Assembly (NCBI GenBank): GCA_902782645.1
Contig: CACZNV010000157.1
Span: 1 to 48,003 of the forward strand
Source: an uncultured Ruminococcus sp.
GTDB taxonomy: Bacteria; Bacillota; Clostridia; UBA1212
Direction of reading: 5' to 3'
Length of the DNA stretch: 48,003 nt
The notes under the pieces are model-generated. The model was not told where the DNA came from. It did no database searches and saw only the letters and a list, made by a program, of their open reading frames with translations. This document shows positions 1 to 48,003 of this stretch, one piece after another (positions within the stretch are counted from its first letter, which is position 1; every line of letters starts with the position of its first letter). The position numbers and the translations under genes are program-made.

Positions 1-40
1 CCATTGTGTGCTTTTTGAAGCACAGTCGGTAATTATAGGT

Positions 41-84
41 TCTCTTTCGCGACTTGCGTAAAGAGCCCAAAATCTCGATTTTGG
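41..84 (+). repeat. Copy of a repeated leader motif (TCTCT..CGCGACTTGCGTAAAGAGCC.AAAATC) followed by a CCAAAATC/GATTTTGG hairpin abutting the SD
   Basis: About 31 of 34 nt match 30738..30770. The core GCGTAAAGAG.C.AAAATC also occurs at 33153..33188 and 33215..33250 on the other strand. The 8-bp inverted repeat 67..74 / 77..84 ends in the first GG of GGAGGAGG (83..90). Confidence 0.6.
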
Positions 85-94
85 AGGAGGTATT

Positions 95-703
95 ATGGTT
101 TCATGTAAAGATAGCCTTGACCCCAGGGCAATAGATTCGAAGAACAGGATAATTAAAGCGTACACGAAACTGTTGTCGCAAAAAGACAGGGATTCCATTT
201 CAATAAATGAGCTCTGCGAACTCAGCCATATTAACAGAACCACCTTCTACAGGCACTACAAATCCCTTTCGGATATTGAAGCCGACATAGAAAACATCGT
301 TCTGGAAAAAATCAACGAGCTGTTTTTGAAGGCCAATTTTCAGGATTATATGACCGGGAGGGAGCAGTTTCTTGGCGATGTCTATAAGTTGATTACATCC
401 GACATAGAGTTCTACTCAATGATTTTGCTGTCAAATCAAAAGATTGGTTTGCTTGAAAGAATCATTCAGGTTGTCAGGGATAGACTCAGGACGACCATGA
501 CCGCCAAGACTTCCATTTCGCCTGCTCAGATCGATCTGATTCTCACATTTGTCATTGCCGGGAGAATTGCCGTGTACAGGAAATGGATTCTTGACGGTTA
601 TATGCCGCCTGAAGAAGTGGTCTCAGAGACCCTCAGTAAAATATCTGCTTCCGGATTCGATAAGTTCCTGACCGGAAAATGCGATGAGGAAAGTGAGCCC
701 TGA
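95..703 (+). CDS. TetR/AcrR-family transcriptional regulator
   Basis: 202-aa ORF. The N-terminal HTH segment ISINELCELSHINRTTFYRHYKS is typical of TetR_N. GGAGGAGG ends 4 nt upstream of the ATG. Confidence 0.85.
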   Translation: MVSCKDSLDPRAIDSKNRIIKAYTKLLSQKDRDSISINELCELSHINRTTFYRHYKSLSDIEADIENIVLEKINELFLKANFQDYMTGREQFLGDVYKLITSDIEFYSMILLSNQKIGLLERIIQVVRDRLRTTMTAKTSISPAQIDLILTFVIAGRIAVYRKWILDGYMPPEEVVSETLSKISASGFDKFLTGKCDEESEP

Positions 704-732
704 CTCGTTTCCAAATTGTTTGCGGCACAGAT

Positions 733-2832
733 TCACTGCTTTTCAAGCATTCCCATCCTGTCAAGCCAGTAAAGCACGTGGGATGCGAATCCGTGGCTGC
801 AGCTTGCGACCGGGCTGTCAAGTTCCCAGAGAGTGCCGGTCTTCTCCGCCATGTAGTAAAAATACCCGTCGATATTGTCAAGTATTTCATCGTATCTGCC
901 GTATTTAAATAGAATGTCGAGCCTTAGGTAGTTGCCGATAAACGCGTTGGAAAAAGCAATTTCGGGGTATTTGTTGTTCTGTTTTCTCTTCGGTCCAAAG
1001 TCAGCAAGCAGCGTCTTCCAAAGCTCCGGGAATGTATCAGGGGTTGCGATGCCTGTGTGGAAAGCGTAGTACTGGCAGCTCTCTGTGCACTCGCCAAAGG
1101 GAACGAGCCTGCCGCCAATGCGCACCAGGTTGTCGCAGAAAAACTTGCCGTTAAACGACTTTTCCCTGATGGTTTGTTCAAGCTTTTCAGCCTCTTTTAC
1201 AAGCTTTTCGTCGCCGTAAAGGTTCGCGACAACGCGCTTCACCTTGGCGTAGAGCATATTGCTGGGGAAGTTCACGTCCTGCACAAGGTCGTTTGACCTT
1301 GACCATTCCACAAAGACCCAGGACTCCAGCTTTTCCAGAAGACCGTCTTCGTTTTCAAAGCGCTTGAAGTATTGAAGCAGTTTGTAAACCTTGTCCTTCG
1401 CCCTGTCCACAAGCTCCCGATTTCCTGACCTTTTAAGGTACTCCTCGAGTTCGACAACGAACCACATTGCCCAGTTCGGTATGAAAGTGAAGTCGTAGTG
1501 GTCTGCCGGGTAGCACATCGGCAGCATGCCCTCAGGGAGGCACTTGAACGATTCAGGGAGCAAAAAGTTCTCCAGGAAGTTGCGTTCCACCATGGTTTTG
1601 CCTGTGAGAACGTGCTCAACCCGCGATGTGAAGAAGCTGTCGCAGAGCCAGCCAGCCCTCTCTCTTGACGGGCAGTCCATGTATATGTCGTAAGTATTTT
1701 CCCGGAATGTTTCAACAGCCGCATCGAACACGGCTTTCATTCTCGGACTGTCTGTTTTGATGCTCACCTTAGGCTTCGGGAATCCCACACGCCTTATATG
1801 GAGATTTGAAATCTTGGCGGATGATCCCAAGACCGCAATTCTGATGTACTTAAAAAGATAGGGTTCAAAAGTCAGCAGGTCGTGTTTGCCTGCGGGAAGG
1901 TCCCAGATCACGAGGGCAGAGGTTCCCAGCCTCAGGAAGTTTACGTCGCCGCCCTCCCCGAGAAGCTCGTCAAACATCGCAAAAACACGGCAATTCTTTG
2001 GGCATTCAACGCTGACGCCAATGACTCCGCACAGGTTTTTCTCCATTTCAAACACTGCAAAGCCGTCCTCGCATATTTCCTCAGCGTTTCCCGCTCTTCT
2101 TTCAAGGTTGTCAGCCTTGTAGGTCAACTTCTGTGCCTCCCAGGCTCCGCAGATTTCCAGTTCTTCAGGCTTAAAGCCCTTCAGTTTTTCGCAAATTGCG
2201 GTTACCGATCTGTCGGAGAAAGGCTCAAAGCTGTCCGCTTTTCCGCACTTTCCTCTTGCGACAACAAACTTTGCGTCCTCCCGATCGTTTTTGTAAAGAT
2301 CTATTCCCCTTTCGATGAAAACATCTTCGGTTTTTGCTTTAACTAGCCCGGGATTCATTATTGTTTTGGGGTTTACCAGGTTGTACACTTCCGTGAAGTT
2401 GCGCTGGAAGGAATACCTTGGTGTCTTCTGAACGCGCTCAGTGTAAAGTCTCACGGAAAATCCGCACTCTTCCGGCGAAGTCGCGGCGATCACCTTGCCG
2501 GAGTCGATTATCTCGGCACATACGAAAGGCGGCTCGTCAATGTACTGAAATGAATTGTTGTTGTAACCTGCGACTATGATTCTAATGTCGTCGAGGCCCT
2601 TCGGCAGCGGCACCTCGTCTACCCTTGCAAAGCCGTGGCCCGTCCTTGCCGGCCCCATGTTGAAAAGATTGCCGTTGACAAAAAGCTGGTAGCAGCTTGC
2701 AGCAGCTATCCTGAGCAGCCCCTCCGAAATCTCCGTGCGGGTTTCGAGCACCAGGCTTATATTCATCTCTTCCGTGCAGTCTGCGGCCCAGACGGGCTGA
2801 GCCTCTTTGAAATCAACTCTTTTGCTTAACAT
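733..2832 (-). CDS. GH78-like alpha-L-rhamnosidase family protein (six-hairpin glycosidase), no signal peptide
   Basis: 699-aa ORF. The motif MDCPSRERAGWLCD resembles the DCPQRDERLGWTGD signature of bacterial rhamnosidase catalytic domains. GGAGG lies 6 nt upstream of the ATG. Confidence 0.7.
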   Translation of the reverse strand: MLSKRVDFKEAQPVWAADCTEEMNISLVLETRTEISEGLLRIAAASCYQLFVNGNLFNMGPARTGHGFARVDEVPLPKGLDDIRIIVAGYNNNSFQYIDEPPFVCAEIIDSGKVIAATSPEECGFSVRLYTERVQKTPRYSFQRNFTEVYNLVNPKTIMNPGLVKAKTEDVFIERGIDLYKNDREDAKFVVARGKCGKADSFEPFSDRSVTAICEKLKGFKPEELEICGAWEAQKLTYKADNLERRAGNAEEICEDGFAVFEMEKNLCGVIGVSVECPKNCRVFAMFDELLGEGGDVNFLRLGTSALVIWDLPAGKHDLLTFEPYLFKYIRIAVLGSSAKISNLHIRRVGFPKPKVSIKTDSPRMKAVFDAAVETFRENTYDIYMDCPSRERAGWLCDSFFTSRVEHVLTGKTMVERNFLENFLLPESFKCLPEGMLPMCYPADHYDFTFIPNWAMWFVVELEEYLKRSGNRELVDRAKDKVYKLLQYFKRFENEDGLLEKLESWVFVEWSRSNDLVQDVNFPSNMLYAKVKRVVANLYGDEKLVKEAEKLEQTIREKSFNGKFFCDNLVRIGGRLVPFGECTESCQYYAFHTGIATPDTFPELWKTLLADFGPKRKQNNKYPEIAFSNAFIGNYLRLDILFKYGRYDEILDNIDGYFYYMAEKTGTLWELDSPVASCSHGFASHVLYWLDRMGMLEKQ

Positions 2833-2844
2833 GAGTGTCCTCCG

Positions 2845-3597
2845 TCAGTGTTTTCTGTTCTTTTTCATCCTGATGCCGGCGTTGACCTTTTCAACCGACT
2901 CGCGAATATATTCCGGAAGGCTTCTGACCTTCTCCGAAAAAGGCTTGAAGAAGCTTGTTTTCTTGTGCAGGCCGTTCTCCACCGTCTTGATGTGGGTCTT
3001 GAGCGCCTCGTAGACGACAACGACCTTCTCTTTCTTCGCAAAGGCCCGTATCCTTGCCACAAGCTTCGCGGAGTGAACGGCGTCGATGATGAACACGCCA
3101 AAGAACAGTCCGATCACAAACGAAAACGCCAGGTTTTCGGAGAGCCATTTGAGGGCGGCAAGCACATTGGCGTGTATGAGAAAGAGGTAGAGCGCGCAGA
3201 TCAGACCCCACGCGAGGGAAAATTTAGGGCAGATTAGGCCCATGACGTTGCCCCACTGGTTCCTGTAGTCCCAGTACCTCACCTTGAGCCACTTGAGAGC
3301 GACGAGGCCCGCAAAAAACTCGACAACGGTCATGCTCACAGCCATGATGAGAAGCAGTATAAGTTTCTGCCACCAGCTGTTCATTAGCCCGGTGTCTGTT
3401 CCGAGCACCGCCAATGCATAAAGCACACAAAGCCCGGTTCCGTAAAGCGGGAGGTAAGGTCCCACGCAGAAACCGGGATTTATCCATTTCCGTTCCGGGT
3501 TGGCGCCTGAAAAGAATCTTCGGAAGAAGAGTTCAAGCACCCAGCCCAAAACGGAACCTATGAAGAACAAATACGCAAAGGTAAGGAAAATGTTCAT
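2845..3597 (-). CDS. Polytopic membrane protein, CmpB-like ('putative ABC-transporter type IV') family
   Basis: 250-aa ORF. The N-terminus FFIGSVLGWVLELFFRRF...GPYLPLYGTG matches the pattern I recall for this family. It has several hydrophobic helices. Confidence 0.55.
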   Translation of the reverse strand: MNIFLTFAYLFFIGSVLGWVLELFFRRFFSGANPERKWINPGFCVGPYLPLYGTGLCVLYALAVLGTDTGLMNSWWQKLILLLIMAVSMTVVEFFAGLVALKWLKVRYWDYRNQWGNVMGLICPKFSLAWGLICALYLFLIHANVLAALKWLSENLAFSFVIGLFFGVFIIDAVHSAKLVARIRAFAKKEKVVVVYEALKTHIKTVENGLHKKTSFFKPFSEKVRSLPEYIRESVEKVNAGIRMKKNRKH

Positions 3598-3603
3598 CGC
3601 ATA

Positions 3604-5838
3604 TTATTCTGATTTGGCGGCAATGAGATTGCCGACGGTTGTTCTCAGCCTGTTGAAGAGCTCCGTGTCAGTCTTGTAGCTTCCGAGCGAAACCGTGAGC
3701 TGCTTGATGATGAGGTCCGACGTGCCCTCGCCGTAGAGTTCGTCGAGGATGGTGAAGTAGTCGTAATCGTCAACGCCGTCCCTGATCGACTCAAGCCTCA
3801 GTGACCCGATAGGTCCCGGATAGCCGTCGCTTCCGTACTTTTCAATGTACTCGGGAAGTCCTCCGCCCTGATAGATGAGAACACCGTTGCCGTACGTGTC
3901 AACAACCGTTCCCGCAGCTGCATGCTCATACTTTTTGGTCCATTCTTTCGGGTCGCCCCAATCGTTGCACATGTAGTACAGGAACCCGTCAACATCATAG
4001 AGCTTCTGCTGCCAGAAAAGCAGTCTGTGCATGATGGATTCGTCGCTGATGGAGAGAGTGATCTCCGGGTTGTGGGGGAATCTTGTGATGTACCACCAGA
4101 CCTCGTCACCGTTTTCCTTGGCGGCTGCCATTCTGTCCTTGAACGTTCCGAACTTCTTCTCCATGCTCGTGCCGTAGAAGTTGGTGTAGAGCTTGCTGTT
4201 GTAGGCCTTGTCGACCTGCGTGTTAAAGAAGTATGTCTTACCGCACCAGGCGTTAACGTCATTTTCAAGATACTTGAAGTAGTCGGTGTTCGTGTTCAGG
4301 AGGGTGTTGTAGTGGATCGGAATAATCAGCTTGTGGTCGCCAAAGATATCCGTGTAGATGCTGTTGTAGTATATGATCTTGTCAAGAGCTGCCTTTGACA
4401 GCGGCTCGTCGCCCTCGTTCGGATAGAAATATGCCTTGTCGAGCCACTCCTGCTTCTGGGAAACCATGTCGTAGGCTGCCTGCACGTATGCCCTCAGGTA
4501 TGTCTCGTTCGACGTCGCCTCGGGATGCATCTTCCAGCAGAGCGTGAACGCGTTCATTCGCGGATCGTCAAGGTACTGCTTGACTCTCTGGTCCCAGAAC
4601 TGACCGCGCTTTGCATAGGGAAGCGTGTAGCAGTTGACCCTGTTCTCAAGGAGATATTCGTAGTAGAGAGCGTAGAGGTCGTCCTCAAGGCCGTCCTGTG
4701 TAGTGCCTTCTCTGTTGGCGCCAACGATGACAGCCCACTCATTAAGATCCGTCAGGGTCTTGCAGTTTGACGCCACGGGAAGCGTGAAGTTCCAGACGTA
4801 TGCGTACACATTGGCTTTTTTGATTTCGTTGCCGTTTTTGTCTTTTACCACAGCGGTTGCGGCATACTGGCCTGCAGGAGTATCAGCCTTTGATTTCACC
4901 TTGATGATGAACATGCTGCTCTTGTTTGCCTCCAGCGTGAATTCGTGCTCAAGCACCGGTATCGGGTCGGCAACAGTTTTACCCTCAACGCCGTCAAAGT
5001 ACCAGCCGTAGCAGATTTCCTTCTCCAGCACGTTGCCGTTATTATCCTTAAAATCGGAAATTTCGAGGGTCAGGTCCTCCATCCTGTTCTTTGAAGAAAG
5101 AAGCAGATGGCAGCCTTCGATCTCGTTCTTGGCGAGAAGTATCTGATATGAGTTCCTGCCGTTGGAGGTGATTTCCTCGGCGGGTGTGTTGTAGTAGGAG
5201 TGGTCAAACCAAAGAATCAGGTTTGCATCCTCGTGGGCCGCGGAAACAGGGTTGTTGGATATCTCCGGCACCGCATTCACCGCCGATTTCAGAAGGTTTG
5301 CCGCCCTGACCGAATCCTCGTAGGAGAGCTTGTTGGGGTCGTCTCCCCAATCGGTTATACCCTCAGGCACGGTGGGTGTCGGCGTAGGTGTGGGGGTCGG
5401 CGTCGCAGTGGGTGTGGGTGTAGGGGTTGCGGTGGGAGTCGCCGTGGGCGTTGCTGTGGGAGTCGGTGTGGCCGTTGGCGGCGGCGTGGGCGTTGGCGAC
5501 GGTGTCACCGATGCCTGTTCCGTCTGCTCCGGGGTTGCGGTTGCGGTGGCGGTCTCGGTCTCAGACGGGGTCTCCGTGGGGCTCACCGTCTCTGTGTTTG
5601 CAGGCTCAGCCGTTGAAGATGCGGTTTCCGTGGGTTCGCCGGCAGTCCGGGTGGGCGACTCTGTCTCAAGTGTCGGGCCGGGAACGTCCGTAGGTTCCGG
5701 AGTATTTGCAACTTCTGTCGCTTTTTCAGTCGGAGCGGCTGTGTTTTGTTTCGTATTGTCAGTCTCGCCGCAGGCGCAGGCCGCAACGAGAAGCGCTGTT
5801 ATCATAATCGCCAATAACAAAAACTTGATTTTTTTCAT
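3604..5838 (-). CDS. Surface lipoprotein with a long Pro/Thr-rich linker and a DUF4091 / GH123-like C-terminal region
   Basis: 744-aa ORF. It has a signal peptide with lipobox VAAC (Cys21). Residues about 25-157 are low-complexity T/P/E/A. Later motifs VWNFTLP and DGFLYYMCNDW resemble DUF4091-containing glycosidases. Confidence 0.6.
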   Translation of the reverse strand: MKKIKFLLLAIMITALLVAACACGETDNTKQNTAAPTEKATEVANTPEPTDVPGPTLETESPTRTAGEPTETASSTAEPANTETVSPTETPSETETATATATPEQTEQASVTPSPTPTPPPTATPTPTATPTATPTATPTPTPTATPTPTPTPTPTVPEGITDWGDDPNKLSYEDSVRAANLLKSAVNAVPEISNNPVSAAHEDANLILWFDHSYYNTPAEEITSNGRNSYQILLAKNEIEGCHLLLSSKNRMEDLTLEISDFKDNNGNVLEKEICYGWYFDGVEGKTVADPIPVLEHEFTLEANKSSMFIIKVKSKADTPAGQYAATAVVKDKNGNEIKKANVYAYVWNFTLPVASNCKTLTDLNEWAVIVGANREGTTQDGLEDDLYALYYEYLLENRVNCYTLPYAKRGQFWDQRVKQYLDDPRMNAFTLCWKMHPEATSNETYLRAYVQAAYDMVSQKQEWLDKAYFYPNEGDEPLSKAALDKIIYYNSIYTDIFGDHKLIIPIHYNTLLNTNTDYFKYLENDVNAWCGKTYFFNTQVDKAYNSKLYTNFYGTSMEKKFGTFKDRMAAAKENGDEVWWYITRFPHNPEITLSISDESIMHRLLFWQQKLYDVDGFLYYMCNDWGDPKEWTKKYEHAAAGTVVDTYGNGVLIYQGGGLPEYIEKYGSDGYPGPIGSLRLESIRDGVDDYDYFTILDELYGEGTSDLIIKQLTVSLGSYKTDTELFNRLRTTVGNLIAAKSE
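5368..5766 (-). repeat. Low-complexity Pro/Thr(Ala/Glu) linker-coding repeat, with strict TP/TATP repeats in 5368..5508
   Basis: It translates to ...TPSPTPTPPPTATPTPTATPTATPTATPTPTPTATPTPTPTPTPT. The DNA shows reiterated GGTGT/GGCGT units. Confidence 0.85.
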
Positions 5839-5906
5839 AGTACCTCTTTTTCTAAGCTCTGTCAGCTGTTTTCAATCTTTCACCGTTTCGGTTTCACAGG
5901 TCACTT

Positions 5907-6821
5907 TTAAGATGCGAGTATTGCAAAAAGTTCGCGCATCAGGCTGTCCCTGTGTATAAAAGTGGCTCTCCTGATAGGATGCCTTCTTACGTCGTGGCTG
6001 TAATGGAAATCGTACTGCGGAATTGGCGACGGGACTACTTCGGTAAACATAAAGCGGTCGTTGTCGTTAAGAAGCCAGGCAACTGCCGTCACATCCCAGA
6101 TGATTCTGCTCCAGATCATGCCCTTGGCGTATTCGTCGGCAGCTTCGCAGGTGTGCTTCACCAGGTAGTCGCAGAGGGGATTTTTGCCCTCGAGCCAATA
6201 CTTCAGCTCCGGACCGCTTGTGTAGAAGGTCGAGGCAACGCCCATGCACGGAAGCTGGACGAAGGGGCACCCGCAGCCCATCACGACCCTCGCGGCGGCG
6301 ATATCCTGCATCATGTTGAATTCGTTTGTGTCGAACCACTGCTCGCTGTGGCCGCCAAGCCAAACAACCACTATATTTTCCTTAATTTCCGGCTTTTTGA
6401 TGAGTGCGGAAGCCACGTTTGTGATGGCGCCGATGGCAACCACGTAAAGGGGCTTTTCCGGGCTGTGCTCCATGGCAAGCCTTACCAGTTCATCCGCCGC
6501 GGGGCTCTCCACGGGGGTCTGCTCGTCCTTAAGATAAGTTCTCGAGCCCCTGAAAGTCATGTTTTTGAGCTCGCTCTTGCCCATGAGATCAAGCAGGTTG
6601 AGAATCTCGTTGTACGAGCGCTCCATGCCGTCCTCGGGAGATGTTGAGTTCGAGTTGAAGAACGGTGCGGCAAGCAGCGCTTTCACATTGCACTTGGGGT
6701 GCTTGACCATAAGCGAAAGCGCGAACTGATCGTCTATCTCGTTGTATGTATCCGTATCGAGAACGCAATCGACAACGCCTTGCGGCACGCTGAGATTCTT
6801 CATAAACTGTTCGTGAGTCAT
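5907..6821 (-). CDS. Nucleoside hydrolase (inosine/uridine-preferring IUNH family)
   Basis: 304-aa ORF. The N-terminal aspartate cluster VLDTDTYNEIDDQFAL matches the DxDxxxDD signature. AGGAG lies 6 nt upstream of the ATG. Confidence 0.85.
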   Translation of the reverse strand: MTHEQFMKNLSVPQGVVDCVLDTDTYNEIDDQFALSLMVKHPKCNVKALLAAPFFNSNSTSPEDGMERSYNEILNLLDLMGKSELKNMTFRGSRTYLKDEQTPVESPAADELVRLAMEHSPEKPLYVVAIGAITNVASALIKKPEIKENIVVVWLGGHSEQWFDTNEFNMMQDIAAARVVMGCGCPFVQLPCMGVASTFYTSGPELKYWLEGKNPLCDYLVKHTCEAADEYAKGMIWSRIIWDVTAVAWLLNDNDRFMFTEVVPSPIPQYDFHYSHDVRRHPIRRATFIHRDSLMRELFAILAS

Positions 6822-6930
6822 AGTCTGCTCCTGTTATATATGCTTTATACACAGGCGCGCTCCGCGCGCCGTGTTTCAGGCCTTAATGTTACACTCTGAC
6901 AGGCAAAAATTCAAGGTATTCATTGGCGGC

Positions 6931-6979
6931 AGTCGGTGTCAAGTCGGTGTCATGTTTCGACGGAGAAGTGACACCGACT
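6931..6979. repeat. Three copies of the 11-mer AGTCGGTGTCA: two tandem direct copies and one inverted copy
   Basis: AGTCGGTGTCA occurs at 6931..6941 and 6942..6952. The inverted copy TGACACCGACT is at 6969..6979. The cluster lies between divergent promoters. Confidence 0.8.
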
Positions 6980-6995
6980 AATGTTCGGATAGAAA

Positions 6996-7024
6996 TTGAC
7001 AAAAAAGTATTTTTGTATTATTAT
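6996..7024 (+). promoter_or_regulatory. Sigma-A type promoter, TTGACA-17-TATTAT
   Basis: TTGACA at 6996..7001, a 17-nt spacer, then TATTAT at 7019..7024. It sits about 48 nt upstream of the ATG at 7073. Confidence 0.65.
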
Positions 7025-7072
7025 ACCGCTATGACCGTACGTCAATAAAATAAAGGAAAAGGAGTTCACGAC

Positions 7073-7642
7073 ATGAAAAATCTCAAGTCTATTATTCCAA
7101 TTATATTGGTTCTCCTTGCAGAGCTTGCGATCGGCATCACTCTTCTGATTTTCCCGACCCAGTTCACGCAGGGGATCCTTATCACCTTCGGCATCGTCCT
7201 AATAGTAGTTGCCCTGTTCCTCATCATCAAGTTCATCATTCTCAAGAAGAAGCAGGAAGAAGCAAGCATTATCCCCGTCATCATCGCAGTTGTTGCGCTG
7301 GCCGTGGGTATTTTCGCATCTTGCTTCAGCTGGTTCATCATGAGCACACTCGCCAAATTCGTCATGATTACATACGGTATAATCATGATTATAAGCGGTA
7401 TTCTCAAACTCAACTTTTACGTTGATGCGAAGCGCGAGGGATATATTTTCTCCACCTTCGTTATCATTTCATCGATTTTCACAATCGTTTTCGGTATTGT
7501 AATCTGCGTACTCGCATTCCTTCTCAGCGGAGTCTCAGTCGCCAAGATTCTTGCAATCACCGCAGGCATCGGTCTTATCGTTGAAGCCGCATTCGATATC
7601 TTCACCCTTGTGAAGACATTCATCGAGCACAAGAAAGCCTAA
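7073..7642 (+). CDS. Small polytopic membrane protein (DUF308/HdeD-like)
   Basis: 189-aa ORF made almost entirely of hydrophobic helices with repeated G-I-x-L-I motifs. GGAG lies 8 nt upstream. Confidence 0.5.
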   Translation: MKNLKSIIPIILVLLAELAIGITLLIFPTQFTQGILITFGIVLIVVALFLIIKFIILKKKQEEASIIPVIIAVVALAVGIFASCFSWFIMSTLAKFVMITYGIIMIISGILKLNFYVDAKREGYIFSTFVIISSIFTIVFGIVICVLAFLLSGVSVAKILAITAGIGLIVEAAFDIFTLVKTFIEHKKA

Positions 7643-7856
7643 CCCATTAATCTATGCCGCAATACAGGAGGAGAGCGCCGGCGGACGCCGGCGCTCGATT
7701 CGGAGGGGTTGTTAAAACACCGTTATATCAACCGGTGCAAAACAGCCTCTTTTTATTTGCTGTTGAAAAGAAATAACTTGGTTAAAGGTATTTACAAAAC
7801 ATTCTACACAGAGTCTTGGCGGTTTATTAAATAGAACAATGCTTCACGAAACAACA

Positions 7857-8276
7857 TCACCAGAAGCTATAGTATTTAATTCCATATACCAAGCCAAAAA
7901 TAAATGATGTAAACAATGCCAAGCCGCCTAAAATCAACCCGGCTATAGCAAAACCTTTTTGTTTGCTTTTTAAATACTTAATTCCCGTTACTACTGCCAA
8001 TATACCGCAGCACCCTAATCCCATGAAAGAGACTATTTGGTTCATGATGGCTGCGAATTTGAGATTTGCAAATCTCACAAGTAAAGTCCATATTGAGTTA
8101 AAGAACGCTATGATTCCAAACATCAGAGGAGTCCAGGACATATTAACACCTCTGCCCTCCAGTTTTGCAATCTTCGGTTTTGGAAAGATGTTGATTGCTT
8201 CAACTGCGCATCCGCATTTTGTGCAAATTACAGCTTCGTCTAAAAGTTGGTTGCCGCATTTAGAACAATACTTCAT
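7857..8276 (-). CDS. Zinc-ribbon domain membrane protein
   Basis: 139-aa ORF. The N-terminal CSKCG...CTKCG forms a CxxC-N12-CxxC zinc ribbon, followed by 3-4 TM helices. GGAGGA RBS. The gene is AT-rich relative to its flanks. Confidence 0.6.
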   Translation of the reverse strand: MKYCSKCGNQLLDEAVICTKCGCAVEAINIFPKPKIAKLEGRGVNMSWTPLMFGIIAFFNSIWTLLVRFANLKFAAIMNQIVSFMGLGCCGILAVVTGIKYLKSKQKGFAIAGLILGGLALFTSFIFGLVYGIKYYSFW

Positions 8277-8406
8277 ATTTAAATCCTCCGTTGTTTAAAG
8301 TATTTTAATTATATATCTCTCATGAATAATGTCAAGTTTATTAATTTATGCTATTTTTACAGTACTTTTTGCATTGGCGGCGACATTCCGGCTCCTTGCT
8401 GGTCCA

Positions 8407-8435
8407 TTGACAAAAGGCGTCTCAAGTTTTAGAAT
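8407..8435 (+). promoter_or_regulatory. Sigma-A type promoter, TTGACA-17-TAGAAT
   Basis: TTGACA at 8407..8412, a 17-nt spacer, then TAGAAT at 8430..8435. It lies upstream of the S41 peptidase gene. Confidence 0.65.
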
Positions 8436-8546
8436 CAAAGCCATAACATTGGCGTCAGGAAGCCTTTCATAAGCTTTTGGGACAACAGAAAGGAAGTGCA
8501 GTCAGCTTAGGTTGCACTTTTAAAAATATCGGAGATTTAACGTACA

Positions 8547-9788
8547 ATGGAATTTGGAAAACCGAAACTTGATAAACGGACAGCTGTCATTCTTGCTCTG
8601 ACCTTTTTCATAAGCCTTTCCGTCATTCTCGGAATAGCCTGCGGAATGCTTTTTGGCGAGCTTCGCCGCGTTCAGAACGCCCGCATTCAGCCTTCGGCGT
8701 CAGTGCCGATTGAAGACAAGAGCATTGCCGATGTCATCAATTACATCGAGAAGCTCATGGAGCTCTCTTCCGTCAAGGAGCGGGACGAGGATTACAAAGC
8801 CAACGTCATCAATGCCTACCTTGCCGGGACGGGCGACCCCTACGCGTACTACTACACTGCCGAGGAATGGGCCAAGTCATCCGCGGAGGATGAGGGAAGC
8901 AGCTATGGCATTGGCGTCATCGTGAACTGGACCGGGGAGAATATATACATTGCCCGCGTCATGAGCGACTCCCCTGCCGCAAGAGCGGGGCTTCAGATTG
9001 GCGACAGGATTAACGGCGTCAACGGAACTTCTTTCGAGGGGCTGACATACCAGGAGGCGGTCGCACTGTGCCGCGGCGAAAAGGGTGAAGAAAAAGTTTA
9101 TGAGGTGAAGCGCGGCGACGAAACCATGACCGTTAAGATTGTGTGCGGCGATTATGTTGTCGAGAGCGTTTTCACTGAGATTAAGGAGTATAACGGTTCG
9201 AAAATCGGGGTTATTGAGATCACTCAGTTCATCTACCCCACTCCGAACGAGCTGAAGAAAGCCGTTGAGCTCTGCGTCAGCGAGAACTGTGATGGCATCA
9301 TTTTTGACATGCGCGAAAATCCCGGCGGACTTCTCACTTCCGTTCTGGATTCCCTGGACTACCTGCTCCCTGAAGGCGTCACCATCCGCATCACCGCCAA
9401 GGACAGCGCCAACAACGAGACCTACAGCTCCGATGCAGCCTACGCCACAGACCTTCCCTACGTCATACTCGCCAATCAGGGCACTGCCAGCGCAGGTGAG
9501 CTCTTCACGGCCTGCATGCGGGATTTTGACCGCGCCACTATCATTGGCGTCACCACCTTCGGCAAGGGCTGCGGTCAGACGCCCTACCCGCTTATTGACG
9601 GCGGGCACGTCAAGTTCACAACTTTTTACTACGCACCGCCAATTTCCGACAACTACGACGGCGTCGGCATCATCCCGGACATCGAGGTTCAGATGCCCGA
9701 GGAGTACAAGGAATACAGTTCTTCCCTGGTTCCCGAGGACCGGGACACCCAGATGATTGCGGCCCTGGATTTTCTCACAAAGAAATAA
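8547..9788 (+). CDS. S41-family C-terminal processing peptidase with PDZ domain
   Basis: 413-aa ORF with an N-terminal TM anchor. The PDZ-like segment is GIGVIVNW...VMSDSPAARAGLQIGDRINGVNG. The catalytic region is ANQGTASAGELF...TFGKG. Confidence 0.9.
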   Translation: MEFGKPKLDKRTAVILALTFFISLSVILGIACGMLFGELRRVQNARIQPSASVPIEDKSIADVINYIEKLMELSSVKERDEDYKANVINAYLAGTGDPYAYYYTAEEWAKSSAEDEGSSYGIGVIVNWTGENIYIARVMSDSPAARAGLQIGDRINGVNGTSFEGLTYQEAVALCRGEKGEEKVYEVKRGDETMTVKIVCGDYVVESVFTEIKEYNGSKIGVIEITQFIYPTPNELKKAVELCVSENCDGIIFDMRENPGGLLTSVLDSLDYLLPEGVTIRITAKDSANNETYSSDAAYATDLPYVILANQGTASAGELFTACMRDFDRATIIGVTTFGKGCGQTPYPLIDGGHVKFTTFYYAPPISDNYDGVGIIPDIEVQMPEEYKEYSSSLVPEDRDTQMIAALDFLTKK

Positions 9789-9812
9789 CCAATGCAATTG
9801 TATGCATTCATG

Positions 9813-9842
9813 CGGCTGACTGTTCAGGTCAGCCGTTTTTTT
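9813..9842 (+). terminator. Rho-independent terminator
   Basis: The 8-bp stem CGGCTGAC/GTCAGCCG has a 7-nt loop and is followed by T7. It sits 25 nt after the peptidase stop codon. Confidence 0.8.
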
Positions 9843-9933
9843 ATTTCCGACCGTTGACGGATTCTTGAAAATATTGTTCAATTAAAGAGCTTCGAAGTGT
9901 CTTTGGGAATAAAAAGCGGAGGGTTGTTGAGAA

Positions 9934-10614
9934 GTGAAAATTCGCTTTTTCGGGAGGATTATCATAATACCTCCCTGGCTTAAGTACACCTTTATCGGCG
10001 TTTTACTGGTTGCGCTTTCGGTCGCGGGTTTTCTTATAACGAAGCAGGCAAAGTCCGGGGTTGTGGGCACGGTCACCAATCCGGAAAACGGCAGGTCCTA
10101 CGTCAGAGAGACCTCTCAGCAGACTTCTGTTCCGCTTACGTTTCCACCCGAGACACCGGGGCCTGAGATGATTACGGTGTATATTGTGGGCGCCATCGAA
10201 AAGTCTGACGTTTACGACATTCCCGCAGGGAGCATACTTAACGACCTGGTCAAGCTGGCGGGAGGTTTTTCGGAAGGTGCGGATAAAGAAGCCATAAATC
10301 TTGCGTCCGCGCTGTCAAACGGCATGATGGTCAGGATTCCGTTTATTGGCGATAAAGATAAGCGCTGGGTTGTGGACGAGGGGACAAGCGGTTCGAGCGG
10401 CCATAGCATCTCTAACGGGGGTCTTGTGAATATAAACACTGCAGGGGTTGCGGAGCTTTGCACTCTGCCCGGGGTCGGCGAGAGCACCGCCCTCAAGATT
10501 ATAAGCTACAGGACTGAAAACGGAGCTTTTGCGGATATAACCGACATAATGAAGGTTGGCGGCATAAAAAGCGCCAGGTTTAACGAGATTAAAAACTTTA
10601 TCACAGTAGGCTGA
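9934..10614 (+). CDS. comEA: ComEA-family DNA receptor (SLBB plus tandem helix-hairpin-helix)
   Basis: 226-aa ORF with a GTG start and GGAGGG 10 nt upstream. It has an N-terminal TM helix. The C-terminus VNINTAGVAELCTLPGVGESTALKIISYRTENGAF is typical of ComEA. Confidence 0.85.
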   Translation: MKIRFFGRIIIIPPWLKYTFIGVLLVALSVAGFLITKQAKSGVVGTVTNPENGRSYVRETSQQTSVPLTFPPETPGPEMITVYIVGAIEKSDVYDIPAGSILNDLVKLAGGFSEGADKEAINLASALSNGMMVRIPFIGDKDKRWVVDEGTSGSSGHSISNGGLVNINTAGVAELCTLPGVGESTALKIISYRTENGAFADITDIMKVGGIKSARFNEIKNFITVG

Positions 10615-10644
10615 AAGCAGGCGGCTTCCCCGGAGTGTGCCTGA

Positions 10645-11847
10645 TCATCTCATGCTTTTGAATTCAAGCCTCAGGATTATCTCTCTGAGCTCTCTTGAGG
10701 TTTCTTTACCCGTGGGCTGTTTGAGGGTGTAAAGCGCGGCGCCTGAGACCTTTGCAAGGCGGTAATCATATTTGCTCACGTCAACGGAAGCGGTCTTTTC
10801 CTCCGTCACCCGGCCGGCCCTTTTCCGGAAGATTTCCTCCGGTTCTGTCTCCGGGGGCAGAACGTTTATGTGAAGAAGCCCGAATTCTTTTTTGAGGCTT
10901 TCTGCGTTGCAGCGGCTTTGTCCGAGGACATCCGAAAAATAAATGGGATTTGTAATCACTGTGAGCGATTTGACGGGACTTCCCGGGTTTACGGACGCTG
11001 CGCAAAGAGCGTCTTTCATTGCCGAAAGAGCATCATAGGACCTTACGAGCTGTCCGAAGGCCTCATGGTAGGGACCGCCAACCACTTCGCTCCCTGCGCC
11101 CTCTCTCGAGATTGAACCTGTTGACTGGAGCCCTATTCTTGCCACGGAGATACCGTTTTTTGCATATATCTCGCAAAGCTTCGAGCAGAGTCTGACCGCA
11201 GCTTCCGTGGACATGGGTATATACGCACCGGCCTCGTAATCCCTGCAGAGCTTGGTATTTTTGACGACTATTGTGGGATAGATCCTGACAAAATCCGGCT
11301 TTTGCGCGGCTATTTCCCTTGCCGTGTTAAGGTCGCTCTCTTCGGTGGCCCCCGGAAGTCCGGTCATGGTCTGAAGCCCCAGCACGAAGCCGTTTTCCTT
11401 AAGGAGCTTCGACGCTGCCCGGGTGTCCTCCGCGGTGTGGCCCCTTTCGGAAAGTGCCAGCACTTTGTCGTCCATGGACTGGGCTCCAAGCTCGACGATT
11501 CCCACCGAGTACTTTTTGAGCCGCTCTGCCGTGATTTGGTCGATTGCATCCGGCCTCGTTGAGATGCGTATGACGTCAACAAACCCGCCGTTTTTCTTCA
11601 AGAACGGCGCTGCAGCCTTCAAGTAGTGCTCCTGGGAGGCGGGTTCGATTGCCGTGAAGCTGCCGCCGAAAAAGGCGATTTCAACCTCGTCATACCTTTG
11701 AGCCTCGCTCCGGAAGCTCTCGATTTTGGCGGCAATCTCCCCTTCTCTGGGAAGCTTTGTGCTTCCGCTTATTATCTTTTGATTGCAAAAGCAGCAATCG
11801 TGTGGGCAGCCTGCGTGAGGCACGAAAATCGGAATAACTAAAATCAT
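10645..11847 (-). CDS. Radical SAM protein (ELP3/MiaB-like superfamily, function unassigned)
   Basis: 400-aa ORF. The N-terminal PHAGCPHDCCFCNQ is a CxxxCxxC-type cluster motif. Confidence 0.8.
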   Translation of the reverse strand: MILVIPIFVPHAGCPHDCCFCNQKIISGSTKLPREGEIAAKIESFRSEAQRYDEVEIAFFGGSFTAIEPASQEHYLKAAAPFLKKNGGFVDVIRISTRPDAIDQITAERLKKYSVGIVELGAQSMDDKVLALSERGHTAEDTRAASKLLKENGFVLGLQTMTGLPGATEESDLNTAREIAAQKPDFVRIYPTIVVKNTKLCRDYEAGAYIPMSTEAAVRLCSKLCEIYAKNGISVARIGLQSTGSISREGAGSEVVGGPYHEAFGQLVRSYDALSAMKDALCAASVNPGSPVKSLTVITNPIYFSDVLGQSRCNAESLKKEFGLLHINVLPPETEPEEIFRKRAGRVTEEKTASVDVSKYDYRLAKVSGAALYTLKQPTGKETSRELREIILRLEFKSMR

Positions 11848-11961
11848 TTTTGCGGATTTTTGGAAGCAGGGCGCCCGGGCTCCTGCCGGGCGCCCTGCGC
11901 CAACCTGTCAAACTGTTTTAAAGCTTTAAATCATCTCTCCTGCCGGAGCATCGGTAATGCT

Positions 11962-12696
11962 TCAGGCGTTATTCTCCTGTCTGAGCTTTTCGGGAGATTC
12001 GCACCAGGGGGAGTCGAGAGACTCTCTTGCGTTGCAGGGAGCCGCCCATCTGACCGCGTTCTTCAGGATTCTCTGAATGTTCGGATTATAGTATGTGGGA
12101 TGCTCTTCATGGCCGGGCTGGAAATAGAATATCTTGCCGTAGCCTCTTCTGAAGGTGCAGCCGCTGCGGAACACTTCGCCGCCCTTGAACCAGCCGATGA
12201 AAATGATATCCTCCGGAACCGGAATATCAAAGTACTCACCGTACATTTCCTCATGCTCGAGTTCGAAGTAGCCGTCGATTCCCTTGGCGATGGGGTGTGA
12301 AGGATTCACGTTCCAGACTCTTTCGCGGTCGTTGTCGCGCCATCTCAAGCCGCAGGATGTTCCCATGAGCATTGTGAAGGGCTTGCTGAGGTGGGCCGAG
12401 TGAAGAGCTATGAAGCCCATTCCCTTGAGAACCCGGGCCTTGACCTTTGCCGCAACTTCATCCGGAATCTCGTTATGCTTAACGTGCGCCCACCAGATGA
12501 GCACATCCGTTGAATTCAGAATTTCGTCCGAAAGACCGTACTCGGGGTCGCTCATCGTAACCGTTCTGACCTCTATGTCGCTTTCCTCCGAAAGGAAACC
12601 GGCAATGGCTCCGTGTATGCCGTCAGGATAGATTATTCTTACTTCCGGGTTGATGGTCTCGTGAAAGAACTCGTTCCATACCGTAACTCTTAACAT
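11962..12696 (-). CDS. ThuA-domain (trehalose-utilisation-like) protein
   Basis: I trimmed the ORF to the ATG at 12696 (MLRVTVWNEF...), which has GGAGG 8 nt upstream. N-termini of the form RVTVWNE are typical of ThuA-like proteins. Confidence 0.7.
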   Translation of the reverse strand: MLRVTVWNEFFHETINPEVRIIYPDGIHGAIAGFLSEESDIEVRTVTMSDPEYGLSDEILNSTDVLIWWAHVKHNEIPDEVAAKVKARVLKGMGFIALHSAHLSKPFTMLMGTSCGLRWRDNDRERVWNVNPSHPIAKGIDGYFELEHEEMYGEYFDIPVPEDIIFIGWFKGGEVFRSGCTFRRGYGKIFYFQPGHEEHPTYYNPNIQRILKNAVRWAAPCNARESLDSPWCESPEKLRQENNA

Positions 12697-12839
12697 ATTC
12701 AAAACCTCCGCATTTTCCTCAGCTGATTTGGGGACAGTCCACCCATCGTTCAAATGTCAAATACTCATTTTATGTGGCTTTATATGGACGGAAACACCAC
12801 TTGGCGTCTCCGATGTATCCAAAGCAAGCCTGTTTCGGT

Positions 12840-13550
12840 TCAGGCCTTTTGTTTCAGCATCTCAATGAATGCGCCGGCAGCCGCCTGTTCGGCCTCTTTT
12901 TTGCTGCCGCCCTTCCCGGTTGAGAAAAAGCTGTCGCCAAGCTTTTCGGAAGTCACCTTGGCGGTATACACCCGCATGTGGTCCGGGCCTTCCTCGCCAA
13001 TGATTTCATACCGGGCCCTGTCACCTTTTGCCGCAAGCAGCTCCTGGAGTCCCGATTTAAAATCGTGGACGATAACTTCATTGCTCTTTTCCGAGATCAG
13101 CTTTATAAAGAAAGGAAGCATGACCTTTTTAGCCGCCTCGAACCCGCCGTCAACAAAAACAGCCGCCGCAATGCTTTCCATCGCGTCCGAAAGGATCGAG
13201 GGCTTCATCCTGCCTCCCGTTTTGAACTCGCCGATACCCAGTTTGATTGCGTCGGGAACGCCAAGGCTCACCGCCAGCTCCGAAAGGGTCTCCTCACAGA
13301 CCACCGAAGCGCGGATCTTTGACATTTTTCCTTCCGGCAGTTCCGGAAAACGCTCGTAAAGGTAGGAGGCGACAATGAGCCCCACTACTGCGTCGCCGAC
13401 AAACTCCAGCCTCTCGTTGCTGCGGAGATGGGCATTGGCGTCATATTTCTCGTAGGCATACGATGTGTGCCTCAGAGCGTTTTTCAGCAGTCCGATGTCC
13501 TTAAATATGTATCCAAGTCTCTCTTGGAGCTCTTCTGCTCTAAAAGACAT
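12840..13550 (-). CDS. rnc: Ribonuclease III
   Basis: 236-aa ORF with the NERLEFVGDAV signature and a C-terminal dsRBD (GPDHMRVY...GGSKKEAEQAAA). Confidence 0.95.
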   Translation of the reverse strand: MSFRAEELQERLGYIFKDIGLLKNALRHTSYAYEKYDANAHLRSNERLEFVGDAVVGLIVASYLYERFPELPEGKMSKIRASVVCEETLSELAVSLGVPDAIKLGIGEFKTGGRMKPSILSDAMESIAAAVFVDGGFEAAKKVMLPFFIKLISEKSNEVIVHDFKSGLQELLAAKGDRARYEIIGEEGPDHMRVYTAKVTSEKLGDSFFSTGKGGSKKEAEQAAAGAFIEMLKQKA

Positions 13551-13562
13551 TTTCTTTTCAGA

Positions 13563-13796
13563 TCAATCGTTGCTCTTGTGGGCCTCAACATAGCTGACAA
13601 TGTCGCTGACAGTGTTGATCTTTTCAGCATCCTCGTCAGGAATCTCCAGACCGAACTTCTCTTCAAGAGCCATAACCAACTCAACAACGTCAAGCGAATC
13701 CGCTCCGAGATCGTCAATGATGGAAGTCTCGGGAGTGATCTTGTCGGGCTCAGCGGAAAGCTGCTCTGCGATAATTGCTTTTATTTGTTCAAACAT
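13563..13796 (-). CDS. acpP: Acyl carrier protein
   Basis: Contains the [21 protein letters not shown] phosphopantetheine site. I moved the start to the ATG at 13796 (MFEQIK), which has GGAGG 8 nt upstream. Confidence 0.95.
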
Positions 13797-13819
13797 TTTG
13801 GTTTCCTCCATTATAGTAA

Positions 13820-14824
13820 TCAATCCGAGGTCTGAAACGTTGCCATTTCGACCTTCAGCTGATCAATCATTTTAGCTTCGGCAATCTTATTTGCCTTAAG
13901 AAGCACAAATTTTATAGTCCTTGCCTTGGAGCTGCCGTGGCTCTTGATGAGCAATCCGTCAACGCCAAGCAGCGGTGCGCCGCCAAGAACATCCGTATCG
14001 AGCTTGCGCTTAAGTCCCATCAGTCTCTTCTTCATGAAAAGCGCGCCCAGCTTTGACATTGGCGTGCCCGTCATAACGCTCTTAATCTCTCCGAAGAAGA
14101 AATCCGAAGAGCCCTCGATAAGCTTAAGCATAACATTCCCGGTAAACCCGTCAGTCACAAGCACATCGGTGAGATCGTTGAAAAAGTCTCTCGTTTCAAT
14201 GTTTCCCACATAATTGAGGGAGGTTTCCTTAAGGAGCGCATTGGCTTCTTTCACGTCAACGCTTCCTTTTTTCTCCTCCACACCGATATTCACAAGGCCC
14301 ACCCTTGGATTTTCAATTCCGTCCGCGGCCTTCACATAGGCACTGCCAAGGTAGGCAAACTGAACATAGTTTATCGGTTTAATGTTCGTATTGAATCCGG
14401 AATCCAGGAGAAGCACATGTCCCCTCTTGGTCGGAACAGCGCTGGCAACCGCAGGTCTGTCCACACCCGGAAGTTTCTTCAAAATCATAACGGCTCCGGC
14501 AAGAAGCGCACCGCTGTTTCCTGCAGAAACAAAGCAGTCAACTTTTTTGTCCCGCAGAAGCTCAAAGCCCACCACCATCGATGAGTCCTTTTTCTGCTTC
14601 ACAGCCCTTGTCGGAACGTCTTCATTGTCTATAATCTCAGTCGTAGGTCTTATGGATATGCGCTCGCCGGCATACCCCTCTTTTTCAAGCACATTCTTTA
14701 TTGCTTTTTCGTCGCCAATAAGAAGCACGTCAAAGCCTTCGGCTTCGCGTACGGCAAGAATCGCACCTTTAACTATTTCGTCCGGAGCATTGTCTCCGCC
14801 CATGGCGTCAAGAGCAATAATCAT
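13820..14824 (-). CDS. plsX: Phosphate acyltransferase PlsX
   Basis: 334-aa ORF with the N-terminus [12 protein letters not shown]. Its position is conserved upstream of acpP. Confidence 0.95.
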
Positions 14825-14856
14825 AAAAATCTCCCGCTTAAGGCAAGTTCGCAGAT

Positions 14857-15438
14857 TTACTTGAAAACTTCCTTGTTCTTAACAAAATACTCGATTCCGG
14901 AAACGATGGTCATCACAACCGCAAGTCCCATTACTACATGTCCGACAATTGTAATCCAGTAATTCAGCGGCTGCCAGATCAGTCCCAGCACTTTCGCCGA
15001 AAGAAGCGTTGTAAGCGATGTGGTCTGAAGAGTGGTTTTAATCTTTCCGAGTTTGCCTGCGGCAATAACTTTGCCTTTCACCGCGGCAATCTGTCTGAGT
15101 CCCGAAACCGCAAACTCACGGATGAGAATGATCATCGAAGGCCAGACGTAAAAATGCCATTCCGCGCAGAAGCAGAGGAGCGCCGCCGTAACAAGCAGCT
15201 TGTCGGCAATCGGATCCAGGAACTTGCCAAGGTCCGTCACCTCATTGCGTTTTCTTGCCAGCTTTCCGTCCCAAATATCCGTCAGCTCAGCCACAACGAA
15301 AAACACGAGGGCAGCTATGATTCTGACATAGTCAAGCCAAAGCGGAAACCTTTCCTGATACGGAAGCGGGAACGCGGCAATCATAAAAAACGGAATCAAG
15401 AATATTCTTGAAAGCGTCAACTTATTGGAAAGAGTCAA
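14857..15438 (-). CDS. pgsA: CDP-diacylglycerol--glycerol-3-phosphate 3-phosphatidyltransferase
   Basis: Carries the CDP-alcohol phosphotransferase motif DIWDGKLARK...DPIADKL. I favour the TTG at 15438 (G5 lies 7 nt upstream). The longer ORF runs to 15465. Confidence 0.88.
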   Translation of the reverse strand: MTLSNKLTLSRIFLIPFFMIAAFPLPYQERFPLWLDYVRIIAALVFFVVAELTDIWDGKLARKRNEVTDLGKFLDPIADKLLVTAALLCFCAEWHFYVWPSMIILIREFAVSGLRQIAAVKGKVIAAGKLGKIKTTLQTTSLTTLLSAKVLGLIWQPLNYWITIVGHVVMGLAVVMTIVSGIEYFVKNKEVFK

Positions 15439-15519
15439 ATAGACACCCCCTTTTTTTGTCTGCAAACGGCGTGTCCCAAAAAGACACAGCTTGTAATATA
15501 AAACAAATCCGCTCTTATG

Positions 15520-16959
15520 TCAATCGGAATCGGCACATTCCTCTCCCGTCACGTCGTATTCCTCCGCAACAAGCACCTTGACATTGACCACATCGCCAAT
15601 GGAATGCTCACCTTTTGCGGCAAAATAGACGTTCCCATCCTCCTCGGGGGCCTCCATATAGGACCGTCCCACATAGAATATCCCGTCCTCAGAAACAGAG
15701 TCAATTATCACCGGAAACACCTTTCCCACTCTGCCTCTGTTGAACTCCCGCGACACCTTTTGCTGCACCGCCATAAGTTCCTTTTGGCGGCGATTCTTCG
15801 TCGACGGAGGGAGCTGCCTGTTCAAATTGGCGGCAGGTGTGCCGTCCTCTTTCGAATATGTGAACACGCCAACCCTTTCAAGTCTCGTCTCCCGCAAAAA
15901 CTCAAGGAGCTCCCTGTGGTCATCCTCCGTCTCCCCCGGGAAACCGGTAATGAGGGACGTTCTGATCACGCATCCCGGTATTTTTTCTCTGAGTTCCTTT
16001 ATTACATCCCTGTAGAGCTTGCCGTTTCCCCGCCTGTTCATGCGTTTAAGCACGCTGTCGCTGATGTGCTGAAGGGGAATATCAAAATACGGCACCACCT
16101 TTTTGCAGCCGCTTATTGCATCCAGTATCTCTTCGGTAATCTCATCCGGGTAAAGGTACAAAATCCTTATAAATCTGATGCCTTCAATCCTGTCAAGCTC
16201 CGCCAGAAGCTCCGGAAGCAGCGATTTTCCGGCTATATCCGTACCGTACATGGTCGTATCCTGCGCCACAACCACAATTTCTTTCACGCCCTGGCCGGCA
16301 AGTATTTTCGCCTCCGAAACGAGCTTTTCCACCGGTCTGCTTCTGAAGGCGCCCCTTATCGAAGGAATCGCACAGTATGTGCACCTGTTCGAGCACCCCT
16401 CCGCAATCTTAAGATAGGCATAACTTTTCGGCGTGGTGAGCACTCTCTCGCCGTCAAGGTACGAAAGATCCGTCTCCTCGCAGTCGTCATAATAGCAAAG
16501 GCGCCTGCTTTTTTCAGCAGCTGCCCTGCTTTCCGGGTTCTCAGTTTTAATGACCTTTTCTCCGGTTATTATGCTCCGGATTGCTTCGCAGACATTCGAA
16601 TAACCGTATGATCCCACCACCGCATCGGCCTCAGGAATGGACCTGACAATGTTTTTCCCATATCTCTGGGCAAGGCACCCCGCAACCACAATACCCTTCA
16701 CATTTCCGGTTTTCTTAAGCTCCGCAACCTCAAGTATGGTATCGATGGCCTCCTGTTTGCTGTCCTCGATGAAGCCGCAGGTGTTCACAACGACAATGTC
16801 CGCATCGCCAATGTCACCCGTCACGCCGTACCCGGCGTTCTTAATCAACCCGAGCATTATCTCGGAATCGACCCTGTTTTTAGCGCAGCCCAGGGATATC
16901 ATTCCCACTTTAACGGGCATGTCTTTTTCTATTCTCGGTTTTTTAATTCTAGCAGCCAT
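15520..16959 (-). CDS. rimO: Ribosomal protein S12 methylthiotransferase RimO
   Basis: 479-aa ORF. It has an N-terminal UPF0004 domain (VGMISLGCAKNRVDSE), a radical SAM CSNRCTYC motif and a C-terminal TRAM domain. The start is uncertain (16959 or an internal ATG at MPVKVG). Confidence 0.88.
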   Translation of the reverse strand: MAARIKKPRIEKDMPVKVGMISLGCAKNRVDSEIMLGLIKNAGYGVTGDIGDADIVVVNTCGFIEDSKQEAIDTILEVAELKKTGNVKGIVVAGCLAQRYGKNIVRSIPEADAVVGSYGYSNVCEAIRSIITGEKVIKTENPESRAAAEKSRRLCYYDDCEETDLSYLDGERVLTTPKSYAYLKIAEGCSNRCTYCAIPSIRGAFRSRPVEKLVSEAKILAGQGVKEIVVVAQDTTMYGTDIAGKSLLPELLAELDRIEGIRFIRILYLYPDEITEEILDAISGCKKVVPYFDIPLQHISDSVLKRMNRRGNGKLYRDVIKELREKIPGCVIRTSLITGFPGETEDDHRELLEFLRETRLERVGVFTYSKEDGTPAANLNRQLPPSTKNRRQKELMAVQQKVSREFNRGRVGKVFPVIIDSVSEDGIFYVGRSYMEAPEEDGNVYFAAKGEHSIGDVVNVKVLVAEEYDVTGEECADSD

Positions 16960-17000
16960 AAATCCGTTTCGCGCCCGGCGTTTTCAGCCGGGCGCATCTT

Positions 17001-17648
17001 TCAATTTTCTCCGAAAATATCGCCAAGTATATCCATAACAAGTCCCTGTCTGAACCCTTTGCTCATAAGATACCTTGCAATCTTTTCGTATCCGTCTCCG
17101 TTTTTTGCCTTCTTTTCGGCAATTTCTCTCGCTATCGGCTCGTCGTCCGTGAAGAATGCGGTGACTGCCTCATTGGCGGTTTCACTGTCTATGCCCTTTG
17201 CTTTAAGCTCCCGCAGCACAAGGTTTCTTGAGGATTTTCCCTTGTCGGCTTTTTCCCGGGCATATTTTTCGGCGTAGAGCCTGTCGCTTATCTCGCCCTC
17301 CGATGAGAGCTCCGCTATCGCCTCTTCAACGACTTCCTCAGAAAACCCTTTTGAAAGCATTTTCATTTTGATCGCCGCAGAAGGTTTTGGTGATGCTTTC
17401 GCCAGCGACAGCGACATCGCTCTGCACCTGTTGTAATTCACATCGTGAATTAGCTCCGAATAGGTTCTCCTGTTCTCCTCGCCGGACGCATAAAGGTCGT
17501 ACTTGAAATACTCTTCCGCACCGAAAACACCCGAAGAACCGTTTTCGAAAGTCACCGTGTAGGTTCCGTCCTCATTCTTCTCATGCTCTGCGGCTATATA
17601 TTTCCCGTCGCTTTCGCGAAGGCCCTTGGAAAGAGGTTCCCTTATCAT
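17001..17648 (-). CDS. recX: RecX-family regulatory protein
   Basis: 215-aa helical-repeat ORF immediately downstream of recA. The C-terminal repeats (LKAKGI..., LMSKGF...) are typical of RecX. Confidence 0.75.
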   Translation of the reverse strand: MIREPLSKGLRESDGKYIAAEHEKNEDGTYTVTFENGSSGVFGAEEYFKYDLYASGEENRRTYSELIHDVNYNRCRAMSLSLAKASPKPSAAIKMKMLSKGFSEEVVEEAIAELSSEGEISDRLYAEKYAREKADKGKSSRNLVLRELKAKGIDSETANEAVTAFFTDDEPIAREIAEKKAKNGDGYEKIARYLMSKGFRQGLVMDILGDIFGEN

Positions 17649-17669
17649 TTCACGCCACCGTTAAGGATT

Positions 17670-18719
17670 TCAATCCTCTTCGTTTTCGGTCTCCTCTATG
17701 GACATCGGCACATTGGCGGATGACGTAAGCATAACGGAGCGCAGCTTCTCTTCGATTTCCAGAGCCACCTCGGGGTTGTCCTCAAGGAATACCTTGGCGT
17801 TTTCTCTGCCCTGTCCGATGCGTTTTCCGTCGTAGCTGAACCAGGATCCGCTCTTCACAACGATATCATTAAGCACCGCAAAGTCGAGAAGGGATCCGGA
17901 TTTCGAAATACCCTTGCCGTAAATGATGTCGAATTCCACATTTTTGAAAGGCGGAGCCACTTTGTTCTTCACGATCTTTGCCTTTGTCTTGTTACCGACA
18001 ACTTCGCCGCCCTCTTTTATGACATCGGTCTTCCTGATATCGATTCTCACAGAGGAATAGAACTTAAGAGCTCTTCCGCCGGTGGTCGTCTCCGGATTTC
18101 CGAACATGACGCCAATCTTTTCTCTGAGCTGGTTGATGAAAATAGCAACCGTATTTGACTTGTTTATAACACCCGAAAGCTTTCTCAGGGCCTGCGACAT
18201 AAGTCTTGCCTGCATACCCATGAAAGATTCGCCCATCTCGCCGTTGATTTCGGCTTTCGGAACAAGCGCCGCCACAGAGTCTATAACTATAACATCAATC
18301 GCTCCGCTTCTCACAAGAGCCTCGGTTATTTCAAGCGCCTGTTCTCCCGTATCCGGCTGGGAAACAAGCAGATTGTCGATATCAACGCCAAGGTTCTGAG
18401 CATAGATCGGATCAAGGGCATGCTCCGCATCGATAAACGCGGCTGCGCCTCCCGCTTTCTGCGCCTCTGCGATAACATGAAGTGCGACTGTTGTCTTACC
18501 TGACGACTCAGGTCCGTAAATCTCCACAATTCTTCCGCGGGGGAGTCCTCCCACGCCAAGTGCGGCATCGAGTCCGATGCAACCGGTTGAAATAGCTTCA
18601 ACAGCCATGTGTTTGTTCTCGCCAAGCTTCATAACCGAGCCCTGACCGTATTGTTTTTCTATTCCTGCAATCGCGGCGTCAAGGGCAGCTTTCTTATCCA
18701 TCATCTTTTTCTCATCCAT
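17670..18719 (-). CDS. recA: Recombinase RecA
   Basis: Contains Walker [10 protein letters not shown] and the text-book RecA sequence ([13 protein letters not shown]). I set the start at the ATG at 18719, with GGAGGG 9 nt upstream. The longer ORF would include the promoter. Confidence 0.97.
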
Positions 18720-18768
18720 GTTTTTTATCCCTCCACGGTTGTTAAACCTTTCCGGTTTTGTCCGGAAT

Positions 18769-18797
18769 ATTTTACCATTTTTCTCGTCCCGAGTCAA
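18769..18797 (-). promoter_or_regulatory. recA promoter, TTGACT-17-TAAAAT with a TG extension
   Basis: The minus strand reads TTGACTcgggacgagaaaaaTGgTAAAAT. The -35 is at 18792..18797 and the -10 at 18769..18774. Confidence 0.65.
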
Positions 18798-18875
18798 TTG
18801 AGATTATCGGTTCGAAAAAGCGGTATCATCGCCAATATTTCCCTATTTATAGTAATTTTTGAAAGCGTCTTTTCT

Positions 18876-19649
18876 TCAGTTTCTGTTTCCCTTGTAAAGG
18901 AAATTCATCACAAACCCTGCCGGCAGTATTTTTCCCGCAGCATAGGCCGCTTTCATGGAAAAAGTCGGTATGCAAACAGCTTTTCCCTTTGCCGCCGCTT
19001 TAAGCGCTTTTCTTGCCACGTTTTCGGGCGTGGTAACGCTCTTTTGCTTATACGCCGGAAGCTCTTTGCCGTCCCTTGCCTTCTTCAAAAACTCTGTGTC
19101 GCAGGGTCCGGGGCACACCGCAGTTACTGTGATACCGTCCTTTTTCAGTTCTTTTGACACCGCTCTGGAAAAGCTGAACACAAATGCTTTTGACGCTGCA
19201 TACACCGCAAATCCCGGCTGGGGCGAGAATGCCGCAGCGCTCGCAATGTTGATGATTTTGGCGTATTTTCCGCAATAAGGCAGGAACTCGCCAAGCACAG
19301 CCGCATTTGCCCTGCAGTTAAGGTCAATCACATCCTCCGCAAGCTTTTTGTCGCTGTCTTTGAAATCTCCGTAGAAGCCGGTTCCGGCGCTGAGGACAAG
19401 ACAGCTTATGCTTTTTTCTCCGTCGTTTAAAAGGCTTGACACCTTTTCAAGCGACTCACTGCTTCGAATGTCCGCCTCCACAAGCTTGATGCGGTCCGTT
19501 CCGCACAGTTTTGCAGTTTCCTCAAGACCAGGAAGCCTCCTCGCCAAGAGCCACAGCTCATCAAACGTTTCGGCGTAGTTCCTGCAGAGTTCCACCGCAA
19601 TCGCCCTCCCTATTCCCGAAGATGCTCCGGCAACAAGCGCAATTCTCAA
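18876..19649 (-). CDS. SDR-family oxidoreductase
   Basis: Has the ALVAGASSGIGRAIA Rossmann motif and a YAASK catalytic motif. I favour the TTG start at 19649, with GGAGG 8 nt upstream. Confidence 0.8.
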   Translation of the reverse strand: MRIALVAGASSGIGRAIAVELCRNYAETFDELWLLARRLPGLEETAKLCGTDRIKLVEADIRSSESLEKVSSLLNDGEKSISCLVLSAGTGFYGDFKDSDKKLAEDVIDLNCRANAAVLGEFLPYCGKYAKIINIASAAAFSPQPGFAVYAASKAFVFSFSRAVSKELKKDGITVTAVCPGPCDTEFLKKARDGKELPAYKQKSVTTPENVARKALKAAAKGKAVCIPTFSMKAAYAAGKILPAGFVMNFLYKGNRN

Positions 19650-19654
19650 GCAAA

Positions 19655-20377
19655 TCACCTCCGGTCAAGCCGCCGCTTTTGGTGCAACAGTCCGTATTTT
19701 ACCGTGATTCTGTTCATGGTTCTCCTCATAGGCCTCGCCAGTATCAGCAAAAAGAACACATTCGAAACCGCATACATTATCGTAAACGGAAGAGCATTCA
19801 TGGCTGTTACAAGGTAAGAGCTCCAGGAGAACTTTCCGAATATCCATACGGTGGACCACACGTCAATCACCAGCGAGAACATCGGCCCGGCAAAAAAGCC
19901 CACTGTGCACAGGATTGCAGTGTGTTTACGAAGTATAGGCCCCAAAAGGCCCGCCACGAGACCTATCAGCCCCCAGGTGAACATCTGAAAGATAGTCCAT
20001 CCGCCCTGTCCGAAGAAAAAGTTTGACAGCAGCGCTGAAAAAGCACCAACCATAAAGCCCGTCTCGCCGCCAAGGTAAGCACCGGCAAATATCGTCATTG
20101 CAAACACCGGTTTAAACCCCGGCGTCGCCGCAAACAACACCCTCCCTGCCACCGATAGAGCCGTAAAAACTGCTGCCAGGACTGCTTTTGCCGCATTGTC
20201 GGCTCCTCTTTCGAAGCAAAGCATAAATGCCGCAACCGCCACAAACGCAATACCAACCGCAACAGGCATGAATGCTTTTTTCGGAAGATATACCGCAAAA
20301 GTCACGATCATTGCCGGTATAATCAAGGCTACAGCCAGGTAGGCAATTATTCTTTTCAGGGTATTTCTCTCAGCCAT
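19655..20377 (-). CDS. ECF transporter substrate-specific (S) component, substrate unknown
   Basis: About 240 aa from the ATG at 20377 (MAERNTLK...), with six hydrophobic helices and an FFGQGGWTIFQMFTWG motif. It lies directly downstream of the ECF A and T genes. The upstream ORF extension overlaps the ATPase gene and I reject it. Confidence 0.6.
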   Translation of the reverse strand: MAERNTLKRIIAYLAVALIIPAMIVTFAVYLPKKAFMPVAVGIAFVAVAAFMLCFERGADNAAKAVLAAVFTALSVAGRVLFAATPGFKPVFAMTIFAGAYLGGETGFMVGAFSALLSNFFFGQGGWTIFQMFTWGLIGLVAGLLGPILRKHTAILCTVGFFAGPMFSLVIDVWSTVWIFGKFSWSSYLVTAMNALPFTIMYAVSNVFFLLILARPMRRTMNRITVKYGLLHQKRRLDRR

Positions 20378-20384
20378 TTTCCGT

Positions 20385-21755
20385 TTAAAGTATCGTACCG
20401 CCCGAAAGCACCCCCGCACAGTCTGCGGCAGCAAGTGTGAAGTTGATGTCGTGGGTAACGAACACCGAAGTAATTCCCTCTCCGGAGAGCGTTCGCATAA
20501 GCTCCGCAAGCCGTTTTTTCGCCGTGTCGTCAAGACCTTTCGTAGGCTCGTCAAAGAGCATCACATCTGCCCCGGCAAGTATCAGTTTCGCTATTGCGGC
20601 CCGTTCCACCTCTCCTCCGCTAAGGTCAAGCACATGGGAATCTAAAACAGAGTCCGTCAATTCGAGCTTTTTTGCTATTTCTCTGATCTTTTCGTCTGCT
20701 TCTTTCCCCGTTGCGCCCTTTCTCTTCAGGAAGAATCTGAGGTCCTTTCTCACTGTCTCTTCGATAAACATCGAAAGCGGATTCTGCGTCATGGCTGACA
20801 GTTTCCCGTCTATCTTTATCTTGCCCTGCTGAGGCTTCAGTTCGCCGGTCAGACACCTGAGGAAGGTTGTCTTCCCGCATCCGTTTCCTCCGAGCAGTGC
20901 AAACACTGATCCCTTCGGTATCAGAAGATCCACACCGTCAAGCACATTCTGACCGTTTCTGTCATACCTGAAAGCCAGATTTCTTACCATAACCGTAGGC
21001 GCAGATTCATTTTTATTCTTCCCGTTTAAGGAAAAAACCTTGTCATAGAAGACATCCGTCGCACCGCCGCAGAAATCAGTTTCAATGTCCGTAACCTTTC
21101 CGTTTTCAACCTTTACGACACGGTCAAATCTTCCCGCAAACTCCGATATCCTGTGTTCCGCCACAATCACCGTTGTGCCGAAATCGCGGTTGATACTGTC
21201 CACAAGATCAAGGAACCTCACCGCTGCAACAGGGTCAAGGTATGTGGTCGGTTCATCCAGCAGCAGTATCTCCGGTTTCAGCATGATGGCAGCAGCTAAA
21301 CTCACAATCTGCTTCTGACCTCCCGACAGCTCGGATATTCTGCGTTTAAGAAGGCTTTCAATCCCGAAATACGTTGCGGTCCATGCAATTCTTCTCCTGA
21401 TTTCCACTCCGGAAATGCCCGTGTTTTCGCAGGAAAAAGCGAGTTCACCGTATACGGTGTCCACAACAATCTGCGTTTCAGGGTTCTGCGCAACATACGA
21501 TACTTTAGAGATAATCTCCGCTCTCGGAATGGAATTGACATCCGTTCCGTCTATCAGGACCCTTCCCGAAACAGTGCCCCTCGGCATAGTTGCAGGCGAA
21601 ATAACCTTGAGAAGCGTTGATTTTCCGGAGCCCGATCCGCCTGCAAGGAGAATCTTTTCCCCCGCCTCAACGTCCAGGTCCGCACCGTCAAGAACATTTC
21701 TGCCGCCAAGGGCATACCTGTAACTCAGGCCTTCGATTCGAAGCTTTTTTGCCAT
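20385..21755 (-). CDS. Fused double ATP-binding (EcfA-EcfA type) ABC protein
   Basis: 456-aa ORF with two Walker A sites (GGSGSGKST, GGNGCGKTT), two signature motifs (LSGGQ, LSGGE) and two Walker B sites (LLLDEPT, MLFDEPT). Confidence 0.88.
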   Translation of the reverse strand: MAKKLRIEGLSYRYALGGRNVLDGADLDVEAGEKILLAGGSGSGKSTLLKVISPATMPRGTVSGRVLIDGTDVNSIPRAEIISKVSYVAQNPETQIVVDTVYGELAFSCENTGISGVEIRRRIAWTATYFGIESLLKRRISELSGGQKQIVSLAAAIMLKPEILLLDEPTTYLDPVAAVRFLDLVDSINRDFGTTVIVAEHRISEFAGRFDRVVKVENGKVTDIETDFCGGATDVFYDKVFSLNGKNKNESAPTVMVRNLAFRYDRNGQNVLDGVDLLIPKGSVFALLGGNGCGKTTFLRCLTGELKPQQGKIKIDGKLSAMTQNPLSMFIEETVRKDLRFFLKRKGATGKEADEKIREIAKKLELTDSVLDSHVLDLSGGEVERAAIAKLILAGADVMLFDEPTKGLDDTAKKRLAELMRTLSGEGITSVFVTHDINFTLAAADCAGVLSGGTIL

Positions 21756-22612
21756 CTAATCCTCCAATCTATAACCTGTCCGGCAGGAAGCAGAAACAGC
21801 AGCGCACACGCGACAATCATGGGGATCGCGTAAAGGCCGAATTTCACAAAAGCCGGTGAGGGATAATAAGCAAATCCGAAATCTCCCGTTTTCTCGCCCA
21901 CGGCAATGAACGCCGCGCAAAACGCGGTGACAAGCAGCAGATCCGTATCGGACTCCCGCCACTTTTTATGCCTCGCAGAAGCTCTTCTTACAAGTCCGTA
22001 CCCTCTTGCCTTCATGGTCGATGCCATATCCATAGCATTTTCCACAGACCGCTCCGTCACGGACATGAACACCTTCGAAATAATCAGTGCCCTTTTAAAA
22101 TACCCCTTGCTCTCAAAAATACCCAGCATTTTCTGTGCGGAAAGGGTCTCTCTGAACTTCTTGATTATTTCCGGTATGTATCTCAGCGTAACCGTTATAA
22201 CAACAGACACGAAAGGAAGCACTTTTCCCAGCGTCATCACAAGGTCTTCGGTATCGGTTTCATCCGTAATGAAAACGCACCACATGGCAACCCCGACAAT
22301 CATGACTCCTGCCGAAAGTCCGTAATAGAAAGCTTCAAGCGTTATGTGCCGCCTCAGCAGATCGAACAGAATCGTTTTTCCGTCATGGGCAATAAAGCAG
22401 TTCATGACTCCAATCAGCAGAACCGAAACAATCCCGCCGCCAATGTACTTCAAGAGCCGCTTAAGCGGTGTACCTCCTGCTGCAAGAGCCGTTACCGCTC
22501 CGACCAGGGACATGCCCCTTACCGCAGGGTTTTCCGTAAACATTGAAATCGCGAAAATGACCGCAAAGAAAGCCAGTTTTGTTATCGGATGATAATTTCT
22601 GAACCGGTGCAT
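21725..22612 (-). CDS. ECF transporter transmembrane (T) component, CbiQ/EcfT family
   Basis: Polytopic ORF whose 3' end overlaps the ATPase start. I favour the ATG at 22612, with GGGAG 8 nt upstream. The ORF track start is 22627. Confidence 0.75.
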   Translation of the reverse strand: MHRFRNYHPITKLAFFAVIFAISMFTENPAVRGMSLVGAVTALAAGGTPLKRLLKYIGGGIVSVLLIGVMNCFIAHDGKTILFDLLRRHITLEAFYYGLSAGVMIVGVAMWCVFITDETDTEDLVMTLGKVLPFVSVVITVTLRYIPEIIKKFRETLSAQKMLGIFESKGYFKRALIISKVFMSVTERSVENAMDMASTMKARGYGLVRRASARHKKWRESDTDLLLVTAFCAAFIAVGEKTGDFGFAYYPSPAFVKFGLYAIPMIVACALLFLLPAGQVIDWRIRWQKSFESKA

Positions 22613-22657
22613 TAACGTTTCTCCCATTGACAGAATAAGTTGTCTTTCGACTCACGT

Positions 22658-22687
22658 ATTCTACCACAAAAAACGCCTGTATTTCAA
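22658..22687 (-). promoter_or_regulatory. Promoter of the ECF operon, TTGAAA-18-TAGAAT with a TG extension
   Basis: The minus strand reads TTGAAAtacaggcgttttttgTGgTAGAAT. It lies about 45 nt upstream of the ecfT start. Confidence 0.6.
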
Positions 22688-22730
22688 GAAAATGAGGATC
22701 CGCGGAGGAGCTATGCACTTGACGGAAACC

Positions 22731-22763
22731 AAAAAAAGGACAGCTTCAAAAATCAGCTGTCCT
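22731..22763 (-). terminator. Rho-independent terminator after the tRNA pair
   Basis: On the minus strand, the 9-bp stem AGGACAGCT/AGCTGTCCT has a 9-nt loop and is followed by T7. Confidence 0.85.
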
Positions 22764-22767
22764 CAAG

Positions 22768-22844
22768 TGGCGCGCCCAGCAGAGCTCGAATCCACAACCT
22801 TCTGGTCCGTAGCCAGACGCTCTATCCAATTGAGCTATGGGCGC
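22768..22844 (-). tRNA. tRNA-Arg (anticodon ACG), CCA encoded
   Basis: The reverse complement is GCGCCCATAGCTCAATTGGATAGAGCGTCTGGCTACGGACCAGAAGGTTGTGGATTCGAGCTCTGCTGGGCGCGCCA. I checked by eye the acceptor stem, the anticodon loop CTACGGA and the T-loop GGATTCGAGCTC. Confidence 0.93.
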
Positions 22845-22854
22845 ATATTCCGGA

Positions 22855-22944
22855 TGGCGGAAAGAGTGGGATTCGAACCCACGGATGGCAAAACCATCGC
22901 CGGTTTTCAAGACCGGTGCCTTAAACCAACTCGACCATCTTTCC
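22855..22944 (-). tRNA. tRNA-Ser (anticodon UGA), long variable arm, CCA encoded
   Basis: The reverse complement is GGAAAGATGGTCGAGTTGG...CCGGTCTTGAAAACCGG...GTGGGTTCGAATCCCACTCTTTCCGCCA. Acceptor stem GGAAAGA/TCTTTCC, anticodon loop CTTGAAA. Confidence 0.93.
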
Positions 22945-22968
22945 GTGTCATCCAAAGGCACGGAGCGG

Positions 22969-22997
22969 ATTTTAGCACAATCATGATAGCGTGTCAA
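22969..22997 (-). promoter_or_regulatory. Consensus promoter of the tRNA-Ser/Arg operon, TTGACA-17-TAAAAT with a TG extension
   Basis: The minus strand reads TTGACAcgctatcatgattgTGcTAAAAT. It ends about 25 nt upstream of the tRNA-Ser 5' end. Confidence 0.8.
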
Positions 22998-23094
22998 TGT
23001 TTTTTTGCGAAAAACGGTTGTGTTCGCAAACCCATTTTCAAAACGCTTTTGAACAGCAAATCATATTCGGTTAGGTCGGAATTTCTGTCCCGGA

Positions 23095-24141
23095 CTAAGC
23101 CGCCGACAGCACAATCCCGCAGTTTTCTGTTATCTTTATCATCACCTCCCGGTCCTTAATTCCCTTCTCGCATTCGCCCTTAACTTCTTCTCCGTCAACG
23201 GCAATCCCGTTCAGAGAAAAATCCTCAAGCAGCATTCTTCCGTCCCCCGTGATTACAAGTCTTGCGTGTCTCCTGCTGGCAAACAGGCTGGGCACACGGA
23301 TATCTGCCCAATCGCCGTCCCGTCCTATTCTCAGGCAAGTTTTCTTATCTCCTGCCACGCTTCTCTCCATCTCAAGAGGCTCAACATCGCCAATACCTCT
23401 GACATGAAGCACAAGTTGCTTCGGTTTTTCACATTCTGAGGGCTTCAGCCCTTTCGACTTAAAAAAGCCCAACAGCTTGTCTTTCAATGTTACATCCGTC
23501 GTCAGCCCTTCGATTCTTTCTATGAGTCTTTCAAGGTCCTCCGCCGTCTCTTCCGGGTTCTCCTCGGATCTTATTCTCCTCACGTCATCCCGCAAGAGTT
23601 CATAATCCGACGCAGGAACACTTTCAACGTCGATGTTAAGAAAAATAATCTTGACAAGGTCATTTACGGTCGTCCTCTCCTGCACATTTTTCAGTCCGGG
23701 CATGTAAAGAAACTTGTAATCGGACTCAACGTTCCTCACAATAACCGCATTGTAGTCATACACAAACTCCCTTGCATCGACCCCGTGTTCCTTTGCACAC
23801 GCCAAGAGCTTCCGCAGGCATGAGGCGATTCCTCTCAGCATTCTCAGTCCGGGCACATCGTCTCCGAACACCGTTTCTTTCAGTGTAGCTCTGCCCCTTA
23901 ACGTACATGTGTAGCCGTCAGGCGTGACGGTGGCAGGGAGTATTTCAGCCTGGTCGCAGTCGTTCAGAAACTCCTTTTCCTGCAGCGCCCTCTTGTAGCT
24001 AATGTAGCACCCTTCTCCTATAAGCCTCAAGGCCGTGGAAGACCTGTCGCTGCTGATCATGATGCAGTTGCCCTGTTCTTTAAGAGCCGTCTCTCCGAAG
24101 CGCTCCCCAATATTCTTTTCTTCAGAGAAACCGTTTACCAA
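23095..24141 (-). CDS. FHA-domain protein with an unassigned N-terminal region of about 250 aa (last gene of the Tad-like operon)
   Basis: 348-aa ORF with a TTG start and GAGGGGG 10 nt upstream. It overlaps the flp stop codon. The C-terminus LRIGRDGDWADIRVPSLFASRRHARLVITGDGRMLLEDFSLNGIAVDG is a canonical FHA core (G-R...S-R-x-H...N-G). Confidence 0.8.
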   Translation of the reverse strand: MVNGFSEEKNIGERFGETALKEQGNCIMISSDRSSTALRLIGEGCYISYKRALQEKEFLNDCDQAEILPATVTPDGYTCTLRGRATLKETVFGDDVPGLRMLRGIASCLRKLLACAKEHGVDAREFVYDYNAVIVRNVESDYKFLYMPGLKNVQERTTVNDLVKIIFLNIDVESVPASDYELLRDDVRRIRSEENPEETAEDLERLIERIEGLTTDVTLKDKLLGFFKSKGLKPSECEKPKQLVLHVRGIGDVEPLEMERSVAGDKKTCLRIGRDGDWADIRVPSLFASRRHARLVITGDGRMLLEDFSLNGIAVDGEEVKGECEKGIKDREVMIKITENCGIVLSAA

Positions 24142-24371
24142 TCCGTAAATACCCCCTCGGTCTTTGACTCAATGTTCTCAAACATATTGTTTGCGTATCT
24201 TGTGATGAATGTTTTGAACAGAAGCGCCAATGCGACAAGCACAGCCACAAGAAGCACTATTTCAACAGTGCCAAGCCCATTGGCGTCGTCCCTAAAACGG
24301 CAAAGTCTCTGTCTCAAAGACAGTGCACAGCCGCAAACGGTTTTACTGATTTTCATTGTTAATGATTTCAA
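24135..24371 (-). CDS. flp: Flp-family type IVb/IVc pilin precursor
   Basis: 78-aa ORF. The segment GLGTVEIVLLVAVLVALALLF matches the Flp processing/hydrophobic motif (G/xxxxE followed by a hydrophobic helix). TTG start with GGGGAGGGG 6 nt upstream. Confidence 0.65.
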   Translation of the reverse strand: MKSLTMKISKTVCGCALSLRQRLCRFRDDANGLGTVEIVLLVAVLVALALLFKTFITRYANNMFENIESKTEGVFTDW

Positions 24372-24428
24372 ATTCTACCCCTCCCCGGTGTTTATTATTT
24401 TATAGGCGATAAGCCGAAATTATCAAAT

Positions 24429-25157
24429 TCAAGAGGAAAACAGCCTGATCATTGCCGGCGCCGCAGTCAGGACAAGCACCGCAATAAGGACCATCACTGA
24501 GGGAATCACCATCAGTGTTGACGCCTCATCCGCCATCTGTTTTGAAATGGCCTTGCGCTCCTCTCTTTGGTTGGCGGCATGCATTCTGAGCAGCGGCGCA
24601 AGTTCATCCGCTCCTTTTCTCGAGTTCTGGATCACCAGCGACACAAACGTACTCACCTGGGCGTCGCCGCACCTTTTTGCAAGGTTTTCCATTGCCGTCT
24701 CGGGCTCGTAATAGTAGCCCGACTGGGTTGCAAAATCGCTGACCGTGTGTCTCAGCTCATCGCCAAGGGCTCCGTCCCGCTCTTTCATATAGCCGCTCAC
24801 AGTCACTATTGCGCTCCAGATTGGAACACCTGCATCCACAAGCACTGCAAGACGCTCGAGAAGGTCCGCAAGACCAAGCCTCAGCTTTCTTGTTTTTTTC
24901 TTTGCCTTGTCGTTTATCCCGTGTTCGGACATCACGGTCAGGATGACCGGCACGCCTGCGCCAAGCCCCGCCGCCTCACCAAGACTGAGTCCGAAAACCA
25001 TGCCGGTCGCAAACGTCAGCGCCCCGAAGACCGGAAGCATCCTGAAAAGCGTTTTCCTCTCCTTTTTCTTTTTTTCAAAGGCCTCTCCGTAGATGAACTT
25101 AAGCTTCCTGTTCATCGATTCATTGTACGAAGCCAGCGCCGAAAACCGAATCGCCAA
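24429..25157 (-). CDS. tadC: TadC-like type II secretion system F-family membrane protein
   Basis: 242-aa ORF with a T2SSF-like helical domain flanked by TM segments. Its position is downstream of tadB. TTG start preceded by a G7 tract. Confidence 0.72.
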   Translation of the reverse strand: MAIRFSALASYNESMNRKLKFIYGEAFEKKKKERKTLFRMLPVFGALTFATGMVFGLSLGEAAGLGAGVPVILTVMSEHGINDKAKKKTRKLRLGLADLLERLAVLVDAGVPIWSAIVTVSGYMKERDGALGDELRHTVSDFATQSGYYYEPETAMENLAKRCGDAQVSTFVSLVIQNSRKGADELAPLLRMHAANQREERKAISKQMADEASTLMVIPSVMVLIAVLVLTAAPAMIRLFSS

Positions 25158-25205
25158 CGGTCTCCCCCCCTCTCATAAACCACCAAACCCCTTGATTGTT
25201 GATCT

Positions 25206-25997
25206 TCATATCTCTATATTGCAAAGCTTGCTCCCGAGTATCCAGGCCCCGCCGATGAGCACCATTGCCCCTATTGAGATAAAAAGCCCGGCGCTGCTGC
25301 CGTACAAGGTGTCCATGTAACCCTTTGACATGCTTTTTACAAGAAGGACCAGCGCAAAAGGCATAACGGTAATGATTCTGAGGTTGTATCTTGGCAATGC
25401 AAGCGAGCCTGCAATCTCCGCATCCGTCTCAAATTTGATGCGTATGTTTGAAAGCGCATTTCTTATCACATAGGCCATGTTTCCTCCGCGAATACCGACA
25501 ATCGACATGGCTTTTACGCAGCTTATGATGTCCTCGCTCCCGGTCTTTCCGGCAAACTCAAGAAGCTCATCGTAAAAGTGGTAAAGCATCCCCGTCTTTC
25601 TGCACACTGCATCAAGCTCCGGAGCGATATGCGCGATTTTCAGCGAACTCCCGTTCCGGCAGTCACCGCACACCGACTCGAAGGCCTGCTCCACAGAATT
25701 TCCGGCAGTCACCGCCGCAAGAACCAGCTGCATCGCCTCAAGAAACTCTCTCTCAATCTTTCTCTTTCTTTTTGCCCTGAGTGAGATCAGGAAGCTTCTC
25801 ATGAAAAAAGGAAATGCCAATGCTGCAACCACAACCGACACATAGATATTGTTCGAAAGTATGAATGCGCCGGCTGTCACTGCGGCAAAGAACGCAAGCC
25901 CTGCGGCGGCGGGAATGACCGGATTCACGGCATACATTCCCTCCCCGCGGATAAAAAACTTTCCGAACAGATTCTTAAATCCCGCAGATTTTTTCAT
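25206..25997 (-). CDS. tadB: TadB-like type II secretion system F-family membrane protein
   Basis: T2SSF-like ORF. I favour the ATG at 25997 (GGAGGAG 10 nt upstream), which overlaps the tadA 3' end. The ORF track start is 26018. Confidence 0.72.
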   Translation of the reverse strand: MKKSAGFKNLFGKFFIRGEGMYAVNPVIPAAAGLAFFAAVTAGAFILSNNIYVSVVVAALAFPFFMRSFLISLRAKRKRKIEREFLEAMQLVLAAVTAGNSVEQAFESVCGDCRNGSSLKIAHIAPELDAVCRKTGMLYHFYDELLEFAGKTGSEDIISCVKAMSIVGIRGGNMAYVIRNALSNIRIKFETDAEIAGSLALPRYNLRIITVMPFALVLLVKSMSKGYMDTLYGSSAGLFISIGAMVLIGGAWILGSKLCNIEI

Positions 25998-27150
25998 AGA
26001 TTCTTGTCTCCTCCGCAAGCTCTCCTGTCTTCAATCCGTTTTTGTACAAAGTCTTAAGCGCCACCTTCCCGTCCTCCATTCCGGACACGTAGCATATTTC
26101 CGAGACAAAACGTTTCATATCGCTGTTCCGCTGCATGTGAACAACCAGATCAAGGCCCGAAGCTATCTGCTTTCTAATCGCTTCACTGTTGATATTTCCC
26201 TCCCAGAGAGCCATAGTCTCAAGCCTGGTTATAATATCTCTGGCGCTGTTACCGTGGGCCGTTGACATGCTCCCGTCGTGTCCCGTGCACATTGCCTGCA
26301 GCATATCCACCGCCGCAGAGTCTCTGACCTCGCCGACAATAATTCTGTCCGGTCTCATTCTCAAGGCGGTCTTTATAAGGGTTCTCATGCTCACGCCTCC
26401 CGCGCCGCCGGGTCCGGGCTCCCTGGTTTCAAGCCTCACAAGGTTGGGAGGCGAAAGTCTCAGCTCCGCGGAGTCCTCAACCGTGACAATGCGTTCGCTG
26501 TCAGGAATGAATTTACAGAGAACATTGAGGAAGGTAGTTTTGCCGCTCGAAGTGCCGCCGGACACGAATATATTAACCTTGGCTTTGACGCACCGGGCAA
26601 GAAACCCGGCCTCCTCGGCAGAAAGACTTCCAAGCCGCACCAGCTCTTCCATAACAAACGACTTGTCCGGAAACTTCCTTATCGTCACTATCGGCCCGTT
26701 TATCGCCACCGGCTTCAAAACCACGTTAACCCTGGAACCGTCCGAAAGCCTCGCATCCACGACAGGCGAACTCTCATTAACAGTCCTGTCAACCCATGAA
26801 ACCATCGACTGAATCACATTAAGCAGCACACCCGCATCGGAGAATCTTTTGTCATATCTCTCGATTTTTCCGTTCTTTTCGATGTAAATATTCTCCGTGC
26901 CGTTGATCATGATCTCGTTCACCTCCGGATCGTCCAGCAGCGGCTGCAGGATTCCAAGCTTACGGTGGGACGAAAAAACCGTCTCCGCAATCTCTTTCTT
27001 CTCCTCATCGCCAATGCCCGTCTTCCCCGCAAGTTCCTCAACACACTCAAGTGTCAGCTCCCTGAACTCCCGGTCGGAATACGCCCCGCCCGGCGCCAGT
27101 TTTTTCTTCAGCGATTTCTCCACATAGTCAACATAAAAACGGTTAACCAA
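25975..27150 (-). CDS. tadA: CpaF/TadA-family pilus assembly ATPase (T2SS E / VirB11-like)
   Basis: 391-aa ORF with Walker A GGTSSGKTT, the VTVEDSAEL Asp box, the RPDRIIVGEVR Walker B region and a His box TGHDGSMSTAH. TTG start with GGAGGG 10 nt upstream. Confidence 0.9.
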   Translation of the reverse strand: MVNRFYVDYVEKSLKKKLAPGGAYSDREFRELTLECVEELAGKTGIGDEEKKEIAETVFSSHRKLGILQPLLDDPEVNEIMINGTENIYIEKNGKIERYDKRFSDAGVLLNVIQSMVSWVDRTVNESSPVVDARLSDGSRVNVVLKPVAINGPIVTIRKFPDKSFVMEELVRLGSLSAEEAGFLARCVKAKVNIFVSGGTSSGKTTFLNVLCKFIPDSERIVTVEDSAELRLSPPNLVRLETREPGPGGAGGVSMRTLIKTALRMRPDRIIVGEVRDSAAVDMLQAMCTGHDGSMSTAHGNSARDIITRLETMALWEGNINSEAIRKQIASGLDLVVHMQRNSDMKRFVSEICYVSGMEDGKVALKTLYKNGLKTGELAEETRIYEKICGI

Positions 27151-27230
27151 ATCGGCAATTCCCTCCTTCCGTCACTGTTCTCTGCGGGAAAATGATAACA
27201 TGCGGGAGGGGGTTTTGATAGTCTGCACCG

Positions 27231-27310
27231 TACGACAAGTTTCGACGGTTTTCGACAAGTTTCGACGGTTTTCGACAAGTTTCGACGGCTTTCGACAGGT
27301 TTCGACAAAG
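27231..27310. repeat. Array of eight 10-bp units with a TTCGAC core (7 perfect copies plus 1 TACGAC), equal to 3.5 copies of the 20-bp unit TTCGACGGTTTTCGACAAGT
   Basis: The units are tacgacaagt, ttcgacggtt, ttcgacaagt, ttcgacggtt, ttcgacaagt, ttcgacggct, ttcgacaggt and ttcgacaaag. Cores start at 27231, 27241, ... 27301, an exact 10-bp register. Confidence 0.95.
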
Positions 27311-27321
27311 GCCGGCGGCAC

Positions 27322-27350
27322 TTGAAAAAACGGAGGGGTGAGAATATAAT
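27322..27350 (+). promoter_or_regulatory. Near-consensus promoter, TTGAAA-17-TATAAT
   Basis: TTGAAA at 27322..27327, a 17-nt spacer, then TATAAT at 27345..27350. It lies about 50 nt upstream of the GH78-like ATG and 16 bp downstream of the last TTCGAC unit. Confidence 0.75.
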
Positions 27351-27401
27351 TGCGGGGCGGATGAGGCCGCAGCGAGAATTGGCGATAAGGAGTCTTTCAG
27401 G

Positions 27402-29588
27402 ATGACACAGAAGGAAATGTTCGGTAAAGCGATTTGGGTTGAGCCCGCGGAGAAGACAGGTTTCCCTATTTTGAGGCGCGTTTTCAGAATTGGCGGCTTT
27501 GACAGGGTGACGCTGAGGGTCGCGGGGCTTGGCTTTTTCCACGCCTACATTAACGGGCGGGAGGTCAACGACAGCGCATTTTTGCCCCTTAACAGTGATT
27601 TTGAGGAGAGGAAGGACTATCCCGTTGGCGAGAAGCTTTTCGGACACAGGCTTATCGTGCCGGAGTTTGACATTACGGAAGCCGTCAGAGAGGGGGAAAA
27701 CCTGCTGGCGGTTCATTTTGGCGGCGGCTGGTACACTTTTCAGGCGGGGCCCTTCGGCGACGCCAAGGCAATCTACCTGATCACCGTCGAAAAAGGCGGC
27801 AGGACGGAGACGTTCTGTTCGGGGCCGGAGGACAGGTTTGCGGAGAGCTATGTTGGCGAGTACTGCTTTACCTTCCTGGAGAGCCACGACTACACGGATT
27901 TTGACGACAGAGTTCTTTCGGACCCTGCATGGGATAAAAAGACCGTTGAGGCAAAAGCCGCAAAGCCCCTTGAGACCGAGTACGTTTTTTCGGACTGCCC
28001 CGGGGACAAAGTGACCGAGGTGATAACGCCAAAGGTTATAAACGTGTGCGAAAAGGACGGCGCGAAGTGCACGGTGTACGATGCGGAGAAGAATATCTCG
28101 GCGATACCGGTTGTGAAAATTCTCGCAAAAAAAGGAGAAAAAGTTACCTTGGCGTTTTCGGAGGAGAAGACTCCGGACAATATGATCGACCCAAGGTTTA
28201 TGCACAGGCAGACCTTCACCGCGGTATCTGACGGAAAGGCCCGGACAATATCGCCAAGGTTCACATGGTTTGCCTTCAGGTTCATCGAGGTGTGCGGCGA
28301 CGCGGAAGTTGAAAGCGTGGGATTTGTGCATGCGGACATTGGCGTGTCATCCACTTTTGACTCGGACTGCGAGGCCCTCAACTGGCTCTACAAGGCGTAC
28401 ATCAACACCCAGCTCAGCAATATGCATGCAGGCATTCCTTCCGACTGTCCCCACATTGAACGAAGGGGCTATACGGGCGACGGCCAGCTCACCTGCAAGG
28501 CTGCTATGACCGTGCTTGACGCGAAAAAGTTTTACAGGAAGTGGATTGACGACATTTCGGACTGCCAGGACGTGTTGACGGGTCACATTCAGTACACTGC
28601 GCCTTATATAAGGAGCGGCGGCGGGCCCGGTGCCTGGGGCTGCGCAATCGTCGAGGTGCCTTACATTTTCTACAAAGAGTACGGCGACATCGAACCCGCC
28701 AAGAAGCTCTACCCCCAGATGCTCAGGTATTTCGACTACCTCGAGGAGCACTCGCTGAACGACATTGTGGTCAGCGACAAGGAAGGCGAGTGGTGCCTTG
28801 GCGACTGGTGCACTCTCACCCCCACAGCCCTTCCGGCAGGATTTGTGAACAACTACTATTACATAAAGTCAATGAGGCGGGCCATCGAAACCGCCAAGCT
28901 CATCGGCAGGGAGAGCGACATTCCGGCTCTTTCGGAGAAGATTGACGCAAGGCTTAAAGCCACCAAGGCGGCCTACTACAACACCTGGGACCACAATTTT
29001 CTCGCCAACATTCAAGGCGCCAATGCATTTGCCCTCGACATGGGGCTTGGCGATGACGCCACGAAACAGTTCCTCGTTAGCTACTACACTAAACTCAGGC
29101 AGTTTGACACGGGTATCTGCGGCACGGACGTGGTCACAAAGGTGCTTTTTGACATCGGTCAGGGTGATGTTGCCGTGGATTTGCTGCTTGGCGACAGGAC
29201 TTTCGCAGGCTGGATGAAAGCAGGCTTCACAACCCTCAGTGAGTACTGGCTGAACTCCACAAGGGACCGCTCCCACAGCCACCCGATGTTCGGCTCCCCC
29301 GTCACATATTTCTTTGAGAGACTCCTCGGCATCACCCAGGAAAAGGATTCTGCGGGCTACGAAAAGCTCGTGATTGCGCCATTCATTCCTTCCCAATCAA
29401 ACCGCCTCTCCGGTTCCAGGGAGCTTCCCTGCGGCAAGGTTTCCGCAAGCTACGAAAGAGACGCCAAGGTCACGAGCCTCATTCACGCCAAGGTCACCCT
29501 CCCTGCCGGCAAAACCGCAAGGTTCCTGCATAACGGAGTTGAAAAGACTCTGACGGAAGGCAAAAACGAGTTTGACTTTAATGTCTGA
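27402..29588 (+). CDS. GH78-like alpha-L-rhamnosidase family protein (second, divergent paralogue), no signal peptide
   Basis: 728-aa ORF. The motif IPSDCPHIERRGYTGDGQL resembles the DCPQRDERLGWTGD signature. AAGGAG RBS. Confidence 0.75.
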   Translation: MTQKEMFGKAIWVEPAEKTGFPILRRVFRIGGFDRVTLRVAGLGFFHAYINGREVNDSAFLPLNSDFEERKDYPVGEKLFGHRLIVPEFDITEAVREGENLLAVHFGGGWYTFQAGPFGDAKAIYLITVEKGGRTETFCSGPEDRFAESYVGEYCFTFLESHDYTDFDDRVLSDPAWDKKTVEAKAAKPLETEYVFSDCPGDKVTEVITPKVINVCEKDGAKCTVYDAEKNISAIPVVKILAKKGEKVTLAFSEEKTPDNMIDPRFMHRQTFTAVSDGKARTISPRFTWFAFRFIEVCGDAEVESVGFVHADIGVSSTFDSDCEALNWLYKAYINTQLSNMHAGIPSDCPHIERRGYTGDGQLTCKAAMTVLDAKKFYRKWIDDISDCQDVLTGHIQYTAPYIRSGGGPGAWGCAIVEVPYIFYKEYGDIEPAKKLYPQMLRYFDYLEEHSLNDIVVSDKEGEWCLGDWCTLTPTALPAGFVNNYYYIKSMRRAIETAKLIGRESDIPALSEKIDARLKATKAAYYNTWDHNFLANIQGANAFALDMGLGDDATKQFLVSYYTKLRQFDTGICGTDVVTKVLFDIGQGDVAVDLLLGDRTFAGWMKAGFTTLSEYWLNSTRDRSHSHPMFGSPVTYFFERLLGITQEKDSAGYEKLVIAPFIPSQSNRLSGSRELPCGKVSASYERDAKVTSLIHAKVTLPAGKTARFLHNGVEKTLTEGKNEFDFNV

Positions 29589-29605
29589 AAGTGTCTAAAT
29601 GTGAT

Positions 29606-29654
29606 AAACGGTTCTTGGAACAGCTTAATTCGTTAATCTGTCCAGGAACCGTTT
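29606..29654. terminator. Long imperfect hairpin between convergent genes (candidate bidirectional terminator)
   Basis: Roughly 17-bp stem AAACGGTTCTTGGAACAG / CTGTCCAGGAACCGTTT (one bulge, one G-U) with a 14-nt loop. Only a weak T tract follows it. Confidence 0.55.
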
Positions 29655-29677
29655 ATTTCACTTCATTCCGGTAGAGG

Positions 29678-30253
29678 TCACACGTCAAAGAATATTTTAT
29701 CCACTATTTCGGAGTTGATTTTTAAGAGAAGTGGTGTGCAATCCTCGAATTCTATCTTTGAATCATTCTCTGGGGCTATAAACTCGCTTATAACTTCAAA
29801 ACCGTTATCTTTATACAGCTGATAACCCTCACGATTTGCATTTAGAAAAATAGCTTTAAACCCGATTGTTCTTGTTGACATGGAATACAGCTCCTGCAAA
29901 AGTGTTTTGAATAGTATGTTGCTCCACTCAATAGTATGATCATGGTTTTTTCTTAACTGCCGTGCAATAGCAAAGAGTCTTATTTCTGCACACGATAAAT
30001 ACTCATTACGACCACCATTATCAAACAATAGCCCTAAAGCATTTATTGATGCAAATCCATATATTCGACTTATAGCATTATTCTTTGCTTCGTCAGCATC
30101 AACAAAAACATAGGTTACGCTTTCGCCTGAAGCATTCCAATCTTTTGCTTTTTCCGACAAAAAAACATTGAAAGCGGGATTTCCACAATCAAACTCTTTT
30201 ATGACTGCATCGTCCACGCTTTCAATGTTTCTTAATTCAAAGGATGTCTTCAT
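29678..30253 (-). CDS. GNAT-fold acetyltransferase of the AtaT/TacT/KacT toxin type (candidate toxin)
   Basis: 191-aa ORF in an AT-rich islet. Its N-terminal motif KEFDCGNPAFNVFL parallels RFDCGEEALNLFL of E. coli AtaT as I recall it. It has a C-terminal YQLYKDNGFE GNAT motif. The canonical Q/RxxGxG loop is not evident. Confidence 0.55.
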   Translation of the reverse strand: MKTSFELRNIESVDDAVIKEFDCGNPAFNVFLSEKAKDWNASGESVTYVFVDADEAKNNAISRIYGFASINALGLLFDNGGRNEYLSCAEIRLFAIARQLRKNHDHTIEWSNILFKTLLQELYSMSTRTIGFKAIFLNANREGYQLYKDNGFEVISEFIAPENDSKIEFEDCTPLLLKINSEIVDKIFFDV

Positions 30254-30411
30254 TTTTCAAAAAGCTTATCCAATTCCTTCTTATCCACCTTTGCAGAGGC
30301 ACCTTTTTTTACATCTTCCCAAAACTCTTTGTTCTTGCCCGATGAATTCAGGAACTGAACAAATCTCTTGCTCTTTTTCGGATCTATAATTACCGAACTT
30401 CTTTGAATCAT
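30250..30411 (-). CDS. 53-aa basic protein, candidate cognate antitoxin/partner (no recognisable family)
   Basis: ATG at 30411 with GGAGG 7 nt upstream. There is a 4-bp ATGA overlap with the GNAT start. The longer 85-aa ORF would begin inside the -35 box. Confidence 0.45.
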   Translation of the reverse strand: MIQRSSVIIDPKKSKRFVQFLNSSGKNKEFWEDVKKGASAKVDKKELDKLFEK

Positions 30412-30478
30412 ATTGGAACCTCCTTTCAAAGTATTTTGTCGGTTGTTTTTCTCTGTCGGCGAGAACACACCATGATTC

Positions 30479-30507
30479 TTTATATCGGAAATGTTCGCAG
30501 TTGTCAA
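30479..30507 (-). promoter_or_regulatory. Promoter of the two-gene GNAT cassette, TTGACA-17-TATAAA
   Basis: The minus strand reads TTGACAactgcgaacatttccgaTATAAA. The -35 is at 30502..30507 and the -10 at 30479..30484. Confidence 0.7.
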
Positions 30508-30592
30508 GATTCTTTTGGAACTTTTTCCCCTTCAATAGACAAATTGCGTTGTATCAATACGGCTGCAGCAGATTTCTCGATTTTTGGACTAT

Positions 30593-30612
30593 TCACCAAC
30601 TGACGCTCCAGC
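30593..30612. repeat. 20-bp direct repeat, copy A (TCACCAACTGACGCTCCAGC)
   Basis: Identical to 30772..30791, which is the stop codon plus the last six codons (RWSVSW*) of the downstream oxidoreductase gene. Confidence 0.9.
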
Positions 30613-30771
30613 AATCATGATTTTTGAGCTATTTTTGCGTGCGCGACCCCGAAGATGTATGTATATACTTCGAGAGGGGAGCTCGCGCAAAGCAAGTCGC
30701 GAGCAATCGTCGCAAGACTCCTTGTTCTGTTTAATTTTCTCTCCGCGACTTGCGTAAAGAGCCAAAAATCA
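30613..30771. mobile_element. 159-bp non-coding MITE-like insertion with imperfect terminal inverted repeats and internal hairpins
   Basis: The left end is ATGATTTTTGAGCTATTTTTGCG.... The reverse complement of the right end is TGATTTTTGGCTCTTTACGCAAGTCGCG.... Internal stems are GCTCGCG/CGCGAGC and CCCCGAAG...CTTCG.GGGG. It is flanked by the 20-bp direct repeat. The right end recurs at 41..74. Confidence 0.45.
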
Positions 30772-30791
30772 TCACCAACTGACGCTCCAGC
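30772..30791. repeat. 20-bp direct repeat, copy B (overlaps the 3' end of the oxidoreductase CDS)
   Basis: Identical to 30593..30612. Confidence 0.9.
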
Positions 30792-31956
30792 GTTTGATGT
30801 AGGTGTATTTTTCGGTTTCGGAGGCGGGCGCGTTTTTGCGCTCCGTCTCAGCCGCTTTCTTTTCGTTAAGAAGCCTGTCAAACTCAGCCATATTCTCCTC
30901 CGAAAGCGGGAGGGCAATCTGCTTTCCGGTCCAGGATGAGAGGAAGGCGGCGTTGGTGATTGAGAGTTCTTTTATGCCTTCAACGCCGGGGGCGATGAGA
31001 GGTGTGCCGCTGAGAACAGCTGATGCGAAATCTTCGAGTATAAGCTCGTGGCCATCCCGCGGATTGTCGGATTTATAGACAAATTCATTGGCGGCCGGAG
31101 TGCTTGCGGCACCCTTTTCGGTGAAGCAGAACTCCCGCTCGGGGACCTGCAGCTTTGTGTAGCGGAGCTCGTTTTTCTCAAGAATCAGTCTGCCCCTGTC
31201 GCCTGAGATTTCAAGGCGGTTTGTGCCGGGAGCCTCGCCTGTGGTGGTTATGAACACCGCAGATGCGCCGTTATCGTACTCCGCGTATATTGTGGCGTCG
31301 TCCTCAACGCCAATGTTGTGGTAGAGTCCCTCGCGGCAGAAAGCAGTGACCTTTGAGGGCATGCCGAAGAGCCATTGCCAGATGTCTATGTTGTGCGGAG
31401 CCTGGTTTATGAGGACGCCGCCGCCCTCGCCGTTCCAGGTGGCCCGCCAGCTGCCCGAGTCGTAGTAGCTTTGGGTTCGGTACCAGTTGGTGACTATCCA
31501 GACAAGCCTCTTGGGGATGCCTATGCCGCCCTCTGAAATGATTTCCTTGGCTTTTTGGAACAGAGGGTCTGTGCGCTGGTTGAACATGATTCCGAAAACA
31601 CAGCCGCTTTTTGACGCTGCGCCGTTCATCTTTACAACCTCGGAGACATTTACCCCCGCAGGCTTTTCCGTGAGCACGTGAACGCCGTTTTCAAGGGCCG
31701 AAATCACGTAATGAGGGTGGAAATAGTGGGGAGTTGCCACAATCACGGCATCCGCAAGGCCGCTCCTTATGAGCTCGTCGCCGTCTTCGAATATTTTGAT
31801 TTCCGGGAAATCATTGGCGAGTTTGCGCCTCTTCTCACCGTCAATGTCGCACAGAGCTGCAAGGGTCATGCCCTTGATCCTGCCGTTTTTGATGCATGAG
31901 CAGTGGGCAAAACCTATATTTCCTACGCCGATAATTCCAACCCGAATGCTTTTCAT
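30772..31956 (-). CDS. Gfo/Idh/MocA-family NAD(P)-dependent oxidoreductase
   Basis: 394-aa ORF with the N-terminal IRVGIIGVGNIG Rossmann motif and a family-typical EKP motif (LTEKPAG). Confidence 0.9.
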   Translation of the reverse strand: MKSIRVGIIGVGNIGFAHCSCIKNGRIKGMTLAALCDIDGEKRRKLANDFPEIKIFEDGDELIRSGLADAVIVATPHYFHPHYVISALENGVHVLTEKPAGVNVSEVVKMNGAASKSGCVFGIMFNQRTDPLFQKAKEIISEGGIGIPKRLVWIVTNWYRTQSYYDSGSWRATWNGEGGGVLINQAPHNIDIWQWLFGMPSKVTAFCREGLYHNIGVEDDATIYAEYDNGASAVFITTTGEAPGTNRLEISGDRGRLILEKNELRYTKLQVPEREFCFTEKGAASTPAANEFVYKSDNPRDGHELILEDFASAVLSGTPLIAPGVEGIKELSITNAAFLSSWTGKQIALPLSEENMAEFDRLLNEKKAAETERKNAPASETEKYTYIKRWSVSW

Positions 31957-31968
31957 GTCAAATCCCGA

Positions 31969-33138
31969 TTATTTTCCTGTGTTGTAAGTGCCTGAGAGAT
32001 CCGCAACGGCACCGCCAATGTCTTCCTTGCGCCTTGATGTGGCAACCCTCTTCATAAGCTCGTTGTAGTAAAGGTCAGCGTCGAAAGGAATCTCCACGGT
32101 CTTGCCAAGCCATGCGGAAAGGTGCATTGCGTTGGAGATGGTCAGTCCGTTGATGCCCTCTTCGCCGCCTGCGATGAGCGGTTCGTCCCTGAGAATCGCC
32201 GCCGCAAAAGCGTTGAGAACGCCGGAGTGCTGGGGCGAAAGGCCGTCCGTTTCAACCTCTATAGTTGTGCTCTTGGGCTGGGCGAAGGATACCTTGTTGG
32301 TTCTGCTGAATTCGGGTTCAAACATTTCAAGCTCCGTCATGTAGAGTTTGCCGTTTTCCGCAAGGAGCTTGCCTCCCTCGAGAGTAATCTCAAAGCGGTT
32401 CGTGCCGGGGGCATCGCCCGTTGTGGTTATGAAGCAGCCCGTGGCGCCGTTCTCGTACTCCACAAAAGCGGTGACATCATCTTCAACTTCGATGTCGTGC
32501 CACTTGCCGAAGTACATGTGTGCAGTGACCGTTTTGGGCATGCCGCAGATCCACTGCCAGAGGTCAAGGTTGTGAGGGCACTGGTTGAGCAAAACTCCGC
32601 CGCCCTCGCCGCTCCATGTGGCTCTCCATGCGCCCGAATCGTAATATGCCTGGGGCCTGTACCAGTTGGTGATGATCCAGTTGGTCCTTTTGATCTGACC
32701 GAGTTTGCCGCTCTTTACGATTTCCCGCATTTTACGGTAAACACAGTCGGTTCTCTGGTTGAACATCATGCCGAATTTTGCCTTGCTGGTCTTGGCGAAT
32801 TCGTTCATCTCGGCAACAGCCTTGGTGTAGACGCCGGCAGGTTTTTCACACATGACGTGGATATTTCTCTTGAGGCACTCGATGACATATTTGGGGTGCG
32901 AATAGTGGGGCACGGCAATGATGCAGGCGTCAATCAGCCCGGAGTCAAACATCTCCTCGGCGTTCGTGAAGCAGGCCGGCGCTTCTTTCATGAAGCCCTT
33001 AGCCCAGTCCAGCCTGTCCTGTTTGAGGTCGCAGACCGCCGTCACCCGAATTTCGGGGCAGCGTCCGCCCTCGATATTGGCAATGTGTCCGCTTCCCATG
33101 TTGCCGACACCGAGTATACCCATTCTTACATAATCCAT
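31969..33138 (-). CDS. Gfo/Idh/MocA-family NAD(P)-dependent oxidoreductase (paralogue)
   Basis: I set the start at the ATG at 33138 (MDYVRMGILGVGNMG), preceded by GGAGGAG. It has a CEKPAG motif. The 13-codon upstream extension is made of the repeated leader motif. Confidence 0.9.
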   Translation of the reverse strand: MDYVRMGILGVGNMGSGHIANIEGGRCPEIRVTAVCDLKQDRLDWAKGFMKEAPACFTNAEEMFDSGLIDACIIAVPHYSHPKYVIECLKRNIHVMCEKPAGVYTKAVAEMNEFAKTSKAKFGMMFNQRTDCVYRKMREIVKSGKLGQIKRTNWIITNWYRPQAYYDSGAWRATWSGEGGGVLLNQCPHNLDLWQWICGMPKTVTAHMYFGKWHDIEVEDDVTAFVEYENGATGCFITTTGDAPGTNRFEITLEGGKLLAENGKLYMTELEMFEPEFSRTNKVSFAQPKSTTIEVETDGLSPQHSGVLNAFAAAILRDEPLIAGGEEGINGLTISNAMHLSAWLGKTVEIPFDADLYYNELMKRVATSRRKEDIGGAVADLSGTYNTGK

Positions 33139-33152
33139 ATTCTCCTCCAAAA

Positions 33153-33188
33153 CCGTGATTTTTGACTCTTTACGCATTTTGCCGATAG
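33153..33188. repeat. 36-nt direct repeat, copy 1 (CCGTGATTTTTGACTCTTTACGCATTTTGCCGATAG)
   Basis: Perfectly identical to 33215..33250. It contains the reverse complement of the GCGTAAAGAGTCAAAAATCA leader motif. Confidence 0.95.
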
Positions 33189-33214
33189 TTCAAAAATCAA
33201 GGTTTTGGCTTTCC

Positions 33215-33250
33215 CCGTGATTTTTGACTCTTTACGCATTTTGCCGATAG
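33215..33250. repeat. 36-nt direct repeat, copy 2
   Basis: Perfectly identical to 33153..33188, offset by 62 bp. Confidence 0.95.
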
Positions 33251-33307
33251 AAATCTAAGAGTCTTCGTATTTCAAATGCTTCCGGTATTCCAAGTTCCCT
33301 CAAGTTG

Positions 33308-34066
33308 TCACCTGAGACCCCAGGAACCGAGCCTCTTGAAGCTTCTCTTCAGGCAGTCAAACGGGTTCTCTCCGTAGCAGTCGTCCTGCTCCACAAGAAG
33401 GTACTCCGTGCCCGCATTTTCCGCCTCGTACAGAATCTTTGAAAAATTGATGTTTCCCTCGCCGACAACAGCCATGCGCTGCTGATTATTGACGATAATC
33501 ATGTCCTTGAGGTGGATTGCCGGCACCCTGCCCTTGAGGTTTTTAATCCACTGTGCGGGGTCGCCGCCGCCGAACTGGACCCAGTAAGTGTCGACTGTAA
33601 ATCCCATCTCGTCGGGGGTAAAGATCGCCGCCAGCTTTTCCATGCCCGTGACGCCCTTTTCGTCCTTGGCGAATTCAAACTGGTGGTTGTGGTACATGAA
33701 GTAGAGGCCGCTCTCCGCAATCATTTTTGCTGCGGGCTTGAAGTTTTTCTCAAAAGCATCGTAGTCCGGGCACTGGTGGCCGTTGGGCATTGCGCCGATG
33801 CCCACAAACTTTGAGCCGAATATCTTGTGGTTTTCAATCACCTTGGCGGTGTCGTTTTTGATGGCATCCGGATTTGTGTGGGTGAGAACGCATGTGAGAC
33901 CGTTCTTTTGAAGCTCGTTTTTGAGCCACTCCGCCTCGAAGGGACATGTTCCGCTCACCTGGACGAACTCGTAGCCGATATCCGCCACCTTTTTGAGCGA
34001 CTCCGAAAAGCTGTCCAAATCCCTGCAATACTCTCTCAATGTGTAAAGCTGTGCGCCTACTCTCAT
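33308..34066 (-). CDS. Sugar phosphate isomerase/epimerase (xylose isomerase-like TIM barrel)
   Basis: 252-aa ORF with the family-typical N-terminus VGAQLYTLRE and an internal HLKD motif. Confidence 0.82.
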   Translation of the reverse strand: MRVGAQLYTLREYCRDLDSFSESLKKVADIGYEFVQVSGTCPFEAEWLKNELQKNGLTCVLTHTNPDAIKNDTAKVIENHKIFGSKFVGIGAMPNGHQCPDYDAFEKNFKPAAKMIAESGLYFMYHNHQFEFAKDEKGVTGMEKLAAIFTPDEMGFTVDTYWVQFGGGDPAQWIKNLKGRVPAIHLKDMIIVNNQQRMAVVGEGNINFSKILYEAENAGTEYLLVEQDDCYGENPFDCLKRSFKRLGSWGLR

Positions 34067-34090
34067 ATTTCTCTAAAAACCTTCCTTTGT

Positions 34091-34924
34091 TTACTGATTT
34101 ATAATCCGCTTAATCGCGGAAACCGCCGCATCAAACGCCTCGTCCGACGTCCTGTATGCGTTTCCTATGCTGCTCTTTTCGCCCGACTGTTCAAGATTCT
34201 CCAGCCCTGCGAAAACCCTCAGATGGGGCTCGACGGTGAGCACGCCCTTTTTGAACACGCCAAGGAGCCTCTCCACGCTGCCGTCGCCGCACCCGGCGGG
34301 TACAATCTCGCCGCTTCCCCGCAAAGCGTCCTTAATGTGCATGTAATCCAAATAAGGCGAAAGCAGGTCCATAGCTTTAACCGTGTCCTCGCCTGCCTGG
34401 ACGAAATTGGCGGGGTCGAAAACCGCCTTGATCTCAGGGAGCGCCTTATGAATTCTCAGACAGTCGGCTGCTTTTTCGCCGAAAATACCCTTCTCGTTTT
34501 CATGGCACAAAACAATACGGGCCGATTTTGCCTCCTCTGAGAATCTTGCGAGCCTGTCGCAGACCTCATCGAATACAGTATCACCCGTGTTGCCGTCAAC
34601 GTAAAAACTGAAAAGCCTTATTCTGCCGCACCCGAGTACGGAACAGAGCTCAAGGCCGTGTCTGAACCTGTCAAGATGGGCCTTGAAATCGTCTTTGATA
34701 TTAATTTTTCCGTAGGGAGAACCCAGCGACCACACGCCAATGCCCTCGCCGTCAAGCTTTTTCCGAACGCTTTTTGCCTTTTCGACGGTGATATCGGCAA
34801 TGTTTACGCCGTCGACGCCTCTTATCTCAAGAAGCCCGACACCGTTTCTCTTCATCGCCTCAATCTGGCCGTCGATCATTGGCGACGCCTCGTCGGCAAA
34901 TGCGCAAAGTCTGTAGTCAGCCAT
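34091..34924 (-). CDS. Sugar phosphate isomerase/epimerase (xylose isomerase-like TIM barrel)
   Basis: About 277 aa from the ATG at 34924 (GGGAG 8 nt upstream). It contains CHENE and HIKD metal-ligand-type motifs. Confidence 0.82.
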   Translation of the reverse strand: MADYRLCAFADEASPMIDGQIEAMKRNGVGLLEIRGVDGVNIADITVEKAKSVRKKLDGEGIGVWSLGSPYGKINIKDDFKAHLDRFRHGLELCSVLGCGRIRLFSFYVDGNTGDTVFDEVCDRLARFSEEAKSARIVLCHENEKGIFGEKAADCLRIHKALPEIKAVFDPANFVQAGEDTVKAMDLLSPYLDYMHIKDALRGSGEIVPAGCGDGSVERLLGVFKKGVLTVEPHLRVFAGLENLEQSGEKSSIGNAYRTSDEAFDAAVSAIKRIINQ

Positions 34925-34945
34925 TTTCAAATCTCCCTGGGGCCG

Positions 34946-35767
34946 TCAGACGCCCGAGTAAGCTGAGAAGCCGCCGTCTATCGGAAGCACCACGCCCGTC
35001 ACAAAAGCTGCCTTCTCATCGTCAATCAGAAACTTCACGGCGCCCACAAGCTCCTCCGGCTCGCCAAAGCGCTTCATCGGCGTGGCGTTTAAGATTTTGT
35101 TTGTCCTTGGCGTCGGGGTGCCGTCCTTGTTGAAAAGGAGGTCCCTGTTCTGGTTTGTGACGAAAAATCCGGGGGCAATGGCGTTGACCCTGATGCCCGC
35201 TCCGGCAAAGTGAACCGCCAGCCACTGGGTGAGGTTGGAAACGCCGGCCTTGGCGCTGCTGTAGGCGGGAATCTTTGTGAGGGGCCTGTAGGCGTTCATG
35301 GACGAAATGTTGAGGATCGAGCCGCCGGTTTTTACCATATCCTTGGCGAATACCTGGGTCGGTATCATGACGCCAACGATATTGAGGTCAAACACAAAGT
35401 TGAAGTCCTTCTTGTCAAGGTTGAAGAACGTTTTGAAGTCGTCTGCTTCCTCGTCGCCGTCGGCATATGTCTCGTTTTTGGTGGTGCAGCGGGGGTTGTT
35501 GCCTCCGGCTCCGTTTATAAGAACGCTGCAGGGTCCCAAGTCCTTAAGGACCTCCTCCCTGACAGCTTCCAGCATATCCCGGTCAAGCACGTTGGCCTTG
35601 TAAGCCTTGGCGGTGCCTCCGTCTTTACATATCTCATCGGCAACGAGTTTAGCCGCATCATAGTTGAGGTCAAGAAGAGCGACGGAAAATCCGTCTTTTG
35701 CAAGTTCTTTCGCAAAGCAGGAGCAAAGGACTCCGCCGGCGCCGGTTATTACCGCAGTTTTAGCCAT
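34946..35767 (-). CDS. SDR-family oxidoreductase, probably a mannonate/fructuronate oxidoreductase (B. subtilis YjmF/UxuB type)
   Basis: 273-aa ORF with TGAGGVLC Rossmann and YSSAK catalytic motifs. It lies immediately downstream of uxuA, as in the yjmE-yjmF arrangement. Confidence 0.7.
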   Translation of the reverse strand: MAKTAVITGAGGVLCSCFAKELAKDGFSVALLDLNYDAAKLVADEICKDGGTAKAYKANVLDRDMLEAVREEVLKDLGPCSVLINGAGGNNPRCTTKNETYADGDEEADDFKTFFNLDKKDFNFVFDLNIVGVMIPTQVFAKDMVKTGGSILNISSMNAYRPLTKIPAYSSAKAGVSNLTQWLAVHFAGAGIRVNAIAPGFFVTNQNRDLLFNKDGTPTPRTNKILNATPMKRFGEPEELVGAVKFLIDDEKAAFVTGVVLPIDGGFSAYSGV

Positions 35768-35803
35768 AAAACAGCCTCCGTTTTTATGTTTTCGGTGGTT
35801 AAC

Positions 35804-36847
35804 TCACCGTTTCAGTGTTTTTTCAATTCCCTCAAAAAGGCCCGTCAGGTATGTGGCTCCGAGGGCTCTGTCGTAGAGACCGTAGCCGCCCTTGCCTGTT
35901 TCGCCCCATATCATGCGGCCGTGATCAGGCCTTACATAGCCGTCAAAACCGCCCTCAAGAAGGCCCTTCACAATCCCATACATATCAAGGGACCCTTCGT
36001 CGGTGGGATGGGCCACCTCGTGGAATTCCCTGTACCCCGTGATCTTAATGTTGCGCAGGTGCGCGAAATGAATCCTCTTGGCGAATTTCTTTGCCATTTT
36101 AGGAAGATCGTTGTCCGTGGAGGCGCCAAGGGATCCCGTGCAGAACGTGAGCCCGTTCTCGGGCATGTCCACAAGCTTCAGAAACCGTTCAATGTTTTTC
36201 TCATTGGTTATGATTCTGGGAAGTCCGAAAATGCCCCATGGCGGATCGTCGGGATGTATGGCCATGTTCACGCCTGCCTCATGGGCTGCAGGTATGACCG
36301 CCTTAAGGAAGCGCTCCATGTTTTTCCAAAGGCCCTCCTCGCCAATGACCGCATACCGCCCCATCAGCTCCTTGAGTTCCTTCTTCGTATAGCTCTCATC
36401 CCAGCCCGGCAGGCTGAACTCACCGTTTAACGGGTCAAGCTTCGCCAATTCCTTTTCGTCATATGACAAGCCGTTTGCACCTTCCGGCAGCTCGTTTTTA
36501 AGGTTAGTCCTGAACCAGTCAAACACGGGCATAAAGTTGTAGCAAATGCAGTCGACGCCTGCGGCGCCGAGCCTCCGCACGTTCTCGCAGTAGACCCCTA
36601 TCAGTTCATCTGCGGAGGCTCCCCCGAGCTTGATTTCCTCAGGCACCGGAACGCTCTCGACCACAGTGAAATCAAGCCCGGCTGCATTTGCGCTTTTCTT
36701 GATCCGGTCGATGCTCTCAACGCTCCAGAGCTTGCCCGGAGCAACGTCATAGACAGCAGAAACAATACCCGTCATGCCCGGAATCTGTCTGATCTGATCG
36801 AGCGTGACCTTGTCGTTTTCGCCGTACCAGCGGAATGTCATTTTCAT
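35804..36847 (-). CDS. uxuA: Mannonate dehydratase
   Basis: From the ATG at 36847, the N-terminus MKMTFRWYGENDKVTLDQIRQIPGMTGIVSA is the hallmark UxuA N-terminus. GGAGG lies 9 nt upstream. Confidence 0.92.
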   Translation of the reverse strand: MKMTFRWYGENDKVTLDQIRQIPGMTGIVSAVYDVAPGKLWSVESIDRIKKSANAAGLDFTVVESVPVPEEIKLGGASADELIGVYCENVRRLGAAGVDCICYNFMPVFDWFRTNLKNELPEGANGLSYDEKELAKLDPLNGEFSLPGWDESYTKKELKELMGRYAVIGEEGLWKNMERFLKAVIPAAHEAGVNMAIHPDDPPWGIFGLPRIITNEKNIERFLKLVDMPENGLTFCTGSLGASTDNDLPKMAKKFAKRIHFAHLRNIKITGYREFHEVAHPTDEGSLDMYGIVKGLLEGGFDGYVRPDHGRMIWGETGKGGYGLYDRALGATYLTGLFEGIEKTLKR

Positions 36848-36907
36848 TGGGAACTGCCTCCGATCCTTTGAAAAAAGTTCGAAAAAGAGTTTTCGCTCCA
36901 TCGTGTA

Positions 36908-36936
36908 ATTATATAACCGAAGGCGCTTTCAGTCAA
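36908..36936 (-). promoter_or_regulatory. Promoter of the uxuA operon, TTGACT-17-TATAAT, embedded in the upstream terminator hairpin
   Basis: The minus strand reads TTGACTgaaagcgccttcggttaTATAAT. The -35 (36931..36936) lies in the hairpin loop and the spacer is the 3' arm. Confidence 0.65.
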
Positions 36937-36951
36937 TCAAAAGCGCCTTCG
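36917..36951 (-). terminator. 13-bp GC-rich hairpin terminating the upstream seven-gene operon
   Basis: On the minus strand, CCGAAGGCGCTTT (10-nt loop) AAAGCGCCTTCGG is followed by TTATATAATT. Confidence 0.65.
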
Positions 36952-37068
36952 GGGCAATAAGTAATATTCAGGAATAGCAGAATTCTTCTTATTTTGTCCG
37001 CCAAAGCCGTAAGGCTAATGCACGAAGAGCTTTCATTACTTTTCAAGCTTACCTACGCAAAATACGTT

Positions 37069-37554
37069 TTAAGTCAGTTTCACGCTTTTGTATGAAATCA
37101 GTATATGGGCCGCCGCAAACATCACAGCCGAAGCCATGAGCGGAATCGAGAGAATCAGGACGCCGCTTGAAAGGAACAGCAATGACGGCACAATTGAAAG
37201 CGCCAGGGCTTTGAAAACCGTGTCCTTGTCCCAAAGCAGCACCCAGAGGATGAGGTAGGCGATGGTGAGGACCGCATTGGCGATGACCAGAATCGGAAAA
37301 CCGTCAAGGAGCCAGAATCCAAGCCAGGTGTTGGGAACGTTTACAATCATAAACGCGATGCAGCCGAACCTGCCGATGCCTTCAAAAATCTCAGCGGCCT
37401 TGTTTTTCCAGACCGCCGGGGTTTTGCCCCTGGTTTTTATCATATATACGATGTTAGGAATGAGTATCAGAATAACTGCCGCTATTCCGATGTAATTGAC
37501 AAGTCCCATTTCAGCCGGTTCCCTTTCGATTTGTTGCAGTATCCAATGTACCAT
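37069..37554 (-). CDS. Small polytopic membrane protein, unknown function
   Basis: 161-aa ORF with 4-5 hydrophobic helices. It starts 9 nt downstream of the preceding GNAT gene. Confidence 0.5.
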   Translation of the reverse strand: MVHWILQQIEREPAEMGLVNYIGIAAVILILIPNIVYMIKTRGKTPAVWKNKAAEIFEGIGRFGCIAFMIVNVPNTWLGFWLLDGFPILVIANAVLTIAYLILWVLLWDKDTVFKALALSIVPSLLFLSSGVLILSIPLMASAVMFAAAHILISYKSVKLT

Positions 37555-37563
37555 GAAAGGCCT

Positions 37564-38109
37564 TCAAAGTTCAAGCCTCATGAGGACCAGGTCCTGATAA
37601 CCTGAATATCTTGACTTGAATCCTTTCGGATTTCTGCCGAACTCTCTGAAGCCGTATTTTTCGTAGAGCGCAATTGCCCGGCTGTTTTCGCCCACCACGT
37701 CAAGTTCAAGCTGCACATAGCCCGCCTTCCTCGCAAGTTCAATGCACGCTTTCATGAGGGCACCGCCAATGCCAAGACCCCAGTACGCCTTGTCCACGCT
37801 GATTCCGAGCTCCGCCCGGTGCCTGAGTTTCTCCCGTTTACTGAGTCCGGAAAAACCTGCGGATCCCACTACCTTACCGTCAATGAGGGCAATAATTTCA
37901 ACGGCCCCGTCGCTCTCCGCAGAGCTCTTCAGGAACTCTTTTTCCTCATCCAGGGAGAATGTTTTCTCATCGGGGTAGGAAAGCAGAAAATCGGTCTGCG
38001 CGTGAGTCAAATTGAAAATATCAAGCACCACCCGGGCGTCGTTTTCGTCGCCGTTCCGCAAAATGCACTGCCTGCCGTCTTTTAAAATTATTTCTTCATA
38101 GTATTTCAT
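37564..38109 (-). CDS. GNAT-family N-acetyltransferase
   Basis: 181-aa ORF with a GLGIGGALM acetyl-CoA loop and ALYEKYGFREFG. AAGGAG RBS. Confidence 0.85.
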   Translation of the reverse strand: MKYYEEIILKDGRQCILRNGDENDARVVLDIFNLTHAQTDFLLSYPDEKTFSLDEEKEFLKSSAESDGAVEIIALIDGKVVGSAGFSGLSKREKLRHRAELGISVDKAYWGLGIGGALMKACIELARKAGYVQLELDVVGENSRAIALYEKYGFREFGRNPKGFKSRYSGYQDLVLMRLEL

Positions 38110-38127
38110 TTTAATCTCCTTGATGAC

Positions 38128-39282
38128 TCAGTCAAACAGCTGGCCCGGAAGCTTCAGCTTCTGCTTCGGCGGAAAGTTTTTGTCAAATGCCTCCACGTCC
38201 TTGTCGTCAACGTAGTATCCCGCCGGCGTCTGATAGACCCCCGTCACACCGCCAAGGCAGCCCGGCTTCAGTTCCCTGCAGAGGAAAAACGAGTCGTCCT
38301 CCCCCTCCGGAAGGTCGTGGTACCTTATGCCGAAATTTCTTGCATATTGAAAGCCCGACTTGCCGTAGAACTTGATGTTGCCCTCAAAAAGCACGGCGCC
38401 AAAGCCCATGGCAGCAGCCTTTTCCAGGGAATAGTCAAGGATTTTTTTGCCGTAGCCCATGCGCTTGTATTCATTGGCGATGCAGATGGGCCCCATGGTG
38501 AGGACCGGAACAGTCCTGCCGTCATCGCCTTCGATGACAGTGCGCATAAACATGTTCTGGCCGATGATCCTGCCGCCAAGCTCCATCACAAAATCAAGCT
38601 CTTTCACAAAAGCCGGATCCTCACGCAGCACATGAATCACATAATGCTCGCTGCAGCCCGGCCTGTATACATTCCAGAAGGACTCCCGCACAAGGTTTTC
38701 AACCTCCGCCTCATCCTCTTTCCTCTCGGGGCGAATCACAAAGCTTTGCATCGCCTGCCACTCCTCGCGGGTGAGTTTGCTCATGTGCTCTGTTCTGTAC
38801 TCGCCAATCTGTGAAACAAACACCCTATCCGTACGGTCATATTTAAAGCCGCACTTTTCCTGGACGCGTTTTGACTTTTCGTTTCCGTCAAAGTAACCGC
38901 ACCGGAGAGTCTTGAAATTCAGGTCCGTAAAGGCGTAGCGGATTGCCTCTCTCACAGCCTCCGGAATGAGTCCCTGCCCCCAATAGGGCACGCCGATCCA
39001 GTAGCCGATTTCGGCCTCCTCAGCGCCGATTCTCCTGTTCCCATCTGAGCCAAGCATGATGCCCAGGCTTCCGGCAAGCTTTCCCGTGTCCTTGAGACAA
39101 ACGGCAAAGGTTATAGGCTCCGAGAGCACCGTTCTTATAATCTCTGCGCTTTCGCTTACGCTTTTGTGGGGTTTCCAGCCCGCCGCGGGGCCCACCCTGT
39201 CGTCCTTGGCGAGTTCGAAAAGTTCGCTTGCGTCATCCTCTCTCCAAGGTCTTAAAATCAGTCTTTCGGTTTCCAGTATCAT
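38128..39282 (-). CDS. Fusion of two GNAT acetyltransferase domains (RimJ/RimL-like N-terminal domain plus YhbS-like C-terminal domain)
   Basis: 384-aa ORF. The N-terminal half has LETERLILRPWREDDA...WGQGL. The C-terminal half has ANEYKRMGYGKKIL...FYGKSGF. Confidence 0.8.
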   Translation of the reverse strand: MILETERLILRPWREDDASELFELAKDDRVGPAAGWKPHKSVSESAEIIRTVLSEPITFAVCLKDTGKLAGSLGIMLGSDGNRRIGAEEAEIGYWIGVPYWGQGLIPEAVREAIRYAFTDLNFKTLRCGYFDGNEKSKRVQEKCGFKYDRTDRVFVSQIGEYRTEHMSKLTREEWQAMQSFVIRPERKEDEAEVENLVRESFWNVYRPGCSEHYVIHVLREDPAFVKELDFVMELGGRIIGQNMFMRTVIEGDDGRTVPVLTMGPICIANEYKRMGYGKKILDYSLEKAAAMGFGAVLFEGNIKFYGKSGFQYARNFGIRYHDLPEGEDDSFFLCRELKPGCLGGVTGVYQTPAGYYVDDKDVEAFDKNFPPKQKLKLPGQLFD

Positions 39283-39303
39283 TTTCAGATTCCTTTTTTA
39301 TCT

Positions 39304-39819
39304 TCAGTCCTCTGTAAAAAACCTTTTCAGTTTCTGCCAGAAGGTCTCTTTCTTTTTCGTCTGCGAGGCGCCAGTCTGTTTGCGCGAACCGCTTTTTGCC
39401 TGAGCGGTCCTGTTAGCGGTATTCTTAGCCCGTTCCGCTTCTATCTTCTTTCTGCGTTCCTCCCGCAGATATTTTCCGAGCACCGCCAATGGATCCTCCG
39501 CGGCGCAAAGCCGCTCACCGAAGTCCTTCACGGAGTTGTACTCCGCAGCTCCGCAGATGCCCGCGTCGTATTCCACCTCGTGGACCAGCTTGTTTCTGAC
39601 CCAGCGCACATGTTTAAGCATGCGGTAGTCTGCTTGCCAGGTTCTGACGACTGCGGCACCCTTCCGCTCCGAAAGCTCCATCTGGCGAATATACCAGGAG
39701 ATGCCCTCCTGGGTCATATTGGCGTCTTTGATAAAATTGTCTGCCTTTTTGTATTCTTCTAAAAAGCGAATATCCGGTTCCCGCATAACCCCGTCCTTGG
39801 CGTATTGAAAGTGGCTCAT
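39304..39819 (-). CDS. Hypothetical protein with a lysine/arginine-rich C-terminal tail
   Basis: 171-aa ORF within the operon. I recognise no motif. The start is uncertain (39819 or the internal ATG at MREPD). Confidence 0.45.
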   Translation of the reverse strand: MSHFQYAKDGVMREPDIRFLEEYKKADNFIKDANMTQEGISWYIRQMELSERKGAAVVRTWQADYRMLKHVRWVRNKLVHEVEYDAGICGAAEYNSVKDFGERLCAAEDPLAVLGKYLREERRKKIEAERAKNTANRTAQAKSGSRKQTGASQTKKKETFWQKLKRFFTED

Positions 39820-39832
39820 TGTAAAAAAAGCA

Positions 39833-40735
39833 TTACTTCTTGCGCATATGTCCCTTGGAGAGGACGTGAAGAAGCACGAAAAGTCCCGTAAACAATACCA
39901 CGGAGCCGATGAGTATCACAGCCATGACCCAGGTTGGAACCCTTGTGCCGAAGAAGTAAATGTTGCAGTCGACGCTGTCGCGAATTCCCGTTATAGCTTC
40001 CTGAGGAAAGCCTGCAGTCTCCATCTCCCTGAAAAGGCCGTCCATTATGTGGTTTTTGAGCAGGCTCGTGGCGTATGTGCTGGGCAGAAACATGAGGACG
40101 TTTTGAAGCCCCTTGCCGAATGTGGATATTGGCATGTATGCGCCGCAGAGGAAGCCGTAGCCTGCGCTGATGATGGTGCCCACAGCGGATGCCTGGCCGT
40201 TGGTGCTGAGGAAAAAGTGTATGCAGGACGAAAGAGCCGTTCCGAAAAGGGTCAGAAGGAACACATCGCCAATCACCAGCAGCACGTCCGTGAAGGACAT
40301 GAACCACCCCTGTGTCGAAAGGTACAGAAGCCCTGCCGCAAGAGCAGTGAAGGTGACAATGAGTGTGCTCGCAGCCGAAGCGATGTAGTAGCCTGCGGCT
40401 ATAACCGAGCGTTTCACCGGTGAGACCGTGAAATCGCCAATGGCCCCCGACGCCTTGTCGCCTATCATCAAAAGATTTGAGCAGAATGCAACCGTCACAC
40501 AGGACACCGCCATCAGCGAGAAAATGAGCTGGCTCGCCACCGTGCCGTTCATGAGCGCATCGCTGACATGAAACTCCTCCGGAAGTGCATCTGTGAAGCT
40601 CTCCTTGTACACATTCGCCAGGAATGTGGCGTAGAGAACAAGGAGTATCATTGGCGATAAGAGGGATGAGATGAAGAGCCCCTTGTCCTTAAAGAACATC
40701 TTCAGGTTTCTTCTGACAACATTCATGAGGGTCAT
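39833..40735 (-). CDS. ABC-2 type transporter permease
   Basis: 300-aa ORF with six TM segments. Its ATG overlaps the stop codon of the ATPase gene. Confidence 0.8.
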   Translation of the reverse strand: MTLMNVVRRNLKMFFKDKGLFISSLLSPMILLVLYATFLANVYKESFTDALPEEFHVSDALMNGTVASQLIFSLMAVSCVTVAFCSNLLMIGDKASGAIGDFTVSPVKRSVIAAGYYIASAASTLIVTFTALAAGLLYLSTQGWFMSFTDVLLVIGDVFLLTLFGTALSSCIHFFLSTNGQASAVGTIISAGYGFLCGAYMPISTFGKGLQNVLMFLPSTYATSLLKNHIMDGLFREMETAGFPQEAITGIRDSVDCNIYFFGTRVPTWVMAVILIGSVVLFTGLFVLLHVLSKGHMRKK

Positions 40736-41646
40736 TGGGCAGCACCCCCTTCGAGAGCCTTGCCGGTGACCTCAAGGAACACGTCGTCCATCCTGCCCTT
40801 GGTCACTTCGTAATCTTTGAAAAGATCCGGGTGTTTCAAAATGAGGTCCGTCACTTCTGACGTGTCGGAGACTTTGATTTTCACTCCGTCCCTGATCTTC
40901 GTGTATGACACGCCAAGGTCTTTAATTTTATCCTCGCCGCAGCCGTAAATCGTTACATAGTCACCTGCGTATTTGTTTTTGAGGTAAAGCGGCGTGCCCT
41001 CTGCGGCAATCTTTCCGGACTCCAAAATGATTATGTAGTCCGCATCGGAAGCCTCCTCCATGTAGTGGGTGGTCAGGAATACTGTCAGAGAGCGCTCAAG
41101 CCTCTCCTTTTCGATAACGTTCCAGAGAATGCGCCGTGTCTGGGGGTCGAGGCCTGTTGTCGGCTCGTCGAGTATAAGTATTTCGGGCTCGTGAAGCAGC
41201 GCCCGGGCAATGTCGACTCGCCTCCTCTGCCCTCCTGAAAGTTTGTCCAGGGGGCGGTTGAGAAAGCTCTCAAAGTCCAGCACCTTTGACAGCTCGCCCA
41301 GTCTTTTTTCAAAGGCCCTGCCGGTGATGCCGTAAAGGGCCCCGCGGCTGCGAAGGTTCTCTTTTACGGTGAGCTTTCTGTCCAGCACCGAGTTTTGAAA
41401 CACGACCCCGATTTTCCTGCTCACCGCGTCAAACTCTTTTTCCACATCGCGGCCGAGAACGGTAATGCTGCCGCTGTCCTTGGCGAGTTGCCCGCAAATC
41501 ATTGAGATGGTTGTGGACTTTCCTGCACCGTTAACACCTAAAAAGGCGAATAACTCGCCTTTTTTAACCACAAATGACAAGTCTGAGACGGCTTTGACGT
41601 CGCCGTAGGACTTGAACAGATGATCGATTTGAATTACTTTTTCCAT
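40732..41646 (-). CDS. ABC transporter ATP-binding protein (DrrA/CcmA-type exporter subunit)
   Basis: 304-aa ORF with Walker A GVNGAGKST, the LSGGQRRR signature and Walker B ILILDEPT. Confidence 0.92.
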   Translation of the reverse strand: MEKVIQIDHLFKSYGDVKAVSDLSFVVKKGELFAFLGVNGAGKSTTISMICGQLAKDSGSITVLGRDVEKEFDAVSRKIGVVFQNSVLDRKLTVKENLRSRGALYGITGRAFEKRLGELSKVLDFESFLNRPLDKLSGGQRRRVDIARALLHEPEILILDEPTTGLDPQTRRILWNVIEKERLERSLTVFLTTHYMEEASDADYIIILESGKIAAEGTPLYLKNKYAGDYVTIYGCGEDKIKDLGVSYTKIRDGVKIKVSDTSEVTDLILKHPDLFKDYEVTKGRMDDVFLEVTGKALEGGAAQ

Positions 41647-42320
41647 TATTGTTCTTTCGCCTTCTCCTCATTCTCGTAGGCAACGGTAAAATTATTTTTC
41701 AACGCAAGCTCTTTGAACAGCTGATTCTTATCGTAGCCGCCAACGTCAAACCCGGGTATTTCCTTAAAGGCCTTGCAGAGGGAAAGGCTTATTTCAGTGC
41801 CCAGTTCAAAGACCTCCTCGTCAGAGAAAGGACAGTCACCCATCATAATCATGGCGCTGATTCCGTAGGACACAAGCCACATATCTCTGAAGTACTTGTC
41901 CGCAGCTTCGGCACTCATTCTGTACCAGTTCATTATTGACGGACGCACCAGGTCCTGGGAATAACGCAGAAGATCGGATCCGCTGCCTGCGGGTATTCCG
42001 ATTGGCGGTGTGAAAAACAAAGTCTTGTACAGTTCCGGTTTCTCTTTTGCAAACTTTCCGTACTGTTTCCAGACGCCAAGGAACGGCACCGGTTCCTCCA
42101 GCCCCTTTCGAATGCATTCATAATATTCATCTTTGATCTTTTTGTAGACCTCTAATCTGAGGTCGTCCATATTTTCGAAGCAGGTGAATATTGGCGCTAC
42201 CGATCCTCCGATGGCAACGGCAACAGTCCTGGCAGTAACATTTTCAAAGCCTTTTTTCTCGGCTATTTCAAGTGCGGCTTTAACAATTTCATCTTTCTGG
42301 TATTTAACTTTAGGGGGCAA
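41646..42320 (-). CDS. TetR/AcrR-family transcriptional regulator
   Basis: 224-aa ORF whose N-terminal helical HTH region IVKAALEIAEKKGFENVTARTVAVAIGGSVAPIFTCF fits TetR_N. TTG start. Its stop overlaps the ABC ATPase start. Confidence 0.8.
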   Translation of the reverse strand: MPPKVKYQKDEIVKAALEIAEKKGFENVTARTVAVAIGGSVAPIFTCFENMDDLRLEVYKKIKDEYYECIRKGLEEPVPFLGVWKQYGKFAKEKPELYKTLFFTPPIGIPAGSGSDLLRYSQDLVRPSIMNWYRMSAEAADKYFRDMWLVSYGISAMIMMGDCPFSDEEVFELGTEISLSLCKAFKEIPGFDVGGYDKNQLFKELALKNNFTVAYENEEKAKEQ

Positions 42321-42348
42321 TTCTTCTGTATCTCCTTCCTGTACTTGC

Positions 42349-42358
42349 GTTATATAAC
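42349..42358. promoter_or_regulatory. Perfect 10-bp palindrome GTTATATAAC in the operon 5' UTR (candidate TetR operator)
   Basis: Seen between the -10 box and the TetR start codon. TetR autoregulators commonly bind palindromes in this position. Confidence 0.35.
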
Positions 42359-42374
42359 AGGCGTAATGAAGTCC

Positions 42375-42403
42375 ATTATAGTTTCCCTTTTGTCACCTGT
42401 CAA
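42375..42403 (-). promoter_or_regulatory. Consensus promoter, TTGACA-17-TATAAT (TetR-ABC-GNAT operon)
   Basis: The minus strand reads TTGACAggtgacaaaagggaaacTATAAT. The -35 is at 42398..42403 and the -10 at 42375..42380. Confidence 0.8.
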
Positions 42404-42618
42404 CATTCAATTTTTCGTTTTTTTGTATATGTTTACGGACTTTGCCGCCAATGTTCCGGCGAATTGTTCGCCGGACTGCGGAAAATGCAGAGAAATACCT
42501 TTTGTCCGGTCGGGCAAGAGGTATTTCTGCAGTCAGTCCTCTCGGGTAAATTATATCACGGTTTTCTGAAAAAACCTTTAAAATTTACCGATTTTTAGGT
42601 GATTTATTCACTTCTGTA

Positions 42619-42658
42619 AAAACACGGAAATACGTGTTTTGCGGCCCCTTCGGGGCGC
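42619..42658. terminator. Two adjacent hairpins downstream of the lipoprotein gene: AAAACACG/CGTGTTTT and GCGGCCCC-TTCG-GGGGCGC
   Basis: On the minus strand, ACACG-loop-CGTGT is followed by TTTTTAC. On the plus strand, the GC hairpin is followed by TGTTTCATT. Confidence 0.55.
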
Positions 42659-42678
42659 TGTTTCATTGGCGGTGCCGT

Positions 42679-44625
42679 TCATTCTCCGGGAAAAAGATAG
42701 AGGTTGAAACAGCCGGATTCGTCGGGTGTGCCGTCAAACAATGCGGTCTTTTCCGGGTCAGCGTAAGGGGTCCCGTATCCGTCTCTGAAATGCAGGTACG
42801 CGTAGTCGTCTTTCGGTATCGTCAGTGTGTATTTGATTTCACTCTGCGTGCCTGCGTCGTAAATCACGTTGACCGTTTTGGTTTCTTCGCCGTCGGTCGT
42901 GAGGTGTTTGACCTTTCTTGCCAACATATCCTCATAATTTGACGTGATGTCCACGTCGTAGCAGACCGCGGTCATGTCAAAAAACATACGTGTATCGCCA
43001 AGGACTAAATACTCGTATGATGTTAATATTTCCAGAGTTTCCGCGGATATTGTATATTCCACCTCCAGAACCGCACCGACATAGCGGTCCTGTTCTTCAT
43101 TGTTCTTGGCTTCGAGGGCTTTGCGGGTGTCGGCCTCGTTCATCCTTGTAATCACTGTGAGGGTGCCGTTGCCGTTATCGATGACATTGACAATTTTTTC
43201 GGTGGCGGTCGTGTCCTTGTTTATCGGAGTGGACAGATCTTCGGGGCGCACAGCTCCCGCCGCTTTCATCTCCTCTTCGCTCATTGCAAACCAGTCGACA
43301 CTGAACTTCACCGAGCCGTCCTGGAGAATTCTTCTGCAGAAGTTTCCGTCACTGTCGATCAGATTCTCATAGTCGCCGTAGTTGCTCTCGTAATACAGAC
43401 CCTGTTTGTAGCAGAAGAACCAATCGGTTCCGTACATACTGTGCGATTCAACGTATGCCGTCTCATGGTTCTTAAAAACGCTTTCAGGCAAGTTTGCGTT
43501 AACAAGCGCCTCCATGGTGACGTCGCCAATGCCGTAAACCTGTTTTCTGAGCTTCAGCGCCTCCAGGGACAATGTGTAGAATCTGTTATAAACAGCATCC
43601 GAGGGGTTGGTCAGCACGTAAACGCTCAAGTCAGACTTTTCGTCCCAGTTAATGATCTTATCCACAGATAAATAGTCGGCGTCGGAGAAAACGGCGGAAC
43701 CTTCGTCCGAGTCAACCGTAAAGGTGCTGCCTTTGGGCATGGTGAGACTCACCCGGTACTCATTCTCGGTGTCCTTGTCAACCGTGACGTCAACAGTCAT
43801 CATTGGCTTGTTCACGGTTTCAAATTCAGCCCGGAGAGTGCGGCAGGAAGAAGGCTCTTCGGTATCGTATAAGGCCTCTATGGAGTAAACGAGTCCGGTT
43901 TTACCGTCTTTTTCGGCAGACAACGAATTCGACACAAGCTCGCAGTTTTCGGCATTTACTACAAGTTCCGCATGTATGATCTCGCCGTCATATTCTCTTC
44001 GGAGAGTCCCCTCGACAACTTTTCTGCTCTGTTCACCGTCGTAAACGGTCAGAATATGGATCATGCCGTCCTCTTTGAAAGCTTTTTCAAAAAACTCATG
44101 TTCTCTGTCAAGGAACTGATTTTCTTCGACTCCGAACACCTTGTAGAACGGATCATACTCGTCAGCAACTACTAAGATGCCGCAGCAGGTTGAAGCCTGT
44201 CCTTCCCCGTCCGGCTCATTTTTGTAGTATGTGCGGTTTTTGTAGTACCGCGCATAGTTCAGGCCCGGCCAATCCTCAAATAAGCACTCCCCGGTCTCCC
44301 AACAGGTATTATTCCACTCCGGTTTTTCCGCGTATGTGAACACATACTGCAGAGAACTGTGGCGACTTATCAAAGTGTCAAACTGGTTTTCTGTAAAGAC
44401 GCGGTGAGAAAGATCAGTAAAGGAGGCCTCGTCTATGATCTCCCGAACCTTGCCGTCGTCAGGCGAAGCAGAAGGCAAGTCTGAAGGCGCAGCCGTTGGC
44501 GACGCGGAAGGTAAAGGTTCTTTCTCGTCTCTGCAGCCTGCGAACACGCCAAGCGCAACAGTTATTGAAATCAGCACGATGATTATGCGTTTCATGTTCA
44601 TTGATTTGTACCCCGATCGTTTCAT
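42679..44625 (-). CDS. Large lipoprotein of unknown function
   Basis: 648-aa ORF with a signal peptide and lipobox FAGC. A short Ser/Pro-rich linker follows, then no motif I recognise. The start is ambiguous among three ATGs (44625, 44601, 44595). Confidence 0.6.
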   Translation of the reverse strand: MKRSGYKSMNMKRIIIVLISITVALGVFAGCRDEKEPLPSASPTAAPSDLPSASPDDGKVREIIDEASFTDLSHRVFTENQFDTLISRHSSLQYVFTYAEKPEWNNTCWETGECLFEDWPGLNYARYYKNRTYYKNEPDGEGQASTCCGILVVADEYDPFYKVFGVEENQFLDREHEFFEKAFKEDGMIHILTVYDGEQSRKVVEGTLRREYDGEIIHAELVVNAENCELVSNSLSAEKDGKTGLVYSIEALYDTEEPSSCRTLRAEFETVNKPMMTVDVTVDKDTENEYRVSLTMPKGSTFTVDSDEGSAVFSDADYLSVDKIINWDEKSDLSVYVLTNPSDAVYNRFYTLSLEALKLRKQVYGIGDVTMEALVNANLPESVFKNHETAYVESHSMYGTDWFFCYKQGLYYESNYGDYENLIDSDGNFCRRILQDGSVKFSVDWFAMSEEEMKAAGAVRPEDLSTPINKDTTATEKIVNVIDNGNGTLTVITRMNEADTRKALEAKNNEEQDRYVGAVLEVEYTISAETLEILTSYEYLVLGDTRMFFDMTAVCYDVDITSNYEDMLARKVKHLTTDGEETKTVNVIYDAGTQSEIKYTLTIPKDDYAYLHFRDGYGTPYADPEKTALFDGTPDESGCFNLYLFPGE

Positions 44626-44712
44626 TTTTTGAGAACCCCGAATTCAGTTTCCTGAGGGCCTTTTCGGAAGTCCCGGACAATCCGACTCTTTTAGTTCTGT
44701 TTCAGACAGTGT

Positions 44713-44741
44713 ATTATAACAAACCCGATAAAGGCTTTCAA
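44713..44741 (-). promoter_or_regulatory. Consensus promoter, TTGAAA-17-TATAAT with a TG extension (lipoprotein gene)
   Basis: The minus strand reads TTGAAAgcctttatcgggttTGtTATAAT. Confidence 0.75.
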
Positions 44742-44861
44742 TCATTCCTGCTTTTTGAGCTCGCCCGCTATGCTTGAAGCAAACTTGAACTTATACGGTC
44801 GTACTGATTATGACTGTTTTTCTTTTTTGAATTTTGTTAATATTGGCGTGTTTTGTATCAT

Positions 44862-46709
44862 TCATATTTTGTTGAAAGCGTAGATCCGGTAGTAAATGTC
44901 CTTCCTGCCTTCATCCATAAGATAGTTTACCCTGTCCCGCACATTTCTCGAGGAGAGAGCATTCGCAGCCTCAACACCGTATTGCGTTCCTGCGCCTGAA
45001 TTTATCTCCGCAACCAGCTCGTCAACTGTTTTTCCCTCGTTATAGGGTCTTCCGAGGAAATCGGTTGCGGCGTCTATGCTGTCGGCAATCGCCAATATAT
45101 CCACAAACGGGCGGTTTTTTGTCTGTTTTGCGTCAATCGGGTAGCCCCGGGTGCCGTCATGCCAGAGGTGGTGGGTCAGAGCGCAATCCCGTATGCATTT
45201 CACCCTCTCGTCCAAGCCTTCAGCAGCCTGATAGATGTGTTCAAAGTGGCCCGGGTGCTCCTTGATGAGGTTGAACTCGTCAGCCGTCAGGCGCCGCATG
45301 GAGTTTTCAACCACGTCGAGCATGAAGAACTTGCCGATGTCGTGGAACATGCAGCAGTCCGAAAGCAGCTCCCGCATCTCCTCTTTATGGGTCTTTATGT
45401 AATCCGTCCCCCGGTTTGCCACGCCCTCAAACGCCTCAGGCGTTTTTTCGATCATCTCGTCAAATATTGCCCGGCTGATCTCGCGAACCATTGCCGTGTG
45501 TATGTAAAGCACCTTGTCGGCATAGACTGTTGTCTCAAGAATGATGTCCGAGAACTCGTCAAAGGAACCCGTGAGAGAAGCGGCGCCAAGGAACAGTACT
45601 ATGCACCTGTTAAACTGTATGTTGTTGACCGCTCGGGACATCTCCATGAGCCTGGGCAACACCTCCCGCACCCGCTCCCTGCTGCGTCTGAGTATTTCTT
45701 CCTTCGGTAAAGGGCTGAACAGGTACAGGAAAGTCAGGTATGCGTAGTTTACCTCGGCAAGCCCGTTGGCCTGTTCCACCGGATTCTCACTTTCGGATGC
45801 CGCCCGCTGAATGTCCGTCAGCCCCTCAAGCAGTTCGTCCAGGGTGATACTGCCAAGGTGATACTCCGCCGTCAAAAGCAGGTACCTGAAGTTGTTTACC
45901 ACGAAGCCAAAAGCCTTTGCCTGCTCTGTACGCTCCTCCAGCCAGTTGTAAACATCTTCGACAAAGGGCCCTGCGGACTCCATGTCCACAGAAAAACCGT
46001 GCCTGCGCGCATAAAGACAGTGGGAGTTAAACACCTCAAGCACATTGACGTTGAAGCTGAACAGCAGCCCCTCCTCCGGTCGGGCAGGCGGGCACCCCAT
46101 ATTCGCCGCAAGCTTCTCCCTGATGTATTTAAAACGCTCGACAGGAAAGCTTTCAGGCCCTGTAATTACCATGTAAACCAGCATCTTGAGCACAAGCATC
46201 CTCGTACTGCCGCCAAGCCCGCTCGCCTCCGCCTTCTCCTCAAGCTCCTTAATCTTCCCGATGTAGGGAAGGTCCCGCATGCGGTATGAATGCTGGTTGA
46301 CAAGCATTTGATAAGCAACGCAGCACTTCTGCAGCGCAAACGCATAGTTGTCCCTGTCGCCCTGCCTCTCGTAAAACTCCGCAAGGAGATTCGCCAGGCG
46401 CAGCATGACCCCGTAGTCCGTCACGAAATCCGCCAAGTGCACTCCGCTGGGCAAAAGCGTCTCCAAAAACTTCCTCAACGCCAATGCATCCTCCGCCGTC
46501 ATGGCTCCCGGATCCTTCTCAAAGGTCTCGATATACTCGCAGATCATCGTATTGGCGGTTTCGGCAATCAAATTCTTTTTTCTTGACCGCTCCACCAGTT
46601 TCGCCACAACAAACTCCTTCCCGTCCTCCGGGGAGAAGCGCATGTTTTCCAGCTCGTTGTACGCCTTAAGCTGTCTCACATATTCATCTACGGGATAAGT
46701 GTATTTCAT
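44862..46709 (-). CDS. HD-GYP domain protein (candidate cyclic-dinucleotide phosphodiesterase) with a helical N-terminal region of about 420 aa and unknown function
   Basis: 615-aa ORF. It has the C-terminal motifs FHDIGKF (HD) and HHLWHDGTRGYP (HHxxxDGxGYP). Confidence 0.8.
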   Translation of the reverse strand: MKYTYPVDEYVRQLKAYNELENMRFSPEDGKEFVVAKLVERSRKKNLIAETANTMICEYIETFEKDPGAMTAEDALALRKFLETLLPSGVHLADFVTDYGVMLRLANLLAEFYERQGDRDNYAFALQKCCVAYQMLVNQHSYRMRDLPYIGKIKELEEKAEASGLGGSTRMLVLKMLVYMVITGPESFPVERFKYIREKLAANMGCPPARPEEGLLFSFNVNVLEVFNSHCLYARRHGFSVDMESAGPFVEDVYNWLEERTEQAKAFGFVVNNFRYLLLTAEYHLGSITLDELLEGLTDIQRAASESENPVEQANGLAEVNYAYLTFLYLFSPLPKEEILRRSRERVREVLPRLMEMSRAVNNIQFNRCIVLFLGAASLTGSFDEFSDIILETTVYADKVLYIHTAMVREISRAIFDEMIEKTPEAFEGVANRGTDYIKTHKEEMRELLSDCCMFHDIGKFFMLDVVENSMRRLTADEFNLIKEHPGHFEHIYQAAEGLDERVKCIRDCALTHHLWHDGTRGYPIDAKQTKNRPFVDILAIADSIDAATDFLGRPYNEGKTVDELVAEINSGAGTQYGVEAANALSSRNVRDRVNYLMDEGRKDIYYRIYAFNKI

Positions 46710-46756
46710 GTCTCTGACACCCTGTATTTATTCAATCACTGCCTGATTATACTGTT

Positions 46757-47662
46757 TTATTCAACTGCCGCCAATATACTCAGGTATTCGTCCAGTCTCT
46801 CGCTGACATATCCGGCAATCAGATCCGTCATTGCACCTGCGTCGCCTTGGCGGTAATACGCGTCAAAAGCGTCGTAGTACTTCTTCCGGTCCGTGAACTT
46901 TACGTTTATTGGCGGAAAACCGGCGCGAATCAGTTCCAGGTTCATTATCAGACGCCCGGTTCGACCGTTGCCGTCAATAAAAGGATGAATTCCCTCAAAT
47001 TCCAGATGGAAACGGGCAATGCGCTCGATGGGATTCATGCTTTCTCTGCGCTCCTCGTTGACCGTCAGCAGCTCGCTGATTTTTGGCTCAATCATATACG
47101 GCTGCACCGGCTGCGTATAAGCACCCATAATGCGGACAGGAATCCTGCGAAAAACGCCTTTATCCTCCGGCCGATCCATCAAAACCAGTGCATGAATACT
47201 CTTTATAACAGACTCGCTGAGGGGGTACTCCCGGCTTGCGATATCCTCTATATACATGAACGCATCCCTGTGCCCAACCGCCTCCAGATGATCCTTCAAG
47301 GGCTTTTGACCTACGGTTAACCCTTCCAGCACCATCGCCGTCTCTTTAAGGGTAAGCGTGTTGCCTTCAATGGCATTGGAGTTGTATGTGAATTCAACCG
47401 TGAACTCTTCTTGCAGCAGTTTGACTTCTCCGGGTGTCAGCGGCCGCATTTTGCTTAGGCGCTCCCGTTTTGCTTCAATCTCGCCAAGGAAACCTGCACG
47501 TGTTTTTCGCCCGTCAAGAGGCTTCGCCGCGTTTTCCGGAATCATGTACAGACTGCCCTTCCTTATAACGCCCGGTATCTTGCCTTCCTCGCAAAGGGCC
47601 CTGACCCTGCGTGTTGAAATGCCCCATTTTTCCGCTGCCTGCGTAACTTTAATATATTCCAT
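46757..47662 (-). CDS. Fic-family protein with an N-terminal excisionase/MerR-like HTH
   Basis: 301-aa ORF with the Fic motif HPFIDGNGRTGR and the upstream inhibitory-helix motif SNAIEG ((S/T)xxxE(G/N)). The N-terminus IKVTQAAEKWGISTRRVRALCEEGKIPG is HTH-like. GGAGGA RBS. Confidence 0.9.
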   Translation of the reverse strand: MEYIKVTQAAEKWGISTRRVRALCEEGKIPGVIRKGSLYMIPENAAKPLDGRKTRAGFLGEIEAKRERLSKMRPLTPGEVKLLQEEFTVEFTYNSNAIEGNTLTLKETAMVLEGLTVGQKPLKDHLEAVGHRDAFMYIEDIASREYPLSESVIKSIHALVLMDRPEDKGVFRRIPVRIMGAYTQPVQPYMIEPKISELLTVNEERRESMNPIERIARFHLEFEGIHPFIDGNGRTGRLIMNLELIRAGFPPINVKFTDRKKYYDAFDAYYRQGDAGAMTDLIAGYVSERLDEYLSILAAVE

Positions 47663-47699
47663 TCAGGAGTTCCTCCTTCCATAGAAGCATACGTTACGT

Positions 47700-47728
47700 A
47701 TAATATTGCAAAATCGGAATAAAGTCAA
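47700..47728 (-). promoter_or_regulatory. Fic promoter, TTGACT-17-TATTAT, with a TTATTCCGA repeat in the spacer
   Basis: The minus strand reads TTGACTttattccgattttgcaaTATTAT. Confidence 0.65.
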
Positions 47729-47784
47729 TGATATTTGCTGATTTGTTTCAGTTTTTATTCCGATTATTAATATTTTCGGAATAA
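47714..47784. repeat. Three copies of the 9-mer TCGGAATAA: 47714..47722 and 47776..47784 direct, 47755..47763 inverted
   Basis: Read directly from the sequence. The inverted and last direct copies form a 9-bp stem with a 12-nt AT loop. Confidence 0.85.
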
Positions 47785-47805
47785 TTGCGTGCCGGTGAGG
47801 CAAAA

Positions 47806-47898
47806 ATTTCAATTGCCTAATGTTTGAATTCAATTGCCCATTTTTGAGTAATAATTAGGCAATTGAAATAAAAAATAAAGAGCGCGACGGCAATTGAT
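47806..47898. repeat. Four copies of TCAATTGCC / GGCAATTGA (two direct, two inverted), including a perfect 16-bp inverted repeat ATTTCAATTGCCTAAT
   Basis: TTCAATTGCC occurs at 47808..47817 and 47829..47838. GGCAATTGA occurs at 47858..47866 and 47889..47897. The 16-mer at 47806..47821 equals the reverse complement of 47854..47869. Confidence 0.85.
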
Positions 47899-47917
47899 AA
47901 CAACATCACGCTCTCTA

Positions 47918-47993
47918 TGGCGCCCACTGTAGGACTCGAACCTACGACCCTGCGGTTAACAGCCGCATGCTCTACCGATTGAGCTAAGTGGGC
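47918..47993 (-). tRNA. tRNA-Asn (anticodon GUU), CCA encoded
   Basis: The reverse complement is GCCCACTTAGCTCAATCGGTAGAGCATGCGGCTGTTAACCGCAGGGTCGTAGGTTCGAGTCCTACAGTGGGCGCCA. Acceptor stem GCCCACT/AGTGGGC, anticodon loop CTGTTAA. Confidence 0.93.
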
Positions 47994-48003
47994 ATATTCT
48001 TAA

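Follow-up and report, generated by a model that had tools for sequence, protein, structure and literature searches.

Tad/Flp (type IVc) pili have been described as the tad systems of Aggregatibacter and Bifidobacterium breve, the cpa system of Caulobacter and a 13-gene locus of Bulleidia. They share with the locus analyzed here a CpaF/TadA ATPase, a split TadB/TadC platform and a short Flp pilin that is processed at a G/A|xxxxE site. In Firmicutes, a typical tad operon holds 10 to 13 genes, among them tadV, tadZ and tadE/F, and the solved TadZ structure is that of a Eubacterium rectale protein. Minor pilins are normally required for priming of Tad pili, and prepilin peptidases are commonly unlinked or shared in trans. 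Compared to these systems, the present cassette lacks TadZ, TadV and TadE/F (scanned in the ORFs of the window, in 10 kb beyond it and in the flanks of relatives), and RcpA/B/C and TadD/G are likewise absent from it, as expected in a monoderm. It also differs in having an added gene for a DUF6382-FHA protein and in a pilin that has I/V, not Y, after the Glu.

FHA domains fused to the N terminus of CpaF are found in class III CpaF, mostly of Betaproteobacteria, and in KilF of the Myxococcus xanthus Kil system. These are similar to our locus in that a phosphothreonine (pThr)-reading FHA domain is attached to a Tad ATPase module. However, there the domain is part of CpaF, the hosts are diderm and many further genes are involved, whereas in the cassette, a monoderm set of five genes, the FHA domain is on a separate protein that also has a kinase-like domain. 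The DUF6382-FHA architecture itself has so far been described only for TseJ/TsfJ of the T7SS variants T7SSe and T7SSf (Garrett et al. 2024, PMC11217815). These proteins have the same arrangement, with DUF6382 N-terminal and FHA C-terminal, and some are cytoplasmic while others have two transmembrane helices between the domains (PMC11217815), as do several distant members of the cassette adaptor family. Their partner is the FtsK-like EssC ATPase with WXG100 substrates (PMC11217815), whereas that of the cassette protein would be the CpaF/TadBC/Flp machine. In T7SSb, the EssB (YukC) pseudokinase binds the FHA domains of EssC. At the level of predicted fold this is comparable, with a pseudokinase fold and FHA cooperating on the cytoplasmic side of a secretion ATPase, but in T7SSb the domains are on two proteins and the FHA has no pThr pocket, whereas the cassette protein joins both domains in one chain and retains the pocket.

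Gene content and order

The window, which is the whole 48,003-nucleotide stretch analyzed, represents the final 48 kb of a 101.7-kb scaffold. Together with 10 kb beyond its position 1, about 58 kb was inspected. The cassette genes are as follows.

27150..25975, minus strand: tadA/cpaF, 391 aa; PF00437 T2SSE, E=4e-58; TIGR03819 TadA family, 291 bits
25997..25206, minus strand: TadB-like platform protein, inner membrane, 263 aa (gene call); PF00482 T2SSF, E=3e-7
25157..24429, minus strand: TadC-like platform protein, inner membrane, 242 aa; PF00482 T2SSF, E=7e-8
24371..24135, minus strand: flp, Flp1-like prepilin, 78 aa; PF16982 Flp1_like, E=4.5e-15
24141..23095, minus strand: FHA protein, fifth gene, 348 aa; PF00498, E=2.6e-9, residues 271-322

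The ORFs and their family matches agreed with the original prediction of a five-gene CpaF/TadA-TadB-TadC-Flp-FHA operon. Across 27150..23095, neighboring genes overlap or lie no more than 57 nt apart, the start of the FHA gene overlaps the flp stop, and tRNA-Ser and tRNA-Arg genes mark the downstream boundary of the locus. The nearest solved structures to the tadA product are CpaF 8rkd and 9e24 (E about 2e-84; 8rkd, E=2e-84), compared to 1e-40 for archaeal FlaI. The longest ORF of tadB starts at 26018, compared to 25997 in the gene call.

The prepilin has a predicted cleavage site, [G/A]|[L/M]GT[I/V]E, with Glu at +5, which would leave a mature pilin of about 46 aa. In an alignment of six lineages, G34, T35, E37 and the hydrophobic helix were invariant, and the cleavage motif and mature helix showed almost no variation. 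Relatives of this pilin form at least 463 clusters, all from uncultured Clostridia among the matches listed.

Conservation and selection

The cassette was found in seven syntenic orthologous loci (L003-L016), where the five genes are in unchanged order and the FHA proteins are 37-71% identical. All seven distant cassettes sampled from unrelated neighborhoods (L017, L019, L141, L142, L143, L144 and L145) also carry the five genes, and each of the 14 sampled contexts of the FHA-protein subfamily was a Tad cassette. All five ORFs were intact at every locus examined. The dN/dS values were between 0.04 and 0.13 across all five genes (tadA, 0.05 versus L008; tadB, 0.08; tadC, 0.04; FHA protein, 0.13), with dS above 1 and saturating. 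The cassette is a real unit that is strongly conserved under purifying selection in uncultured rumen and gut Clostridia.

Decay or disruption in relatives, which had been proposed as the test of the original prediction, was not what we found, as the cassette is conserved and under purifying selection in the syntenic orthologues and at all seven distant loci. The gene number is low compared to characterized systems, as it would be in what is left of a larger, decaying tad operon, but with ORFs intact everywhere examined, low dN/dS at saturating dS and a conserved promoter architecture, such a remnant is extremely improbable. We rejected it on the basis of the purifying selection and the retained promoter layout.

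Missing Tad components

A Pfam scan of all window ORFs of at least 90 aa detected no Peptidase_A24, ParA/TadZ-like or TadE family member. Genes predicted in the 10 kb outside position 1 of the window likewise did not include a prepilin peptidase, TadZ or TadE/F, and genes of the A24 peptidase, TadZ and TadE families were absent from the flanks of the syntenic orthologues and of the seven sampled distant cassettes. The earlier statements that these components are not encoded nearby and that this is a minimal cassette of Tad type ending in an FHA gene therefore hold: there are genuinely five genes, and the FHA gene is the last. The absence of a peptidase from the locus had also been noted, but it is not unusual, since prepilin peptidases often act in trans. 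Because the pilin retains the conserved class III cleavage motif, the peptidase is probably encoded elsewhere. The lack of minor pilins counts against our main reading.

Alternatively, the system could be a standard Tad machine that is split, with TadZ, TadV, TadE/F and other accessory genes at a second locus and the FHA protein as an add-on regulator and not a substitute for TadZ; the five-gene set would therefore not be truly minimal. Peptidases are often unlinked or shared, the retained class III site means that at least the peptidase must come in trans, and our inspection covered about 58 kb of a single scaffold. However, the same five genes recur in at least 12 lineages and at least four unrelated neighborhoods and are never joined by accessory genes. 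Firmicutes tad operons, in contrast, usually hold their genes together, tadV, tadZ and tadE/F included, and TadZ is structurally known from E. rectale. The fifth gene is also strictly coinherited and overlaps the flp stop. We therefore consider a split system unlikely.

The fifth protein

The 348-aa product of the fifth gene is a predicted cytoplasmic adaptor, with a DUF6382-family domain of kinase-like fold at residues ~25-215, a disordered linker and an FHA domain at ~243-348. It had been described simply as an FHA protein; the FHA domain is present, but it is joined to this second, N-terminal domain. PF19909 (DUF6382) was matched by 28 of 36 family members and FHA by 33 of 36, while the window protein itself falls below the Pfam threshold for PF19909. 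Searched against 1.84 billion representative proteins, an N-domain profile matched no more than 38 clusters, each of about 300-400 aa, and PDB sequence searches gave no match. The AlphaFold2 model has a mean pLDDT of 88. With this model, Foldseek recovered FHA domains (E=1e-7) and protein kinases including EGFR, RIP1 and Src (E=2-6e-4), the kinase-like matches at E of about 1e-4 having a TM score of about 0.3 over the whole protein. The N-domain has just three invariant residues, Y77, D129 and P148, indicating that kinase catalytic motifs are lacking. The N-domain thus belongs to the DUF6382 family and, as modeled, has a protein-kinase-like fold without kinase motifs.

The FHA pThr pocket is intact (G273, R274, S289, R290, H292, N311 and G312), and its GR...SxxH...NG residues do not vary within the clade. 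Phosphothreonine control of the machine is plausible because these binding residues are retained. This part of the proposed phosphothreonine-regulated device is supported, but no Ser/Thr kinase is encoded nearby, and across the loci examined the cassette has neither a Ser/Thr kinase nor a phosphatase as a consistent neighbor. A literature search found no paper on Tad loci of monoderms that encode an FHA protein, in agreement with the suggestion that such a gene is uncharacterized, but the DUF6382-FHA architecture is known from TseJ/TsfJ, and FHA-CpaF fusions are also known.

Promoter and phased box array

The following features were identified around the tadA and flp starts.

27230..27307, minus strand: phased array of eight boxes at 10-bp spacing (TGTCGAA in four, CGTCGAA in three and the degenerate TGTCGTA in one), putative activator-binding region
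27192..27220, minus strand: putative sigma-A-type operon promoter with weak -35, 17-nt spacer and extended -10, read from sequence
24397..24426, minus strand: candidate internal pilin promoter just 5' of flp, TTGATA-18-TAAAAT, from consensus scan only

Ahead of tadA are seven exact GTCGAAA, each 10 bp from the next; TRF gave a period of 10 (7.5 copies) and also a 20-bp unit with 96% matches. The -35 would be TATCAA (27220..27215) and the extended -10 a TG at 27200-27199 with TATCAT at 27197..27192, although a generic consensus scan scored this promoter under threshold. The TGnTA(T/G)CAT element is conserved, with the last box always equally far from it, in L003, L007, L008, L011, L012, L016, L017, L019, L141 and L144. 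Every cassette promoter examined has 2-17 boxes, compared to 0.1-0.35 expected per 260 nt, and the arrays end just upstream of the -35. Many boxes start with C or carry A at position 3. The array had been viewed as occupying the place of TadZ; functionally this is not the case, as it is a conserved operon promoter/operator that matches Spo0A boxes.

The TGTCGAA box is the sequence of the Spo0A "0A box," the core of which is the same in Bacillus and Clostridioides. Spo0A binds boxes 3 bp apart (10-bp period), requires the central CG, and activates from boxes upstream of a promoter but represses from those downstream. The position of the array suggests activation rather than repression. Spo0A-activated promoters (spoIIG, spoIIA and spo0A Ps) and tandem 0A boxes (abrB and phage phi29/Nf A2c) share with it the 7-bp core, the 3-bp gaps and the position upstream of a weak -35. 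As read from the sequence, the cassette arrays differ in having 7-17 boxes, not 1-4, many with C first or A at position 3.

For the regulatory step only, a factor other than Spo0A has a lower but appreciable probability: a CtsR-like repressor, a response regulator of the OmpR/PhoB type or a novel protein specific to the lineage. To our knowledge, all known Spo0A sites are far smaller than arrays of 7-17 boxes, and those of up to 17 are unprecedented. The first base is C, not T, in many boxes. Mageeibacillus indolicus, the nearest named relative, is listed without spo0A and most sporulation genes, and Spo0A in the cassette hosts is presumed: no sporulation genes were recognized in the 48-kb window and no Spo0A homologue in 370 kb of cassette loci. 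However, spo0A is retained in many nonsporulating Clostridia, and the part of the boxes that does not vary, G-(T/A)-C-G-A-A, corresponds to TGNCGAA/TGTCGAA. The CtsR operator, a tandem GGTCAAA heptad of 10-bp period, differs from the GTCGAA box at one position, but the boxes conserve the central CG where CtsR sites show CA, and they lie upstream of the -35, the geometry of an activator, whereas CtsR operators overlap the promoter. A global regulator is favored because no regulator gene accompanies the cassette in any lineage examined.

Proposed mechanism and output

Overall, we give about an even chance to a self-contained five-gene Tad (type IVc) filament machine, known here from its genes, in which the FHA adaptor replaces TadZ, the peptidase acts in trans and Spo0A~P activates transcription. 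A prepilin peptidase from another part of the genome would first cut the pilin at its conserved site, and the CpaF/TadA ATPase would power the TadB/TadC membrane platform to polymerize this single, very small Flp1-like pilin. The cytoplasmic pseudokinase-like DUF6382-FHA protein may assume the hub or adaptor role of TadZ and tie ATPase-platform assembly or activity to Ser/Thr phosphorylation. Transcription would start from a sigma-A-type promoter having weak -35 and extended -10 elements and would depend on an activator, most likely Spo0A~P, bound directly upstream of the -35 to TG(T/A)CGAA boxes that are arrayed head to tail, with one in each helical turn.

The output could instead be a short pseudopilus for DNA uptake or protein export. 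Micrococcus luteus has Tad-like competence pili, a precedent for DNA uptake; comEA (9934-10614) and recA-recX (18797..17001) share the window with the cassette, which has one tiny pilin, no minor pilins and no adhesin. We consider this improbable, as comEC, comF and substrate genes do not accompany the cassette and the recA/comEA linkage is limited to the lineage of the window, the distant cassettes adjoining mreB/murC or aroA/mscS. An adhesive fiber is the output that we favor, and with activation by Spo0A~P the filament would therefore be made on entering stationary phase or sporulation.

A five-gene operon with the Tad core

The cassette consists of five minus-strand reading frames running from 27150 to 23095, which overlap or are separated by gaps of at most 57 nt. 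The original prediction had described a closely packed tadA-tadB-tadC-flp-FHA operon, and both the reading frames and their Pfam and PDB matches confirmed it.

Features of the cassette (window coordinates, strand, assignment)
27150..25975, minus: tadA/cpaF, 391 aa; T2SSE (PF00437, E = 4e-58) and TadA family TIGR03819 (291 bits)
25997/26018..25206, minus: tadB; one T2SSF domain (PF00482, E = 3e-7)
25157..24429, minus: tadC; one T2SSF domain (PF00482, E = 7e-8)
24397-24426, minus: candidate internal pilin promoter TTGATA-18-TAAAAT in the tadC-flp gap, which may raise pilin expression
24371..24135, minus: flp prepilin, 78 aa; Flp1_like (PF16982, E = 4.5e-15)
24141..23095, minus: FHA gene, 348 aa; FHA domain at residues 271-322 (PF00498, E = 2.6e-9); start overlapping the flp stop

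The nearest solved structure to the ATPase in a PDB search was the Caulobacter Tad ATPase CpaF (E ~2e-84), with archaeal FlaI (1e-40) and VirB11 being far poorer matches. The adjacent tadB and tadC genes are predicted to encode a platform divided between TadB and TadC, as is typical for Tad systems. The CpaF/TadA ATPase, split platform, and Flp pilin of the Tad core are all present, and together they supply every core part needed to assemble a type IV filament. Directly downstream lie tRNA-Ser and then tRNA-Arg; an Rfam scan of positions 22000-28000 found only two tRNAs and no riboswitch or leader. A weak PF27713 (UCP018868) match stands beside T2SSE in the precomputed annotation of every cassette TadA (e.g., positions 6992-8167 of the retrieved locus L001), and this match was absent from our own Pfam scan of the cassette ATPase.

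The mature pilin is nearly invariant in an alignment across six lineages. Its leader ends in [K/R/N]-[G/A] and is followed by [L/M]-G-T-[I/V]-E, with the Glu at +5 invariant in all six, a motif that corresponds to a predicted class-III (Flp-type) processing site, G|xxxxE. The pilin family is larger than that of the FHA protein, with at least 463 clusters; the best 120 of these were all Flp1_like, and the few with a named source came from uncultured Clostridia or Oscillospiraceae MAGs.

Tad components absent from the locus

We scanned all window ORFs of 90 aa or longer for Pfam families and examined the gene calls in the 10 kb beyond window position 1, which turned out to be the start of the dcw cluster. 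Neither these regions nor the flanks of any relative's cassette contained a Peptidase_A24 protein (TadV/CpaA). No ParA/MinD/AAA_31-type protein (TadZ/CpaE) was found in the scanned window ORFs, the additional 10 kb, or any cassette flank, and no TadE-family protein in the scanned window ORFs, the additional 10 kb, or the sampled cassette flanks. The narrow gaps of the operon leave no room inside the cassette for further genes such as minor pilins. In cis, the cassette therefore lacks TadV, TadZ, and TadE/F, and the earlier claim that none of these is encoded nearby held for the window and the extra 10 kb.

The class-III processing site implies that a prepilin peptidase must act in trans. Since prepilin peptidases are often common to several systems, the absence of one from the locus is not unusual. 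Of the 101.7-kb scaffold, the window takes up the final 48 kb, and the component search covers the window, the additional 10 kb, and the relatives' flanks. A standard Tad system that has been split, with its accessory genes at another genomic locus, is an unlikely alternative to a minimal machine.

Conservation and distribution of the cassette

All 14 genomic contexts retrieved were Tad cassettes with the identical five genes in the identical order. Syntenic orthologues, in which the fifth protein is 37 to 71% identical, are flanked by a rhamnosidase gene and a tRNA/ECF-transporter/recA block. The distant members (fifth protein ~17 to 29% identical) had the cassette in seven of the seven loci sampled, in unrelated neighbourhoods: mreB/murC (L019, L141, and L142), aroA/mscS (L017 and L144), or short contigs (L143 and L145). 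The fifth protein is strictly coinherited with the Tad core genes. The hosts are uncultured rumen and gut Clostridia labeled Mageeibacillus sp. UBA1243/UBA1212, Clostridia bacterium RGIG, Ruminococcus sp. RUG13779, and "Ca. Egerieisoma faecipullorum".

The original prediction was to be abandoned if the locus proved to be decaying, disrupted, or not conserved in relatives. The dN/dS values of tadA, tadB, tadC, flp, and the FHA gene were 0.05, 0.08, 0.04, 0.07, and 0.13, respectively (window versus the orthologous cassette L008, with dS above 1), and the cassette ORFs were intact in every locus examined. These values, the intact frames, and the conservation of the cassette speak against all three outcomes and rule out a decaying tad remnant.

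In three distant lineages, an mreB/mbl gene and a convergent Mur ligase gene come directly after the cassette (L019:11125-12144, L141:4792-5811, and L142:9258-10280). The lineages may have inherited this adjacency from a common ancestor, or it may reflect a functional connection with cell-wall synthesis.

A probable divergent DUF6382-FHA protein closes the cassette

The fifth protein has few relatives. Seven were found by a word-indexed search, and only 38 clusters, all of ~300 to 400 aa, emerged when HMMER was run in full over 1.84 billion representative proteins with a profile built on the N-terminal 190 residues. A wider profile yielded generic FHA matches and no additional relatives, and a tblastn search of the PLSDB plasmids with the N-terminal domain gave no match. 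PF19909 (DUF6382) was matched by 28 of the 36 family members recovered with the N-domain profile. The window protein itself gave no match to PF19909 even at an E value of 1 or less; given the matches of its homologues, we treat it as a probable divergent DUF6382 member by transitive homology.

An AlphaFold2 model built from a 36-sequence alignment had a mean pLDDT of 88, exceeding 90 in each domain, and showed residues ~216-240 as a disordered linker; it superseded a 7-sequence run in which the N-domain pLDDT was 61. The top Foldseek matches in the PDB were FHA domains (CT664, E = 1e-7; also YscD, Rad53, and EmbR). The N-terminal domain matched the kinase domains of EGFR, RIP1, and Src (E = 2 to 6e-4, TM 0.28 to 0.39, 240 to 270 columns), and its predicted order of secondary structure elements would fit a small kinase-like fold. 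Its sequence had no significant match in a PDB profile search or among Pfam kinases, only Y77, D129, and P148 were invariant across the 36 members, and no kinase catalytic motif (Gly loop, VAIK Lys, HRD, or DFG) was recognizable in any of them. With moderate confidence, we regard this domain as pseudokinase-like.

The phosphothreonine-binding FHA residues G273, R274, S289, R290, H292, N311, and G312 are invariant in the clade of the window, and the GR/SxxH/NG residues are lost in some distant subgroups. Several distant members have hydrophobic segments between both domains and nonetheless occupy Tad cassettes. No Ser/Thr kinase or phosphatase was consistently linked to the cassette in the sampled loci.

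The DUF6382-FHA architecture occurs in type VII secretion, where TseJ (cytoplasmic) and TsfJ (with two TM helices) are the proteins of this kind in T7SSe and T7SSf, and where the EssC ATPase of T7SSb is bound, through its FHA domains, by the EssB pseudokinase domain (Garrett et al. 2024, PMC11217815). This was the only paper on DUF6382 that we found. In contrast to TseJ and TsfJ, the cassette protein is coupled to a Tad machine, and no FtsK/EssC or WXG100 genes were present in the window or any sampled locus. Class III CpaF orthologues carry an FHA domain fused to the CpaF N terminus, and so does KilF of Myxococcus. We found no paper describing this cassette, nor any on an FHA gene in a monoderm Tad locus, in agreement with the original prediction that such a gene is uncharacterized. 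The most economical reading is that the fifth protein is cytoplasmic and serves the complex of ATPase and platform as an adaptor or regulator; we infer that it would replace the missing TadZ hub and respond to Ser/Thr phosphorylation.

Phased boxes at the tadA promoter

A phased repeat array had been placed upstream of tadA, in the position usually taken by TadZ. The array itself was found there, and it is better described as the promoter region of the operon, which bears boxes in every cassette examined.

Features of the tadA upstream region (window coordinates, strand, assignment)
27307..27230, minus (coding strand): eight boxes spaced exactly 10 bp apart, within the 251-nt intergenic region
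27220..27215, minus: weak -35 of the putative tadA promoter, TATCAA
27200..27192, minus: extended -10 of the putative tadA promoter, TG-T-TATCAT
27322-27350, plus: divergent, strong sigma-70-like promoter of the alpha-L-rhamnosidase gene, TTGAAA-17-TATAAT
27402-29588, plus: alpha-L-rhamnosidase gene

The boxes in the window comprise four copies of TGTCGAA, three of CGTCGAA, and one of TGTCGTA. After them come GGTGCAGAC, the -35, a 17-nt spacer, the extended -10, a GGAGG ribosome-binding site, and a TTG start codon. The array stops ~39 nt short of the -10. Its distal end is ~15 nt from the rhamnosidase promoter, and the same bound factor may therefore affect both genes here. This array-promoter layout is common to every cassette examined: the array terminates just upstream of the -35 in each locus, and a TGnTA(T/G)CAT -10 usually follows.

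Boxes upstream of tadA in relatives' cassettes
L012: 2
L003/L015, L008/L010, and L011: 9
L007: 10
L016: 17
L019: 2-3
L141: 2 perfect TGTCGAA, 20 bp apart
L142: 2 CGACGAA
L017 and L144: about 4, degenerate
L145: 6 phased TGACGnn

From the locus-wide density of G[TA]CGAA, 0.1 to 0.35 boxes would be expected per 260 nt, compared to the 2 to 17 observed. Synonymous sites between the loci are saturated, which indicates that the boxes are kept by selection. In L003, ~170 nt upstream of the nine intact boxes (L003:6580-6750) have a degenerate 10-bp periodicity (GTGnCnGAAa) and look like decayed older copies. The varying copy number, a 20-bp duplication unit in the window array, and the decayed L003 tract indicate that the arrays expand and contract. 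Even close orthologues span from 2 boxes (L012) to 17 (L016, RUG13779; ~6700-6900), with GTCGAA and GACGAA alternating, which suggests that the arrays grow and shrink rapidly through slippage in steps of 10 or 20 bp.

Spo0A of both Bacillus and Clostridioides has TGTCGAA as its core 0A box, and G2, C4, and G5 of this box are critical for binding. Two boxes 3 bp apart (a 10-bp period) constitute a footprinted Spo0A site; boxes upstream of a promoter (spoIIG and spo0A Ps) activate, and those downstream (abrB) repress. Putative 0A boxes (TGTCGAA/TGNCGAA) lie close to the promoter in the window and in all cassettes examined. The lack of any regulator gene accompanying the cassette suggests that the factor is a global one. 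Based on the match to the 0A box, the upstream geometry, and the lack of a linked regulator, we propose that the operon may be activated by Spo0A~P. No paper on Spo0A control of any Tad operon was found.

A different regulator binding these direct repeats would change this regulatory step only, and we regard it as a possibility of some weight, though not the favored one. The CtsR heptad is one position away from the box, making CtsR a candidate alternative binder. Mageeibacillus indolicus, a relative with a reduced genome, is without spo0A, and no sporulation gene was recognizable in the window (Pfam, and an NCBIfam scan of the unannotated ORFs for sporulation markers). A tblastn search for Spo0A in the cassette loci with the B. 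subtilis C-terminal domain gave no match, which in so small a sample of DNA does not argue for its absence. Many nonsporulating Clostridia keep spo0A, and the 0A-box match with its upstream geometry leaves Spo0A as the regulator that we favor.

A metagenome-wide scan for three phased GTCGAAA boxes returned at least 120 matches, mostly perfect 10-mer tandem repeats. Those listed came from unrelated taxa (GC 22 to 69%), and none among the matches listed adjoined a tad cassette, so the scan is uninformative on Spo0A. On four unrelated metagenome contigs (L060, L100, L112, and L120), TGTCGAAATG 10-mer arrays are flanked by a second repeat family, GCCTTGACATTGA, with no tad genes nearby.

Proposed function and wider significance

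Function and regulation of the cassette are read here from sequence. The pilin would be processed in trans and polymerized on TadB/TadC with power from TadA, and the adaptor, depending on phosphothreonine, would dock or gate the ATPase. Spo0A~P would switch the operon on as cells pass into stationary phase or sporulation, and the product would be a thin Flp fiber, presumably adhesive. A pseudopilus for DNA uptake or secretion, rather than an adhesive pilus, could be suggested by a comEA-like gene (SLBB and HHH_3; 9934-10614, plus) and recA-recX (17001-18797, minus) within 5 to 14 kb of the cassette. However, this linkage is specific to the lineage of the window and is not conserved in the distant cassette lineages, and we consider such a pseudopilus improbable.

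Beyond the adhesive fiber, the cassette could represent an unrecognized clostridial Tad class with doubly gated assembly, by Spo0A~P at the box array and by a pseudokinase-FHA adaptor resembling that of T7SS; taken as a whole, this reading is speculative, and we offer it as tentative. The expandable, helically phased set of 2 to 17 0A boxes would then serve as a tunable threshold or cooperativity device, and the posttranslational gate would be the fused pseudokinase-FHA adaptor, of a family common to variant type VII systems. If so, DUF6382-FHA proteins would serve Bacillota as a regulatory plug-in that is portable between unrelated membrane ATPase machines, and the filament would be an organelle of stationary phase or early sporulation that is assembled without TadZ or minor pilins.

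Three features were each unexpected: the conserved minimal gene set, an adaptor common to type VII systems, and phased boxes in an array that can expand. With an ATPase, two platform proteins, a pilin, and an adaptor, the cassette would be the smallest conserved set of bacterial Tad genes that we know of, a tractable system for asking what minimum a monoderm needs to assemble a type IV filament. The pseudokinase-FHA family, known so far only from variant type VII loci, is linked here to a second, unrelated secretion ATPase; this link suggests that Bacillota have a general control module based on phosphothreonine. With 2 to 17 phased sites, the arrays form a natural series of targets for a global regulator (probably Spo0A), in which site number could be related to response threshold. 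The hosts are abundant, uncultured, fiber-associated Clostridia of the rumen and gut, in which adhesion organelles are ecologically relevant.

Other features of the window

Three large ORFs had no Pfam or NCBIfam match at an E value of 1e-3 or less, and a further pair of genes lies near a tRNA-Asn at the window end.

Other genes of the window (coordinates, strand, assignment)
3604-5838, minus: 744-aa ORF, no family match
35210-36430, plus: 406-aa ORF, no family match
42679-44625, minus: 648-aa ORF, no family match
44862-46709, minus: 615-aa HD-domain protein, adjoining the next gene
46757-47662, minus: Fic/DOC protein with HTH_17

Follow-up and report, generated by a model that had tools for sequence, protein, structure and literature searches.

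Spo0A is the response regulator that controls entry into sporulation in Firmicutes, and to our knowledge no Spo0A target with more than a handful of boxes has been described. The footprinted Spo0A sites consist of two boxes with 3 bp between them, which gives a 10-bp period, and Spo0A~P works as a dimer (PMC2731898). Base-specific contacts are made to G2, C4 and G5 of the box, A or T often adjoins the core, and the 0A-box specificity is common to Bacillus and Clostridioides (PMC3485338). In B. subtilis, four sites are found at spo0A, and the six consensus boxes of phage phi29 are spread over its genome (PMC2731898; bioRxiv 10.1101/2025.01.21.634141). Occupied boxes attract each other at B. subtilis spo0A, with an apparent cooperativity of 4 (bioRxiv 10.1101/2025.01.21.634141), and Spo0A sites that lie upstream of the -35 accompany positive control (PMC4168254).

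Here we compare with these systems an array of short repeats in a DNA stretch of 48,003 nucleotides from an uncultured Ruminococcus sp. (hereafter the window; ERZ28613750 scaffold_850), which corresponds to the final 48 kb of the source contig, ERZ1024259 scaffold_161. By direct reading, the eight hexamers in exact 10-bp register described in the earlier note are all present: TACGAC starts at 27231 and is followed by seven TTCGAC at 27241, 27251 and so on to 27301, with spacers that alternate between AAGT and GGTT and degrade to GGCT, AGGT and AAAG at the 3′ end. The array occupies 27231..27307 when the base after each hexamer is counted, and ends at 27306 when the hexamers alone are taken. 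Tandem Repeats Finder reports a period of 10 with 7.5 copies and a period of 20 with 3.7 copies, at 96% match. Read on the opposite strand, TTCGACA becomes TGTCGAA, the consensus 0A box of Spo0A. On the minus strand, which codes for tadA, the array units from distal to proximal are TTTGTCGAAA CCTGTCGAAA GCCGTCGAAA CTTGTCGAAA ACCGTCGAAA CTTGTCGAAA ACCGTCGAAA CTTGTCGTAC, and the boxes within them are TGTCGAA, TGTCGAA, CGTCGAA, TGTCGAA, CGTCGAA, TGTCGAA, CGTCGAA and TGTCGTA, that is, four perfect TGTCGAA, three CGTCGAA and one TGTCGTA, all with the same 5′ to 3′ orientation as tadA. Each 20-bp super-unit combines one strong box with one weaker box, and the boxes are direct repeats separated by 3 bp, an arrangement that would suit one dimer per pair. 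The boxes that deviate from the consensus (C for T at position 1 in 3 of the 8, and TGTCGTA as the proximal box) count against the match. The earlier note knew of no factor with an iterated TTCGAC-N4 site; this has to be corrected, because TGTCGAA is the 0A box that Spo0A binds, with paired boxes 3 bp apart (PMC2731898). We consider it likely, judging from the sequence, that the array is a row of Spo0A-binding 0A boxes, placed head to tail every 10 bp, that regulates the tadA-tadB-tadC-flp-FHA pilus operon.

The array is the only run of three or more boxes in the window (TGNCGAA with at most one mismatch, in 10-bp phase). Of 200 first-order Markov shuffles, 193 reached a run of 2 at most, 4 reached a run of 3 and 3 had no run, and no second phased box run was found across about 85 kb of the source contig. 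It had also been proposed that the array is non-coding and that every site lies on one face of the helix, and our analysis supports both statements; the antisense ORF at 27108-28331, on the strand opposite to the GH78 gene that it overlaps, is taken as spurious. We rejected a CRISPR or an RNA element, since the period is 10 bp (the earlier note had likewise excluded CRISPR) and a scan of 26800-27600 with E up to 1 matched no Rfam family. The 10-mer GTTTCGACGG does occur a second time at 6954-6963, as had been noticed, where it is a lone box within an unrelated direct-plus-inverted repeat (AGTCGGTGTCA) that holds no phased array. The repeat, at 6931-6979, has two direct copies of AGTCGGTGTCA followed by the inverted copy TGACACCGACT, with the single CGTCGAA-type box in the loop, and sits between a nucleoside hydrolase gene (5907-6821, minus strand) and a DUF308 gene (7073-7642, plus strand). 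It looks like an operator or a hairpin that is unrelated to the phased array.

The operon downstream of the array, on the minus strand, starts with a gene for a tadA/cpaF-type secretion ATPase (25975..27150; PF00437, 197 bits); its product scores 291 bits against TIGR03819, which is under the cut-off, and its relatives carry the name CpaF family protein. This gene is followed by genes for a tadB-like (25206..26018) and a tadC-like (24429..25157) T2SSF membrane protein, both assigned by domain matches, a Flp-type pilin of 78 aa (24135..24371; Flp1_like, PF16982, a precomputed Pfam match) and, as the final gene, a protein with a C-terminal FHA domain (23095..24141; domain match). No regulator gene was found in the tad operon or adjoining it. 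As the earlier note stated, 81 bp separate the array from the TTG codon (27150) at which the T2SSE/CpaF-type ATPase gene starts, and a ribosome-binding site GGAGGG (27161..27166, minus strand) lies 9 nt ahead of this codon. Between them, the sequence suggests a putative extended -10 element of the operon promoter, TGTTATCAT (27192..27200, minus strand), and direct reading and comparison among lineages define a gap of 33 bp between the proximal box and the -10 hexamer (27198..27230, minus strand), in which the window has no good -35 (TATCAA there). On the other side of the array, the plus strand carries the near-consensus sigma-70 promoter that had been pointed out for the GH78 gene, TTGAAA-17-TATAAT at 27322..27350, with 11 of 12 matches, and the GH78 alpha-L-rhamnosidase gene itself (27402..29588; domain match).

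The rest of the window holds chromosomal housekeeping and sugar metabolism genes, including recA, recX, rnc, plsX, pgsA, comEA and uxuA. A TetR-family gene (95-703, plus strand) adjoins a second GH78-like gene, which is more divergent (733-2832, minus strand; Bac_rhamnosid6H, 64 bits). G+C-rich tandem repeats with periods of 6, 12, 18, 24, 36 and 42 are located at 5372-5559 within an ORF of 744 aa (3604-5838, minus strand) that has no Pfam or NCBIfam match, and they probably encode a repetitive low-complexity protein segment. At the right end, each assembly that carries the Fic gene (46757-47662) stops about 400 bp past it (47663-48003 in the window), which suggests a repeat or a strain-variable junction.

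To our scan for arrays in other genomes we added a metagenome search with the TadA protein, followed by exact-protein look-ups, which yielded further loci orthologous to that in the window. A contig of a rumen MAG labelled Mageeibacillus sp. UBA1243 (L068) is syntenic with window positions 23462-32310 at 78-83% nucleotide identity. Together these loci represent three lineages, in all of which the array lies at the same site upstream of tadA. The first, with 8 units, comprises the window and L129, two independent assemblies in which the array is identical; the second, with 12 units, comprises eight independent assemblies (L068, L121, L137 and L145-L149); and the third is a single assembly, L122, with about 23 units in two blocks. 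TadA is 91% identical to that of the window in L121 and 74% identical in L122. The copy number of 12 is equal in all eight assemblies of the second lineage, the sole difference being two bases within the degenerate twelfth unit. Across lineages the box cores are preserved and the spacers have diverged, and it is thus the core, not the spacer, that selection has kept. It is also evident that the gap of 33 bp to the -10 is constant in every lineage, although its sequence is divergent between lineages except for CGGTGCA beside the last box. The extended -10 form TGnTATCAT is kept in all eight assemblies of the second lineage (by direct reading in L068) and in L122, the promoter itself being inferred.

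The GH78 promoter is conserved as well, but the sister species has about 126 bp more between it and the array; beside the array of L122, no GH78 match was found. The array had been described as lying in a shared control region of the divergent tad and GH78 genes. We assign it instead to the tad operon, because the tadA -10 always follows the array after 33 bp, the GH78 promoter stands at varying distances from it and L122 has no GH78 neighbour. In the window, the distal end of the array is 15 bp from the GH78 -35, which is not so in the sister species, and a local effect of the array on the GH78 promoter in the window is possible, though not a conserved one. In a more distant tad operon (L123, TadA 51% identical), no more than two perfect boxes are present, spaced by 10 bp at 996-1012; these have the opposite orientation and lie about 150 bp upstream of tadA.

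To describe the motif, we pooled 43 units from the three lineages and calculated an information profile over the 10-bp unit. Positions 1 and 2 have no preferred base (0.17 and 0.12 bits), and position 3 (T/C) has 0.70 bits. The following positions have 1.57 bits (position 4, G; box G2), 0.72 bits (position 5, T/A; box N), 2.0 bits (position 6, C; box C4), 2.0 bits (position 7, G; box G5), 1.68 bits (position 8, A), 1.84 bits (position 9, A) and 0.63 bits (position 10, A/T). The pooled units thus read as TGNCGAA plus a free 3-bp spacer, the core of the 0A box, with the contacted G2, C4 and G5 among the best-conserved positions and N among the least constrained positions of the core. In L122 all four bases occur at N: TGTCGAA and TGACGAA boxes alternate, with TGCCGAA and TGGCGAA present too.

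A scan for (TTCGACN4)x4 in one genome per species gave at least 120 loci. Among the loci listed, heterogeneous arrays with A/T-rich spacers are almost only from Clostridia MAGs; four heterogeneous-spacer arrays among them are from unclassified, Sphaerochaetaceae and Lentzea records. In 15 Clostridia arrays, the first base of the box, which the search pattern leaves unspecified, is T in 48 of 69 units, and the spacers are 85% A/T. One of these arrays (L099) lies directly upstream of spo0A (TIGR02875, 274 bits vs a cut-off of 200). Other Clostridia arrays lie upstream of one soj/parA gene, two noc/parB-like genes and one gene for a soluble orphan histidine kinase, and at all of these loci the boxes are co-oriented with the downstream gene, as at tadA. 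The sporulation gene table of Galperin and colleagues (Table S2) includes ParA and ParB/YyaA among those regulated by Spo0A. Moreover, pairs of boxes spaced by 10 bp were found in three more spo0A upstream regions, of which the pair in L144 is perfect, that in L173 has one imperfect box and that in L141 has two degenerate boxes.

In a Ruminococcus MAG (L098, 5058-5154), ten boxes, nine of them perfect TGTCGAA, lie upstream of a histidine-phosphatase-family gene, and an unclassified MAG (L018, 2198-2334) has 14 boxes at a contig end. Matches from outside the Firmicutes were set aside as different, namely a dispersed decamer repeat of Gemmatimonadales and uniform 10-mer microsatellites in cyanobacteria, Bacteroidota and other phyla. 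In two Gemmatimonadales MAGs, TTCGACC(G/A)(T/C)C decamer arrays are scattered by the dozen over both strands, and several cyanobacterial and Bacteroidota loci are pure TTCGAC-N4 microsatellites ending in GCTCAG. In addition, 3-5 TGTCGAA boxes stand in 10-bp phase on each of 23 IMG/VR viral contigs (L150-L172); about half of the contigs have a G+C content of 26-35%, many have heterogeneous spacers, and five (L159, L160, L168, L170 and L172) have one common box arrangement. By analogy with phi29, the boxes on the viral contigs may be phage sensors of the host Spo0A.

Whether the host encodes Spo0A bears directly on this reading. We found no spo0A in about 85 kb of the source contig (a leftward walk to about position 16 kb), and of the best 120 among at least 8000 Spo0A homologues none could be traced to this genome or to the MAG accession ranges of its relatives. 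A SpoIIP-domain gene is present on the source contig (PF07454, 84.7 bits, cut-off 24.4), with 70.6 bits against TIGR02867, under its trusted cut-off of 123. The gene (L138, 4715-8305; about 30-34 kb of scaffold_161, outside the window) encodes a protein of 560 aa directly upstream of lepA-hemN, and the order spoIIP-lepA-hemN is that of Bacillus. It is preceded by a gene for a CotH-domain protein of 624 aa; CotH domains are found outside spore formers too. A divergent parA and a small ParB_N gene adjoin the SpoIIP and CotH genes, and there is no 0A-box array at that place. The ftsZ-spoIIGA-sigE-sigG synteny is absent, and the dcw cluster on the source contig breaks after murE. The closest relatives named at NCBI are labelled Mageeibacillus sp., a loose label. 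M. indolicus has a reduced genome of 1.8 Mb, is listed without spo0A and has no SpoIID, SpoIIM or SpoIIP; in the set of Galperin, Spo0A is present in all spore formers and in 32 of 42 asporogenous Clostridia. The SpoIIP- and CotH-domain genes argue that sporulation genes are retained in this organism, which thus appears to differ from M. indolicus and probably has kept Spo0A.

Given these results, we considered what else could account for the array. An undescribed protein, for example a lineage-specific response regulator, might bind the 10-bp direct repeats, with the likeness to the 0A box being coincidental. Many response regulators do bind phased direct repeats, no spo0A was seen in this lineage along the contig and the named relative in the genus lacks it; however, the match comprises the whole seven-base box with its free N and its contacted G2, C4 and G5, as well as the A/T flank and the 3-bp spacer, and there is no candidate regulator gene in or beside the operon. 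Arrays of the same type are spread over many Clostridia families, in one case directly ahead of spo0A, and such a regulator would therefore need a widely conserved specificity, so we regard this explanation as unlikely. The array might also act by the shape of DNA only, its phased A/T tracts forming a curved, UP-element-like segment that stimulates one or both of the divergent promoters, as the earlier note had suggested. By a rough wedge model with approximate parameters, the array of the window is indeed among the most curved 0.2% of 90-bp segments (end-to-end over contour 0.83, median 0.98), a moderate curvature, but the orthologous arrays are predicted to be far less curved (0.92, 0.95 and 0.89) and a true A5N5 control reaches 0.54. 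What is strictly conserved is G-N-C-G-A-A rather than an A-tract, L122 often having only AA, and the array keeps its position to the tadA -10 but not to the GH78 -35. Curvature was thus rejected as the selected feature because it is not conserved, and an effect of shape only appears quite improbable.

Replication slippage might alternatively have generated a neutral or contingency VNTR with no sequence-specific function. This would fit the three exact 20-bp copies (96% match), which point to recent tandem duplication, the copy numbers of 8, 12 and about 23 in different species, and the plain microsatellites that TTCGAC-containing 10-mers form in many phyla. Copy number does not vary between strains, though, being constant in eight assemblies of one species and two of another, and the array is kept at the same site where TadA is only 74% identical, with diverged spacers, preserved cores and an exact register to the -10. 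The case that the earlier note had named as its refutation, a strain-specific VNTR absent from relatives, thus fails in the metagenome search, and a neutral VNTR is highly improbable. The repeats might finally be iterons or centromere-like repeats of a plasmid, a phage or a partition system, since phased direct repeats also make up iterons and type Ib/II centromeres and some of the Clostridia arrays adjoin parA/parB-like genes. Against this, the context is chromosomal and housekeeping (recA, recX, rnc, plsX, pgsA, dcw), synteny persists from one species to the next, the array adjoins no rep, par or phage gene, and no array accompanies the parA and ParB_N pair of the source contig. We rejected iterons and centromeres on this context and consider them extremely unlikely.

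We therefore return to a row of 0A boxes bound by Spo0A as the preferred reading, in which the cooperative, filament-like binding of a regulator that the earlier note had offered as one of its two suggestions is the best account of the array. The identity of the binding protein as Spo0A is deduced from the boxes, and activation rather than repression from the position of the array. On this reading, a Spo0A~P dimer would fill each 20-bp unit, made of a consensus box and a weaker box, as at abrB, and the dimers would bind cooperatively along one face of the helix, cooperative binding along the row being likely by comparison and binding to so long a row an extrapolation. Occupancy would then spread as far as the proximal box, a weak one at roughly -52 to -46, which sits 33 bp from a putative extended -10 promoter without a usable -35. 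There, bound Spo0A could aid RNA polymerase, so that expression of the pilus would follow the level of Spo0A~P, that is, stationary phase or the beginning of sporulation. The sensitivity or the threshold of the response might be set by how many units a species has (8, 12 or about 23), and the array might grow by tandem duplication of the 20-bp unit and then be held by selection. A bolder version, which we put forward only tentatively and think doubtful as a whole, is that Spo0A~P makes long head-to-tail nucleoprotein filaments on dedicated arrays of 8 to about 23 exactly phased boxes, whose length would be an evolvable threshold dial for the Tad/Flp pilus and adhesion. The dial may be changed by duplicating the 20-bp dimer unit, and its output in rumen Clostridia may be unrelated to sporulation. 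As a variant, the lineage may have lost spo0A and another protein may have taken over the 0A-box arrays.

Similar to the 0A boxes of B. subtilis abrB, spoIIG and spo0A and of phages phi29 and Nf, the array has the TGNCGAA core, the 3-bp spacer and the 10-bp period. It also resembles the classical Spo0A targets in the pairing of a strong with a weaker box, in the location of the sites upstream of a promoter with a poor -35 and, as far as can be supposed for the array, in the cooperativity between occupied boxes that is known for those targets. The classical targets have about 1-4 footprinted sites, whereas here 8 to about 23 boxes stand in one exactly phased row; they also differ in that the present target is a Tad/Flp pilus operon and the host an uncultured rumen Clostridia lineage. 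The boxes of the presumably autoregulatory spo0A genes of Clostridia (L099, L144, L173 and L141) are likewise tandem, of the TGTCGAA type, spaced by 10 bp and co-oriented with the gene, and they end some tens of bp before a -10-like element, but these upstream regions have 2-5 boxes in comparison with 8 to about 23 in the tad arrays. Regulators of the OmpR/PhoB type bind as head-to-tail dimers to direct repeats of about one helical turn upstream of activator-dependent promoters. PhoB boxes and the WalR site TGTWAH-N5-TGTWAH have an 11-bp period and different cores, and TGNCGAA with a period of 10 bp fits Spo0A instead. Plasmid iterons and the ParR/ParG centromeres, which are coated by protein filaments, also consist of many phased direct repeats; unlike those, the array has a different motif, no adjacent replication or partition gene and a syntenic location in the chromosome. 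A literature search, with most subscription journals outside its coverage, gave, among the papers listed, none relevant that links Spo0A with Tad/Flp, and nothing relevant on long tandem 0A-box arrays. The type of site and the geometry of the pairs match those of the classical Spo0A targets, and what differs is the scale of the array, the Tad/Flp target and the host lineage.

If this reading is true, a Tad/Flp adhesion pilus of rumen Clostridia that are abundant and uncultured would be directly linked with the master regulator of sporulation. The promoter would also represent a design new for Spo0A, a long and exactly phased row whose length differs by species, and would thereby offer a natural test system for the relationship between the number of cooperative sites and the response threshold, and for the polymerisation of Spo0A along DNA. 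Furthermore, four or more phased TGNCGAA boxes would serve as a simple signature by which Spo0A targets could be predicted in uncultured Firmicutes and their phages.

Follow-up and report, generated by a model that had tools for sequence, protein, structure and literature searches.

The segment at 33139-33252 is probably a local compound of end modules from a genus-specific palindromic repeat, that is, recent and species-specific debris with a constitutive fold and no switch operated by a ligand or a protein. The structure in this gap is made of end modules of that family, it is species-specific, and it is dominated by a single hairpin that touches the Shine-Dalgarno (SD) sequence of an oxidoreductase gene. 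The window, meaning the whole stretch of 48,003 nt that was analysed, is contig C157 of a 2.15-Mb metagenome-assembled genome in 180 contigs (G000). Its minus strand carries a six-gene operon in which the intergenic gaps measure 12-36 nt, except for one of 169 nt at 33139-33307 (Table 1).

Layout of the 169-nt gap and the start of the oxidoreductase gene

The gap contains a perfect 36-nt direct repeat, CCGTGATTTTTGACTCTTTACGCATTTTGCCGATAG, whose two copies lie 62 nt apart from start to start and are the only ones in the whole window; two such matches were found in none of 100 dinucleotide-preserving shuffles. The initial annotation had described this exact duplication as a tandem one. The direct repeat is real, but the copies are separated by a 26-nt spacer (1.6 units), and Tandem Repeats Finder does not call a tandem array. 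A simple 62-nt tandem duplication was also ruled out, as the repeated part covers just 36 of the 62 nt and what lies beyond one copy bears no relation to what lies beyond the other. The pairings that had been pointed out between the spacer and its surroundings hold as well. The central segment is 95% complementary (18/19 nt) to the segment at 33147-33165, an arm that does end in the first GG of the SD, while the alternative pairing with the upstream copy, previously given as 10-13 bp, spans 13 nt with 92% complementarity (12/13; 33190-33202 with 33215-33227).

The claim that the structure consists of a repeated element was also right, and the element belongs to a dispersed family. Both 36-mers score as R-ends of this family, of the GAGTC/GAACT sub-type, and their inner segment, GGCAAAATGCG, represents a known variant of the fourth helix that the family also has at C10, C149, C138 and C167. 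The L-end-like tip CCAAAACCTTGATTTTTGAA in the spacer is an inverted copy of the R-end tip together with its flank, CGGTTTTGG, in a form like that of the extended ends CAAAACGCTGATTTTTGA at C76, C101, C103 and C129. On the mRNA strand, the gap is therefore laid out as an R-end, 20 nt, an L-like tip, a second R-end, TTTTGGAGGAG and the ATG, or, written by modules, ...CTAT-CGGCAAAAT-[GCGTAAAGAGTCAAAAATCA]-CGGGGAAAGCCAAAACCT-[TGATTTTTGAACTAT]-CGGCAAAAT-[GCGTAAAGAGTCAAAAATCA]-CGGTTTTGGAGGAG-AAT-ATG.

This layout bears on the annotated start of the oxidoreductase. The MDY-equivalent ATG (33138) is the start in all orthologues, and the protein from an independent gene call has 389 aa. The longer open reading frame, with the start MRKESKITVLEEN (ATG 33177), is the repeat translated in frame, as the initial annotation had recognised. 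Consequently, the gene start should be placed at ATG 33138 and the 13-residue annotated extension removed. No intrinsic terminator and no sense-strand promoter match were found in the gap. The sole promoter-like match is a weak antisense one within the repeat (TTGACT-16-GATAGT, 9/12), and an internal promoter for the oxidoreductase gene was rejected because nothing matched on the sense strand.

The genome is a fragmented metagenome assembly and its contigs break at this very repeat family, so a falsely duplicated segment has to be considered. However, the identical 169-nt gap occurs in a separate ENA assembly (ERZ1024259, scaffold_161, 101 kb). In addition, the start of a Logan contig of run ERR3224570 falls exactly 30 nt short of the repeat end. 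Logan contigs are built with k = 31, and two copies of the 36-mer would produce a repeat-induced branch with just such an edge, at k-1 = 30 nt. An exact 23-mer search of metagenome contigs gave no match. On the strength of these two independent assemblies, an artefact was rejected, and the probability left to it is practically nil.

Table 1. Features of the operon, the gap and the repeat copies in the window.
Feature	Position	Strand	Remarks
UxuA	35804-36901	-	Operon gene
SDR	34946-35767	-	Operon gene
Xylose-isomerase-like TIM barrel	34091-34930	-	Operon gene
Xylose-isomerase-like TIM barrel, upstream of the repeat	33308-34066	-	Stop codon 169 nt ahead of the next start codon
Gfo/Idh/MocA oxidoreductase, downstream of the repeat	31969-33138	-	Operon gene
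Second Gfo/Idh/MocA oxidoreductase	30772-31956	-	Operon gene
True ATG of the Gfo/Idh/MocA oxidoreductase (MDYVRMGILGVGN)	33136..33138	-	From orthologue starts and an independent gene call
Shine-Dalgarno GGAGGAG	33142..33148	-	Reverse complement of the window letters; first GG (33147-33148) in the 3' arm of the hairpin
Upstream 36-nt repeat copy	33215..33250	-	R-end module (GCGTAAAGAGTCAAAAATCA), inner segment CTATCGGCAAAAT and 3 flanking nt
Spacer, 26 nt	33189..33214	-	Holds CCAAAACCTTGATTTTTGAA, an L-end-like tip; 5' arm of the strong hairpin
SD-proximal (downstream) 36-nt repeat copy	33153..33188	-	Last 26 nt common to the closest species
Strong RNA hairpin (predicted)	33147..33208	-	Arms 33190-33208 and 33147-33165 (18/19), 24-nt loop; -24.9 kcal/mol, z -5.5
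Weaker alternative hairpin (predicted)	33190..33227	-	Upstream R-end tip pairs with the central arm (13 nt, 92%); -12.9 kcal/mol, z -2.5
Full-length family member	30613..30771	+	152-nt core at 30619-30770; lies directly against the stop codon of the second oxidoreductase, between the copies of a 20-bp direct repeat
Partial family member at the contig start	2..86	+	R-end and TCGATTTTGGAGGAGG abut the start of a TetR-family gene

A dispersed family of structured repeats

The sequences in the gap recur throughout the genome. A BLAST search with the gap returned 22 further matches, many of them about 50 nt from contig ends, and CCAAAACCGTGATTTTTGA with up to four mismatches matches at 81 places. 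An iterated nhmmer profile, seeded on a canonical family copy, gave 142 matches that fall into 76 clusters and cover 14.2 kb, or 0.66% of the assembly; 30 of these clusters reach a contig end. A complete unit measures about 151 or 174 nt (up to 176) and has no open reading frame. It is bounded by terminal inverted repeats, L being GATTTTTGAGCTATTTTTGCG... and R being ...GCGTAAAGAGCCAAAAATC, so that the left end of a unit reads GATTTTTGAGCTATTTTTGCGTGCGCGACCCCGA and the right end ...GCGACTTGCGTAAAGAGCCAAAAATC. The two ends pair over 11 positions in 97.6% of cells, which is the kind of terminal inverted repeat that characterises MITEs. Units may also follow each other head to tail with a junction of 2 nt, of which there are 31, so that a hairpin arises from the R-end of one unit and the L-end of the unit after it. 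Mini-units of 44 nt that consist of L and R only make up a 3 x 46-nt array at C102 and a related pair at C129. This array, an extra 155-nt unit at one site and the presence of two R-ends instead of one in the gap give the family the organisation of BOX-type elements, that is, end modules with an amplified sub-module of variable copy number.

The family has a conserved structure. In an alignment of 27 distinct full-length copies, a consensus of four helices comprises 41 pairs, with 99.0% of cells paired and 21 pairs that have compensatory double changes; these values were reached by none of 500 shuffles, and slid controls had 1-5 such pairs. With covariation this strong, the full-length elements cannot be regarded as DNA devoid of structure. 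On the L-to-R strand, one T.G pair is fixed, and G.T exceeds A.C there by 38 to 8, or by 13 to 7 when the fixed pair is left aside. The R-end core, TTGCGTAAAGAG, is nearly invariant in the 27 copies.

Two other members of the family lie in the window. Synteny with the closest species, Mageeibacillus sp. UBA1243 (G001), breaks at the full-length copy at 30613-30771. The partial copy at the contig start has the same R-end/TTTTGGAGGAG junction ahead of its ATG as that seen at 33138, and this second occurrence, at a TetR-type gene, could hint at a recurrent functional module. A role of the element as a regular supplier of SD sequences was rejected; just four R-ends are no farther than 25 nt from a start codon, and TTTTGGAGGAG is common only to the pair in this window.

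None of 42 clusters lies between divergent genes, as against an expectation of 13.6% when gaps are counted (p 0.005) or 22% when intergenic bases are counted (p 4.5e-5), while convergent genes flank 13. Where the neighbouring genes share a direction, the L-to-R strand opposes them in 22 cases and runs with them in 7 (p = 0.008). The family is in this respect REP-like, being extragenic, high-copy and palindromic and staying out of promoter-only regions (76 clusters, 0/42 divergent). For BOX, RUP and SPRITE, a bias of this type in the gene context of clusters has been read as tolerated, parasitic insertion, according to PMC3049150.

The family was found in all eight genomes of the genus that were searched (this one and seven other species), and among 33 genomes of other genera there was one match, in a genome (G035) of another family. 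An exact 25-mer from the L-end is found only in metagenome-assembled genomes from the rumen, its carriers being Mageeibacillus sp. UBA1212 and UBA1243, Clostridia bacterium RGIG10301 and RGIG10101 (yak rumen) and 'Ruminococcus' RUG13779. Collections of phages and plasmids gave no family match, and an origin from either was rejected on that account. Rfam gave no match at E<=1 for four other family loci, and a literature search on this repeat family or genus turned up nothing specific.

A Y1 transposase (RAYT/IS200-type, PF01797) was found in none of the eight genus genomes at E<=0.001, in a search whose control was positive in 6 of 14 reference genomes, and a REP/RAYT system was consequently rejected. 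No autonomous insertion sequence or transposase flanked by family ends was found in this assembly. The sole inward-facing pair of ends 400-8000 nt apart (C138:948-1700) encloses an ORF of 174 aa that has no Pfam match. Since the assembly is broken at 30 repeat clusters, an autonomous partner could be unassembled. As for target sites, 44 end pairs (30-400 nt apart) show no duplication of fixed length: a genuine flanking direct repeat of at least 10 nt accompanies one of them (20 bp at 30593/30772), and the others have 3-9 nt at inconsistent offsets. A 30-nt direct repeat listed for C136 was discounted as an indexing artefact of the contig start. The elements are structured, promoter-avoiding and dispersed and therefore belong with MITE/REPIN/BOX-like repeats, an assignment in which the defining feature of REP-RAYT systems is missing and the inverted repeats are the only MITE feature.

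Orthologous leaders, folding and competing explanations

The leader was compared with those of oxidoreductase orthologues that have the same TIM-barrel gene upstream, in 15 relatives. The two-copy architecture occurs in none of the 15, a single copy being present in the nearest species only; on this comparison, the architecture is specific to one species. In G001, whose oxidoreductase gene is 88% identical in nucleotides, the gap is 81 nt long and has one R-end, with no complementary arm, no duplication and no hairpin, and the leader folds no better than its shuffles (z +0.43). Among the others, the gap is repeat-free in G006, G002 and G005 (60, 39 and 25 nt) and filled with unrelated tandem repeats in G003, G004, G007 and G037 (134-388 nt). 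It reaches about 500 nt and includes an extra small ORF in two genomes, and in two others there are 13 nt and an overlap. The identity of the two copies over 36/36 nt suggests that the duplication is recent.

One part of the gap is shared with the closest species. The 35-nt segment AATGCGTAAAGAGTCAAAAATCACGGTTTTGGAGG is identical at 35/35 positions in G000 and G001, while the rest of the gap cannot be aligned and identity in the flanking genes is 88% and 86% (68% at third codon positions). The exact variant occurs at no other locus in either genome, so gene conversion from another assembled copy is no easy explanation. Purifying selection on the R-end/SD junction would fit this identity better than pure junk. 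Alternatively, it may be due to chance in a background of mosaic divergence. The identity of G000 and G001 ranges from 77 to 100%; for instance, near the TetR gene it reaches 98%, one site has 600 nt without a difference (100%), and other regions are at 77-86%. At one other orthologous site the element is about 97% identical (by eye) against 88% for the coding flank, at another it is 89% identical against 84-92%, at a third the element is in the same place and inverted, and one orthologous site has an extra 155-nt unit in G000.

The initial annotation had interpreted the two pairings as a sequestor and an anti-sequestor, that is, as a translational riboregulator or attenuator that controls the oxidoreductase gene and is toggled by a ligand, a protein or the position of a ribosome. 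On paper, the central arm does have two mutually exclusive pairings; the upstream one would be the first to form during transcription, and the stronger one touches the SD. Nevertheless, RNA structure prediction, which that annotation had named as a check, gives two folds that are not of comparable stability. The two hairpins are 12 kcal/mol apart (-24.9 versus -12.9 kcal/mol) and the SD-proximal one is occupied in more than 99% of the predicted ensemble, which argues that there is no balanced switch. Just two of the seven SD bases are sequestered: when a 223-nt transcript is folded as an ensemble, the leading GG has an unpaired probability of 0.00-0.01, and the other five bases are open (0.86-0.98). 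The predicted cost of opening the SD is 4.6 kcal/mol here versus 1.0 in G001, and that of opening the region from -18 to +13 is 11.3 versus 7.7 kcal/mol. Moreover, CCAAAACC, which is exposed in the loop of the weak hairpin, would provide a ready toehold and favour refolding into the strong one.

Other features expected of such a regulator are also missing. With permissive filters, a cmscan of 32500-34000 returned no Rfam match above chance level, the best one being a plant miRNA with 21 bits against a gathering score of 117, and there is no aptamer-like conserved core. There is no terminator and no sense-strand promoter either. The initial annotation had named, as grounds for refutation, orthologous operons that lack the duplication with no change in regulation, and the first half of this, the lack of the duplication, is what the comparison shows. 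None of the orthologous leaders examined has this architecture, the leader of the closest species folds no better than chance, and the same motif adjoins unrelated genes throughout the genome. This last observation also led to the rejection of an operator specific to a sugar-acid regulator of this operon. A riboregulator is thus very unlikely, and there are no grounds to posit a sugar-acid-responsive RNA switch for this operon.

The preferred reading, in which the gap is a compound of repeat ends, can be laid out as a short history. The comparison with G001 indicates that the common ancestor of the two species already had one R-end fused to the SD, and that the lineage of G000 gained 62 nt, made up of the second R-end copy and the inverted R-end tip with its flank. 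To judge from the identity of the copies, this gain would be of recent date. It may have come about by a local duplicative event, such as replication slippage or template switching at the palindrome, or alternatively by insertion of a mini-unit with a long flanking duplication. Hairpins would be the ordinary outcome of terminal inverted repeats that are transcribed within an operon. The RNA is predicted to be almost always in the stronger hairpin, where the first GG of the SD is paired, and the net effect would be constitutive, probably a moderate drop in translation initiation of the oxidoreductase. By analogy with Correia and REP-type repeats, the duplex of 20-22 bp might also be a substrate of RNase III or a brake on exonucleases.

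A possible, albeit unlikely, extension is that the hairpin has been exapted and is kept as a constitutive cis-element that sets the expression ratio of the two halves of the operon, through damped translation initiation, an RNase III processing site or the shielding of the upstream mRNA from 3' exonucleases. In favour of this, the strong hairpin dominates the ensemble, reaches 2 nt into the SD and lies in a gap inside a terminator-free operon, and the R-end/SD junction is fully conserved in the closest species against a divergence of 12-14% in the flanking genes. There is also precedent, as transcribed Correia elements are RNase III targets and REP and ERIC sequences alter the fate of mRNA, according to PMC2649163 and PMC3049150, respectively. 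However, the 62-nt addition that forms the hairpin is found in one species only, and the perfect identity of the copies makes it too young for selection to be visible. Furthermore, the conserved part, a single R-end, forms no significant structure by itself, and sister species run the same operon with repeat-free gaps of 25-60 nt.

A wider proposal, and a doubtful one, is that the family represents a new genus-wide class of structured nucleic acid that acts as RNA or single-stranded DNA, either self-propagating and REPIN-like, with an unknown mobiliser, or used by the host at gene 3' ends and between cistrons, with the R-end/TTTTGGAGGAG junction as an exapted translation-initiation module tuned by the second copy. 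The features behind it are the four helices, the 21 covarying pairs, the T.G wobble fixed on one strand, the orientation bias and the fact that neither a Y1 transposase nor a matching insertion sequence was found. Finally, the R-end might be the binding site of a genome-wide DNA- or RNA-binding factor, so that the two copies would be a double site near the start of the gene. Sites for IHF or gyrase do occur in some enterobacterial repeats. The near-invariant core, its conservation across species at this locus, the avoidance of promoter-only regions and the 22:7 bias in orientation could all be accommodated. Nevertheless, there is no candidate factor, recent spread, or what the mobilising machinery requires, would account for the invariance equally well, and most of the conserved positions are base-paired in the element's own structure. 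Hardly any credence is given to such a factor site here.

Comparison with known systems

With SD-sequestering translational riboswitches and leader attenuators, the gap shares a hairpin that overlaps the ribosome-binding site and a competing upstream pairing. It differs from them in having no conserved ligand-binding core, no conservation in orthologous leaders and no Rfam match, and in the imbalance of 12 kcal/mol between its pairings and the genome-wide repetition of its sequence.

Among the small dispersed repeats of other bacteria, Correia elements of Neisseria (CREE/NEMIS) are likewise 100-160 nt long with terminal inverted repeats, are often co-transcribed and form a long duplex in mRNA, and their target duplication is TA. 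In contrast, the family described here shows no TA duplication or other consistent target duplication, no IHF site and no end-borne promoters; its only promoter-like match is weak and antisense, and it belongs to an unrelated phylum. The Correia elements do have an IHF site and promoters in their ends, and their duplex is bound or cut by RNase III, which changes the expression of adjacent genes, as described in PMC2649163; cutting by RNase III would apply to the present hairpin by analogy only.

REP repeats, which mediate the stabilisation of mRNA, and the related BIMEs and REPINs of Enterobacteria and Pseudomonas are also extragenic, palindromic and high-copy, and occur as singletons, inverted pairs and clusters. 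Like the present family, they stay clear of promoter regions, are found behind stop codons and within operons, keep their hairpin through compensatory changes, and are vertically inherited and lineage-specific (PMC3116915, PMC3337134). The main differences are that the defining partner RAYT is missing here, with no Y1 domain in the eight genomes of the genus, and that the units measure 151-174 nt and have four helices, whereas REPs are 20-40 nt long.

The BOX elements of Streptococcus pneumoniae and its relatives (boxA-boxB(n)-boxC) resemble the present family in being small, non-coding and modular repeats that lie between the genes of a Firmicute with a genome of about 2 Mb. In PMC3049150, they are described as end modules around sub-modules whose tandem copy number varies by strain or species, as in the present family. 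That source also describes stable stem-loops upon transcription, over-representation between convergent genes and orientation-dependent effects on neighbouring genes, which are counted here as shared. This likeness is meant as one of working and not of sequence relationship to boxA, boxB or boxC, the elements coming from unrelated Firmicute lineages. In addition, it is the terminal inverted repeats that are amplified here, a complete unit has four covarying helices, and there is no known insertion sequence with matching ends.

The locus illustrates how SD-touching hairpins can arise in operons from an abundant palindromic repeat within the lifetime of one species. Such hairpins are raw material for regulatory change and, at the same time, a trap for the prediction of riboregulators from motifs. 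The family deserves a description of its own in uncultured rumen Clostridia, since it makes up 0.66% of the assembly, ends 30 contigs, is not in Rfam and has strong covariation and no recognisable mobilising enzyme. Set beside the known systems, the object is a small structured dispersed repeat of a known kind; the locus is ordinary, and the family is the more interesting lead.

Structure and abundance of the repeat family

The full-length unit of the dispersed palindromic repeat family measures 151-176 nt, and the alignment of its 27 distinct full-length copies (A1) gives a consensus with four helices and 41 pairs, in which 99% of cells are paired. Compensatory changes occur in 21 of these pairs, a number equalled in 0 of 500 shuffles, and one strand carries a fixed T.G wobble. 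A search of Rfam with the family returned no match, and no Y1 transposase was found across the genus that carries it. These repeats appear to form an undescribed family of structured elements, with rumen 'Mageeibacillus'-like Clostridia as its host group. In the genome of the window, a contig end lies at most 60 nt away from 30 of the 76 clusters of the family. Thus, the family is a major cause of fragmentation in this assembly and in that of the closest species (Mageeibacillus sp. UBA1243), and its true copy number is higher than the one counted.

Repeat-family members and associated features in the window
Feature	Position	Strand	Remark
Family member	30613-30771		full-length
Family member	2-86		
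20-bp direct repeat TCACCAACTGACGCTCCAGC	30593-30612 and 30772-30791		brackets the full-length copy
Sigma-70-like match	33162-33189; second one 62 nt further	+	

Possible long flanking duplications and the gap downstream of the TIM-barrel gene

One copy of the 20-bp repeat encodes the stop codon and the last residues of the second oxidoreductase gene. Among the 44 end pairs examined in all (30-400 nt apart), no other has a genuine flanking repeat as long as 20 bp. The 20-bp repeat and the 36-nt repeat at 33153-33250, whose copies enclose a 26-nt insert, are jointly a hint of unusually long flanking duplications. Each 36-nt copy also holds, on the antisense strand, a weak sigma-70-like match (TTGACT-16-GATAGT, 9/12) that, if active, would drive antisense transcripts that run into the TIM-barrel gene at its 3′ end.

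The intergenic position between the TIM-barrel and oxidoreductase genes is one where sequences have repeatedly landed or expanded. In four relatives (G004, G003, G007 and G037; loci L014, L015, L017 and L020), the orthologous gap contains unrelated tandem arrays of 134-388 nt, for example of the CCGGAAAATA and CAAACAGGCAAAAACAG types; in loci L018 and L021 it contains an additional ORF of ~150 aa.

Comparison with the closest species

At one intergenic site shared by both species, the family element is oppositely oriented (G000:C171:6865-7083 in the genome of the window versus G001:C10:34201-34407 in the closest species; L040/L050). This points either to the element having inverted across its terminal repeats or to two separate insertions into a preferred site. 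Divergence between the two genomes, in comparisons that include window 1-700 versus locus L037 and L042 versus L060, is strongly mosaic: identity reaches 98% around the TetR gene and 100% across 600 nt at C2:16500-17100, and is 77-88% outside these stretches. This pattern suggests that the two species have undergone recent exchange.
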